A stretch of 64,000 nucleotides of DNA, taken from Octopus sinensis. Its lineage: Eukaryota. Location of the stretch: the NCBI RefSeq assembly GCF_006345805.1, contig NC_043002.1, forward strand, positions 682,001 through 746,000, read 5' to 3'. The notes beneath the pieces were generated by a model. The model had not been told where the DNA came from and did not search any database. It saw nothing but the letters and a program-made list of their open reading frames with translations. This document shows positions 1-64,000 of the stretch, one piece after another. Each line of letters starts with the position of its first letter. The stretch's first letter is position 1. The position numbers and the translations under genes are program-made.

Positions 1-2620
1 AATGGAATTAAAAATTATATTCACTTGGTAAAACGAACACTACTTAAAAATTATGAATGAAACAATGCAATAAAACAACAGACATCGCAAATAGACACAA
101 ATTACTACGAATTCCGTAACAAACCTACCATGATAAACCAAAACTCATAAAAACATATAATGATAAAATCTCCCTTTACTAAACTCTATAACATACCTAT
201 ATAGCAATCCCCCTAACCTAAACATTCACACACAAATACACACACGTAAACCACACACCCACGACATATACAAATACCCACACCACTTACACATACCTAT
301 ACATACATATAAACCTCAACATATACTCCAAAAACCCACTCAACCCCACACAGACAATAAACACAAAAATTATGAATGGATTCTTTTATAAAACTACCAT
401 GATAAGCTAAAACTCACAAAACATAAATGATAAAACCTCCCTTTACTAAACACTATAACATACTTATATAGCAATCCCTTTAACCTATACATTCACACAC
501 AAATACACACACGTAAACCACACACCCATAACAAATACAAACACCCACCCCACTCACACACACCCACAAGTACATATAAGCCTCAACATATACACCAAAC
601 AAAATTACTTTACCAAGGAACTTAACATATGTATAAAAAGTATAACCGCTCTGGAAACGAACATCTTTTAAAATAATGAATGGAGAAATGGAATAAATGG
701 AATTAAAAATAATATTCACGTGGCAAAACGAACACCACTCAAAAATTATGAATGAAACAATGTAATAAAACAACCAACATCGAAAATAGACAAATTACCA
801 CGAATTCCCTAAAAAAACCATGATAAACCAAAACTCTTAAAAACATATAACGATAAAATCTCCCTTTGCTAAACTCTATAACAAACCTATATAGCAATCC
901 CCCTAACCTAAACATTCACACACAAATACACACACGTAAACCACAGACCCACGACTTATACACATACCTATACTAACTTATAAACCTCAATATACACCAC
1001 TCCCTCCCCACACAGACAAATTAACACATACATCCCAAAACCTAAATAACAAACCCATATACACATTCACACACAAACACACACACACGCAAAACACACA
1101 CACACACAACAGATACATATACTCCCTCACATATACGCATATACATACTCACTAAACTCGATATATACAACAATATTTACACACCCACACTCATACAGAT
1201 AAATAAATTATACAACTAAAAACTCACACACAATCTCATATACATAAACACTCCTATGAAAAACAACATTAAATACATCGTAATTAACCAGAATATCAAA
1301 AATAACAATATGACATAAGGAGAAATAAAATACATACTTACAAGTCAGTTTCAAATTATGAAGTGAAATTAAATTCTTAGCCGTTAAAAAAATCAAACCA
1401 AAATTACGTTACCATAGAAATATAACTTATGTAAAAAAAGAATACGCACCATGGAAAGTAAACGTCATTTAAAATTATGAATGGAGAAATAGAATAAATG
1501 GAACTAAAAACTATATCCACGTGGCAAACCAACACTACTTAAAAAAAAAAAAAAAAAAAAAATTATTATGAATGGATTCTTTAAAAAACTACCATGATAA
1601 ATTATTATATACATTTATGAGCTTTAGCTCATCTTAGCAGCTCTAACAAACAACTTGCAGTAACCCAAATCTATTCTCGATGCCTGCCTTACTACTACAC
1701 TATTCCATTCACAATTCCAAGCAACGCTAGTCCACCACCCGGTTACAATTCCCAACTCCACCCGTTCATTCACAATTTCAATGACGTTCGCCTCCACAGC
1801 GCTACATATAAGCCTCAACATATACACCGGAGATTCACTTTCACATCCGTGCGGATGGGTGAGAGTATACATTGAGTGTAGTGATGGGGCTCCCATTACT
1901 ATACACATTTGTACCTGTGTGGTAGTCTCCATGTGTATATTCACGCACGGGTATAAATGCAGGGGGTACACGCGCACGTCATGTGCGTGTACCCCCTCAC
2001 ATGTACATATGCATGCTATTTGGGCTCGATATGTGCAACAATGTAATCGCGCCCGCATACATGCATATGGGCGAGTTGCACAATCAAAATATGCACACGT
2101 GTGTGTGTGCGTTCCCTGGTTGTGCAATTCACCCATCTGGGTGTGAGTGGGTGTAAGCGTATTGCTGTGGATGTCGAGCTTGATACGTATGTATATGAGT
2201 GTGTATTGGGGGGTTGTACGTATTTATTGTGTGCATGTGCTTCACGCACGTGCGTCCATGTATGGATGAATATATTGGGATTGCTATGTGGGTGTAAATT
2301 GGGTATGGAGGGGGGAGTTTTGTCATTGTATGGGTGTGGGTTTCATTTGTGAAGGTGGTTAGTTGGTGATTTTTGGTATGTTCTGTATATTTGGGTTAGT
2401 TATGTATTATTCTAGTGTGTATAATTGTATACATATGATTGGTGTGAGTGGGATTACGCCCATTTTTGGGGATGTATGTGTTTATTTGTCCGTATGGGGC
2501 GGGAGTGGCCGTTTGGTGTATATGTTGAGGCTCACATGCAATTCCAGGTACGCGCGAATGAAGTGGGCACTTATATTTGTTATGGGTGTGTTTACTTTAT
2601 TATAACAGACAATACCCAAA
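1..2620. repeat. Diverged modular tandem repeat (about 700-800-bp units) with an inverted arm; foldback-like region
   Basis: AATGGAA(T/C)TAAAAA...CACxTGG recurs at about 1, 696 and 1497. CCATGATAA...CTCCCTTT...TATAGCAATCCC recurs at about 130, 398 and 820. About 2465-2540 is the reverse complement of modules at about 575-595 and 975-1040. Confidence 0.65.
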
Positions 2621-2645
2621 TAAAATCTGTCAATTCCCTAATATT

Positions 2646-2690
<45 letters not shown>

Positions 2691-2806
2691 GAAGGTTTGA
2701 AAATGCAGTTTTAAAGATGTTTATTCACTTGACTGGTTTCACATTTTTAGAAAAAGATTGTCAAAAGTAAAATGTAAAGCTTTGTATAAGCTTTGTTGTG
2801 CTAAGT

Positions 2807-5800
2807 CATCATCATCATCATCATCGTTTAACGTCCGCTTTCCATGCTAGCATGGGTTGGACGATATGACTGAGGACTGGCAAACCAGATGATTGCACCA
2901 GGCTCCAATCTTGATCTGGCAGAGTTTCTACAACTGGATGCTCTTCCTAACACCAACCACTCCAAGAATGTAGTGGGTGCTTTTATGTACCACCAGCACG
3001 AGGGCCAGTCAGGTGGTACTGGCAACAGCCACGCTCAAATGGTGTTTTTTATGTGCCACCTGCACAGGAACCACTCCAGCGGTACTGGCAACGACCTTGC
3101 TCAAATGTTTTTTCAAATGCTACTGGCACAAGTACCAGTAAGACGACTTCACAGAAGCCAGTTAGCTGCTCTGGCAACAATCATGCTCGGATGGTGCTCT
3201 TAGCGCTCCACTAGCACAGATGCCAGCCATCGAATTTGATTTCGATTTCAATTTCACTTTCCTCAACAGGTCTTTCCAAGCAGAGTTTAGTGTCCAATGA
3301 AGGAAAGGTACACATAAGTGGGCTGGTTACACCACTGGCATAGGCCACAGGTTATGGTCTCACTTGGCTTGCCTGGTCTTCTCACGCACAGCATATTTCC
3401 AAAGGTCTTGGTCACTAGTCATTGCCTCGGTGAGGCCCAATGTTCGAAGGTCGTGCTTCACCACCTCATCCCAGGTCTTCCTGGGTCTACCTCTTGCACA
3501 GGTTCCCTCAACCGCTAGGGTGTGACACTTTTTCCCAAGGCTATCCTCAACCATTCTTGCCACATGACCATACCAGCGCAGTCATCTCCCTTGCACAACA
3601 CATCTGATGCTTCTTAGGTCCAACTTTTCTCTCAAGGTACTTACACTCTGTCGAGTATGCACACTGACATTACACATCCATCGGAGCATACTGGCTTCAT
3701 TCCTTGTGAGCTTACACATGGCCTCAGCAGTCATGGCCTATGTTTCACTACCATGTAGCATGGTTGTTTGTACACACGCATCATACAGTCTGCCTTTTAC
3801 TCTGAGCGAGAGGCCCTTTGTCACCAGCAGAGGTAAGAGCTCTCTGAACTTTGCCCAGGCTATTCTTATTCTAGCAGCTACACTTTCAGCGCACCCTCCC
3901 CCGCTACTGACTTGGTTACCTAGATAATGGAAGCTATCAACTACGTCTAGTTTTTCTGCCTGGAATGTGATGGAAGTTGTTCTCAGCACATTTTCAGTGT
4001 TTATCCCTCCCGAGCAGCTGCCACATACAAAATCTTTCTTCCCAGTTAGCCTTCCTTTGATATTGCTGCACCTCTTATGTGTTCATAACTTACACTTGGT
4101 ACATCTTATAAAGTTTCTACCCACGCCTCTACTACAGATCGAGCAGAGCCATCTACCTGAAGGGATTTGTGGTTTGCCTGCCTTCCTACTTATTAGGACT
4201 TTGGTTTTAGCTAGGCTGATTCTAAGGCCCTTCGACTCTAATCCTTGTCTCCACACTCGAAACTTTGCCTCTAGTTCTGATAGTGACTCAGCAATTAGAG
4301 CAAGGTCATCAGCTTAGAGGAGCTCCCAGGGGCATCCTGTCTTGAATTCTTCCGTTATTGCCTGGAGGGCTATGATAAATAGGAGGGGGATGAGGACTGA
4401 ACCTTGGTGGTCACCAACCTCTACCCGGAATTCTTCACTGGACTCGTTGCCAACCCTCACTTTACTTACAGCATCCCTGTACATGGCTCGCACAGCTCTC
4501 ACTAACCATTCATCTATCCCTAGTTTCCTCATTGACCACCAGATAAGGGATCGGGGGACCCTGTCAAAGGCTTTCTCCATGTCAATGAAAGCCAGGTACA
4601 GAGACTTATCTTTGGCTAGGTATTTCAGTTGATACCATCTCTGGCAAGGGTTTTGAAATAAAACCAAGAAGAAGTTCCAGACACCCAGCTGAGTACTTGA
4701 CAGACACTGACTTTGCTGACGACATCGCTCTTATCAGTGATTCTCTCTCCAATGCCCAGTCTCTTTTACAATCTCTTGAACAAGCCTCAAATTGTGTAGG
4801 TCTTTACCTCAATGAGACCAAAACTGAATACATAAACAAGTGCCTGTCTAACAGTGATTGCATCATCCATACTCTCAACAATGCGCCCTTAAATATGGTT
4901 TCTGATTATAAATATCTTGGGTCATACATATCATCATCTGGAAAAGACTTTCTAACTAGAAAGGGTATGGCCTGGTCAGCCTGTAATGACATGCATAAGA
5001 TCTGGTCATCAAATCTAAGTAGAGACTTCAAACTTGAAATATTCAAAGCCACAGTCGAACCAATCCTACTATATGGCTCAGAAACCTGGACGTTATCAAA
5101 GAATCTTGAGAGGCGGTTGGATGGAACCTACACTCGCCTCCTTATGAGAGCTCAAAATCTCTCGTGGAAGCGCCATCCAACTAAAATGCAAATATATGGG
5201 AAATTACCACCTGTGTCATTTCTTCTGAAAGGTAGGAGAGTCCAGTTTGCTGGACATTGTTGTAGAACTGAAAAAGAAGTAATTTCTGCTCTTCTCCTCT
5301 GGAAGCCATCTACTCGCAACACCAGAGGGCGCACACTCTCCTACCCTGATGTAATCTCCAGGGATACAGGCATCCAGCAACAGGACCTCCATAATGCTAT
5401 GATGGACCGTGAAGTCTGGCGCAACATGGTAAATTCCATTGTCTCGACCACGGTCGAACAATGATGATGATGATGATGAGGTATTTCTCCTGCAGCTGTC
5501 TTACCAGGAATATAGCATCAGTGGTGCTTTTGCCTGGCACGAACCCAAACTGCATTTCATCCAAGCTGACTCTCTCCCTAATCAGTTGGGCTATGACCCT
5601 CTCCGTAACCTTCATTACCTGATCCAACAGCTTGATACCTCTGTAATTATTCGTATCGAATGCATCTCCTTTACCTTTGTAGCAGTTGACTAGTATGCTG
5701 CTACACCAGTCATTGGGTATGACTCCTTCGTGTATCACCTGGTTAACTATACGGGTGACTAGGTTATAGCCGACACTGCCAGATATTTTGAGCATCTCTG

Positions 5801-6207
5801 CAGTGATTCCTGATGGGCCTGGGGCTTTCCCTGTCTTCATGCTTCTAATTGCTTTAACTACTAAGGAACTGTCAACTCGGATAGCTGGTCCCTCTGTTGG
5901 GTCAACATTTGGCAGACTCTCTTTATCCCATTCATTTTCCTTATTCAGCAACCTTTCATAGTGGCGTCTCCAAACCTCTCTCTTTGCATCCTCATTCAGC
6001 GCAAGTGAACCATCATCCATGCGAACACATTTCTCACCTACCACATCACGATTCTCTCTCACACACTGTCTTGCAACACGAAATACCTCAAGTCTTTGGT
6101 CCTCACGGCGCAGAACATTGGCAAATTTTTTCTTATCTGCTTCCCCTCTGGCTAAATAAACCTGCCTCCTAGCTTCCCTCCTGGCAGTCTGATACACTTC
6201 CCTGCTA
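2807..6207 (-). mobile_element. RTE-clade LINE, 5'-truncated and degenerate, interrupted by an insertion at 4627-5478
   Basis: Minus-strand ORFs contain NYRGIKLLDQVMK, QFGFVPGKSTTDAIF, FIDMEKAFDRVP and HQGSVL, with a C-terminal RGRPRKTW. (CAT)n tail at 2807. Confidence 0.93.
4627..5478 (+). mobile_element. Second RTE-group (RTEX-like) LINE 3' fragment nested in the RTE above
   Basis: ORF 4697-5464 contains DFADDIAL, YKYLGSYI and LLYGSETW, followed by a (GAT)n tail. 9-bp TSD AGGTATTTC at 4618-4626 and 5479-5487. Confidence 0.9.
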
Positions 6208-6213
6208 ATGTAT

Positions 6214-6283
<70 letters not shown>

Positions 6284-6376
6284 TGTATGTATACATACAT
6301 ACATACATACATACATACATACATACATACATACATACATACATAATATATATATATATATTATATATATATATAT

Positions 6377-6570
6377 CATCAGCATCATATCATCATCATC
6401 ATCATTTAACATCCGTTTTCCATGCTGGCATGGGTTGGATGATTTGACTAAGGACTGGCGAATCAGATGGCTGCACCATGCTGCAATCTTGACCTGGCAA
6501 AGTTTCCTAATGCCAACCACTAGTGGGTGCTTTTACGTGTCACCGTCACAAGGGCCAGTCAGGTGGTACA
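6377..6570 (-). mobile_element. RTE 3'-UTR/tail fragment
   Basis: (CAT)n followed by TTTAACATCCGTTTTCCATGCTGGCATGGGTTGG, the same terminus as the long RTE copies. Confidence 0.85.
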
Positions 6571-7249
6571 CACTTAACATCTATATACCTATATATAGTT
6601 TATAAATTAATGGTAAGAGTAACAACAAGAAGGGAGAGTGAAGACAAAAATAATTTACTCGTTTAACATTCAATGAAACATTAAGAAATTAGAAATCTGT
6701 TTGATGTTTGAAACTGAATCTTTTGTTTGGTAAGTTTAATAGGAGGAAAAGTGTAGCGGAATGAAGAGAAAATCAGAAATAACAGGGAAATGTGCAATGG
6801 CCTGAATAAGTTCCGACTGAAAATAATAGAGGCATGAAGTGCTCTACATTTCAAGAGGGTGTACTTGAGAAAATCAAGGCATTGTTACAGTAGAAATGTA
6901 TACAGAATAATAATGACACACTTGCTGTCACTGATCCTGATAAGAAAGGGGCACAAACGGGCTATTATGAGAGCGAGGAGTGGGGGTGAAGAATGCATGA
7001 AGGGGGGGGGGTGAAGAATGCATGAAGGGGGGGGTGGACGAGGATTGTCACTGGAATAGAAAACTGGGTGTGACAGGAAAGTGTCAAATCTTATGACAGG
7101 CACTCTACTACTATTGTAAGGTGGGACAAGGTCAAAAGAGATTAAATATAGATTGTCAGACCAGGTTATGAGGATTAGAGAAAGGGTTATTGCAAAACTG
7201 ATTAGGGACAAGATTTGATGAGATGCAGTTTGGTTTTTTTATTGCAGAA

Positions 7250-8250
7250 AGAGGCAAATTTTTGCAAATCTTCTACATTCAAGGCCAATGTCTCACTACC
7301 ATAGAGCCTCACAGTCTGGACACAAGGATCAGAAGCCCTTTGTTGCAATCAGAGCTAATAGTTCCTTGAACTTTTCCAACTTGTTCTTGCCCTAGTTGCT
7401 ATACTTTCACAACACCCAACTCAGGAATAAAAGCCATCAACAACAACCAGACAATTCCCAAAAGTAGTTGAGGGATATTTGAGAGGATCTATGTGTTTTT
7501 ATAACGTTTGCGCTTCCTGTGTTTATGAAGTCTTCATTAATCTTGTAATTCCACTTTGAAACTTCCATGATCATAGTTTACACTTGGTAAACTCTGTGGA
7601 ATTTCTACTTTCCTTTTTTGCATACTGAGCACAACCATTGCCCTGATGGCAGCTGAATCTGTCTTCTTTCTTATTTCTTTTGAAGTTTTTCAGTTCCAAG
7701 TTTTGCTGCTATGTCTGGAATTTCTGTAAACCTACTACAGATTCAGTATGAAGGTGCTATCATGGACAAGCAGTCTTAAACTCCTCTGTTAAAGCCTGAA
7801 TACTGTAATAAACAGGTGGGAGTTAAGAACTGAGCCCTGGTCACCCTCTGCAAATGTTCAAGGGCCCACACAAACCATTCACCTAATCCTAGTTTCCTTA
7901 GCAACTACCAGATTATAGTGTGGAACCTGGTCAAAGATCTTCTTCAAGTCAATAAATGCTAGAAAGCAGTAACTTTTTCCCAGTTGAAGTTCTGTGGTTG
8001 TCTCAGTAGAAACAGGACATTGATAGTATCTCTTGTTGGTGCATAACCAATTTTTTTCAATCTATATTTTGGTCAATTCTCTTCTTAATCAGCAGCTTCC
8101 TTGATTTCTTCAATCCAGTTGATGCCACTGTAATCTTCCTTGCCCTTGTAACAGTTGATGATGATGATGGTGGTGATGCTACTATACTAATCATTGGATA
8201 TGACATCTTCCAGACTGACAGGAACTCAACCCTACCTTGTCAGATATTTT
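7250..8250 (-). mobile_element. Old, highly degenerate RTE RT-region remnant
   Basis: Patchy similarity to the RT region of younger copies (e.g. CCTTGCCCTTGTAACAGTTGA, TCATTGGATATGAC). Confidence 0.5.
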
Positions 8251-9520
8251 AAACAACTCACTGGCAATACCTGACAATCCAGTTAACTTCATATCCCCAA
8301 TTTCTCCATTTGTCAAGTTGCTGTCAACTCAATGGTTGATCCTTCTGTTGTATCTACTAGGGGGTAGCCCCCACCCCTGCCTCTCTCTCTCTCTCTCTCT
8401 CTTGTTTTGTCTTTCTTTTTTGTTTCTCCTCTTCTTTACCAGAACCAAAGTCTTTCCTCTTCTCCTTACTTAATATCGATTTCTGTTACCCCTTTACTTC
8501 CTTACAGCAAATTTTTAGGGCTCAAACTACAGAACTGTTCCACCACCACCACCACATCACTGAATGTTTATGTGTGTGTGCATGTATGTATGTGTGAGTG
8601 TGTGAGTGTGTGTATGCTTTAAAAATTGAAAAATTAAAATACCAGTTTTATTGCCACTTTTAGCTATTTTAATGATTCCTTGATATTAAATCATTTGAAA
8701 TTAAATATTTTAATATTTTACCTCCATAATTAACTGGCTTGGAACATTTTGCATGTTCGTCTTTGGTGAACAGTTAACTTTTCAAAGTTAGTGTAAGACT
8801 CCTGAAATACACAGATTTATGGGAAAATATTAAACTCTTGGTGACAATAAAATGTGTCCAGCAAATGAAACTTTAGCAATTAATATGAATGTGATTGTAT
8901 GAGTTGCAGTGTGATTGTGTCCTTTGTTAAATGAAGCCAGGATCGATATTAATAAACAAATTGAAAGACCTTAAAAAAAGGGGAGTTAAAACAATTGCTT
9001 TCTAATGATTGTCATAACTAAATACAATAGGAAATACTTCAACAAAATTATGTAAAAGAATATTTTATTGATGAAGATGCAAGTGTAAGGACAGGACAAT
9101 TTCTGAATAGAAAATAGAAAAGTTAGAAGATAACATAGAGCAATCCATAAATAGAAGCAAATGCAGAAATGTCAAATACTTTCTTCTTGTTTGAATATCT
9201 TCAATGTTAAGACTAGAAACATTGAATTTTGAAGGGACACACACACACACACACACACAGGATGTTTATGCTTGCAAAATACAAGACAGAGTTCATATGG
9301 AAATTTCCCACATCATAAAATGGTTTTGTTTCATTCTGCTTCAATCAGTTATTGAACTCATTCTTTTACAAGTTTTTTTTTTTTCATTATATCAGGAAAA
9401 TGGGTTTGGAAGGGCTTATTCTGATGTTTTTATTCATGGGGCTTAGATGTTTTTTGTATTTTTCATTAGTAAATAGTTTTCGCCATTTTCATTGATAATT
9501 TATTCTATTGTTTACACTAA

Positions 9521-9932
9521 GGCGCAGGAGTGGCTGTGTGGTAAGTAGCTTGCTAACCAACCACATGGTTCCAGGTTCAGTCCCACTGCGTGGCATCTTG
9601 GGCAAGTGTCTTCTGCTATAGCCCCGGGCCTTGTGAGTGGATTTGGTAGACGGAAACTGAAAGAAGCCTGTCGTATATATGTATATATATATGTGTGTGT
9701 ATGTGTGTGTGTTTGTGTGTCTGTGTTTGTCCCCCTAGCATTGCTTGACAACCGATGCTGGTGTGTTTACGTCCCCGTCACTTAGCGGTTCGGCAAAAGA
9801 GACCGATAGAATAAGTACTGGGCTTACAAAGAATAAGTCCTGGGGTCGATTTGCTCGACTAAAGGCGGTGCTCCAGCATGGCCGCAGTCAAATGACTGAA
9901 ACAAATAAAAGAGTAAAAGAGTAAAAAGAGTA
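9521..9932 (+). mobile_element. tRNA-derived SINE (CORE-like, octopus type), full length
   Basis: A-box-like TGGCTGTGTGG, B-box-like GGTTCAGTCCC, CORE-like TTGGGCAAGTGTCTT, 3' GGTGCTCCAGCATGGCCGCAGTCAAATGACTGAAAC and an (AAAAGAGT)n tail. Confidence 0.88.
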
Positions 9933-10656
9933 AGTCTTCAGGCGTTTAATTTTTATAAACACTAAGACCTATATATTTTTTTACGTTTAAAATTCAGTTA
10001 TATTATTTTCATCGACAAGCTAAGTAACGGTTTTTGCTTATAAATATTATTTGGCTTTTGAATTATATTGGGTTTGATTATTATTGTTATTATTATTGTT
10101 GTTGAAATATTATCATTTTTATATATATTGATAGTTATAAGTTATGATAGTTATCAATTGTGATATCTATTTATTTAGAATGCTTTATTATTATTTTTAT
10201 AAAGGGATTTAACGTATTACATATAATTTAATTTGAGAATTAGGTTTGTTAGACAATACATTATTTAATAATTAGGTGGTATATTTATCAAGTAGTATTA
10301 CATTTAAGTAAATTAGTTTTTATATTAATTGATATTTTGGTCAACTATATTATTAAGTGATATATTAAATCTATAGATACTACATATATATTAATTATAT
10401 AGTTAGTTTATATAATAGGTGTGTCTATATTTGAACCATTTCTTATTTTTGATTCCAGTATTTATGGCTTGTACTAGCATTGTGTATATTAATTAATATT
10501 AAGGTTTTTAGTATTAATTGCTTAATGGGTATTAGACTTTATTTGGATGTTTATTAAAATATATTAATTAATAATTTGATTTAATGTATAGAGTTTAAAG
10601 TGTAGTATTTAGTTTTCACTTAATGTATATTTTGTATCTTATATATATATATATAT

Positions 10657-10870
10657 ATCTGAGAGAAGTTTTCTTAAAGTAGTGGAAATGGCTAGAAACT
10701 TTTGGGCTGCTATTTCTAGAAAGTTCAGTATGTGGCAAAGTAATTTATTTTACTAAGCCCTAATTATATAATGTAATATTTTGAATTCGCCTTAAATGGT
10801 CCTTTTACATACTGAACACTACTTGGTGAAATTGATTAATAACTAATTAATTTTACCCTCAATTGTTGAT
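10657..10870. mobile_element. Partial copy (one arm plus part of the interior) of the long-TIR element at 15961-16428
   Basis: Closely matches about 16218-16428. Flanked by (TA)n and (GATA)n. Confidence 0.85.
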
Positions 10871-10873
10871 ACT

Positions 10874-10920
<47 letters not shown>

Positions 10921-11010
10921 TAGATATCTATTTTAAAGAATATATTTATCTCTTTAAAAGATTATTTACGTATATTTATTAATTAATTATTTTATTATTG
11001 TAGTTATCTT

Positions 11011-11114
11011 TAACCTGATGAGTGGCCATATTTATATTGGAGTGATATTACAACTACTACTAATATTTTTACTATAATCATTTCTTAAATATAGCCACAA
11101 AGCACGTGTCGTTA
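11011..11114 (+). ncRNA. Degenerate type I hammerhead ribozyme with long stem II
   Basis: TAAC-CTGATGA-GTGGCCATATTTA...TAAATATAGCCAC-AAAG-CACGTG-TC-GTTA. All helices pair, but the GAAA core reads AAAG. Confidence 0.7.
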
Positions 11115-11387
11115 TTCTACCAAATATATACGTTTTATTTATTATTTTGCACATTACTTAATCATCGTTATATTTTTTATCTTATATTTAATCTTTCTAT
11201 TATAAGTCATTTTCTAGATGATGTAATTTAATTTTTTATTTTGAATTGATAAAAGATGTTTTTTCTCTAATTTATATATATATATTATGTTTTGTGAAAT
11301 TTGATTTAGTATTTCTAAATTGAATTTTTCCCTGCAAGTCTGGAATAATATTCCCTAATATTATTATTATTATTATTATATATATAT

Positions 11388-12160
11388 CATCATCATCATC
11401 GTTTAATGTCCGTTTTCCATGCTAGCATGGGTTGGATGGTTCGACTGGGATCTGAGAAGCCAGAAGGCTGCACCAGGCTCCAGTCTGATCTGGCAGTGCT
11501 TCTACAGCTGGATGCCCTTCCTAACGCCAACCACTCCGTGAATGTAGTGGGTGCTTTTTACATGCCACCAGCATAGGTGCCAGGCGAGGCTGGCAATGGC
11601 CATGATTGGATTGGTGCTTTTTACGTGCCACCAGCACGGAAGCCAGTCAAGGTGGCGCTGGCATCGGCCACGTTCGGAAGGCTTTTTACATGCCAATGGC
11701 ACAGGCATCACAGCTACAATTTCCATTGATTTTTGATGTTGATATACTTGACTCAATAGGTCTCCTCAAGCACAGGGTTGATACGGTGTCTCTTTACTTG
11801 CCACCTGCACAGGAGTCAGTCCAGCGGTCCTGGAAACTGCCAGGTGCCAGTCAAAGGATTGGTTCAATTTCAATTCAGATTTCACTTGGCCCAACAGGTC
11901 TTCGCAGGTAGAGTTTAGTGTCCAATGAAGGGAGGTTGGCATGGGTGCCAATTGTCAGATGAAGTACGATTTCGAATTCAATTTCGACTTCACTTGCCTC
12001 AACAGGTCTTCGTGTGTCGAAGGAAGGAAAGGCATGCATAAGTGGGCTGGCTACATCTCTGGCAAAGGACATGGGATGGGCTCACTTGCCCTGCCGGGTC
12101 TTCTTATGCACAGCATATTTCCAAAGGTCTCAGTCACTAGTCATTGCCTCGGTGAGGCCT
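11388..12160 (-). mobile_element. RTE 3' fragment(s)
   Basis: (CAT)n tail, conserved 3'-UTR, 2-3 hairpin repeat units and the ORF C-terminus. Confidence 0.88.
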
Positions 12161-12182
12161 ATATATATATATATACATATAC

Positions 12183-15100
12183 ATATCGGCCTATGCCCCT
12201 CAGCCAGGGTTACCTGATGGACAGAAAGACCGTTTCTATGACACCCTACTGCAGACCACCTCATTGACGAACAACAGGGACCTTTTCTTTGTGGCTGGTG
12301 ACTTCAATGGGCATGTTGGACGATATGCTGAGGGCTTCTATGGCGTTCATGGAGGCTATGGTTATGGTTCTCGCAATGAGGAGGGAACCAGGCTGCTGGA
12401 GTTCTGTGATGCGAATAGTCTTATGGTTTGCAACACTAACTTCAGGAAACCAACAAGCCACCTGGTCACCTACCGTTCGGGCCAGCATACTAGCCAAATC
12501 GACTACATCCTTGCCAGAAAAAGGGAAAGATGGCTGCTTATGAATGCCAAAACCTTCCCAGGCGAAGAATGTACCCCACAACATAGAATGGTAGTCAGTG
12601 ACTTTAGGATCAGGACTAAGAGGACGACTAGAAGACGACCAACATGGAGAAGAAGGGTCTGGAAGCTTAAACATCCTGCTAATGGACAGAGATTTAGAGA
12701 CATGTTACTTGAAGCCTTCGACGAAATAGAAGGGGGCATAGCTACACATGGGGTAGAAGATAACTGGGCGCTCCTAAGGGACAACCTGCTGAAAGCCACT
12801 GACCAGATCTGTGGCTGGTGCAAAGTCCCCACAAGACCCAAAATAACGTAGTGGTGGAACAATACTGTTGACAGGGCTATTAGACAAAAGAAACAGGCTT
12901 GGAAGGACTGGAAGAACGGTGGTAGCAGGGAAGTGTATCAGACTGCAAGAAGGGAAGCTAGGAGGCAGGTTTATTTAGCCAGAGGGGAAGCAGATAGGAA
13001 AAAATTTGCCAATGTCCTGCGCCGTGAGGATGAAAGACTTGAGGTATTTCGTATAGCAAGACAGTGTGTGAGAGAGAATCGTGACGTGGTAGGAGAAAAA
13101 TGTGTTCACACAGATGATGGCTCACTTGCGCTAAATGAGGATGCAAAGAGAGAGGTTTGGAGAAGCCACTATGAAAGGTTGCTGAATGAGGAAAATGAAT
13201 GGGATAAAGAGAGTCTGCCGAATGTTGACCCAACAGAGGGACCAGCAATCCGAGTTGACAGTTCCTTAGTAGATAAGGCAATTAAAAGCATGAAAACAGG
13301 GAAAGCCCCAGGCCCATCAGGAATTACTGCAGAGATGCTCAAAATATCTGGTAGTGTCGGCTATAGCCTAGTCACCCGTATAGTTAACCAGGTGATACAC
13401 GAAGGAGTCATTCCCAATGACTGGTGTAGCAGCATAATAGTCAGCTGCTACAAAGGTAAAGGTGACGCCCTAGATACAAATAGCTACAGGGGTATCAAGC
13501 TGCTGGATCAGGTAATGAAGGTTACGGAGAGGGTTATAGCCCAACTAATTAGAGAGAGAGTTAGCCTAGATCAGATGCAGTTTGGGTTCGTGCCAGGGAA
13601 AAGTACTACTGATGCTATTTTCATGGTAAGACAGCTGCAAGAGAAATACCTAGCCAAAGACAAGCCCCTATACCTGGCTTTTGTTGATATGGAGAAAGCC
13701 TTCGACAGGGTCCCCCGATCCCTCATCTGGTGGTCAATGAGGAAACTAGGGATAGATGAATAGTTAGTGAAAGCTGTACAAGCCATGTACAGAGACGCTG
13801 CTAGTAAGGTGAGGGTTGGCACCGAGTACAGTGAAGAATTCAGAGTAGAGGTTGGGGTCCACCAAGGTTCAGTCCTCAGTCCCCTCCTATTTATCATAGT
13901 CCTCCAGGCAATAACGAAGGAATTCAAGACAGGATGCCCCTGGGAGCTCCTCTATGCTGATGACCTTGCTCTAATTGCTGAGTCTCTATCAGAACTAGAG
14001 GAGAAGTTTCAGGTATGGAAACAAGGTTTAGAATCGAAGGGCCTTAGAATCAACCTAGCCAAAACCAAAGTCCTAATAAGTAGGAAGGTAGACCAATCAC
14101 AAACGCCTTCAGGTAGATGGCCCTACTCGATCTGTAGAAAAGGTGTAGGTAGAAACTCTATAAGATGCACCAAGTGTAAGCTATGGACACATAAGAGGTG
14201 CAGCAATGTCAAAGGAAGGCTAACTAGGAAGATGGTTTTTGTATGTGGCAGATGCTCAGGAACAATTAACACTGAAGATGCTCTGAGACCAACTTCCGTC
14301 ACTTTCCAGGGAGAAAAGCTAGAAGTAGTTGATAGTTTCCGTTACCTAGGTGACCAAGTCAGTAGCGGGGGCGGGTGCGCTGAGAGTATAACCGCTAGAG
14401 TAAGAATAGCCTGGGCAAAGTTTAGAGAGCTATTACCTCTGTTGGTGACAAAAGGCCTCTCGCTCAAAGTAAAAGGCAGACTGTATGATGCATGTGTACG
14501 TACAGCCATGCTACATGGTAGTGAAACTTGGGCTGTGACTGCTGAGGATTTGCGTAAGCTCGCAAGAAATGAAGCTAGTATGCTCCGATGGATGTGTAAC
14601 GTCAGTGTTCATAATCGACAGAGTGTAAGTACCTTGAGAGAAAAGTTGAACCTAAGAAGTATCAGTTGTTGTGTGCAAGAGAGACGTATGCGCTGGTATG
14701 GTCATGTGATGAGAATGGCTGAAGATAGTTGTGTGCGAAAGTGCCACACCCTGGCAGTTGAGGGGACCTGTGGAAGAGGTAGACCCAGGAAAACCTGGGT
14801 CGAGGCGGTGAAGCACGACCTTCGAACTTTAGGTCTCACCAAGGAAATGACCAGTGACCGAGACCTTTGGAGGTATGCTGTGCGTGAGAAAACCCGGCAA
14901 GACCAGTGAGAACAGTCAAAATCAAGATCAAACCAAATTGAGGTCGATCAACATCAGGGCCCCCGTGCAGGTGACACGTAAAAGTACCATCCGTTCGTAG
15001 CCGTTTGCCAGCCCTGTCTGGCCCCCGTGTCGGTGGCACGTAAAAGCACCATCCGTTCGTGTTCGTTGCCAGCCTGGCCTGGCCCCCGTGCCGGTGACAC

Positions 15101-15813
15101 GTAAAAGTACCATCCGTTTGTGGCCGTTTGCCAGCTCTGTCTGGCCCCCGTGCCGGTGACACGTAAAAGCACCATCCGTTCGTGGCCGTTTGCCAGCTCT
15201 GTCTGGCCCCCGTGCCGGTGACACGTAAAAGCACCATCCGTTCGTGGCCGTTTGCCAGCCCTGTCTGGCCCCCATGTCGGTGACATGTAAAAGCACCATC
15301 CGTTCGCGTCCGTTGCCAGCCTCGCCTGGCCCCCGTGCCGGTGACACATAAAAGCACCATCCGTTCGTGGCCGTTTGCCAGCCCTGTCTGGCCCCCATGT
15401 CGGTGGCATGTAAAAGCACCATCCGTTCGTGCCCGTTGCCAGCCTCGCCTGGCCCCCGTGCCGGTGACACGTAAAAGCACCATCCGTTTCGTGGCCGTTT
15501 GCCAGCTCTGTCTGGCCCCCATGTTGGTGGCACGTAAAAGCACCATCCGTTCGTGTCCGTTGCCAGCCTCGCCTGGCCCCGTGCCGGTGACACATAAAAG
15601 CACCATCCGTTCGTGGCCGTTTGCCAGCCCTGTCTGGCACCTGTGCAGGTGGCACGTAAAAAGCACCCACTACACTTACGGAGTGGTTGGCGTTAGGAAG
15701 GGCATCCAGCCGTAGAAACACTGCCAGATCTGACTGGGCCTGATGAAGCCTTCCAGCTTCACAGACCCCAGTTGAACCGTCCAACCCATGCTAGCATGGA
15801 GAACGGACGCTAA

Positions 15814-15851
<38 letters not shown>
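12183..15851 (+). mobile_element. Young RTE-clade LINE, 5'-truncated within the APE endonuclease
   Basis: One reading frame 12183-14909: ISAYAPQ, GDFNGHVG, SQIDYIL, NSYRGIKLL, DMEKAFDRVP, HQGSVLSPLLF, LYADDL and a C-terminal Cys cluster. Only two stops (TAG 12849-51, TAG 13761-63). 3'-UTR tandem array and (GAT)n tail. Confidence 0.97.
14958..15669 (+). repeat. 61/62-bp tandem array (11 units plus a terminal partial unit) in the RTE 3'-UTR
   Basis: (G/A)TAAAAG(C/T)ACC recurs every 61-62 bp. Two unit variants: ...GCCAGCTCTGTCTGGC and ...GCCAGCCTCGCCTGGC. Confidence 0.95.
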
Positions 15852-15860
15852 ACATACATA

Positions 15861-15900
<40 letters not shown>

Positions 15901-15916
15901 ATATATATATATACAT

Positions 15917-15960
<44 letters not shown>

Positions 15961-15964
<4 letters not shown>

Positions 15965-16428
15965 ACAATTGAGGGTAAAATTAATTAATTAATCAATTTC
16001 ACCAAGTGTTCAGTATGTAAAAGGACCATTTAAGGCGAATTCAAAATATTACATTATATAATTAGGGCTTAGTAAAATAAATTACTTTGCCACATACTGA
16101 ACTTAGTAGAAATAGCAGCCTAATCTTGAAACGTTGACGTACTCAAACGATCTATGTACTTGTGATATTTTTCTGTATTTACCCCCAAACCTTCGTGAGC
16201 TGTCTGGAGTAAACATTATCTGAGAGAAATTTTCTTTAAGTAGTAGAAATGCTAAGAAAATTTTTTTTGGCTGCTATTTCTACTAAGTTCAGTATGTGGC
16301 AAAGTAATTTATTTTACTAAGCCCTAATTATATAATGTAATATTTTGAATTCGCCTTAAATGGTCCTTTTACATACTGAACACTTGGTGAAATTGATTAA
16401 TTAATTAATTTTACCCTCAATTGTTGAT
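15961..16428. mobile_element. MITE/foldback-like element with 160-bp perfect terminal inverted repeats
   Basis: 15961-16120 is the exact reverse complement of 16269-16428 (ATCAACAATTGAGGG...GCAGCC). 148-bp non-coding spacer; adjacent to (TA)n. Confidence 0.9.
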
Positions 16429-16434
16429 ATTATA

Positions 16435-19400
16435 ATTCATTTCTCTCGGTCATACTGCCTCGGTTCCTGCTGGCATGGAAAGGAAGGTGCAGGCTGCCGC
16501 TTTGCACATCGGGGACCCTGCCACAGAGACACGAGGCAGATGGACAAACCATCAACACAAAGAAAAGGGATGGACCACGCACCACCTGCCCCAAAACGGA
16601 GGTACGCAGAGGTTGTGCGCGCCACAAACAGCCAACATGATGTCGAAAGAGCAGCTGCTGAGCAACAATCTTTTTTGTGCATGGCACAAAAGATTGTACA
16701 GCAGCTGACCTGGCTTCATCAAACCCAAGCCCGCAGGTGGGACTACCCACTATATACCAGACCACCACAGCAAACAGACACAGGATGGACACCGCCGGCA
16801 ACAACGTACACCTCACCTCGATACTCCTACATCAGAGGACTGCAAACACTCAGTAACAGGACAAAGATCCCGTTCCTGAGAGACTTTGTTGCATGCAATC
16901 AAGCCTTATGCATAGCACTTACAGAAACGCCCCTGAAACCGGACATAGCAGATGCGGAGTTACACATACCACAGTATGCTGTACTACGGACCGACAGGAA
17001 AGAAAGGAGTCATGGAGGTGTTGCTATGTACATCCGTGAGGACCTCACACCCCAGGTCCTCTTGTCATACTCAAACTCGGTGTGTGACACACTAATTGTA
17101 CATATTAGGCAACTTGATGTAGTTGTGTGTGCTACATATCGCCCTCCAGATGCCCCAAGCCATGTGGGCAAGTTTGAAGACTGCCTTATAAAAATAGAAG
17201 AAATTCTAACCACATTAGAGCAACACATAGGTGTGCTTCTTATGGGAGACTTCAATCTGCCCAATGTCAGATGGCCCGAGGGCCTTTCTCTCCCAGGAAT
17301 GACAAGATGTGAACGAGGACAGGCGAGGTCCCTCCTGAACCTCATCAACACCCTGTACATGGAGCAGGTAATACTCCAACCAACCAGGGCAGGTAACACA
17401 CTGGATCTCTGCTTCACAAATGACATGGATCTCATCCATAATGTGAAAGTGACACCGACACTACTCTCGGATCACAACATGATAGAGCTGACCATGTACG
17501 GGCCAAAAGAGAGCACGGACATGCAGCCTACAAGAAACCCTCAAAATCTTTCCAGCTTGAACTACCATAAGGCAAACTGGAAACAAATTGAGAAAGAGAT
17601 CCTCAAACAAAACTGGCCTAAATGTCTCTCCTCGCCAGACATCGACGTGAAACTTCAACAATTCATGTCTGTAATGCAAGCCATATGCTACAAATGTGTC
17701 CCAGAGAGAAAGGCCACTGTACACAAGAACAAAATCCCCAGAGAGAGGAAAATTTTAATGAGACGGCGTACGAAATTTTCAAATCGCCTAAACAAACAGA
17801 TTGAAAGCAGTGAAAAGTCCCGCCTAAAAATAAAACTGTTGGAAATCGAAAAATGTCTGCAACTCTCCCATGAAAAAGAAAGAGCAGACAAAGAAGCCTG
17901 GGCTATAGAAAACATAAAATCTAACCCCAGAGCTTTCTACAGGTATGCCAAAGAAACAGCTACAGTGCACTGTAGAATAGGGCCACTCCTCGAAAAGGAT
18001 GGCACACTTACAGGAAAACCAATGAGGGTAAGTGAAATACTGAATGAGCAATTCAAGAGTGTTTTCACTCCACCCCTTGGGCATCTCCAAATCACCAATC
18101 CAACTGACTTTTTTACCACTGCAGATATAAAATCAGAGGCGGCGACGATAGATTACATTGATATAAAGGAGACGATGTAACCAAGGCTATAGATGAAATG
18201 AAAACAGACTCAGCTACTGGCCCCGATGGATTCCCGGCAATCCTCCTAAAAGCATGTAAGAGAGTCCTAGCAAGACCACTGCAGTTCCTCTTTCAGAGCT
18301 TCCTTGCAGCTGGCAAACTTCCAGGAAAACTGAAGGAAGGTAAAATATGCCCCATTCATAAAGGAGGTAGCAGAGCGGAAGCCAAGAACTATAGACCTAT
18401 CTCTCTGACCTCACACATCAGCAAGGTCATGGAACGAATAGTCAGAAGGAAGCTGATCACCTTCCTTGAAGAGAATGACTTGCTGCCCGACACCCAACAT
18501 GGTTTCCGACCAGGGAGAAGCTGTTTAACTCAGCTCCTACAACACTATGACTGGGTGCTGAAACGGCTGCTCAACCACTCAAATGTGGAAGTGATATATC
18601 TCGACTTTGCAAAGGCCTTTGATAAAGTCGATCATGGAATGATATGTCACAAACTGCGTGATCTCAACATAGTTGGAAAACTGGGAGAATGGCTTCATGA
18701 CTTTCTGAAGGATAGAAGTCAGGTGGTAGTAGCCAATGGGGCCACCTCCATTAACACACAAATAGTGAGCGGTGTTCCGCAGGGCACTGTTCTGGGACCA
18801 CTACTGTTCATAATGGCCCTCTCAGACATGCCCTCAGCCACGCAGAGAGCCACGATCACAAGTTATGCAGATGATACAAAAGTTTCACAGGCAATACAGA
18901 ACCCTGAGGACACTAAACACCTGCAATGTGAGCTGGACGAAATATACAAGTGGGCTGAAAAGAATAGCATGCAGTTCAATGCTGGAAAGTTTCAAGCTTT
19001 ATACTATCAGCATGCAAAACTGAATGCAATACCCAATGAATACACTGGACCCGGAGGGATTGCAATCCCAGAGGCACAATCAGTGCGTGACCTGGGTATT
19101 CACATGAGTGATGACGCGACCTTTCATGTACATGTTGCTAAACTGACAATGAAATGTAGACGGCTGGCTGGATGGATTCTTAGAACCTTTAGAACAAGAG
19201 AACAAAAAACCATGATGGTCCTCTGGAAGACACTTGTCCTAAGCCACTTTGACTATTGCTCTCAGCTATGGTCACCATCCAGTGTCAAGTTGATCACAGA
19301 ACTTGAGGCGATCCAACGAAGCTACACAAAGAAGATAGCCTCTATGCAGAATGTGAGCTACTGGGAAAGACTCAAGAGATTAAAATTATATTCTCTGGAG

Positions 19401-19863
19401 CGTAGGCGGGAAAGATATGCCATAATATACATCTGGAAGATCCTGGAGGGAAGTGTCCTGAACTTTGGCATCGAGAGTTACGCAAATGCCAGAACTGGGC
19501 GCCACTGCGTGGTGCCTAGGACTCCAAACCTGCCATCAAGATGTAGGACAAGATTTTGTGATAGCCTGGGCTTCCGAGGCCCACAGCTCTTCAATATCCT
19601 CCCGAAGAACCTGAGAGACCTGCATGGGGTGGATACAGATGTCTTTAAAATGAAGCTGGATCTCTTCCTGTCAGGTGTCCCAGATGAACCAACTTCACGG
19701 CAGGAGGGGCAGATGAGGGCAGCTGCATCGAACTCTCTCATGCACCAAATAGCAGTTGCTAGAAAGCCTCCATGAAGTGAAACCAAGTAGCAACACCAAA
19801 TGGCGGTGCCCCAGCATGGCCACAGCTCATAAGCTGAAACTAGAATCAATCAATCAATCAATC
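16435..19863 (+). mobile_element. CR1-group LINE, near-intact pol with one frameshift
   Basis: APE motifs (IALTET, GGVAMYI, YRPP, GDFNLP, GNTLDL, SDHN) and RT motifs (NYRPISLTS, QHGFRPGRSC, YLDFAKAFD, GVPQGTVLGPLLF, YADD). 1-nt deletion near 18170; short 3'-UTR stem-loop and (AATC)n tail. Confidence 0.96.
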
Positions 19864-20708
<845 letters not shown>

Positions 20709-20710
<2 letters not shown>

Positions 20711-22726
20711 GTTAACCAGGTGATAGTTAACCCGCATAGTAAACCAGGTGATACACGAAGGAGTCATACCCAATGACTGGTGTAACAGCATAATAGTCAA
20801 CTGCTACAAAGGTAAAGGTGACGCCCTAGATACAAATAATTACAGAGGTATCAAGCTGTTGGATCAGGTAATGAAGGTTACGGAGAGGGTCATAGCCCAA
20901 CTAATTAGAGAGAGAGTTAGTTTAGATGAGATGCAGTTTGGTTTCGTGCCAGGGAAAAGTACTACTGATGCTATATTCCTGGTAAGGTAGCTGCAGGAGA
21001 AATACCTATCCAAAGATGAGTCCCTGTACCTGGCTCTTGTTGACATGGAGAAAGCCTTCGACAGGGTCCCCCGATCCCTTATCTAGTGGTCAATGAGGAA
21101 ACTAGGGATAGTAGAATGGTTAGTGAGAGCTGTACAAGCCGTGTACAGGTAGCTGTAAGTAAGGTGAGGATTGACAACAAGTACAGTGAAGAATTCTAGG
21201 TAGAGGTAGGGGTCCACCAAGGTTCAGTCCTCAGCCTCCTCCTATTTATCATAGCCCTCCAGGCAATAACGGAGGAATTCAAGACAGGATGCCCCTGGGA
21301 GCTCCTCTTTGCTGATGACCTTGCTCTAATTGCTGAGTCTCTATCAGAACTGGAGGAGAAGTTTCAGGTGTGGAAGGAGGGATTAGAATCGAGGGGCCTT
21401 AGAGTCAACCTAGCTAAAACCAAAGTCCTAATAAGTAGGAAGGTAGACAAATCACATACGCCTTTAGGTAGATGGCCCTGCTCTATCTGTAGAAAAGGCG
21501 TAGGTAGAAACTCTATAAGATGCACCAAGTGTAAGCTATGGACACATAAGAGGTGCAGCAATATCAAAGGAAGGCTAACTAGGAAAATAGTTTTTGTATG
21601 TGGCAGATGCTCAGGAGCAATAAACACTGAAAATGCTCTGAGACCAACGTCCGCCACATTCCAGGGAGAAAAACTAAGAAATAGTTATAGCTTCCGTTAC
21701 ATAGCTAACCAAGTCAGTAGCGGGGGAGGGTGTGCTGAAAGTGTAACTGCTAGAGTAAGAATAGCCTGGGCAAAGTTCAGAGAGCTATTACCTCTGCTGG
21801 TGACAAAAGGCCTCTCGCTCAGAGTAAAAGGCAGCAGACTGTATGACGCATGTGTACGAACAGCCATGCTACATGGCAGTGAAACATGGGCTGTGACTGC
21901 TGAGAATATGCGTAAGCTCGCAAGAAATGAAGCCAGTATGCAGCGATGGATGTGTAATGTCAGTGTACATACTCGAGAGAGTGTAAGTACCTTGAGAGAA
22001 AAGCTGGACCTAAGAAGCGTCAGTTGTAGTGTGCAAGAGAGACGTTTGCGCTGGTATGGTCATGTGGCGAGAATGGATGAAGATAGTTGTGTGAAAAAGT
22101 GCCACACCCTAGCGATTGAGGGAACCTGTGAAAGAGGTAGACCCAAGAAAACCTGGGACAAGGTGGTGAAGCATGACCTTCAAACTTTAGGTCTCACCGA
22201 GGAAATGACTAGAGACTGAGACCTCTGGAAGTATGCTGTGAGTGAGAAGACCCGGCAGGACAAGTGAGACCATAATACGTGGCTTCTACCTGGGATGTAG
22301 CTAGTCCACTTATGCATACCTTTCTTTCTTGGGACACAAAACTCTATTTGTGAAGACCTGTTGAGGCAAGTGAGAATCAAAATCAAAATCGAAATCGATC
22401 AACATCAATGGAAATTGTAGCTGTGACACATAAGAGAACCATCCGAACGTGGCCGTTGCCAGCCTCACCTGGCCCCCATGCTGGTGGCACGTAAAAAGCA
22501 CCATCTGATCAAGGCGGTTTGCCAGCCCCGTCTGGCACCTGTGCGTGTGGCACGTAAAAAGCACCCACTACACTCACGGAGTGGTTGGCGTTAGGAAGGG
22601 CATCTAGCTGTAGAAACATTGCCAGATCAGACTGGAGTCTGGTGCAGCCTCCTGGCTTCCCAGACCCCAGTTGAACCGTCCAACCCATGCTAGCATGGAG
22701 AACGGACGTTAAACGATGATGATGAT
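20709..22726 (+). mobile_element. RTE LINE 3' portion, degenerate
   Basis: RT and C-terminal motifs with stops and frameshifts, 1-2 3'-UTR units and a (GAT)n tail. Confidence 0.93.
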
Positions 22727-22784
22727 ATATATATATATATATATACATATATATACATATACATATATATATATATATACATAA

Positions 22785-23060
22785 TAAATATTAGGGAATA
22801 AATCCAAATTTACAGGGAAAAAATCAGATTTAGGATTAAATCCAATTTTATAGTAAAATATTATAAAATATTATTAGAGACAAAACCACTATTTTGCAAA
22901 ACAAACAAGGAAAGACTTAATCAATACATAAAATTTTAATAAATAGTCAAAAAAACCGCCACTACAATTGTTTCTTGTCTTGATCGACAATCTTCAGGTG
23001 GACTTCCAATAAGTCAGTTTCAAATTATGAAGTGTTTTGTCTCTAATAATATTTTATATA
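22785..23060 (-). mobile_element. Penelope-like element terminus containing a hammerhead ribozyme
   Basis: Hammerhead at 22959-23001 (-), a ~25-bp inverted repeat (about 22862-22888 vs 23033-23059) and the terminal motif shared with the 11.3-kb copy. Confidence 0.6.
22959..23001 (-). ncRNA. Minimal type I hammerhead ribozyme (CUGAAGA variant)
   Basis: Minus strand: CCAC-CTGAAGA-TTGTC(GATCAA)GACAA-GAAA-CAATTG-TA-GTGG. Stems I and II are perfect, stem III is palindromic, and the cleavage triplet is GUA. Confidence 0.85.
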
Positions 23061-23067
23061 TATATAC

Positions 23068-23110
<43 letters not shown>

Positions 23111-23112
23111 TA

Positions 23113-23618
23113 TCGATATATATAAAACTCTAGTTGTGTGAGTGTCTGTCCCCTTCGATTTAGATTCCTAACTCCTCCCACATTTTGCGGTGCAGTTTAA
23201 CCAAATTCGGGTATCTTATAGTTGTGATTCATATCGAGCCCGTCTGACTATTAGCGCGCGTCAACGATGAGTCTACGATTTTAAAAATAATTTAACATCA
23301 TTTTTTATTCCATTTTAATGCATAAAATGCATCGTGTGTCGATGGCGGTGGAGTTGGTGTCCACGCTCACAGCTGCACCTGTTTGCTTCTCCCCCTTCCC
23401 TCCCTCGTGAAGCTGTGGGGAAGGGAGTGTAAAGAAATCAACGTCGTAATGCGTTGTGAAGGAAACCAGCGTTCTTTTAGAACAACGACTTCATGGCTTG
23501 AAGACACCAAAACAAAAATGGCTAAGAAAGCCCGAATTTATAAGGGAAGTAACTCTCTAAAAATGCTTATATAGTTATTTCCCTTACAAACCCGAGCAAC
23601 GCCGGGCGATACTGCTAG
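23113..23618 (+). mobile_element. Non-autonomous Helitron
   Basis: 5' TC(G)ATATATATAAAA, 3' hairpin CCCGAGCAACGCCGGG, terminal CTAG (23615-18), and insertion between A and T. Confidence 0.8.
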
Positions 23619-23625
23619 TATATAC

Positions 23626-23678
<53 letters not shown>

Positions 23679-23755
23679 AAGTTGAAATTTACAGAAAAAC
23701 GTATATATACAGGTATATGTATGTATATATATATATATACATTATATATATATAC

Positions 23756-23788
<33 letters not shown>

Positions 23789-23896
23789 ATTTACATATAC
23801 ATATACACACACACACACATATATATATATATGTATATATATATTTACATATACATACACACACACACACACACACACACAACACACACACACACA

Positions 23897-23949
<53 letters not shown>

Positions 23950-24557
23950 CTATGTTTAAGAACTAAATGTGTAGTTTGTAACCATACTGGTATGTAGACT
24001 TGCTGGCAAGTACCTTTGTCATTAACAGGGCTTTATGGAACGATTTCATACCCCAAAATTCCATTTCTTTATACTTGACATACTTATTTCTCCTTCTCCA
24101 CTCCTTTTTATACATACATATATGAATACATATATGAATATATGTGAATGACTACAGGTATATATGTTTGTGTTTCTTTGCATGTATGTATGTGTAAGGT
24201 CCTAATGATCTTTGTGCATGTACATGTGTGTGTGTGTGTGTGTATATATGTACGTGTGTTGTACATCTATATACATGTTTATGCATGGGTACATATATGT
24301 GTGTGTGTGTTGGTGTTTGCATGTGTGTATGTTTATAACCAAACACTCCCTATCTAAACAGTGAATAACAAACTCTAAAATATCAGTTTGAAAACCAACT
24401 CCCATCAGAGTCAGCCTTTGTAAACTTACAAACATTTAATCATTAAAGCGGAATAATTAGCAGAAAAGCCATTTCTATTCAGTTTTACAAAAATATGTGT
24501 GTGTGCGTGTGTGTGTGTATACATACATGCATACATACATACATACATACATATATA

Positions 24558-24594
<37 letters not shown>

Positions 24595-24695
24595 TCATCA
24601 TCATCATTGTTTAACATCTGCTTTCCATACTAGCATGGGTTGGACGATTTAGCATGGAAAGCGGACATTAAACGATGAAGATGATGATGATGATG

Positions 24696-24741
<46 letters not shown>

Positions 24742-24749
<8 letters not shown>

Positions 24750-24960
24750 ATGGAAACATAAAAACACAAAGAGGAAACACAACAACGTGGAACAAGTATA
24801 GTGTTATTGGACGCTCAAGAAAGGAAAGAAAGAAGGAGGATTTAACGCTTTGAGCGGAGCTCTTCGTCAGAAACATAGGAAAAGGAAATATTCAAGGAAG
24901 GAAAGACGGAGGAAAAAAAATCGCCAATGATACACACACAGTCATATTTTGAATACATAT
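24742..24960 (-). mobile_element. Penelope-like terminal fragment with a degenerate hammerhead (24841-24873)
   Basis: Minus strand: TTT-CTGACGA-A-GAGC(TCC)GCTC-AAAG-CG-TT-AAA. Confidence 0.55.
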
Positions 24961-24969
24961 ATATATATA

Positions 24970-25191
24970 CGGGTGGCACGTAAAAAGCACCCACTACACT
25001 CATGGAGTGGTTGGCGTTAGGAAGGGCATCCAGCTGTAGAAACACTGCCAGATCTGACTGGCCTGATGAAGCCTTCTGGCTTCACAGACCCCAGTAGAAC
25101 CGTCCAACCCATGCTAGCATAGAAAGCGGATGCTAAACGATGATGATGATGATGATGATGATACACACACACACACATATCCATACATACA

Positions 25192-25232
<41 letters not shown>

Positions 25233-25500
25233 ACACATACATATAAATACATATACATACGTCATCATCATCATCATCATCATCATTGTCATCGTCGTCT
25301 GCCTTCCATGCTGGCATGGGTGGGATAGTTTGGCAGGAGCCAGCCAGGTAGAAGAAGACTACCCCAGACTACTCTGTCTGTTTTGGTAGGGTTTTTATGG
25401 CTGGATGCCCTTCCAAATGCCAACCACTTCACAGTGTGGAGTGGATGACGTTTACATAGCTCCAGCACCAACAGGATCACCAAGTAACTTGCAAGAGAAG
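24970..25500. mobile_element. Two RTE 3' tails in tail-to-tail orientation (+ 24970-25162; - 25262-25500)
   Basis: Conserved GGTTGGCGTTAGGAAGGGCATCCAG terminus with (GAT)n and (CAT)n tails. Confidence 0.85.
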
Positions 25501-25704
25501 GAGTTTTGAGAGAGGAGAGAGAGGGGCGAGAGGGAGAGAGGGAGAGAGAGGGGACGCTGGAGGATCTGATGTCAGACGATGAAAGGCTGGGCAGAGACAG
25601 AAATGGATGTCTTGCTAAAGAGGAAGTAGATGGCTACCCAGCCAGAGGGAGAGAAAGAGGGGGGGAGAGAGAGTGGGAGTCAGCAAGAGTGCAAAAGAGA
25701 GCAG

Positions 25705-25736
<32 letters not shown>

Positions 25737-26316
25737 GGTGAAGTGCCAGGGTATACTCACAAGAAATGGGGTTCAGAGCCGAGATGAGAGAAATAAATGG
25801 TGGCAATTGCCAGGGCATGCCCTCAAGGTATGGGGTCATAATGTATGTGGCCAGGTATTGCCAAGAAGGTGAGAGTAGGGAGTGAGGTGGGGATTGCAGT
25901 GACTGGTGAGAACCTGGTTACAGAGAGGGGTTTGAGGAAAGCAGTGAGCGGGGCAGTAAGGGCAGAGATGGGGAGGGGGCAGATAATCATAGCGTATGAA
26001 GAGGAAATGTGAGGCAGAGTAAGATGCAGTTCGGTTTATTGGGGGGGGGGGTGAATATTTATTGTTACATGAAGGTGATGTGGGTGGGTCTTCTCTAGAA
26101 TTTCATTGGACCCTTGTCATGTCCTCACCACTTCATCTCCCTCTCTTACAGGTACCATCTACTTTCCGTGACTGGCACTTTTTCATACAGCTATCTTCTT
26201 TCATATACATCACATGTCCAAACCAATGTTATCTCTTCTCCTGCATGCCATATTTAATTCCTCTTGTGTCCAACTTTTCTCTCAACACAGTTGCACTTTA
26301 TATATACATATATATA

Positions 26317-27008
26317 CAGGGTGCAATGGGTAAATTGTCGCCATTTGATATTTTTAATTTCACACATGCACATCGTTTGTTTTTGATTTTGTTGACTACA
26401 CAGTATAGTAGGGTCAGTTGGGCACTCTCTGTAAGAAAAACAGTATCATTACACAATTCACTCTGCCAGAAATTTGGAACATGCTGTACTGTTTGGCATT
26501 TGTGCCAGAAGATCTAGTATGAACATTTCAAGGTTTGGATGTCAATCTGAAGACAGTGCAATTTGAGGACATGTACTGAGATTGATAAAAATCAAACATC
26601 CAGTCAACATCCACACAAGCAGGAGAATCCAGTCATGGCTGTCAGACAATTTCTGCAACCACATCTGGCCACCCAACTCCCCAGACTGCAAACCCCTTGA
26701 TTATTATGTGCGGGGTGCAGTTGAGTGAAAGACCAACAAAACTCCTTGTAACACAAAAATGAACTGAAGGCAAGGTTTATGGCAGCATTCACCAACTTAA
26801 ATAAGGAGGCCATCCAGAAGGGTTGCAGGAGATTCCAAAGTTGTCTGGAGGCCATGATTGAAGCCAATGGTGATTTTATTGAATAAATTTAAACTGTAAT
26901 AATTCAACATATTTTTATGTAATTTGGTAAATATATCTGTTAAAATGAGATGTCAGTGTTATTTTCATTTTTGCGTAATTTAGATGACAGTTTATTCACT
27001 GCACCCCA
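26317..27008 (+). mobile_element. Internally deleted mariner-like (maT/DD37D-type) DNA transposon
   Basis: TA-CAGGGTGCAATGGGTAAATTGTC matches the reverse complement of the end ...GACAGTTTATTCACTGCACCC. Remnant peptides WPPNSPDCKPLDYYVRGAVE and GCRRFQSCLEAMIEANGDFIE. Confidence 0.8.
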
Positions 27009-27648
27009 AGGACCTGGGAAGAGTGGGTGCAAACACACCCCCTAAAATTTTTAGCGGGTGCAAAATCAAAATTTGTACCCCTTACATACTTTGCCAGGTT
27101 AAAAAATAGTGTCTAAAAATTGATCTGTAAAAAGTTGCTTCAAGTTAGGTTCCTTTTCAAAACAAGAAGAAAGGACAAAAATGAATAAATAAAAAGTCCA
27201 AAATGTTAACTGGTGAAGCTGGTCATAAAATTCCCAAGGGAATTCTCCAGAAGGATATACTACAGAACTAAAGCATGGTCAGCATCAAAATTTAAAGTAT
27301 AAATAGACAGCAGCAATGACACCCTGACTTCCTATGCAACCTCTGAGCCTGGATGCACATTCATCCGTCCGTCAATGCTCTCGGTGTCGGGGGTTGACCT
27401 GCTTTCTCTTTTGCGGGTCTTACGAATAGCAAAAGACCACGTTTCGGACTTCTCCCATCTTGCGAGCTCTGGGACGAAGACTGTTCGCTCAACAGCAGCA
27501 TGACCAGCAGCACGGTCACTCTTCAAGACTAGCACACAATCGATGACCTATGAAACTCAATATTTCTAATTACGGTGACCAGTGAATAGATTTCACTGTA
27601 AATATATATATTTGCAAAGGCTTGGCAAGTATCTCAACTAGCAGGACT

Positions 27649-28311
27649 TACACGGGTGGAATCACCACCCAAAGACCAAAAACAGAAAAAAACTAAAAAG
27701 AAGTCTGCCAATGATACAGAGGATCGAACGCACGAAGGGAGTGATGCAGCAACGAAAGTGAGTGAAGGTTCAACGTGGGATGAAATGGAAAAATGGTCAA
27801 CAAAAGTGGAAGAATGTCTGAAAAGATGCAAGGAAGGAGGAAGACCAAAAGGAAGAAATCTCAAAGCTATAATGTTGTACAAAAAGGATAAAGAAATTGA
27901 GAAAAAATTAGCGATAATGAAAAATCTAACGAGAGTGAAATTGAACCCGAAGATATACGATAACCAAATAAAGGCTGCAATTGTGGAAAAAGAGACGGTA
28001 AATAAATTAATAAATTTGTTTTCAAATACAGTTGTGTGCATAGCGCACTACGTTCGATATGACAGTTTGTCCGGCGTTACAGAGCAGGATGAATTACTCG
28101 TTTACATTACTGACGAACACCCCAGATAGTACAACTGTAATTGTAAATGAAACTGCGAGCTTTGGGGGGCTCGTAAGCCATTTCATTTAATTCATTATTA
28201 ATATTTCATTTCATATCATCCTTTCTGTATTTTTGCTATATGTACCCCATGTCCTGTATTGTATTGTTATGTCCCCTCTTCATTCGGGCCATTGTGCCTA
28301 TAATAAAGATA
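27649..28311 (+). mobile_element. 663-bp retroposed insertion with an orphan K/E-rich ORF C-terminus (27656-28129)
   Basis: Perfect 16-bp direct repeat CTCAACTAGCAGGACT (27633-48 and 28312-27). The ORF runs from the 5' junction to a stop at 28129, followed by a ~180-nt 3'-UTR ending in AATAAA. Absent from the paralogous element at 41.9 kb. Confidence 0.75.
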
Positions 28312-28333
28312 CTCAACTAGCAGGACTCACTAT

Positions 28334-28379
28334 CCTGGACTGATGATGGGCAAGACCCAGAAACATGCATGTCTTCAGG
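28334..28379 (+). ncRNA. Intact minimal type I hammerhead ribozyme
   Basis: CCTGGA-CTGATGA-TGGG(CAAGA)CCCA-GAAA-CATGCATG-TC-TTCAGG. Full core, 6-bp stem I with one G-U pair, palindromic stem III; predicted cleavage after C28373. Confidence 0.9.
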
Positions 28380-28614
28380 TGCTAATCCTAGCTGGTGGGG
28401 GTGCTTGCCTCCCCTTTGCGAATATAAGGACACAGGAAATATGTCAAAGCCAACAGGAAGCGTCGATGCTTCCTAGGGCTAAACAACGGTGGTGTGATTC
28501 CCTTTACGGGACTGTCACGTTATGTTCACAGTATACAACCACTCCATCGCTCCACCACCGCTCATGACTCTTTGAAACATTTAGAAATTCAATATTTCTA
28601 ATATATATATAAAA

Positions 28615-29065
28615 TTAACCGAGAAGATAGCCTTCGTGTGCAGCAGATGCACAGGGGCAATAGACACCACAGATACTCAGAAAACAAATTCCATCACACT
28701 CCAGGGGGAGAAACTAGAAGTAGTTGATAGTTTCTGCTACCTAGGAGACCAAGTTAGTAGTGGAGGTGGATGCTCAGAGAGTGTCACCATTAGAATACGA
28801 ATAGCCAGGGCAAAGTTTAGAAAGCTTCTACTCCTACTGGTAACAAAGGGCCTCTCGTTCAGAGTGAAAGGTAGATTGTACGATGCATGTGTGTGAACTG
28901 CCATACTTCACGGTAGTGAAACATGGGCCGTGACTGCAGAGGACATGTGTAGGCTCAAAAGAAATGAAGCTAGCATGATCTGCTGGATGTGTAATGCCAG
29001 TGTGCACACGTGACAGAGTGTAAGCACCCAGAGAGAAATGCTGGACATAAGACTGACAGGTTATA
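28615..29065 (+). mobile_element. RTE LINE internal fragment
   Basis: EKLEVVDSFCYLGDQV, GRLYDACV and HGSETW. Confidence 0.88.
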
Positions 29066-29159
29066 AAACACAAGTGATGACAGATATTATTCAAGTTTCT
29101 TCAATATCTTTGGCCTTTGGAATCTGATTCTGAAGGAATGGTTTTGTGAACTAGCATAT

Positions 29160-29530
29160 GTCTTTTAAGTCTAGATATTGTCTTATGAGTTTTTTAACAT
29201 ATGACACAAGTCGTAAGAGGCGGTTGGTGTCCAAGATCATTACCTGTCTGGGCATTTCGATTTTCATGTGACTTCATATGATTCACGTATCCTCCTTTTG
29301 ACAACAGAAAACGGTCACATATAATACACATCCAATGTTCATTGTTCATTACGACAGGCCCTTTAAGTTAAAGAGTGCTGAATCATCTGTTCCTCCCGGG
29401 TATTGCAACTGGTCCTAACAGCACCTCTCCACTTGTTCCGATCCAGAACACCATTTTCCCAATCATTTTTGTTCAGATCGAGTTTCTTCAGGTTTTCCTT
29501 CGCAATTGAAAAAATTGGAGTCAACAAGAA
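29160..29530 (-). mobile_element. RTE (BovB-like) ORF C-terminal fragment
   Basis: KENLKKLDLNKNDWENGVLDRNKWRGAV resembles the WE..A.DR..WR motif of RTE C-termini. Confidence 0.6.
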
Positions 29531-29589
29531 TGTACCATAACTATATATACAAATGTTTTTGTTTGTTTGTTTGTTTGTTTGTATGTGTG

Positions 29590-29792
29590 TGTGTTTGCTT
29601 GCCCCACCCCCCCATCGCATGACAGCTGATGCTGGTGTGTTTACATCCCCCATAACTTAGCAGTACGGCAAAAAAGACAGAATAAGTACTAGGCTTACAA
29701 AGTATAATTCCTGGGGTCAATTTCTTCAACTAAAACCCTTTAAGGTGGTGCTCCAGCATGACTGCAGTCAAATGACTGAAACAAGTAAAAGA
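29590..29792 (+). mobile_element. 3' half of the CORE-like SINE
   Basis: Matches about 9725-9910, including the CAGTCAAATGACTG hairpin. Confidence 0.85.
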
Positions 29793-29827
29793 GGAGAAGA
29801 ATTTATGTAGTATATATATGTATATAT

Positions 29828-29884
<57 letters not shown>

Positions 29885-30104
29885 ATTAAATTAGGCAGTG
29901 GTTTAGCAATGAATCTTCAAAAAGGAAAATTATAATTGTCCTCAATTCCAGGATGGGGGGAGGTTTCTGATTTCCCACCCCAACTTTTTTCCAAACAAAA
30001 ATAAGTGGTTTCCAAACACAAACAAGGGGTTCTAACACACAGCTGGTATTAGAACACCTACAATGCTAGGTGTTCTATATATATCATCATCATCATATAA
30101 CAGC

Positions 30105-32350
30105 CACATATATTTTCATTGCTGGTGACTTCAACTTCCCTGAAATTCAATGGGAAACTTTTTGTTGGCCCCAAAATGCAGGTGATTTCCTTGATGCAAA
30201 CTGGCCCCAAGTAGTCACCTCCCCCACAAGAGGTAATAACACTTTGGACCAGCTCTTTACCACCATTCCTGAAACTGTTATCAGTGTTACGACGAAGAAA
30301 CCTCCAAGCAACTCCGATCATGCTATGATTCTTGCCAATCTGTCTCTTGTAGGCAGAAACAAGAAGCACCACCATCTTCTAACCACTCAAACCACAAAGC
30401 AGACTGGAACAGTTGCTATAAGGAGTTACGATGCCCAAACTGGTTTGAATTTTACAATTCTGAGGACATCAATATTGTTTTTCAAAATATCCTCAGTGCA
30501 ATCTAGGCCGTATGTGAAATGTCAGCACGGCACAAATGCTTCAGAAATAAAAACAGTGCAACTTGGGAGACTGCAACAGTTCAACTTGCCAGGGAAGGTC
30601 GTTGTGATCCTGAACAGAAATACAGACAGCATAGAACAGAAGACACAAGAGCCAACTGTCTCAAGCAAGTGATAAAAAAAATCAACTAGCCCTGACAGAA
30701 AAGTGTTCTGGAAATATATGTGTTTGAAACAGAAACCTCACTCCCCAGTCAGCCCTCTTCACAATCCCCACACAGGTCGGATCACTGATGCACCCAAAGA
30801 ATGCTTATTGCTGAATGCTATGCTGGCATTTTTACTGCTGAAAATACCAATGTACCTTCTTCACCAACTCTGAAGTCAAATTCCCTAACACGTGTGAAAT
30901 TCATACCTGCAATGCTGTGATGTCACCTCAAGAATAAGCGCGACTATGTCTCTCCTGGTCTTGATGGTGTTACTGATTTGCTTCTCAAATATGTTGGGTC
31001 CTTTCTATTGCGCCAACTTTTTTCCTCTTTTCAATTCTGCCTTAACAACTGTGTCACTCCAGAGCACTGGAAAATTGCCAGTGTCGTTCCTCTATTCTAA
31101 ATAAGTGACCGTCAACTACCGTCCAGTCAGCCTTTACTAGCTGTATTGCCAAATTGATGGAGACCTGTATCAGAGAAACACTCTGGAACTTTTGGAGCGC
31201 TCACAGCCTTATTCAACCCTCACAATTTGGTTTTATCTCTAACTCCAGCTGCTGTAGTCAACTCATTCAGTTTCTTGAGGACATCATTCAAGTTACTGAT
31301 GGCAGCTCATGGCTGGATGCTGTCCACCTCAATTTTGCTAAAGCCTTCAACTCTGAGCCACACAAATGACTTGTGGTAAAACTCTCTACAATGGGTGTGA
31401 AGGATGATCTCTATAACTGGCTGCAGTCCTTCGTTCTTGGTCAAAAAGAGGCAGTTATGGTTCTAGGACATCATCCTTCACCCTATGAGATGACATCTGG
31501 TGTACCACAGGGATCCATTCTTGGACCCCTACTGTTTGTTGCATATACTAATGACATAGATATTAACTTGAAGAAAGTTATAGTGTTGAAATATGTAGAT
31601 GACATCAAGTCGTACCTCGAGATGAAAAGAACAGCTCTTATACACTATAAACTTTCCCTGCAATCAGAGCTGGACACAATGCAGCAGTGTATCTGACTGG
31701 CAACTCAAGCTAGCTGTGGACAAGTGCGTCACCAAGCATTTTGAGAGGAAAAACCCAGCTTTTACATACTCCCTCAGCAACACCAATCTCAAGAAGACTG
31801 TTAGTGAACGAGATCTGGATATAATTGTAAACAGCGATCTTCCCTGGACAAACCACATCTCTGAGATTGTCAAGAAGGCTGAGGGTGTCCTAGCATCACT
31901 CAGTAAGACCTTTGTCTCTCCAACTATCAATTTAAAGCCGTATTTGACTATGGTATGTCCACACTTAGAGTTTGCATCACCTGTCTGGAACCTCTATCTT
32001 GCTCAGCATATAAATCTCCTGGAAACTGTTCAGAAACGTGCAACAAAACAAATACTCGCTTCCTGGGAATGGGTACACTGAATCTCGGATGTCTGGTGAC
32101 TGACTTGGTTGGCACCCACAAGATTATCCATCATCTTTCCAGCAACAACTTTGGGCCTCTTTTTGAATTCCATATATCAAACACTCGTGGACATGCTTAT
32201 AAAATAAAAAAAAAACAGCACAGCACCCATGACTTTTGTAAACATCTTTTCATGCTCAGAATTGCTGAAGCATGGAATAAAATACCCGTATCAGTTGTGA
32301 GCTGTTGAGACACTACATCCTTCAAAGCTTCCATGCTTCTTGAAATCTGC
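30105..32350 (+). mobile_element. Degenerate CR1-group LINE
   Basis: AGDFNFP, RGNNTLDQL, SDHAMI, LNFAKAF, SGVPQGSILGPLLF, YVDD, LETVQKRATK and TRGHAYKI across several frames. Confidence 0.9.
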
Positions 32351-34128
32351 AAGCAGTACACCACCACATTACTTTCCCGCTAGTGAGTTTCTAAACAAAG
32401 AAACAAACGATCTAGGGAAAAGAGAGCATTCATACAAAAATGCATTTAAAGACAAGGTGAGAATAACGTTCAATTGTGAAAAGTATTTTCTTGTTGGTGA
32501 ATGTGATGCAAGGCTGAGAAAAATTGTGCATATCAGCAGAAAGAATCTTGAGAAGGTATACAAGACAAGTATCTATTCGTGTGCATCCGAATAGCAGTGT
32601 CACTTCGCTTGCGCAGAATGCAGAATATGCCAGTTGGTGCGTGACTGAGGCAGAGTGAATGAGCGTGCGCATGAGTGCAGAATGTGCCAGTTGTTGCGTG
32701 ACTGAAGCAGTGAGTGAGCATGCAAGGGTGTATACATGAGTGTGAGAGAAAGTCCTGTAGCTATGGAATAAGCTGAGGTGAGTGAGTGTGTGCATTCTCT
32801 ATCCATGATATCAGCAAAAGTTTTCTTTCAGGATTGCATTTTATGTGAAAATGCCTTGAAAAAAGTGCCAAAGTGAATTGTGTCTGGCATTGTTGTCACG
32901 GGCATTTGCTAAGATTAGCCAGAATGACGATTGTGTGGCATGCTGGCTCAGTGCGTCGGACAGACAATTCTCTTATTAGCTTCGTGACCAACCTGGGGTT
33001 GAACAGAAACAAGCTGTGTCTGACAAGAGCGCAAAGAGCAAGTATTGACATCCGACTTATAGAGTCAGGAAAAGAGGCTGAGCAGGCACAGACATGAGAA
33101 CATGTCTAAAGGCACCATGTTTTGGTGTATGTGTATAAGTGGGTGCAGTCATGCAGGTTCGTGTATGAACATCGAGAAAGAATTTTGTTTTGTTTTACAA
33201 ACAAAATACTGAGCAGTGCATAAATGGGTCAACATGCGAAGTAACAAGGAAACTGCAGATATTCAAAAGGGAAAAAGGGGGCAAGAAAAACAGTGAAAAC
33301 ATGTAGCAAGAAAAGCAGTGTAGTTAAAAGAATTGTACAACATATGTGTGAAACTGTGCAATGCCAGTGGCCGATGAGAAAATATATATTATACAAATAG
33401 AGAACATTCAAAAACAAATGAGAGTGTATAAAGCTAATTAAAGAGAACAAAATGAAGCATTTGAAATGCAAAAATATTTGTATGCAGAGAAAGTTGAAGT
33501 CTATGTGGAAATGTTTGGAGTAAAAGCTAAATATTTCATTTCTTGAGCTGTGATTTGAAACCAAATCTAAGGATTCTTGCTTGCCTGGTCCACCATTGAA
33601 GGTTCAAGTGACAGCAGGTGACCTACATAGGTAGAAATTACTCCTGTGGTATATCTGTTTTTGTAGCTACAGTCAGACACATGGCAGGTGAGCAGACAAC
33701 CAGCAACAGGTAAGTGGTCGAGAGACAGCAGACAGTCAAACAGCCAACAGAGAGCTACATATTCAGCATGAACAACACAACACAGTAGCAGTCGCACAAC
33801 ACAAACAGACAAGACAGAAAGAAAACACGACCCAACCGAATGACCAACGCACACACAGATACAAAACATGCCCAGTTCTACCTCATCACATCAACACAAT
33901 ATTTCTCCTATTGTTCATTTTGATTTTGCCAACTTGAAGCAGTTGGTAACTTCATGTTGCGGCCTTCCTTTATATATTGTGAACCAAACCTTGCGTATTA
34001 AATACGTAAATGCAGGTGTGGATTAAATAAATGATTTAAACTACAATCTGATGCTCTCCTCATTGTTTTACTTTGATGTCGTCAACACGCCTATCTTCAT
34101 CAACAACACCTTTTGCTAAACATCCAGC

Positions 34129-34162
<34 letters not shown>

Positions 34163-34717
34163 TTTCCAAACAGTTTCTGTTTATCTAATTCACTGATGAG
34201 GCATTGGCTGATGTGGAGTTATACTTCGCCAAAGTGGCACTGAATCCAAAACATGGTCACAAAGTGACTTACTCAACCAGACATTTTGGTTCAATATTTC
34301 AAAATTTTCTTCAAAACTTTCAAGCTAAACAATGCTTAGGCTTTTTAAGATAGTTGCAAAGCAATGCTATATTATAGCAGTAAAGGTGGCATTAGATTAT
34401 TTTATGTTGTAAACCAAGAAATTCCCATTCGCCAAAATTACAAAGAAAAACAATCACTGTGGTCTAAAAATAAGACAGGGAGGAATAAATCTGAAATAAT
34501 AAACTTACTCAAATATGAAATGCAATGAGAAATAAATCTGAATTTTAGCTGAATGATATCAACACTAGACATGTTTCAGTGTTATCAAGCCTCAACCATA
34601 ACTGCATAAGGCTGAAATTTAATTTAGTTGAATTTGTGGTCTAATTCCATCCAACATAATAGCTTCACTATTAAGTTTTCAAGCAGCAAGTGTCTTGGGT
34701 AGTTTTCCCCAGACATT

Positions 34718-35772
34718 CAAGTACCTTGAGAGAAAAGTTGGACCTAAGAGGAATCAGATGTTGTGTGCAAGAGAGACGATTGCGCTGGTATGGTCATGTG
34801 GTGAGAATGGATGAAGATAGGTGTGTGAAAAAGTGCCACACCCTGGCAGTTGAGGGGACCTGTGGAAGAGGTAGACCCAGGAAAACCTGGGTCGAGGTGG
34901 TGAAGCACGACCTTCGAACTCTAGGTCTCACCAAGGAAATGACCAGAGACCGAGACCTATGGAAGTATGCTGTGCGTGAGAAGACCCGGCAAGACCAGTG
35001 AGAACAATCAAAATCAAATCATATATCAGAAAGCAGGGGTTAAGTGACCCATCTGTTCGTGTCCGCTGTCAGCCTCGTCTGGCACCTGTGCCGGTGATAC
35101 GTAAAAGCACCATTCGCTCATGGCCGTTTGCCAGCTCTGCCTGGCCCCGTGTCGGTGGCACGTAAAAGCACCATCCGTTCGTGTTCGTTGCCAGCCTCGC
35201 CTGGCCCCGTGCCGGTGACACGTAAAAGCACCGTCCGTTCGTGGCCGTTGGCCAGCTCTGTCTGGCCCCGTGTCGGTGGCACGTAAAAGCACCATCCGTC
35301 CGTGTCCGTTGCCAGCCTCGGCTGGCCCCCGTGCCGGTGACACGTAAAAGCACCGTCCGCTCGTGGCCGTTTGCCAGCTCTGTCTGGCAACCGTGTTGGT
35401 GGCACGTAAAAGCACCATCCGTTCGTGTCCGTTGCCAGCCTCGGCTGGCCCCCATGCCGGTGACACGTAAAAGCACCGTCCGTTCGTGTCCGTTGCCAGC
35501 ATCGCCTGGCCCCGTGCCGGTGACACGTAAAAGCACCATCCGTTCGTGGCCGTTCGCCAGCTCTGTCTGGCACCTGTGCAGGTGGCACGTAAAAAACACC
35601 CACTACACTCGCGGAGTGGTTGGCGTTAGGAAGGGCATCCAGCCGTAGAAACACTGCCAGATCTGACTGGGCCTGACGAAGCCTTCCAGCTTCACAGACC
35701 CCAGTTGACCCGTCCAACCCATGCTAGCATGGAAAACGGACGCTAAACGATGATGATGATGATGATGATGAT
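34718..35772 (+). mobile_element. RTE 3' fragment with a ~60-bp tandem array (8 units plus a terminal partial unit, about 35045-35600)
   Basis: ORF end ...AVREKTRQDQ*, the same array as 14958-15669, and a (GAT)n tail. Confidence 0.95.
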
Positions 35773-37439
35773 TCATTCATTGTTTTACACTGTATTCATT
35801 AATGACAAATCACATATATCATTCTAACATTTTGTCATCATAGTTAAACTATGATTTGCTAATGAGGTATATGGCCTGAACATCTTCATAGTTACCTCCC
35901 CACAACTAAAACTCACACTTACCTACCTACCTACAACCCATTTACCTATCCACCCAATGACTGACCTACCTACCTACCTGCCTACCTATGCACTCACTCA
36001 CTCCCTGCCTGTCTATATCTATCTCTTCTATACTATACTTAAATCATGAAATACCCACTTCATGGTTCTTTCTTTTCTTTTTCTATAATTAATTATTCAG
36101 ATAATTAATATATTCTCACGCTTAACGTTATAATTTTAATCAATTTCAGTTTCTGAGTTTACTACATCAAGTGGGTTTCGTCCACTTAACTATTTAGTTT
36201 TCGTGCAATAGGCGCCCCTGGACAGTTTTCTATAGTTCTTCTAGCATTCGAGAAGTGTCTACAATGTTGTCACCAAGTCATGCAGACAGGTAAAAAGAGT
36301 CACATTAAAAAGTTCTAAAATAAAATGCTAAAAGGAAGGTGAGAGATTAAGACGACGCAATTTGCGGGTTTCGTCTGATAAAAGAAAAATGACTTTATGC
36401 CAAAGTAACGGTCGAATATTCTACGAAGACATGCAATATTGAAGAGACGGTGTGAATATCAGAATCGGAATTTAAAAAAACAAAGAGATGATCTTTACCT
36501 CAGTTCAAAACCAACATTAACAAAATATTCAGTTGTTATGACAACGGAATAAACATTTTTTTCAATTAACATATATTTTATTTATTTTCGCATTTATTTT
36601 TTAATCACCAATTAATGTAATTTGTTATTTTCTTTTTCTTTTATAGAAATATAACTTTCTGCAGCAAAAATAAACAATTTTAAAAACTAAAACTTTAAAT
36701 ACTTAATACGAAAAGTCAAATACATAACAATAACAAATAATCCAATTAACTGTTTAAAATTAAAAATAATATAACTACAACGATTTTAAAATTAATTTAT
36801 AAATGAATAACGAAATCTATTTAAAAAGATATATTTATATTTTATTAATATTTTACAAAGATATGTTAATATAAATTAAAACGTGTTGTTTTACGAAGCT
36901 ACGGCTTGAAGGTGAAACCAGAGAAAGTCGAAGCAATTCCTGGAAATTCAGGTAAAAAAAAAGAAAATATTCCAGAAAAAAGATTATTTTTTAGGATTTA
37001 ATGTTTAATATTGTTTCCAGGTTTCATGTTTTTCATGTGTCGTTTGGGTGTGTGATATTTAGCAAATTATATCGAATTTGAGGAAGAACATTTATAGAAA
37101 GCTTCGTGTAAATAATTATATAAGCTTTTTGTGGAAGATTTTGGAATTGGTTAAATTCTTGGGGAAAAAGGGACGAAAAATGATTTAGATTTTAAGGACG
37201 GGGCAGAAGTATTTGGTTTAGATATCTAAAACGAACCAATAATCCTTTTATATTTTATTTCGTTCTCTTCGGCGCTAAAATGTAATTAGTTGCAATTAAG
37301 TCCCGGTCAACCTTGAGAGAGTAGGCTTAGGGTCAAAAGTATTCTAGCCGTGACCATCCAGTCTATTTTAAAATATATATTGTATAGCTAAGGCTACGGA
37401 AAGAAACAACTAATCGTGTATGACAAACGTATTAGATTA

Positions 37440-38150
37440 ATCACAGTCCATGTTTGGTCGACGCACCTTACCTTCTTCGCTCCCCAATATATCCGAGATA
37501 AACTGCAAAAATACACAAAATAGCGCACCACGCATCATCATAGATACACAAACCACTGAAACACCAAATAAGAAAAATGAAATACTATTTGGTCCTGCGA
37601 TGGAGGTGGAAGTCCGTAGAATGACAGCCAACTTCAACTCTAAATTCTCGTTGAAAATACGGAGAAATCACTGCAACGTTGGTGACTTCAGTGTCTGTAA
37701 AGCTCGCATTTGTACTCTGACCAAGTTCAGCCGAGGAACCTGCGGACGTTCAGAGATAAACTGTAAAGTGGAGACAGATCAACTGTTATTTTATACTCCA
37801 TAGAATTCACCATTTCATTCGGATTCGCACGTCGTCCAATTCGCAGCGGAAATCAAGGCTGCGAAGAGGCGACATCAGTGAAGCATGTCATAAGACAACT
37901 CTTCTTAAAGTAAACCCAAAATTTCAATATTTTAAGCAAATGTTAAAGATTAAGGATTTCCGCCTACTTCATCCTTATCTTCATTTTACGTCCACTTTTC
38001 CGTGTTTGCAATGAGTCAGACGTGATATGTAAACAATGGTTTGTTGCAGGATCATTGGGTCCGGCATGTGGATGGCTTTTAGCAGACTGAATGTTTTCAT
38101 CGTAGGGTCGTTAATAACTCGGCATTTTTCATCAATTGGTTAACTTGAAT
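37440..38150. promoter_or_regulatory. CpG-rich, repeat-free promoter/5'-exon-like region, possibly bidirectional
   Basis: CpG density is clearly higher than in the AT-rich flanks. Strong minus-strand donor GAAG|GTAAGG at 37472/37471. Twin GAGATAAACTG motifs at about 37495 and 37753. Function is inferred. Confidence 0.45.
37472..37541 (-). CDS. Possible first coding exon encoding a signal-peptide-like segment (MMMRGALFCVFLQFISDILGSEE, phase-1 donor)
   Basis: First ATG in its frame, a hydrophobic core and a consensus donor. It could instead be a 31-nt UTR exon (acceptor TTTTTGCAG at 37503). No downstream exon was identified. Confidence 0.35.
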
Positions 38151-39245
38151 GAAATCGAGTGGTAGCTGTCTCTCATCTCTTGGATTGATGTCTTGTAAGA
38201 TCACACCATTGCTGCACGTGCTGCTGGGATTCTCTCTGGTTCACACCGTATCAAGCCATGGATGTTCCAAAACTTGGTTTTGTCATTTCCAACAACAGGT
38301 AGATGTAGAGGATGATGCATCAACTCTCACACCTAAGCAGACGAGGGCATACTTTGATTTTGCCTGACTTCTACATCGAAATGTCATTCACTTGCACCTA
38401 GCCCCTGCAGACCAAACATTCTCGCCAACTCCTTAAAAAAAACCTTGTAAATATCTGCCAATAGGGTTGTGTGAATATTGTCTTCAACAGTATAACGACA
38501 CAAGCACTCCCCCTGTTACCTGGCTGCTTTGCCTTCATCAGTGGCTCTCTGGAATCTTTTTCCTGGCACAGTTTTTACTTGCAGCCATCAACTGCATTGA
38601 TTCATGACCTCGGTGACCCTATGAAGACCATAGACACAGCTCCTTCAGTCTGACCCCTTCAATAAAATAAACAAAAAAGGGGGAGGGGATATGGCAGGTA
38701 ATTATCTAAGTTAAAATCCATAGATGGAATAAACTTGAGGATTAATCTGGAACCCTTTTTTAGTTTTTGAAAACAAGTTGCCACTATTTATTTCTTTTTT
38801 ATTGATAACATCTCTAGAAGTCATCCAACTGAGTCTCATTCCTTTTTTCAAATTATTTCACTAATTTGTTTTCAGATTTCTTCTAAATGTTCTAAAAGAA
38901 GACGTTAGTTGCCTCTTTAACATCCATTAACATTTCTAAAGCAATGTGTCTTTGTTACGTCAGTGTTCAATGAAAGGTAAGTGTCAGAGCTAAATTGTTA
39001 GGTATAAAGCAAAAGACAAAACTGTTTAAGATTTGAAATACAAACTGGTTGAAAGCTTTCCAGTTGGCCAGCTCCTGTCAAGCTGTCCAACCAACATGGA
39101 CAACAGACATTAAATAATGATGATGATGATATACATTTTATTTAGTGTATATATATATATATATATATCTATATATATATATATATATATATACGTTTTA
39201 TTATTTGTATGTGTGTGTATATATATATATATATGTTTTATTATT

Positions 39246-39309
<64 letters not shown>

Positions 39310-39376
39310 TATATTTCTAAATTGAATTTTTCCCTGTAAGTTAGGAATATTATTCCCTCAAATTATATATATATAT

Positions 39377-39440
39377 ATTGGGTTGGCAAGAAAGTAACTT
39401 CGATTTTCACAAATAGAATTACGATTTTTTTTAATGACTT
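39377..39440 (+). mobile_element. Mariner terminal inverted repeat remnant
   Basis: TA-TTGGGTTGGCAAGAAAGTAA resembles mariner TIRs as I recall them. No partner end was found. Confidence 0.45.
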
Positions 39441-39469
39441 TTGTTAATGATTCCATACTTTGCTTCCAC

Positions 39470-41230
39470 AACTAAAATTTCTTCTCTCGTCCGAGTAGTG
39501 ATTCAGCTATAAGAACAAAATCATCAGCATAAAGGAGCTGCCAGGGGCAGCCCAAGTTAAATTCCTCTGTTATTGCCTGGAGGACTATGATGAACAAGAG
39601 GGGTTTGAAGACTGACCCTTGGTGAACCCCTACTTGTACACTGAATTCATTGGTATACTTGTTGCTAACTCTCACCTTACTGACAACATCCCTGTACACG
39701 GCTTGTAAGGCTCTCACCAACCATTTCTATCCGTAGTTTCTGCGTTGACCACCAGATAAGGGAGCAGGGAACCCTGTTCAAGGCTTTCTCCATGTCAACA
39801 AAAGCCAAGCACAGAGGTTTATCTTTGGCTAACTACTTCTGCAGCTGTCTTACCAAGAACATAGCCTCAGTGGTGCTCCTCTCTGGCACAAAACCAAACT
39901 ACATCTCATCTACACTAACTTTCTTCTTAATTAGTTGGGTTATGATCCTCTCAGTAACTTTCATCTCCTGATCCAACAATTTGTCACCTTTACCTTTGTA
40001 GCAGTTGACTATGGTGCTGCTACACTACTCACTGGGTATGACTCCCTCGCGTACAACCTAAACGACTATACTGGTGACTAGACCATAACCCACACCACCA
40101 GATATTTTAAGCATCTCAGCAGTGATTCCTGATGGGCCAGGGGCTTTCCCTCTTTTCATATCCTCCATGGCTTTGTCTTTACCAAGCTGCTGTCTATTCA
40201 GATAGCTGCTTACTCTGTTGGATCCACATTGGACATTTAGCAGCCTTTCACAGTGGCACTTCTTCCAAGCCTCTTCCTTAGCAGAGTCACCAACTGCAAG
40301 TGAACGCATTCCTTTCCAACAACTTCACAATACTCTCACACACTGCCTCACAAATGTCACCCTAGGTCTTGTTGGGACTTTGTTCCAACCACAAATTTGA
40401 CCTGTGGCTCTCAGTAAGTTGTGTTGTATGAATTTCCAGTTATCGTCTGTGTTACATGTCTGTAACTCCTCCTCCTCCTAATTAAATGCTTCAGTTAGGA
40501 TGTCTCTAAACTTCTGACTATTCAAAGGAGCCTTAAGCTTCCAGATCCTTCTTTTCCAAACTGGCTTGCTTCTTGGAATCCTTTATGCCTGTAGTTTGAA
40601 GCCACTAGAGTCTAATCTATGCTGAAGCGAACATTCTTCACCTGGGAAAGTCTTTCCATTTATGAGCAACTCTGAATGTTGCTTTCTGGTGAGAATGTCG
40701 TCAGTGTGGTTGGCATGGTCACCAAATTTATAGGTTATCAGATGATTAGATGGTTTCCTGAAGTCAGTGTTGCAGATCATCAGGTCATTTTTCATCACAG
40801 AACTCCAACAGCCTTGTTCTCTCCTCATCTTGGGACCAATTCCACAGTCCCCTTGTACCCTATGGAAGACACTTGGATGCTGCCCAACATCTCCATTGAA
40901 ATCACCAGCCACAAAGATATGGTTACTGTCATTTGTCTTTGAGGTATCCTGTCGTAAAAATGATCCTTTTTCCCATTTGGTTTGGAGGCATAAGCAGAGA
41001 TTGCTGCTGTGCTATTCCGCAAAACTAGTCTGAGCTTAAATACCCTGTCACATACTCAGACTACCTCAGTCACCTTACCCATTTCTCTGCTAGAAGTATG
41101 CCCACACCTCCTACCCTGTTGCAGTTGCCCTCCCAGAAGAATTCATACCTATGCTTTTTACCTGTGTGGAACTTGGCTGTAGTTCCCCCCCCCCTTAGAT
41201 CTCACCAGTCTTACAGTGCCAACCCTGAGT
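39470..41230 (-). mobile_element. Degenerate RTE LINE spanning the endonuclease N-terminus to RT
   Basis: Minus-strand LRVGT, SAYA, AGDFNG, APGPSGITAEMLK, HQGSV and LYADD. Confidence 0.9.
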
Positions 41231-41899
41231 GAATGTACAAGGAGGTAGCATGGGGAGGGGGAATAATGGCTTTCGGCATCTGAAAAGGTTTAATGAGCTT
41301 TTGCCAATAGATCTAGCATAACAGTTGCCCTCTCATTTAAACCACCATCATTCATGTTACACCTGCTGCCACCACCAGAAGTATTAGTACAGACACAAGT
41401 AACAATAATAACAATAATAATAATAAAAATGGTGGAAACTAACTGATTAATTATTGTTGCCTCCATTGGAAGTGGGTGCTGTAGTCCAGCATTAGTACAA
41501 GCAATGTTAGTACAATATATGTATATATTTATAATCATGCTGATGATGATAATATATTATCTATCTTTCTATACACAAACATTCACTCTCTCTACTTTTC
41601 ACATTTTGATGGGATCAGCAGAGAAGTTACGCAGTTCAGTGAGGGATTCATCTAATTTAATGCAGACAGCAATTATAGATAAAAGTTTCAAGCTTACACG
41701 GGTAATGGGAGTCTCTCTCTCACTCTCTACTGTCTAAGCATAAAACTTGAAGTAACTCTTGTATATCTCCTGCATTCATTAAATGATTTGTGTGTGTATA
41801 TGTAAATATATATATATATATATACTTCATGATTCTGTGCTGCTACTGGTTACTTCTCACTCAGAGATTTATTATCGCTTGTTTCTCCTTTTTCGAGAT

Positions 41900-42155
41900 C
41901 AGCGACAGTTTGTCACTGGAAGAAAGCATATAGTATTTTGCGTTTGGAATAAGTTCTCATCGCTAGCTGGTGATTATCACACACTGATGACTGGTTACTA
42001 ATCAGAAACCCAGGTCTGTGTGTATCACATAAGGTTAGATATGGGAACGATGATTTCCCTTTGCAAATAGTAATCGGACACAGACAGTGTGTCATTAGCC
42101 AGCTGGAGATGTCACCCTGGGGCTATAAACAACAGTTGCATCGTCCCCTATGGGT
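41900..42155 (+). mobile_element. Hammerhead-containing non-coding structured element, copy 2
   Basis: Same ordered blocks as 27571-28583: CAG(T/C)GA..TCACTG hairpin, TCTCA..CTAGC.GG, hammerhead, CCCTTTGC.AATA, GGACACAG..TGTC and GGGCTA..AACAAC. Confidence 0.7.
41978..42022 (+). ncRNA. Minimal type I hammerhead ribozyme
   Basis: CACACA-CTGATGA-C-TGGTT(ACT)AATCA-GAAA-CCCAGG-TC-TGTGTG. Stem I extends via GTGAT/ATCAC; GUC triplet, predicted cleavage after C42016. Confidence 0.82.
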
Positions 42156-42714
42156 CCACCACATTTAGGTGGCAAATATACTTCACGATGTATGTATACA
42201 TATATATATTAATTATAATGACCCTCATCAAGGCTGTTTACAAGCTAAGTTCGGTGCCAGCATAATGTAATGAACCAAGACATTTCACTTAAGTGACTTC
42301 TTTGCTGAAGGGAAAGAATCATTAGCTTAATTATGATTAAATCCAGGGTATGGAGATAACGATGGGCAATGTAATGGTGTGTTGTTGTTGTTGGCAGTCT
42401 AGTGTCATCTGTGGGCATGTTTTGGAGTCATTAGAACTCCTCAGCAAAGGCTAACATTTACCAATACTAGCAGATAAATGCAACTGGAGAGAGAGAGAGA
42501 AGGAGAGGAACGCTTGAATCGTGAGAGAGGTGATGAAAGTGTAAAAAGCCAGGGATTCTCTGCGTGAAATAACAAATGCAGAGGTGACCATGTTTGTTTT
42601 TAAATTTCATCTGAAACAAACAAAATAATTATTTTTATTGATAAAACTTTATATTAATGGTGGACATAAGCAGTTGGACTTGTTGCTATGAGACAGAAGA
42701 GTCTTAGGTATCAT

Positions 42715-43160
42715 TCATCGTCATCATTTGATGTTTGTTGTCCATGCTGACATGGATTGGGCAGTTTGACCAGAACTGCAAGCTGGGGAGCTACACCAGA
42801 CTCCAGTCTGATTTAGCATGGTTTCTATGGCTGAATGCCCTTCCTAACATGCCAATCACTTTACAGAGTGTGCCGGGTGCTTTTACGTGGCACTGCCATG
42901 AATGCTTTTCATCACCAGAGGGGTCAGTCTTGACACTTGCGTACAAGGTGCCAGACATCTCCCCTGAAGGTTCAGCCCCCTGAGCTTGTTCTTCAGTCCT
43001 TCATCCCATGTCTTCCTGAGCCTCTATCAAACTGCTACCCTTACATTACACACCCGGTGGAGCCTGCTAGCCTCATTCCTATCTGACCTTTGCATGTCCT
43101 CTGCATTCATGGCCCACATCTCTCTACCATCTACAACTGCTGTCTGTATACATGCATCAA
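42715..43160 (-). mobile_element. Old RTE 3' fragment
   Basis: (CAT)n tail and a degenerate conserved 3'-UTR. Confidence 0.7.
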
Positions 43161-43975
43161 CAGCAACCATCATCAACCTGGCAGGCATTGGTTTGTTGCT
43201 TCAGCACCCACACTTTATATTTCTTTTTTATTGATTCCACAAACATTCTCCTCGTACAGAATGTTCTAGAAGCTTCCATCACTGCTCACGGCAGAGATTT
43301 TTCTCTTTCCAAGAAATGTACCACTTCCTACCTTCTTCATTGCTACACTTTCCATACAAACACAGGTCAGAGACTACTAGAAAGAACAGCTAAATTTCTT
43401 TCATATTACTCTATAGTCTTACAAAAAAAGGAAAGATGATATCATAATACTGAGTAAAAGCAAAATAACACTGGACGGTCACATCTGGAGTGCTTTTAAC
43501 CCCCTGTCTGCTTGATCCAAGCTAATATGGTTTAAACATCAATCAACATTGTCATCTTTCCATCATACCTTAACTCCTTTGATACCAACCCACTTGTGGC
43601 CATCACTGCTTTTGTGATACAAACTTTGGTTTAAATTAAAACCTTCCAACAAAGCTTCTTGCTAATTTCAATCCCAAACATCAACTTAATAACAACAAAG
43701 TTTTTTTTTACTAAATTCTTCATTATTTTAAAAATAAATTGAAACAAAATTTGTGTGGGAAATGGTAATGAAACGGTAAACTAGTGCCTCTTGTTTTACC
43801 AAAGCCGTCACTGATTTCCTTTCCTAAAGGCTGAACACATTTAGTATTGATTCAGGTGCAAATAACGAATTAACTTTTAATATAAGTTTGTTGGTTTTCC
43901 AATGCCTCTGTTTCTTTTGGAGATCATAATTTTTGGTATCATTAACAACTATACTACTACTACTACTACTACTCT

Positions 43976-44389
43976 AGGTACAAGACTTGAAATCTGAGGT
44001 GAGCAGGTGAGTTGATTATATTGACCCCAGTGCTCAACTGGTACATATTTTATCAACCCCACCGAAAGGATAAAAGATAAAGTCTACCTTGGTGCAATTT
44101 GAATTCCGTGCCTAAAGACTGACAAAATGTCATTAAGCATTTACCTGGTGTACCTGCTCACCGTTTCAACAATAATAATTGTTTCTAATATAAGCACAAG
44201 GCCTGCAATTTTAAGGGTAGGGGCAAATTGATTGCATCAACCCCAGTGCACAACTGGCACTCATATTATTGACCCCACTAAAAGATAAAAGGCAGAGTTG
44301 ACCTCAGCAGAATTTGAACTCAGAACCTAAAGATGAATGTCACTAAGCATTTCACCTGACATGCTAATGATTCTGCCAACTCACCACCT
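43976..44389 (-). mobile_element. Two tandem copies of a second tRNA-derived SINE (Nin/Deu-domain-like)
   Basis: Copies at 43976-44163 and about 44180-44389. B-box GAGTTCAAATTC and core ...CTTTTATC(C)TTT...GGGGT..ATAA..TGTACCAGTTG.GCACTGGGGT. The domain name is from memory. Confidence 0.75.
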
Positions 44390-44720
44390 TAAATAATAAC
44401 AACAACAACAACAACAATAATAATAATAATAATTTCCTTTAATTGAAGAGAAATACTGTTGAGCCGAAGTATTTAGGAAGATTTAGTATCTCAATAAGTG
44501 AAATGAAAGTGAAAGTTGTTGAGGAGAGAAATCTTTGTTATGTGAGTGTGAAGACAGGTTTATAATTTGATTAAGCACAAAGAATATCTGGGGGTGAAAC
44601 TGTTTCATATTTTATTGATTGTGGAGTGGGGGGCAGGGGTTGAAAGTAAGGTTAACCCATGTTTGAAATCAACAATATTCTTATAAGAGATAATTAATGA
44701 TTAAAATTAAAAACAACTGT

Positions 44721-45173
44721 CATCATCATTGTTCGACCGTGGTTGAGACAATGGAATTTACTATGTTACGCCAGACTTCACAGTTCATCATAGCATTACG
44801 GAGGTCCTGTTGCTGGATGCCTGTATCCCTGGAGATTACATCAGGGTAGGAGAGTGCGCGCCCTCTGGTATCATGAGCAGAGGGCTTCCAGAGGAGAAGA
44901 GTAGAAATTACCTCGTTTTCAGCTTTACAACAATGTCCAGCAAACTGAACTCTTCTACCTTTCACAAGAGATGATACAGGTGGTAATTTCCAATATATTT
45001 GTACTTTGGTTGGATGACGCTTCCACGAGAAATTTTGAGCTGTTATAAGGAGGTGAGTGTAGGTTCCATCCAACTGCCTCTCAAGCTTCTTTGATAACGT
45101 CCAGGTTTCTGAGCCATATTGTAGAATTGGTTTGACTGTGGCTTTGAAGATCTTAAGTTTGAAATCTCTACTT
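44721..45173 (-). mobile_element. RTEX-like LINE 3' fragment (same family as 4627-5478)
   Basis: DGTYTHLL...SYPDVISRDTGI...STTVEQ. 10-bp TSD AAACAACTGT at 44711-20 and 45174-83. Confidence 0.9.
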
Positions 45174-45257
45174 AAACAACTGTAATGGGCTAACTTTATG
45201 CTAATTTAGACAATTAACTATTTTTAATGCCCCCCCCCCCTTTTTTTTCTTCAGAAC

Positions 45258-45381
45258 ATGAAGCAATGGACAAGAACACAAGTATATGATGGATTGCACC
45301 GAGCATCTGTGTGGACTTTACTTGGAATTACAGGCTACGGCCTTACTGTGCTGGGCTCATATGCCTTCAGGTATTTCAGAG
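45258..45381 (+). CDS. COX14: COX14-like cytochrome c oxidase assembly factor, coding exon 1 (MKQWTRTQVYDGLHRASVWTLLGITGYGLTVLGSYAFRYFR)
   Basis: Polypyrimidine-TTCAG acceptor at 45254, ATG at 45258 and phase-1 donor G|GTAAGA. The D-x-(L/I)-H-R motif plus a single TM helix resembles yeast Cox14 as I recall it. Confidence 0.75.
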
Positions 45382-45954
45382 GTAAGATTTTTTTGTTAGT
45401 TTACATTTGAAGCCTAAATTTAGAGAAATCAGAGTTAACTACAATATACTGCAGTGGTAATTATATTTATTTGTGTGTCGAAGCTAGACTTAATGTGTCA
45501 CAATATAATTTGATGATAGGATGGCAATTTTGTCAGATGATGATGGCAAGTTCCGTAACTCATTGTGCCTTAGGAACAGCAGAATGGATTTAATTTTCTT
45601 CAAACTGTATGTCAAGAATCAATCAGCAAGACAAAGACTATTTCAAACATGAAAACTGTGCAAATAACAAAACATGTCTCTGCTTGACATTGTTGTTACT
45701 GTTAGTGGTTTGAACCATTGACGACAGTTTTGTGTCTCCTTCACTCTTGGGACTGGGTAAAATGTACCAAACTAGGTCTCTTCCCACATAAGTCAATGGA
45801 AATATTTGCGAATTCTAATCTGGTCAGATATATTTAGAAGTCTTATGTTCTTTACTGTCAGCACAATGGCTTAGTAAAACCAACTGTTGTCTCTCTCTCT
45901 CTCGACAACAAAGATTTTGTCTCTGTGGACAAAGTACACACTAAGGGGTCCTGA

Positions 45955-46112
45955 AGGCAGTGAGCTGGCAAAATGCCTGGCAGCATTTCATCCGCCTCTA
46001 TGTTCTGAGGTCTACTTTGTCTTTCAATCTTTCGGGATCACTAAAATAAGTTCCTGTTGAGCACTAAGGTCACTGTAATTGACTCTAAACTTACAGGCCT
46101 TGTGCCCGGAGG
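45955..46112 (+). mobile_element. Degenerate Nin/Deu-like SINE
   Basis: GGCAGTGAGCTGGCA head and core TTTCAATCTTTCGGGATC...AAAATAAGT. Confidence 0.65.
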
Positions 46113-46114
46113 AG

Positions 46115-48628
46115 GAGCTACAATTCTGTGACACAGCAGGCAGCTGGGAATTCTTGCGAGACTGACCAAATTTGTGGCTGGTGCAAAGTCCCTTCCAGAC
46201 CTAGGATAACATGGTAGTGGAACAATACTGTAGACAGGGCCATTGGAGCCTGAAATCCTGGAAGAGTTGGGGTAGCTGGAGACTGTATCAGATAGCCAAA
46301 AGGGAAGCTAAGGGACAGGTATATATAGCCAAGGGTGTAGCAGAAAAGAAGAAGTTTGCCAATGTTCAGTGACATGAGGACCAGAGAACTGAAATATTTT
46401 GGATTGCAAGGCGGTGTGTGAGAGAAAACCATGATGTCATAGGAAAGGAATGTGTATGTATGGATGATGGTGTCCTTGCGTCTAATGTTCTGCAAAGAAA
46501 GAGGCTTGGAGAGGCCATTATGAAAGACTGCTGAATGTGTAGAATGAATGGGAGGAGGAGAGCCTGCCAAATGTTAACCCAGTAGAGGGTCCAGCTACCG
46601 GAATCGACAGTATCCTGGTATATAAAGCAATTAAAGATATTAAGACAGGGAAAGCCCCTGGCCCGTCAGGAATCACTGCTGAGATGCTTAAAATATCGGG
46701 TGGTGTGGGTTATGGTCTTGTCACCGGCATCGTAAATCAGGTAGTTCATGAAGGAGTCATACCCAATGACTGGTGTAGCAGCACCATAGTCAACTACTAC
46801 AAGGGGAAAGGTGATGCTTTAGATAGAAATAACTACAGGGGTATCAAATTATTGGATTAGGTGATGAAAATTACAGAGAGGGTCATAGCCCAACTAATTA
46901 GGGAGACAGTTAGCCTAGATGAGATGCAGTTTGGTTTTGTGCCAAGCAGAAGCACCACTAATGCTATATTTCTGGTAAGGCAACTACCTAGCCAAAGATA
47001 AACCTTTGTACTTGGCTTTTGTTGACTTGGAGAAAGCCTTTGACAGGGTCCTCTGGTGGTCAGTGCAGAAACTGGGGATAGACGAATGACTAGTAAGAGC
47101 TGTACAGGGATGCTGTCAGTAAGGTGAGCATTGGCAACAAATACAGCGAAGAATTCCGGGTAGAAGTAGGGGTTCACCAAGGATCAGTCCTCAACCCCCT
47201 CTAATTCATTATAGTCCTCCAGGCAATAACAAAGGAATTCAAGACAGGCTGCCCTTGGGAGCTCCTCTATGCTGATGACCTTGCTCTAATAGCTGAGTCA
47301 CTGCCAAAGCTGGAGACAAAGTTTAGGGTGTGGAAGCAAGGTCTAGAATCGAACGGCCTTAGAATCAATCTAGCAAAATCCAAAGTCCTAGTAAGTAGGA
47401 AAGCTGTCAAATCACAAACCCCTTCAGGTAGATGACTCTGCTTGACCTGTAGAAAAGGTGTGGGTAGAAACTCCATAAAATGTACCTGGTATAAGCTATG
47501 GACACATAAGAGGTGCAACAATATCAGAGAAAGGTTAATCAGAAAAATAGTTTTTGTGTGTGGCAGATGCACGGGGGCAATAAACGCAGAACATGTACAG
47601 AAAACAGATTCCAGCACATGCCAGGGGAAGAAACTAGAAATAGTTAATAGCTTCTGCTATCTAAGCGACCAAGTCTGTAGTTGGGTTGGTTGCTGTGAGA
47701 GTGTAGTGACTAGAGTAAGGATAGCCTGGGCAAAGTTCAAGGTGCTCCTACCTCTGCTGACAATTAAGGGCTTCTCGCTCAGGGTGAAAGGTAGACTGTA
47801 TGATGCATGTGTGCAAACAGCCATGCTACATGGCAGTGAAACATGGGCTATGAATGCTGAGGACATGCATAGGCTCGAAAGAAATGAAGCTAGTATGATC
47901 TGCTGGATGTGTAATGTCAGTGTGCACACCCGACAGAGTGTAAGCACTCTGAGTGAAAAGTTGGGCATAAGAAGCATCAAATGTGGTGTGCAAAAGAGAT
48001 GACTGCACTGGTACGGCCATGTGTTATGTATGAATGAAGATAGCTGTGTGAGGAAGTGCCACTCCTTACCTGTAGAAGAGGTAGACCCTGGAAAACATAG
48101 GATGAGGTGAAGCATGATCTTTGAACACTGGGCCTCACAGAGGCAATGACAGGAGACTGGGACCTTTGGAGATATGTTGTGATTGAGAAAACCTGGCAAC
48201 TAAAGTGAGATGGCAGCCACACATGTTCAGCCCTGTTAAAAATACTCCTGATGCGTTGGGTGATATGATATGCTTGAGAAGACCTGTTGAGTCAAGTAAA
48301 ACCAATATTGTAGCTGGGGCCGGTGCCCCCTGACTGGCTCCCGTGCTGATGGCATGTAAAAAGCACCAACTAATTGTGACCGATGGCACATAAAAAGCAC
48401 CATCTGAACGTGATCGTTGCCAGGCCCACCTTACTGGCTCCTTTGCCAGTGGCATGTAAAAAGCCACTACACTCTCAGAGTGGTTGGTGTTAGGAAGAGC
48501 ATCCAACTGTAGAAACTCTGCCAAACCAGATTGGAGCCTGGTACAGCTGCTGGTTCTCCAGACCCCAGTCAAACCGTTCAACCCATACCAGCATGGAAAA
48601 CGGACGTTAATCAATAATGATGCTGATG
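46115..48628 (+). mobile_element. Degenerate RTE LINE in the COX14-like intron
   Basis: Linker-to-tail similarity to 12.7-15.8 kb with many stops and frameshifts; about three 3'-UTR units. Confidence 0.92.
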
Positions 48629-50605
48629 AATATAAGGTGGAAGACACCTGATTTGATGCATAAAAGAAGTGGAGAGTAATTAGCTGAATAGGATCCATTT
48701 CTTTAAGTTGCTTGGATCATCCTAACCAGCTGAATTCTCTCTCCTCACTAATCACCTTCCACTTAATTATCACATTGTAACAGTAACCTTTTGCCCAACA
48801 AAATAAAATCTTTGTGGCCAAGGGATAATAATTCTCTCTAATCAACCTTTTCCCAACTCACCAAGCAATTTATTTCTTACTTTTCAGTCCTCACTCAATG
48901 AATTTCATTGCATTTGCTGTTCCGGGTACTTCTTTTTTTTTTTCATCTTAGCATGCCGACTTCTTCCAAGTCTCAAATCTTTTCTGCAGTTCTTCCATAA
49001 CAATCATTCATTGCCCTCACACAGTCATCTTTCAGTTTCCACACTTTTCCTCTGCTTCTGACCAACATGGGCATTAAATGATGATGATAATATTTGTATC
49101 GCAAAACGAGTTCGATTCATATTTATTCCTTTTAACACAACTCTATACACTTTGTTTGTTCCCCTTCATTTCTCTTAATCATCAACATATAACATCCATT
49201 TTACAGTTGGATGGACAGGGTCATTAAATTTCCTGTTATAACGAATATTCCTGTCTTTGTTGTAGTCCAGCATAAATCCTCACAAAACCAATACTTTTGT
49301 ACGTTTATTCTGTTTTTGCAGACATGTTGAGCAGTCATTGCTTTAGCTGTAACGATTAGACCAGTAGTTCATGCTCGTTACCTCCAATTACGTTGCTTGT
49401 TCATTCCTCCTCAGCTGTTCTACAATTATCACTCATTCACAACTTCTGCTATGGGCTCTGCTTGTTGCAATACTTATCCCACAATTTCTTTATATTCTAG
49501 CACATTTATTTGCTTCTCCTGTTTATCCACAATGACATTGAATTATCACAAACAAATATCCTTTAACTTGGGGTCATTGCTGTCGGTCGAACTGCTCTGT
49601 AACAGTCAGCAATATCCACGTCTGGCATCATTATGGCTAACCACTATCAGCTTGAGATCTTTCTGAAATATGATTGTTCATTTTATTCTAGAACAATACT
49701 GCTATTATCATCATCATCATTTAATGTCTGTTTTCTATGCTGGCATGGGTTGGATAGTTTGCCCTTCCTAACACCAACCACTTTACAAGAGAGTGCCGAG
49801 TGCTTTTCAAGTGGCACCATCACCAACAGAATGCCCACATAACTTGCAGGACAAAACCCTCGTCAGCTGGGAGGAGAGAGTAGTGTTGAGTGGGGTGGCT
49901 TTGTGTTAGTTGATGAGAGATTGAAGCATAGGGGGTCAGGGATGGGTGTCTTGCTGTAGATTCATGGATACCCCAACTGGAAAGGAGAGTGAATTAGAGA
50001 GTAAGATGAAGAGAATGATAGGGAGAGAGAGAGATGGTGGCAAAGATTTGTTAGGACATGCCCTCGAGGAATGGGTGAGCGAACAGGATAGAGGTGACCA
50101 AGGCAAACGATGGAGAGATGTATAGGAGAAGCTTGTGGGGTGGGTGCAGTAGAGAGCATTTAGTAGAGACAGGGGAAGATAATGGGAAGTGGGTCAGCGT
50201 AGGGGAAGGAAGGCAACTGAGAAAGCTGGGGGCAGGATGAATGTGCCTATTCTACTCTCAGGTGATAGAGGATGAAAGGTGGTGGGAGAAGAGGATAGAG
50301 TTAAAGGTGTCATTTGAGCATTGGGCCTCATGGAGGCAATGTGACCAATGCCAGTGGCACGTAAAAGCACTCATTACATTTTTGGAGTGGTTGGCATTAG
50401 GAAGGGCATCCAGCCATAGAAACCATGCCAAAGCAGACTGGAGTCTGGTGCAGCCCCTCAGCTTACCAGCCAACCCATGCCCGCATGGACAACAGACGTT
50501 AAATGAAGATGATGATGATAATGATATTTGTAATGTTGGGTTTAAATTTATAGCTGGATAATTATCCAGTTGTTAGGCAGACAGTGAATTGGTTGGGTTT
50601 GGTAA

Positions 50606-50961
50606 TCTTTTATTTGTTTGTCATTTGACTGCAGCCATGCTGGAGCACTGCCTTAAAGGGTTTTAGTCAAACAAATCAACCTCGGGACTTATTCTTTGGA
50701 AGCCTAATTATTTTATCAGTCTCTTTTTACTGAACCATTACACAGATGTAAACCCACCAACATCAGTTGTCAAGCGATGGAGTGGGGGACGGACACACAA
50801 CAGGCTTCTTTCAGATTCTGTCTACTAAATCCACTCACAAGGCTTTGATCGACCCAAGGTTATAGCAAAAGACACTTGCCCATGGTACCATGCAGTAGGA
50901 CTGAACCTGAAACTATGTGGTTGGGAAGCAAGCTTCTTACCACACAACCACGCCAGCACCT
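50606..50961 (-). mobile_element. CORE-like tRNA-derived SINE, near full length
   Basis: Reverse complement matches 9521-9910 without the internal microsatellite. Confidence 0.85.
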
Positions 50962-51182
50962 ATGAAAACATTTCTAGAAAAAGTGTTGTAAAACATTAAA
51001 AACCCTCTCTAATCAGTTTTAGCAAAGAATCTCTGAATGCTCTTCAATGAGCAAAAAACAACCATAAAACATTCCCATTCCTTAAGTTCAATTTCTATGG
51101 CTGTTGCAGTTTTTACCTGATATTGTAAATTAGCAGAGTTTTGGACTTAATGATTTTCAGCAGACGTTTATTTCCTAAAATG

Positions 51183-52035
51183 AATCATCATCATCATCAT
51201 CATCGTGTAACGTCCGTTTTCCATGCTGGCATGGGTTGGATGGTTCGACTGGGGTCAGGGAAGCCAGAAGGCTGCACCAGGCTCCAATCTGATCTGGCAG
51301 CGTTTCTACAGCTGGATGCCCTTCCTAACGCCAACCACTGGCACAAGGGGCCAGAGGAGGCTGGCATCAACCATGATCGGATGGTGCTTTTTACGTGCCA
51401 CCGGCACAGAAGTCAGTCAAGGCAACGCTGGCATTAGCCATGTTCAGATGGTGCTTTATACGTGCAACTGGCACAGGGGGGTTCACAACTGTAATTTCCA
51501 TTTGATTTGATTTTGATATTGTTATTGATGTTGATGTACTTGACTCAATAGGTCTCCTCAAACACGGCATGTCACCTAACAACCCTAGGTACTTTTGAGT
51601 GGGATGGTTATGCAACACTGGTGTAGGTTACAGCTGTTAACTCACTTTATTTGCCGGGTCTTCTCAGTCACAGCGTATCTCCCGAGGTCTCGGTCTTTTG
51701 TCATTGCCTCTGTGAGGCCCAAAGCTTGAAGGTCATGCTTCACCACCTCATCCCATATCTTCCTCTACCCAAAATTCCTTCAACTGTTTGGGAGTGGCAC
51801 TTCTTCACACAGCTCTCCTCGCCCCTCCACAGTACATGACCATATCAATGCAAACATCTCTCTTGCACGCCACATCTGATGCTTCTTATGTCCAACATTT
51901 CTCTCAGGGCGCTTACACTCTCTCGTGTGTGCACACTGGCATTACACATCCAGCGGATCATGCTAGCTTCGTTTCTTTGAAACCTACACACGTCTTCAGC
52001 AGTCATGGTCCGTGTTTCACTGCCGTGAAGCATGG
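51183..52035 (-). mobile_element. RTE 3' fragment
   Basis: (CAT)n tail, 3'-UTR and ORF C-terminus (HGSET...NEASMIRWMCN). Confidence 0.88.
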
Positions 52036-52249
52036 CAGGAATAGAACTGTTTAGTTTGAGATGTTCTGTCATCATTTCATATTTGAAGAGTTCAAAGAAT
52101 AAACTGGAATGTTCTTTCTGCTCTACATTTTTATGTTTGTTTACTAAATGTAGAATAACAATTTGCTTTAAATAAACTTTAAAAGCAAGTCTTGTAGACA
52201 TGCTTTTTGTTTAAATGCACAGTGTTTATATTCCATTTCTCCTTTTCAG

Positions 52250-52374
52250 AGGTTCGCCCAATGCAGAAAGAACTGAGGAGAAAGCAGAATGAGGAATCCA
52301 TAACTCTTGAACAAATTGAAGGTGAAAAGGAACTTCGGCAGAAACAATCTGATTCTGAAACCCTCTACTCTTAG
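52250..52374 (+). CDS. COX14: COX14-like coding exon 2 (EVRPMQKELRRKQNEESITLEQIEGEKELRQKQSDSETLYS*)
   Basis: Acceptor TTTCTCCTTTTCAG at 52249. The phase matches exon 1 (G|AG), giving an 82-aa protein with a charged coiled-coil-like tail. Confidence 0.72.
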
Positions 52375-52931
52375 AAGTTTGGGATGAACAATTTTTGCTT
52401 TATTAACTGTTGTTGCTGTTAGGTAAACAGCATAAATTAATAGTTTTTATTTTTCTTCAGAGCCAAAACAGAAATTCGAAAGCATGATTGCAATGTTACA
52501 TCGAACATACGTTAAGCAGGAATTGTTATTGAATCCTTTCATAAAGGGCAAGAATAAAACTGCACCTCTTTCTTGCAGCATTTCAAATGTTATTCGCTGC
52601 CTAAGTATGCCACATGTATTTCTTTTGTAAATATAATGTTTCAAAAGATGTTTTTCTTTAGAGTTATGTTTGTTTGTCAAGATCTTTCTGAACAACAGTA
52701 ATTTTAACAATTACCAAACTCCAAAACAATTTGATGAAATACAAAGCCCTAGAGTTTTCTCATTTCTTCTAAACTCTTTAAAATTCCATTTAGGGACAAT
52801 TGCTTTGAGATGTAAGAAACAGGTTGTTGTCAAAAAGGCAACAAAATCTAACTCTACAGACTATAAACCTGTCCAATTCTGAAGATGATAGGTACTGCTT
52901 CATTCAATCATATCTTACACTCGTGTGCGGC

Positions 52932-53060
52932 TCATACACTCCCCTCTCCATACACTTTCTGCAACTTTGCATCGGCCTCTGAGCAGGTACCGCCATGACA
53001 ACTTTCTCTGTCATGGTCAATACGACAATCACACACTACACACCTTCCTTCCAAGCACTG
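52932..53060 (-). CDS. Probable terminal exon of an unidentified Cys/His-rich protein (QCLEGRCVVCDCRIDHDRESCHGGTCSEADAKLQKVYGEGSV*)
   Basis: Acceptor CTTCTGTTGTTTACAG, 42 open codons to TGA, protein-like composition, and no similarity to repeats in this window. Confidence 0.6.
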   Translation of the reverse strand, partial: QCLEGRCVVCDCRIDHDRESCHGGTCSEADAKLQKVYGEGSV

Positions 53061-53884
53061 CTGTAAACAACAGAAGTGAGCTAGAATGTTAAAACTTAGT
53101 ATACATGCACAGCAGAATTTAAGGTCAATCTTTGCCGAGTGGCTTCATTCTGCATGATTTAGCTTCGTTACTATGGCAACAGCCCGGACACTTATTGATC
53201 AGGCCTTGTAATTATTGAAGCAACCACACAGAATCTATGACAGCACATACCAAGAGTTATAAAGATAGTCATTGCTTTTTCAACAGCACAAATATCCCAC
53301 CATTTCACGTATGAATGAAACAACAGTCTTGTAGGATTGTTACAAATGTTAAATATCACAATTCTCTCTGGTTCAACTATTAGGTTTCACTGTTTAAAGC
53401 CAGCCTAACCTCAATCAACCCTGATTCTTTGGAGTAAGTTCAATGTCCGCATGATAGTACTGCTATGTTGCTGCACACTAACAGCCAACAGCCAGTCAAC
53501 TGATTGTCAACAATTCACCATCAGACATTCTGTGTACCTTCTCCATGCAGGTCCACTCATTTTACTAGTTTTTCTTTCTATCACCTCGACTATCTAGAAA
53601 CCTTATTTGATCCTTTTCCCCTGCCCCTTGCAACCCTCAGAAATTCCTTCAGGCAGCTATTCAAAATTACCAGTCATGGAAGGCCTGAACACAGACATTG
53701 TTCATGGCTTCTCTGCCTTAGTTACTCCTATGCACAGTCTCAGATCATTATTCATATTTGTACAGTATTTCAACACAACCTGTTAAGCTTCCACATTTAT
53801 TATTGGCAGTCCAAAACACTGTCACTACATACGTTTCATGAAAAAAAAAAAAAATCCATTTCCTATTCATAAATAATACATATC

Positions 53885-55960
53885 AAAGCAGAGGAGAAGC
53901 AGAAAGCATGAGGATTAGAGGTGTTCTGGTTTGCAAGAACTGTGTGTAGAAAAGAATCCAGATATTGTTGGTCAGAAGTCAGTGTGTGTACATTAACCCT
54001 TTCGTTACTATATTTCTGACCAAAATACACCCCTTATGTGTTTCAATTAATTTCTAACATAATCATAAATTTAGTCTGGTTTCATTAAACAACTAACTTT
54101 TTTATTTATCAATATATTAATGTGATTTTTGGAAGATAATTTAATGAAAGGTTCTCAACCAATTCTATACTATAATTTTTGTCACAAAGTGACTCTAATT
54201 GCAGGTAGATACAGGTAAATTCAACAAAATATAAAATTATTAAAATTTTTGTTCAAACATCGCTATAGAAATATTCAATTGGGTATACAACAAAATTTTA
54301 CTATAGAATTTGTTATTCTGGGTAACTTTCTGATACCCATAATAATATTTATGGCAAAATAGGCCTTAATTTCATTTAAGGTTGTGGGAAACCACATACT
54401 ATCCTTTCTTTCGCTTTGTTTACATTTAGCGTAATGATTTCAAATAGGCTCATTTGAAAAAGTAAATAGAAATAGTCTAAGGCTTTACTCTCCTGGGAAA
54501 GACTGTGGCTTGGTCCAGTTTCTTCAGAAAAATCACTAAAAGAAACAGTTTTTAAATTTTCACTCCATTCAGGTACCAATTCATTTTCTTTATCACTGTC
54601 GGAGCTCTCGGATTCACTGTTTTCATTTTCAGAAAATGAAACATCGGATTCATTATCAAATACCTCGTGCTTTTTTTTTTCAGTCATAGAGTTAGATTTA
54701 TCAAGGTCTTCAGTAGAAAATCCTTCGAATTCTGACTCGCTGCTTGATATAATGAAATTCGTATCCATTTTTTGTCAGAATTACAAATTTTGAAAACATA
54801 ATAGGAACAAATTTGGGAAAAAAATCTCCCAAAATTCACGGAATTAAAATTACACTTTGATCATTGTACAAAACTAGTTGAACTGTTTACGAAGTATAAT
54901 CACGTGTTTTCACGAATGTACTAACGAGATTTGCTCTGATATTCTCATTTAAATATGAATAGGCAATTACGGGCGGTTTGATCACATGAACCAAAATTTT
55001 TTTCGGGCGGCTTTGGGCAGTTTGGTAATGAAAGGGTTAAGTGATTCTGAAAAGAAAGGGGCATGTAAGTGCTACTATGAAAGGTTATTAAATGTTGAGA
55101 ATGCATTGCAAAAAGAGATCCTTCCCAACACAGACACTGCAATAGATAATGTGATGAAGGTGAGGAAAGCAAGAGAGGGCCTGGTCCAGCAGAGCAACCA
55201 GGGAGATGCTTAGAATAATAAAAGGCAGAGTGACTGGTGTGGACGCAGCAGCAGCAGCATTGAGAGTCAACTGTCACAAAAAGTAAAGGAGGAGATGCCT
55301 TAGAGAGAAGTCATTATTATTATTATAGGGGTAGGAAATTGTGGGACGAGTTTATGAAAGAGTTGCAACTCAACTAATTAGGAAGAGGGATCGGGATGAA
55401 ATGGGAAAAGTACTACTGATACTTTCTAGTAAGACTTTATAGAGGTGTTTAATTAAAAAATGAGCTGCTGTACTTTAGCATTTGGCAACCTGAAGAAAGT
55501 CTCTGACCGAATCTCTAGCTCTTGTAATCTAGTGGTCACTGAAGAAGCTAGGAAGTGAGGAATGGCTAACACAAGCCATGTACAGGGGTACTGTCAATTA
55601 GGTGAGAATTAACAATAAGCAGGGTTTGGTTATAGGTCTCCTCCTATTCACTGTCCTTCAGGCTATAAGGATTCAAGAGGAGAGCATGTTTATGCCGATG
55701 ACCTTTATGGCTGAATCTGTAGGACTTGAAAAAACATTTCAGTCGTTGAAACAAAACCTTGAATCAAACTGCTTCAAGGTAAACAAAGACCACCATTCTA
55801 GTCAACAGGGAAAGAGATAAGAGTACTGCTTCCCTTATTTGATAGACAGAAAAGGGGTAGGTAGAAATATACTGGGCAGTGTAGTATAAATTACGGACAC
55901 TCATAAAACTCAGTGGTATCAGAAGTCGATCAGCAGATATACAGAGGAGCAACAGATACT
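53885..55960 (+). mobile_element. Old RTE remnant split by the piggyBac insertion
   Basis: Flanks on both sides of the piggyBac continue the RTE linker (…GTGTGTAG..AAGAAT… / …CTACTATGAAAGGTTATTAAATG…). Confidence 0.65.
53997..55036 (-). mobile_element. Internally deleted piggyBac transposon with a transposase N-terminal remnant (54768 to about 54305)
   Basis: TTAA TSDs (53993-96 and 55037-40) and TIRs CCCTTTC(G/A)TTAC. Acidic N-terminus and FSEETGP...LDYFYLLF, then after a frameshift WFPTTLNEIKAYFAINIIMGIRKLP. Confidence 0.93.
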
Positions 55961-56450
55961 ATGAGCAGAGCAGGAAGAACCCTTTTTTTTTTTTTTTATT
56001 CCAGGAAGTTGCCAAGCAGTTATAGTTTCTGTTACTTCGACAAGCAAATTAGCAGTTGAGGGGGATGTTGTGAAAGAATTTTTGTTAGAATAAGAAGAGA
56101 ATAGAGAAAGTTCACCTAACCATTACCTCTGTTGGCTACAGAAGGTTTCTTTCTCAGAAGCAGATTGCATGATGCTTGTGTATGAACAGCAATGCTACAT
56201 AGAAGTTATGTGGGCCTTGAATGTAGAAGACTTTAAAAAACTATGCAGTGATAGATGTGCAATTTGTACAGAGATAGTCACATAGATGCATATATAAATA
56301 AGAAGGGCTCTTTCAACGTCAACATACCCCTTCATAAAATGATGACAGTGGGCTGATCTTAAGAGTACCTCAAGTAACACTGGACTAGCACTTTCGGTGT
56401 CTGCGGCAGCAGCACCTGGGGGAAACATACACACCCTCTCCTTCACTTAC

Positions 56451-56537
56451 CTGTGCTGGCATTTTATAGCTACAATTCAACCAAACTCTTTTGAGTAAGC
56501 AATAGTGATGGCAGAGGTGGGGTAGGCATGTTGTTAA
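56451..56537 (-). CDS. Candidate 87-nt phase-0 exon (LTTCLPHLCHHYCLLKRVWLNCSYKMPAQ), likely of the same gene as 52932-53060
   Basis: Acceptor ...CTCCTTTGTCTATCCATCTCTCAG and donor CAG|GTAAGT. Only one open frame, and the phase is compatible with the downstream exon. Confidence 0.5.
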
Positions 56538-56629
56538 CTGAGAGATGGATAGACAAAGGAGTTACAGTGCCCGATATGATAATTAAGACTAGTTATTGGC
56601 AACTCAGCATATGCCCTACAGGTGGGATT

Positions 56630-57650
56630 GGCTTTATGAGACCCTGACTACTTCAATGACAGCTGACAAAGATCTCATCCCCAGAACTGGTGACTTCAGT
56701 AGATGTTGTTGGTCAGCATGTTGTACACAGAAACTATAGTCATGGTTCCAGAAATGAAGAGGGGTGTGTGGGGTCCTGGAGTTCTGTGGAGCAACTGATC
56801 TAACAGTCTGTAACATGCACTTTATGAAACCAGCTAAAATCTAATCATCTACCAATCTGATCACCAACACACAAGTCAGATGGACTACATTCTCAGCAGG
56901 AAACAGAAGGGCGATTGTTGATACCAAAACTTTTCCTGGTGAAGGACACACAACAGGCATGAGTCAATGGCGAGTGACTTCAGACAAAAAGAAATGCAAG
57001 ACAATATATACAAAGGGAGGTACGGAAACTAAAAGATCTTGCAATCAAGAAGAGAAATTCTAATCGACACATGAGTGTGGGGAAGCAGATTTAGATATCT
57101 GTAGCAGAGATGACTAGGAATTTCAATGCAATAACCAGATTAAGACTAGAGAACAGAGCCAAGCCATAAGTAACATAGGATAGAATAATAATACAGTTGA
57201 TAGGAACAGATAAGTGTAAGAGACAGGCTTGGAAAGCCTGTTGGTAGGAAGTATTAGCTAATGACTTAATGAGTATCAAAATGATAGGTGTTCTCAGGTA
57301 AAAGTGAGTTAGCAAGAAAGAAATTTGCATATGTCCTGCAACACAAGGGTCAGAGGTATGAAGTGTTCAGAAACGTAAGATAATGTGCAAGGGAGTGATG
57401 ACGACATACTGCTGATGTGGAACAAAAGAAACTGGCATGGAAATACTATTAGGGAAGTCTGATGAAGTGTGGAGAATCCATGGGATAAACAGGGATTACC
57501 CTATGCTGATCCAAAAGAGTGACCTGCAATTCATGTTGACAGCAGTTTGGTAAATAAAATAATAAAAGACATGAAAAACAAGGGTTCATTAGGGATAGTT
57601 GGAGACATGCTTAAGAAAACTTCTCTCACAACAAACCAAACTACATCGCT
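56630..57650 (+). mobile_element. Old RTE endonuclease/linker remnant
   Basis: CTGGTGACTTCA (AGDF), AAGTCAGATGGACTACATTCTC (SQMDYIL) and AAAACTTTTCCTGGTGAAG (KTFPGE). Confidence 0.7.
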
Positions 57651-58425
57651 TCTCTTCCTCACATTTCCTCTTTCATGCACTTTACCTACCCCTCACTCCC
57701 CAATCCTGTCCCCACAACCCTGCTTCTCTTTATCATTGCAATCTGGTATCTCCCCCTCACCCGCTCTATATACCCATGTTTTCACTACGCATTTCCCCTA
57801 CCCCACTCTCTAATCATGCTTCTTTGGGCAATATCCTGCCATTTATATTATAACATTCAAACCTCAAGAGAATGCCCTGATTACTTGCCACCATTTATCT
57901 CTCTCTCTGTGCCTTTACTTGATCATCCCATTTATGCTCTAAGCCCTGTCCCTTGTGAGCATGTCCAGCACTTTGCCACCATCTCTATCCTGCTGTCTCC
58001 CACTCTCTCTCTCTCTCCTCCTGGTTGGGTAACCATGTATCTCCTTTGTGGCAGCACACCTGTTTCTGTCCTCATTCTTGATCCCCCTCCCCCACCAGCT
58101 GGGTAACTTTGTACCTCCTCCAAAGCAAGACACCTGATTTTGTCTTACTATAAGCTTTTCATCAATGAACACAAGACCACCTCCCCTCTCAAAAGATTTT
58201 TGCCTTGCAAGTTACAAGGTGACCCTGTGAGTAGAGGTGCCACTTAAAAAGCATCCAGTCAACACTATAAAGTGGTTGGCATTTGGAAGGGCATCCAGCT
58301 GTAAAACTCCTACCAAAAGAGTTGCAGAGGTCTGGTGCAGGCTCCTGTCAAATTGTCCCACCCATACCAGCATGGAAGGCAAACATTAAACAATGATGAT
58401 ATATATATATGTATGTGTATATATA

Positions 58426-60050
58426 CAGTTGCGGCCAAAATGTTCAGAACGGCATTGTTTTCGTCAGAAAAGTAGGTATAAGTTTTTATCAAAGTTGTTT
58501 TATATTCTATAATTTTCACAGACAATAAATACAATATTATTTGTTATTGTCTGAGATTTTGGTATAATTTGAGAGGATAATAAAAAAGTTATGGATGATT
58601 TAGTGATTTACTGCAAAACCCATGGCGGCCAAAATGATCAGAACGGTTGCTTTTGCTCCGTGTTTTAATATATTTAACCGTCGAACTCTAATGTTTTGAA
58701 TTTGTTTACGCGACAGTTCGTTTACTAAACGTTAGTAAGAATATCTGCAGTGTACTTTGTTAATATAATGCCACTTATTCCGTTACCAATTCGTCAGCAG
58801 ATTATTAAGCTTCAAAAGAAGGATAATTTAAGTATTAGGTCTATTGCAAAGATTGTTAACAAGTCAAAAAGTGTTGTTCACAGTATTCTTAAGGTCTACG
58901 ATGATTGTGGTTCGTGTGAAGCAAGAAAGTCTACAGGTAGGCCAAGAAAAACGACCAAGAGAGAAGATCGTGCTATGGTAAAGTTGTTAAAAAGGACAGA
59001 TTTAAAACTACTGCTGCTGTTTTTCGGGAAATGAGCATTGTACTGAAGAAAACTTTATCTCGAAAAACTGTCTCATCGTTTAGTTGAACATGACCTACAA
59101 GCAAGAGCACCTGCAGTGAAGCCACTGATCAGCTCCAAGAATAAAAAGTGTCGTCTTACCTTTGCAACCGAACATGTGTTGTGATCTCAAGAAAAATGGC
59201 AAACGGTGCATTTCAGTGATGAATCTAAGTCTATGTTATTTGGCTCAGATGAGAAAAGATACGTTCGTCGAAAAGCGGGTGAAAAATTGTCACCTAAATG
59301 CCTTAAGACTAGTGTTAAATTCGGTGGAGGAAGTGTCATAGTTTGGGGGATGATATCTGGAGATGTTGTGGGCCCTTTGCTGCGATTACATGGAAAGGTA
59401 AATGCAGGAGTTTATAAACAACTTGTAAAAGATCATGTCTTGCCTGTGCTGAGAAATTCAACTAAGCGACCACCCATATTCATGCAGGACAATGCCCCAT
59501 GTCACAAGGCTAAGGTGGTCATGAACTTCATGAAGGCTGAAAAGGTTATTGTTATGGATTGGCCAGCTCAAAGCCCAGATCTCAATCCTATCGAAAATGT
59601 GTGGAATATTCTAGGACGTTTGAAAGCCAGAAATCCTAAAACAACCGAGCAATTATGGAATGCCCTTCGGGAAGAATGGAATAAGATCACCCAGCAAGAA
59701 ATTGAAAATTTAATTTCCACATGCAGTCGAAAATGTCAAACTTTGATTGAAGCTAAAGGGCTTCACACTAAATATTAAATAATTCCAGCATTCTCTGTCA
59801 CTTTTTGATTATTTTGTTATTTTTTCAACCGTTCTGATCATTTTGGCCACCATGGGTTTTGCAGTAAATCACTAAATCATCCATAACTTTTGTATTATCC
59901 ACTCAAATTACACCAAAATCTCAGACAATACAAATTAATATTGTATTTATTGTCTGTGAAAATTATAGAATATAAAACAACTTTAATAAAAACGTATACC
60001 TACTTTTCTGACAAAAAACAATGCCATTCTGAACATTTTGGCTGCAACTG
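58426..60050 (+). mobile_element. Full-length Tc1 (DD34E) transposon with long IR/DR-type TIRs; transposase pseudogene 58768-59778
   Basis: TIRs of about 224-225 bp (58426-58649 and 59826-60050) with the inner direct repeat GGCCAAAATG(T/A)TCAGAACGG. Motifs GRPRKTT, FSDES, VWG, QDNAPCH and SPDLNPIE, with 34 residues between D and E. Frameshifts and one TGA at a Trp position; TA on the left. Confidence 0.96.
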
Positions 60051-60062
60051 TGTATATATATA

Positions 60063-60126
<64 letters not shown>

Positions 60127-60183
60127 GGTAAGGCTGTTATTGTATGTGCAGAATAGTTTTATATGCCATCCATTTGCATTTGA

Positions 60184-60218
<35 letters not shown>

Positions 60219-60229
60219 GGTTGTTGCTA

Positions 60230-61140
60230 GTGTCATCTGACTAGCTCCTGTGCCAGTGGCACATAAAAGGCACCATTTGAGCATGGTCAATGCCAGTACC
60301 ACATGACTAGCTGCCATACCAGTGGCACGTAAAAAGCACCCACTACACTCTCTGAGTGGTTGGCGTTATGAAGGGCAGCCAGCTGTAGAAACCTTGCCAG
60401 ATCAGATTGGAGCCTGGTGCAGCCTCAGTCAAACTGTCCAACCCATGCCAGCATGGAAAGCGGACATTAGACGATGATAATGATGATGATGAATTGGTTG
60501 AATCAAGTCCAACATTAACCTCAGACAAGATATTTTAGAAGACTGAAAGATTAAAAAAAAAAGTAAAGCTTTTTTTAAAGTATTCCTCTTGTGAATACTC
60601 TTTGTAAATGTATTATAAAAATCAAATAATTTCAATGAAGGCACTTTCACATAATATGAAGCAAAGCTGTTATTCTAACTAACTAAAGATATCTACATAC
60701 ATTTGTTTTTGACTATGGATTATGCTAATGGGAATTAATCATTAGAGTATTGAAAAACTTAAGAAGATGAAGTCCTGAAAATAAAAATACACAACAGCAA
60801 AGATTTTGTGGAATAACTGTTTAACTCTTAAAACCAACCCATTTCAGACCACATTTAGTTTTATCATACTATACTGCCTGTTTGGAATTTTTATTAAATT
60901 AGACCTTCCCCTCATTTTATCTAAGCACTATCAAAACATAGCATCATCATCATTTAACATCCCCTTTTCCGTGGTGGCCTGGGTTGGACAGTTCAATAAG
61001 GAAAGACATGCCAGAGTGTTCTAACTAGGTTTTATATCTATTTTTGGCATGGTTTCTACAGTTGGATGCCTTTCCTAACACCAACCACTTTACAGAGTAT
61101 ACTGGGTGCTTTTTATGTAGGATGAGCAATGGTAAGACAG
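60230..61140. mobile_element. Short RTE 3'-tail fragments (+ 60230-60490; - about 60945-61140); another at 58220-58400 (+)
   Basis: Conserved RTE terminus with (GAT)n and (CAT)n tails. Confidence 0.8.
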
Positions 61141-64000
61141 CCATGTACCCACAAGATAAGACTCTCTCAAATAAGCAAAGTACAGACTGAAGAAAAAAAA
61201 AAGAAGACTATGATAGAGGGAAAGGAGCAGGTGTCTTGCTGAAGAGGTGAATGCATGGCTTGCTCTCTTTTCTATTTCCATTCCATGCTGTACAACAGGT
61301 CAGGACAATTCCAGTAGTTTATTAGCTTTTCTATTGAATATTGTTGCTAGGTCGTCTAAGTTCTGCCAGTGATCCCTCATAAAGATTTCTCATTGTATAA
61401 CCATATCTGAAAGAAACAGACAGCATTGGCTCATTGTGTGTCTGGGATTTTTTTTTTTTGTCTTCTTTTGACTCCTCCAATATGTAAGCCAATGTTGCCA
61501 CTGGTAGGAATTAGACTGGGGGTGAACAGAGCTGGAAAATATTCAGCCAGGCAATAATAAATCCTTACAAAGTTTTGATTATTTTCAAAATCCATTGTTA
61601 CATATTGTATTTTATTAATAAGGATCACGAAAGGGTCAAAATGACTGAGCACTTGGTTTGTACTGATCACCATTTTACTGATAGCAGTCATCAATCACTA
61701 AGAGACAATGGTTAATTAGAACTCTCCAACAACATAGTAACATTAATTAACTACAATTGTTAATAAAACTCCATCTCAAACATCTGAGATAAAGAAATGT
61801 TTGACAGGTCAACTGGTTTTGAAAAGGGAAAAGAAACTTAGGCCTCAATAAGAAAAGCTGCAGTCGGAATGGAAGAAGAGATTGAGACAAATAACTTGAG
61901 TAGAATATAAGTTACATGCAGGGCAACCAAAAGAAAAGGATCCACTAGCAAGGTGAAATGGATCAGATCCAACAGCTGCTGCTGTTAGGAGATGAAAAAT
62001 AGGATCATAACAAAAGACAATGCTTTGTATAGTAACAATAATTTTTATACATAAGTAAACTACAATGAGCCACTGTTTTCGTAAAAGTAGTCAACAATTC
62101 ACTTTGCTGCACATTGTTCAATGGTTAAGAGTATAAATTGGTAAACAATGAACATTTTCCACTCAACGGTAGACAGAAGCAGGTAGTTTTATTTGGCTTC
62201 ATAACTTTTAAAACAAACTTTTTCTTCCAGTAAATATCAGCTAATAGGATTCCATAAGTAATGGAAGCATTGGAATGTCATAACTAACATTTCTTTCCAA
62301 AAAGTTTTCACTTATATAATATCTGTTTAAAGAAAACCATCAAGAAGATAGGAACCAAAAGTTTGAGAAAATCTTCATGAAGCAGGATAATGAAAATAAA
62401 AGGTAATTAAAAAAAAAAAACAAAAAAACACCCTAATTGCCAAACTTAGTTGATCCAGTATAAAGAAGCAAACAAGATCCAAACACAGGCAGTTGTTGTA
62501 GTTGTTGTTGTTGTTTGGTGAAAGCCTATGAAAAGTACAACAAGCTGTACCAGTTTACAATCACAAGTGAATGGGAAAATCTAATTCACATTTTAATTGT
62601 TTATTTATCCTTTTTATTTTGTTTATTTTTTACAAGAATATACATCATTACAGGCCAGCTAATTCACTTTGTAAACATTCATTATTGAGGATTCTGGAAG
62701 TGTCTAAATATTTACAAATTAGCTAAAAACAATATTGTTGAGAAATCCTCAAGTGTATACAGTGCAGAGAGCTGCATTGTATAGACATTAAAGTTAGTCT
62801 TGCAAAGAACTTGTGAAACAAACAGTACAATTTGACATGGAAAAAAAAAAAAAAAAGACACTTCAAACAGTCAACACTATAAAAAATGGAGTAAAATTTT
62901 AGAAGAGACAAAATTCTATGTCCTGCCTACAGTAGATTAAAAAAGGAAAAATAAATAAAATAGAAAGACAAAAAAATTCAGAGAAACAAAGATACAAAAA
63001 GATAATCTGGAAAAATACATAAATTGATAAAAGCATATGGATATCAGAACTATACAAACATCATCATCATCATCATCAACATAGAAAATGTTAAACTCTT
63101 ATAATGAAAAGAAAAGACAAATAACTAGAACACTAATTCTAAGTGTATATTACTTTGTTTGGGTTGATAGAAATATGTTTGATGTCCTAGCAAAACTATT
63201 TCTTACAAAGGTTAGAGTCTACAATATAGATGGTTATTAGCTAAAATAAAGTTTGAAATTTCTGTGAAAAATTTCCTTTTATCACCTCCAAAAAAGCAGA
63301 GAAATTGACTAAAATCGGAAAGAACCAGTCGGCACCAATCTGCTCTACCTCGGCATCTATCTTACTACAGTTTGCCAATGAAAGCATTCAATATAACGTG
63401 CCAGTTTATTTCAATCACAAAAACCCAACTGGAAAAGCTATTTTGAAATCTAATCCTTTAATGTATCATTAAAAAACTTTTGTATTTATAAATTAAATGC
63501 TAACAATATTACTTAAATTTTTTCCCATTGCATTTTATGAAAAACTGCATAAAATATGTCAAGAAAAAAACTGAAACACTATCTTTTTTACAGAGAAAAT
63601 AAACAGGGTAATTATACATTTTTTATCGGAAAGTTACATTTTCATATTAATGCATAATTCAAAATAAACTCCATTTAGCTGTTACAAAAAAAAAAAATAA
63701 ATAAATAAATAAAAAAACAAAACAAAACCATGCAAAATATTTAGGAATAAAGTTTGATCTCATATTAGAAGAGTGACTTTATTCAAAATATTCTTACCTC
63801 TTGAAATTTCACTTTTAAAATATGAGTTAAACTGAAAGTGATTTTCTCTGACCATCAACCATTAGATGATGTGTTTTTTTTTAAATCATGTGTATGAGTG
63901 ATGAATGATGTTAAGATGCTCTGGCTGATTTATAAAGACATTATTACATTTTCTTAATTAGTTATTTAATAATAATAATATCATCATCATCAGAATTGTT

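What the first reader, a model, noticed from the sequence alone, without database searches (positions are those of the whole stretch)
41900..42155. Second, uninterrupted copy of the hammerhead element, probably inside the COX14-like 5' intron in sense orientation
Complete core (CUGAUGA, GAAA, GUC) with an extra C before stem II and a near-palindromic stem III (CCCAGG). If the host transcript starts near 38 kb, the pre-mRNA contains a potentially self-cleaving ribozyme, which could affect host processing or release the element RNA. Its divergence from copy 1 with preserved pairing argues for functional constraint on the progenitor family.
Basis: partly seen in the sequence, partly recalled or inferred. 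Interest (0 to 1): 0.7.

Follow-up and report, generated by a model that had tools for sequence, protein, structure and literature searches.

The report
Decayed hammerhead ribozyme retroelement copy
This is a real but ordinary fossil: a single, worn copy of a mobile element that carries a hammerhead self-cleaving RNA motif, sitting upstream of a COX14-like exon in an octopod-like genome and probably no longer able to cut itself.

Summary
A complete hammerhead core (CUGAUGA, GAAA, GUC) lies at 41984-42016 (+), with a 6-bp helix I, a 5-bp helix II, an extra C after A9, and the helix III sequence ACCCAGGU. The predicted cut is at 42016/42017. A homologous copy lies at 28283-28531 (about 55% identical over about 245 nt). 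Six of the 13 shared helix pairs changed on both sides and none is broken. A descriptor scan finds only these two sites in 64 kb, against 0.005-0.02 expected. The best reading is a solo, 5'-truncated insertion of a Penelope-like-element or non-LTR-retrozyme type hammerhead element. It is about 342 nt (41834-42175), flanked by a 14-nt direct repeat inside a TA microsatellite. Copy 2 looks catalytically crippled. Helix III cannot close as a monomer, its self-dimer helix is weak (-4.8 against -13.3 kcal/mol for copy 1), stem II closes with U-A instead of G-C, and there is no tandem partner. No Rfam hammerhead model matches either copy. The COX14-like exon (45258-45382, +) is real and needs an upstream intron, and the element is in sense. 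Its intronic position is plausible (CpG profile) but unproven. This is a new member of a known kind and of low interest.

The parts
41820..41833 (+). Left copy of the 14-nt direct repeat ATATACTTCATGAT, a candidate target-site duplication at the edge of the (TA)n microsatellite 41797-41824
   Evidence: the repeat finder family D3; TRF (TA)14 at 41797-41824
41834..42175 (+). Element copy 2: a 342-nt insert as bounded by the direct repeat
   Evidence: not part of any tandem array
41926..42168 (+). Part of copy 2 that is homologous to copy 1
   Evidence: nhmmer E=9.6e-66 against the two-copy profile; alignment A1; the regions 5' of this are not significantly similar
41963..41974 (+). 5' arm of a distal extension of helix I (CUAGCU, GUGAU), which pairs with 42024-42038
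   Evidence: MFE fold of 41926-42175, z=-2.5; pairs listed. Copy 1 has an equivalent extension at 28316-28325/28386-28396
41978..41983 (+). Helix I, 5' strand (CACACA)
41984..41990 (+). Core C3-A9 (CUGAUGA)
41991..41991 (+). Extra unpaired C between A9 and position 10.1
   Evidence: an unpaired nucleotide here is described for PLE min-hammerheads (PMC4209133)
41992..42004 (+). Helix II hairpin UGGUU-ACU-AAUCA, closed by U10.1-A11.1 instead of G-C
42005..42007 (+). Core G12 A13 A14
42008..42015 (+). Helix III segment ACCCAGGU. It is near-palindromic, with three possible pairs around a 2-nt loop, and could be usable only in a dimer
   Evidence: a monomer with a 2-nt loop is impossible; the self-duplex is -4.8 kcal/mol
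42016..42016 (+). C17; predicted cleavage between 42016 and 42017
   Evidence: cleavage was not tested
42017..42022 (+). Helix I, 3' strand (UGUGUG)
42024..42038 (+). 3' arm of the distal helix I extension (AUCAC, GGUUAG)
42043..42093 (+). Hairpins shared with copy 1: GGGAA/UUCCC, then the conserved block CCCUUUGCAAAUA, then GACACA/UGUGUC
   Evidence: RNAalifold on A2; single-sequence folds
42156..42172 (+). 3'-terminal hairpin CCACC-ACAUUUA-GGUGG next to the AT-rich flank, a candidate start site for reverse transcription
   Evidence: The analogy is to the AC-rich stem-loop where a PLE reverse transcriptase initiates (PMC11167929); this is inference
42176..42189 (+). Right copy of the 14-nt direct repeat (ATATACTTCACGAT; 13 of 14 identical), followed by TA/TG microsatellite
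28283..28531 (+). Element copy 1, the homologous part. Its hammerhead is at 28334-28379: CCUGGA CUGAUGA UGGG CAAGA CCCA GAAA CAUGCAUG UC UUCAGG
   Evidence: the homodimer cofold gives the double-hammerhead structure
45258..45382 (+). COX14-like coding exon (context, not part of the element), with an acceptor AG ending at 45254 (3 nt before the ATG at 45258) and a GTAAG donor at 45383
   Evidence: Pfam PF14880 at 26.8 bits, cut-off 25; sequence

Best explanation
Copy 2 is a solo insertion of a hammerhead-bearing retroelement of the Penelope-like-element (PLE) / metazoan non-LTR retrozyme kind. It is either the 3'-terminal piece of a 5'-truncated PLE unit or a single unit of a non-autonomous derivative. 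The inferred history is as follows. In the progenitor, multimeric transcripts carried the type-I hammerhead in every unit. Two neighbouring hammerheads paired through their palindromic helix III sequences to form a double hammerhead, which cut the RNA into units. A PLE reverse transcriptase with its GIY-YIG endonuclease then copied the RNA into AT-rich DNA. This insertion landed in a (TA)n microsatellite and duplicated about 14 nt of target. It carries only one hammerhead and has since decayed. The helix III palindrome is broken: CCCAGG is one transition away from CCCGGG or CCUAGG, and the first route is an ordinary CpG-to-CpA change. There is an extra C after A9. As a result it now sits as a passive fossil, probably within the 5' intron of a COX14-like gene and in sense, with little or no self-cleavage. 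Shown here: the motif, the homology between copies, the compensatory changes, the solo status, the flanking repeat, and the thermodynamic weakness. Inferred: the retrotransposition route, the inactivity, and the intronic position.
For: - The motif is beyond chance: two sites in the window against 0.005-0.02 expected.
- The two copies are homologous over about 245 nt. Six of 13 shared helix pairs changed on both sides and none is broken, at about 55% overall identity.
- Copy 1 shows what the intact design looks like: a 6-bp helix I, a 4-bp helix II and the palindromic CAUGCAUG. Its homodimer minimum-energy fold is the double hammerhead, at -31.3 kcal/mol against 2 x -11.1 for two monomers. This is the architecture described for metazoan type-I and PLE hammerheads that work as dimers (PMC4209133; PMC7229834).
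- An unpaired nucleotide between A9 and 10.1 is a recorded trait of PLE min-hammerheads.
- Copy 2 is not in a tandem array, and only two copies exist in the window.
- A 14-nt direct repeat flanks a 342-nt insert inside a TA microsatellite. Only 5.7% of the window lies within 30 nt of a (TA)>=5 run, yet both copies abut one. PLE endonucleases prefer AT-rich or microsatellite targets (PMC8557442; PMC11167929).
- Both copies end in a hairpin, and copy 2's is AC-rich. This resembles the reverse-transcription start site of the Anolis PLE.
- PLEs are abundant in Octopus (PMC13282606), and 235 Hammerhead_1 loci were reported in the giant squid (PMC6962438).
- Retrozyme monomers are common, and about 44% overlap introns in Xenopus (bioRxiv 10.64898/2026.07.22.740005).
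- On weakness: the monomer hammerhead fold scores -3.8 against an MFE of -12.1, and the dimer helix III scores -4.8 against -13.3 kcal/mol for copy 1. An extra C at this position was strongly detrimental in the CChMVd hammerhead.
Against: - No PLE open reading frame (RT plus GIY-YIG) is visible next to either copy or among the window's ORFs of 110 aa or more, so the link to PLEs rests on architecture and literature.
- I could not reach any other family member. The protein-word searches found nothing. The metagenome pattern hit was a chance match in a bacterial gene. A 22-kb Argonauta locus held none. Consensus, copy number and tandem progenitors are therefore unknown.
- No Rfam hammerhead model matches either copy.
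- Both copies have U10.1-A11.1 instead of the G-C pair said to be highly conserved in PLE hammerheads.
- The flanking repeat is partly low-complexity (ATATA), so the target-site duplication is likely rather than certain.
- The 92 nt at the 5' end of the insert have no counterpart in copy 1.
- Inactivity is predicted from energies, not measured. One PLE hammerhead is protein-assisted, so weak helices do not prove inactivity in vivo.
Confidence: 0.75

Rival explanations
1. The element is an active, possibly exapted, intronic hammerhead. It would cut the COX14-like pre-mRNA in cis, affecting host processing or releasing element RNA.
For: The core is complete and in sense with the COX14-like exon. 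Helix I is fully paired and extended distally, and the 250-nt element folds better than shuffles (z=-2.5). Conserved intronic hammerheads in amniotes are a known precedent (my own knowledge; Rfam has families HH9 and HH10). A PLE hammerhead can be protein-assisted (PMC11167929).
Against: Helix III cannot close in a monomer and is weak in a dimer. There is no second copy in the putative transcript. Copy 1 lies 13.6 kb upstream, outside the putative transcript, and its helix III is not complementary. The extra C and the U10.1-A11.1 pair are both unfavourable. The flanks look like a transposon insertion. Retrozyme monomers in introns are commonplace. Neither conservation nor transcription could be checked.
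Confidence: 0.06
2. It is specifically one unit of a non-autonomous tandem 'non-LTR retrozyme' that circulates as a roughly 340-nt circular RNA, rather than the truncated end of an autonomous PLE.
For: The insert length of 342 nt and a GC content of about 0.38-0.40 fit the 150-450-nt, low-GC units described for metazoan retrozymes. A target-site duplication longer than 4 bp also fits (PMC7229834). Copy 1 has the canonical 6-bp/4-bp/short-palindromic type-I architecture. No PLE coding sequence adjoins either copy. Monomer derivatives are frequent.
Against: There is no tandem arrangement at either locus. The two copies share only about 245 nt, and their 5' parts do not align, which fits variable 5' truncation better than full units. 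I found no terminal redundancy beyond the 14-nt repeat. Retrozymes and PLE pLTRs are reported to be related anyway, so the distinction may be one of degree.
Confidence: 0.35
3. It is a pol III SINE carrying a hammerhead, like Schistosoma Sm-alpha.
For: It is short, dispersed, non-coding and carries a hammerhead. The Schistosoma precedent is from my own knowledge.
Against: ARAGORN finds no tRNA-like sequence anywhere in the window. I saw no convincing A or B boxes and no A-rich or simple-repeat tail belonging to the element. The 3' end is a hairpin.
Confidence: 0.04
4. It is a chance hammerhead-like string in CA/TG- and TA-rich DNA.
For: Helix I is (CA)3/(TG)3, which is low-complexity sequence. 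No Rfam hammerhead model matches.
Against: The expected number of such sites is 0.005-0.02 per window and two were found. The second site lies in a homologous element and shows compensatory changes in all three helices.
Confidence: 0.01

Closest known systems
Hammerheads of Penelope-like elements (min-HHRs and small type-I variants; Cervera & de la Pena 2014, PMC4209133)
   Same: Type-I topology. Helix III is very short and palindromic, which implies action as a dimer. There is an unpaired nucleotide between A9 and 10.1 (copy 2). Family members are full of compensatory changes. Most genomic copies are isolated, truncated single motifs. Insertion is into AT-rich or microsatellite DNA.
   Different: Stem II closes with U10.1-A11.1 in both copies, instead of the highly conserved G10.1-C11.1. 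No PLE reading frame or pLTR pair is present in this window. The palindrome is broken in copy 2.
Metazoan non-LTR retrozymes (Cervera & de la Pena 2020, PMC7229834; Li et al. 2026 preprint)
   Same: Unit-like size (about 340 nt), low GC, a type-I hammerhead with a 6-bp helix I and a 4-5-bp helix II, a target-site duplication longer than 4 bp, and a branched or rod-like fold around an extended helix I. Monomer derivatives are common and often intronic.
   Different: The defining tandem arrangement is absent at both loci. Circular RNA was not shown. The two copies share only part of their length.
Poseidon PLE of Anolis carolinensis (PAc; PMC11167929)
   Same: In PAc the hammerhead sits at the pLTR/ORF junction, the ORF starts at stem II, and the cut site lies 26 bp further on. 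Reverse transcription starts in an AC-rich stem-loop roughly 90 nt beyond the cut and joins to AT-rich DNA. In copy 1, A9-U10.1-G10.2 is an AUG 27 nt before the cut and opens 73 codons. Copy 2 ends in an AC-rich hairpin against a TA repeat.
   Different: The open frame in copy 1 is not statistically unusual (7.6% of the window's ATGs do as well) and has no detectable relatives. The distance from the cut to the 3' end is about 159 nt here. No sequence comparison with PAc was possible.
Conserved intronic hammerheads of amniotes (Rfam HH9/HH10)
   Same: Sense-oriented, apparently intronic, and probably retroelement-derived.
   Different: From my own knowledge, those have stable helices that work as monomers and are ultraconserved. 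This copy has neither property that I could show, and it gets no Rfam hit.

Membership tests
Hammerhead ribozyme, type I | Conserved core: C3 U4 G5 A6 N7 G8 A9, G12 A13 A14, the A15.1-U16.1 pair, and H17 (not G) | tested here: met
   All are present in copy 2 (41984-41990, 42005-42008, 42015-42016) and in copy 1
Hammerhead ribozyme, type I | Helices I and II flank the core in type-I order (open helix I) | tested here: met
   Helix I has 6 of 6 pairs and helix II 5 of 5 pairs in copy 2; copy 1 has 6 of 6 and 4 of 4
Hammerhead ribozyme, type I | A helix III able to form | tested here: inconclusive
   In copy 2 the three possible pairs enclose a 2-nt loop, which is sterically impossible. The 2-bp alternative gives a whole-motif energy of -3.8 against an MFE of -12.1. 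The dimer helix is -4.8 kcal/mol with two mismatches. Copy 1's dimer helix is 10 bp at -13.3
Hammerhead ribozyme, type I | G10.1-C11.1 closing pair and no insertion in the core | tested here: not met
   Both copies have U10.1-A11.1, and copy 2 has an extra C after A9. Such deviations are known in natural hammerheads
Hammerhead ribozyme, type I | Score at or above the gathering threshold of an Rfam hammerhead covariance model | tested here: not met
   No hammerhead family is reported at gathering score or at E<=10 on stretches of about 420-600 nt or about 60 nt around either copy
Hammerhead ribozyme, type I | Site-specific self-cleavage 3' of H17, giving 2',3'-cyclic-phosphate and 5'-OH ends | not testable with these tools
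   Needs transcription or cleavage assays, or end-mapping
PLE-associated hammerhead element | Family members differ by compensatory changes in the helices | tested here: met
   Six of 13 shared pairs changed on both sides, one on one side, none broken. Only two sequences were available
PLE-associated hammerhead element | Palindromic 15.2-16.2 and loop 3, and an unpaired nucleotide between 9 and 10.1 | tested here: inconclusive
   Copy 1 has a perfect palindrome (CAUGCAUG) but no extra nucleotide. Copy 2 has the extra C, but its palindrome is broken by a C.A/A.C pair
PLE-associated hammerhead element | Lies in a pLTR of a unit encoding RT plus a GIY-YIG endonuclease | tested here: inconclusive
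   No such reading frame lies near either copy or among the window's ORFs of 110 aa or more. This is expected for truncated copies, and the source genome could not be searched
PLE-associated hammerhead element | Insertion into AT-rich or microsatellite DNA | tested here: met
   Copy 2 splits a TA microsatellite and has a 14-nt flanking repeat. Copy 1 is followed about 70 nt downstream by (TA)5 at 28602-28611. Only 5.7% of the window is that close to such a run
Metazoan non-LTR retrozyme | Head-to-tail tandem units of 150-450 bp, each with a type-I hammerhead | tested here: not met
   TRF finds no such array at either locus. nhmmer finds only the two dispersed copies
Metazoan non-LTR retrozyme | Expressed as linear and circular unit-length RNA | not testable with these tools
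   No transcript data were available

The most novel reading that the evidence does not exclude
The U10.1-A11.1 pair shared by both copies may not be decay. It could be the signature of an undescribed cephalopod PLE lineage in which the start codon of the element's protein is A9-U10.1-G10.2, so that the ribozyme and the translation start overlap. In addition, copy 2, sitting in sense within the COX14-like 5' intron, could have been kept as a protein-assisted cleavage site or as a pLTR-derived alternative promoter for that gene.
Probability: 0.05. Interest if true: 0.5.

Novelty: new member of a known kind. Interest (0 to 1): 0.2.

Why it matters
This adds an octopod example to the known link between type-I hammerheads and Penelope-like or retrozyme elements. 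It also shows that such copies escape every Rfam hammerhead model, so Rfam-based counts in cephalopod genomes probably undercount them. For the COX14-like gene the practical message is negative. The motif should not be annotated as a functional intronic ribozyme without cleavage or conservation data. The only point of wider interest is whether U10.1-A11.1 reflects an overlap between the ribozyme and an element start codon.

Tried and rejected
- **Rfam.** I ran the whole window at gathering score, and both copies at E<=10 on long and very short stretches. No hammerhead family was reported; the hits were only noise from miRNA, snoRNA and sRNA families.
- **More copies in the window.** blastn and nhmmer found none beyond the two. 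A weak inverted hit at 27607-27660 (E=0.03) rests on CCTTTGCAAATA plus a TA run, has no hammerhead next to it, and I judged it chance.
- **Internal dimer or terminal redundancy.** The first part of copy 2 against its second part (a 15-nt echo of helix II at 41845-41859), and copy 1's 3' end against its 5' end, were not significant against shuffles.
- **Relatives elsewhere.** The COX14 exon peptide and the copy-1 frame translation found no database proteins. Exact look-ups of ORFs across both copies and of a LINE ORF found nothing on record. The conserved-block pattern in metagenomes gave one hit, inside a bacterial gene. A 22-kb Argonauta hians locus and a 2-kb ENA contig, reached through a LINE RT, contain no hammerhead or element.
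- **tRNA-like head.** ARAGORN found none. The bacterial-type promoter and terminator scan is irrelevant here.
- **Coding reading of copy 1.** The 74-codon frame has no Pfam match and its length is not unusual.
- **Thermodynamic stability of the 3' domain.** It is not different from shuffles (z=-0.2 and -1.5).
- **Supplements of two papers.** They held no usable sequences.

Full report
**Observation.** The plus strand at 41978-42022 reads CACACA-CUGAUGA-C-UGGUU-ACU-AAUCA-GAAA-CC-CA-GG-U-C-UGUGUG. Every conserved hammerhead core position is present. Helix I has six pairs and helix II has five. There is one extra C (41991) between A9 and stem II.

I wrote a descriptor requiring the core, an optional extra nucleotide, a fully paired helix II, UH, and at least 5 of 6 helix I pairs. 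It finds only two sites on both strands of the 64 kb: this one and 28340-28373. In 200 dinucleotide-preserving shuffles the mean was 0.005-0.02 sites, and no shuffle gave two. The motif is real and beyond chance.

Against this, no Rfam hammerhead model matches either copy. That holds at gathering score and at E<=10 on stretches of about 420-600 nt or about 60 nt. The short helix III and the U-A closing pair of stem II are the likely reasons. This kind of small hammerhead is also reported to escape standard searches (PMC4209133).

**Two homologous copies.** The two sites belong to one element family. 28280-28524 and 41926-42168 align at about 55% identity, and nothing else in the window matches. 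Between the copies, 4 of 6 helix I pairs, 1 of 4 shared helix II pairs and 1 of 3 helix III pairs are changed on both sides, one more is changed on one side, and none is broken.

Both copies also extend helix I distally: 41963-41974/42024-42038 in copy 2, and 28316-28325/28386-28396 in copy 1. They share several downstream hairpins and conserved blocks such as CCCUUUGCRAAUA and GGACACAG. Both end in a hairpin.

**What the element is.** Neither copy is in a tandem array. Copy 2 is bounded by a 14-nt direct repeat, ATATACTTCAYGAT, at 41820-41833 and 42176-42189. This encloses 342 nt inside a TA/TG microsatellite. Joined, the flanks would read as continuous microsatellite, as expected for a target-site duplication.

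The 92 nt at the 5' end of this insert have no counterpart in copy 1. That fits different 5' truncation points. Copy 1 is followed about 70 nt beyond the end of homology by (TA)5, and only 5.7% of the window lies that close to such a run.

Copy 1 shows the intact design: a 6-bp helix I, a 4-bp helix II and the perfectly palindromic CAUGCAUG. The minimum-energy fold of two copy-1 molecules is the classical double hammerhead with a 10-bp helix III, at -31.3 kcal/mol against 2 x -11.1 for two monomers.

This is the architecture described for metazoan type-I hammerheads and for the hammerheads in the pseudo-LTRs of Penelope-like elements. Those have short palindromic helix III sequences that work only as dimers, often an unpaired nucleotide between A9 and 10.1, families full of compensatory changes, and mostly isolated truncated genomic copies (PMC4209133). 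The related non-LTR retrozymes have units of 150-450 bp, low GC, target-site duplications longer than 4 bp, and circular RNA intermediates (PMC7229834).

PLE endonucleases prefer AT-rich or microsatellite DNA. The Anolis Poseidon PLE starts reverse transcription in an AC-rich stem-loop a short way beyond the hammerhead (PMC8557442; PMC11167929). Copy 2 ends in the hairpin CCACC-ACAUUUA-GGUGG (42156-42172) directly against the TA repeat.

PLEs are abundant in Octopus (PMC13282606), and 235 Hammerhead_1 loci were reported in the giant squid (PMC6962438). I therefore read copy 2 as a solo, 5'-truncated PLE-type or retrozyme-type insertion.

The weak points are these. No RT/GIY-YIG frame is present in the window. 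I could not reach the rest of the family.

**Is copy 2 a working ribozyme?** Probably not.
- The three possible helix III pairs enclose a 2-nt loop, which cannot form.
- With the 2-bp alternative, the hammerhead fold scores -3.8 kcal/mol against -12.1 for a competing fold.
- In a homodimer, helix III (ACCCAGGU) has two central C.A mismatches and scores -4.8 kcal/mol, against -13.3 for copy 1. The predicted homodimer is not a double hammerhead.
- Pairing with copy 1's helix III scores 0 kcal/mol (all).
- CCCAGG is one transition from CCCGGG (a CpG-to-CpA change) or from CCUAGG, so a post-insertion mutation is the simplest explanation. This is inference.
- In the CChMVd hammerhead an extra A at the A9/10.1 position is tolerated, but C or G there is strongly detrimental (PMC3705267).
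- Both copies have U10.1-A11.1 instead of the conserved G-C pair.
- Even intact PLE min-hammerheads cleave poorly in vitro and not at all as single motifs.

One caution remains. A PLE hammerhead has been found to be protein-assisted, so inactivity in vivo is predicted, not proven.

**Host context.** The ORF at 45258 matches Pfam COX14 above its cut-off (26.8 against 25 bits). The ATG sits 3 nt after a long polypyrimidine tract and AG, and the exon ends at a GTAAG donor. It is therefore an internal exon on the plus strand, and a 5' intron must lie upstream.

CpG observed/expected is about 1.1-1.3 at 35-38 kb and 0.17-0.46 from 38 to 53 kb. That is compatible with an unmethylated promoter near 38 kb followed by a methylated gene body. 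A plausible donor (AAG|GTAAAC) lies near 37910.

The element is in sense and 3.1 kb upstream of the exon. Its intronic position is plausible but unproven. In Xenopus, about 44% of retrozyme copies overlap introns, so such a position would be unremarkable.

The source organism is octopod-like. The best named relatives of a LINE reverse transcriptase in the window are from Argonauta hians, at 63-64% identity.

**Comparison and verdict.** The element works like, and most probably is, a PLE/retrozyme-type type-I hammerhead element.
- It meets the core, helix I and II, covariation and AT-rich-target criteria.
- It fails the G10.1-C11.1 criterion, the Rfam-score criterion and, for retrozymes, the tandem-array criterion.
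- Cleavage and circular RNA could not be tested.

One detail may deserve a look if the family is ever studied. In copy 1, A9-U10.1-G10.2 forms an AUG 27 nt before the cut and opens 73 codons. This recalls the Anolis PLE, whose ORF starts at stem II 26 bp before the cut. However, 7.6% of ATGs in this window open frames that long, and the peptide has no relatives.

Overall this is a genuine but ordinary retroelement fossil: a new member of a known kind, of low interest.

Noticed in passing
window 45258-45382 (+): A COX14-like coding exon (Pfam PF14880, 26.8 bits). A polypyrimidine-AG acceptor lies 3 nt before the ATG and a GTAAG donor follows ...RYFRG. The remaining C-terminal exon was not located. 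A database word search with the 42-aa peptide found nothing.
   Followed up: partly
window 35000-38200 versus 38200-53000: A sharp change in CpG observed/expected, from about 1.0-1.3 to 0.17-0.46. This looks like a promoter island followed by a CpG-depleted, presumably methylated, gene body. A candidate 5'-exon donor AAG|GTAAAC lies near 37910.
   Followed up: partly
window 28343-28567 (+): The AUGs inside copy 1's hammerhead core (28343, and 28346 = A9-U10.1-G10.2) open a 73-74-codon frame across the rest of the element. This resembles the Anolis PLE, where the ORF starts at stem II. The length is not statistically unusual, and there is no Pfam or database relative.
   Followed up: partly
window 28532-28612 (+): Beyond the end of homology, copy 1 continues with an AC-rich stretch (CAACCACTCCATCGCTCCACCACCGC) before a (TA)5 run. 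This could be the optional 'tail' seen at PLE insertion ends.
   Followed up: no
window 16540-19775 (+): A nearly intact LINE with two long ORFs, of 546 aa (endonuclease part) and 525 aa (reverse transcriptase). The closest named relatives are hypothetical proteins of Argonauta hians (63-64% identity), and the best hit overall is 76% identical on a metagenome contig.
   Followed up: partly
window 3355-4631 / 13638-14914, and copies near 21.1-22.4 kb, 28.6-29.2 kb and 47.1-48.1 kb: Several copies of an RTE-like LINE 3' region in both orientations (78-94% identical). The fragment that begins about 85 nt after the end of copy 1's homology (28615) is one of them.
   Followed up: no
window 14958-15683 and 35033-35574: GC-rich tandem arrays with a 61/123-nt period (GTGGCACGTAAAAGCACCATCCGTTCGTG...), followed by a shared tail of about 150-300 nt ending in (ATG)n. 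They look like the repetitive body of an abundant SINE-like element.
   Followed up: no
window 58458-60017: A Tc1-like transposase ORF (59206-59778, with the ...WPAQSPDLNPIENVW motif) lies between 192-nt inverted repeats (58458-58649 / 59826-60017, 95% complementary).
   Followed up: no
window 15959-16430: A 165-nt inverted repeat, 99% complementary, with a 142-nt spacer, just upstream of the LINE ORF.
   Followed up: no
window 27656-28129 (+): A lysine/glutamate-rich 157-aa ORF immediately upstream of copy 1 with no family match (only a weak sub-threshold SPT16_C hit). Its antisense strand holds the weak partial match to the element at 27607-27660.
   Followed up: partly
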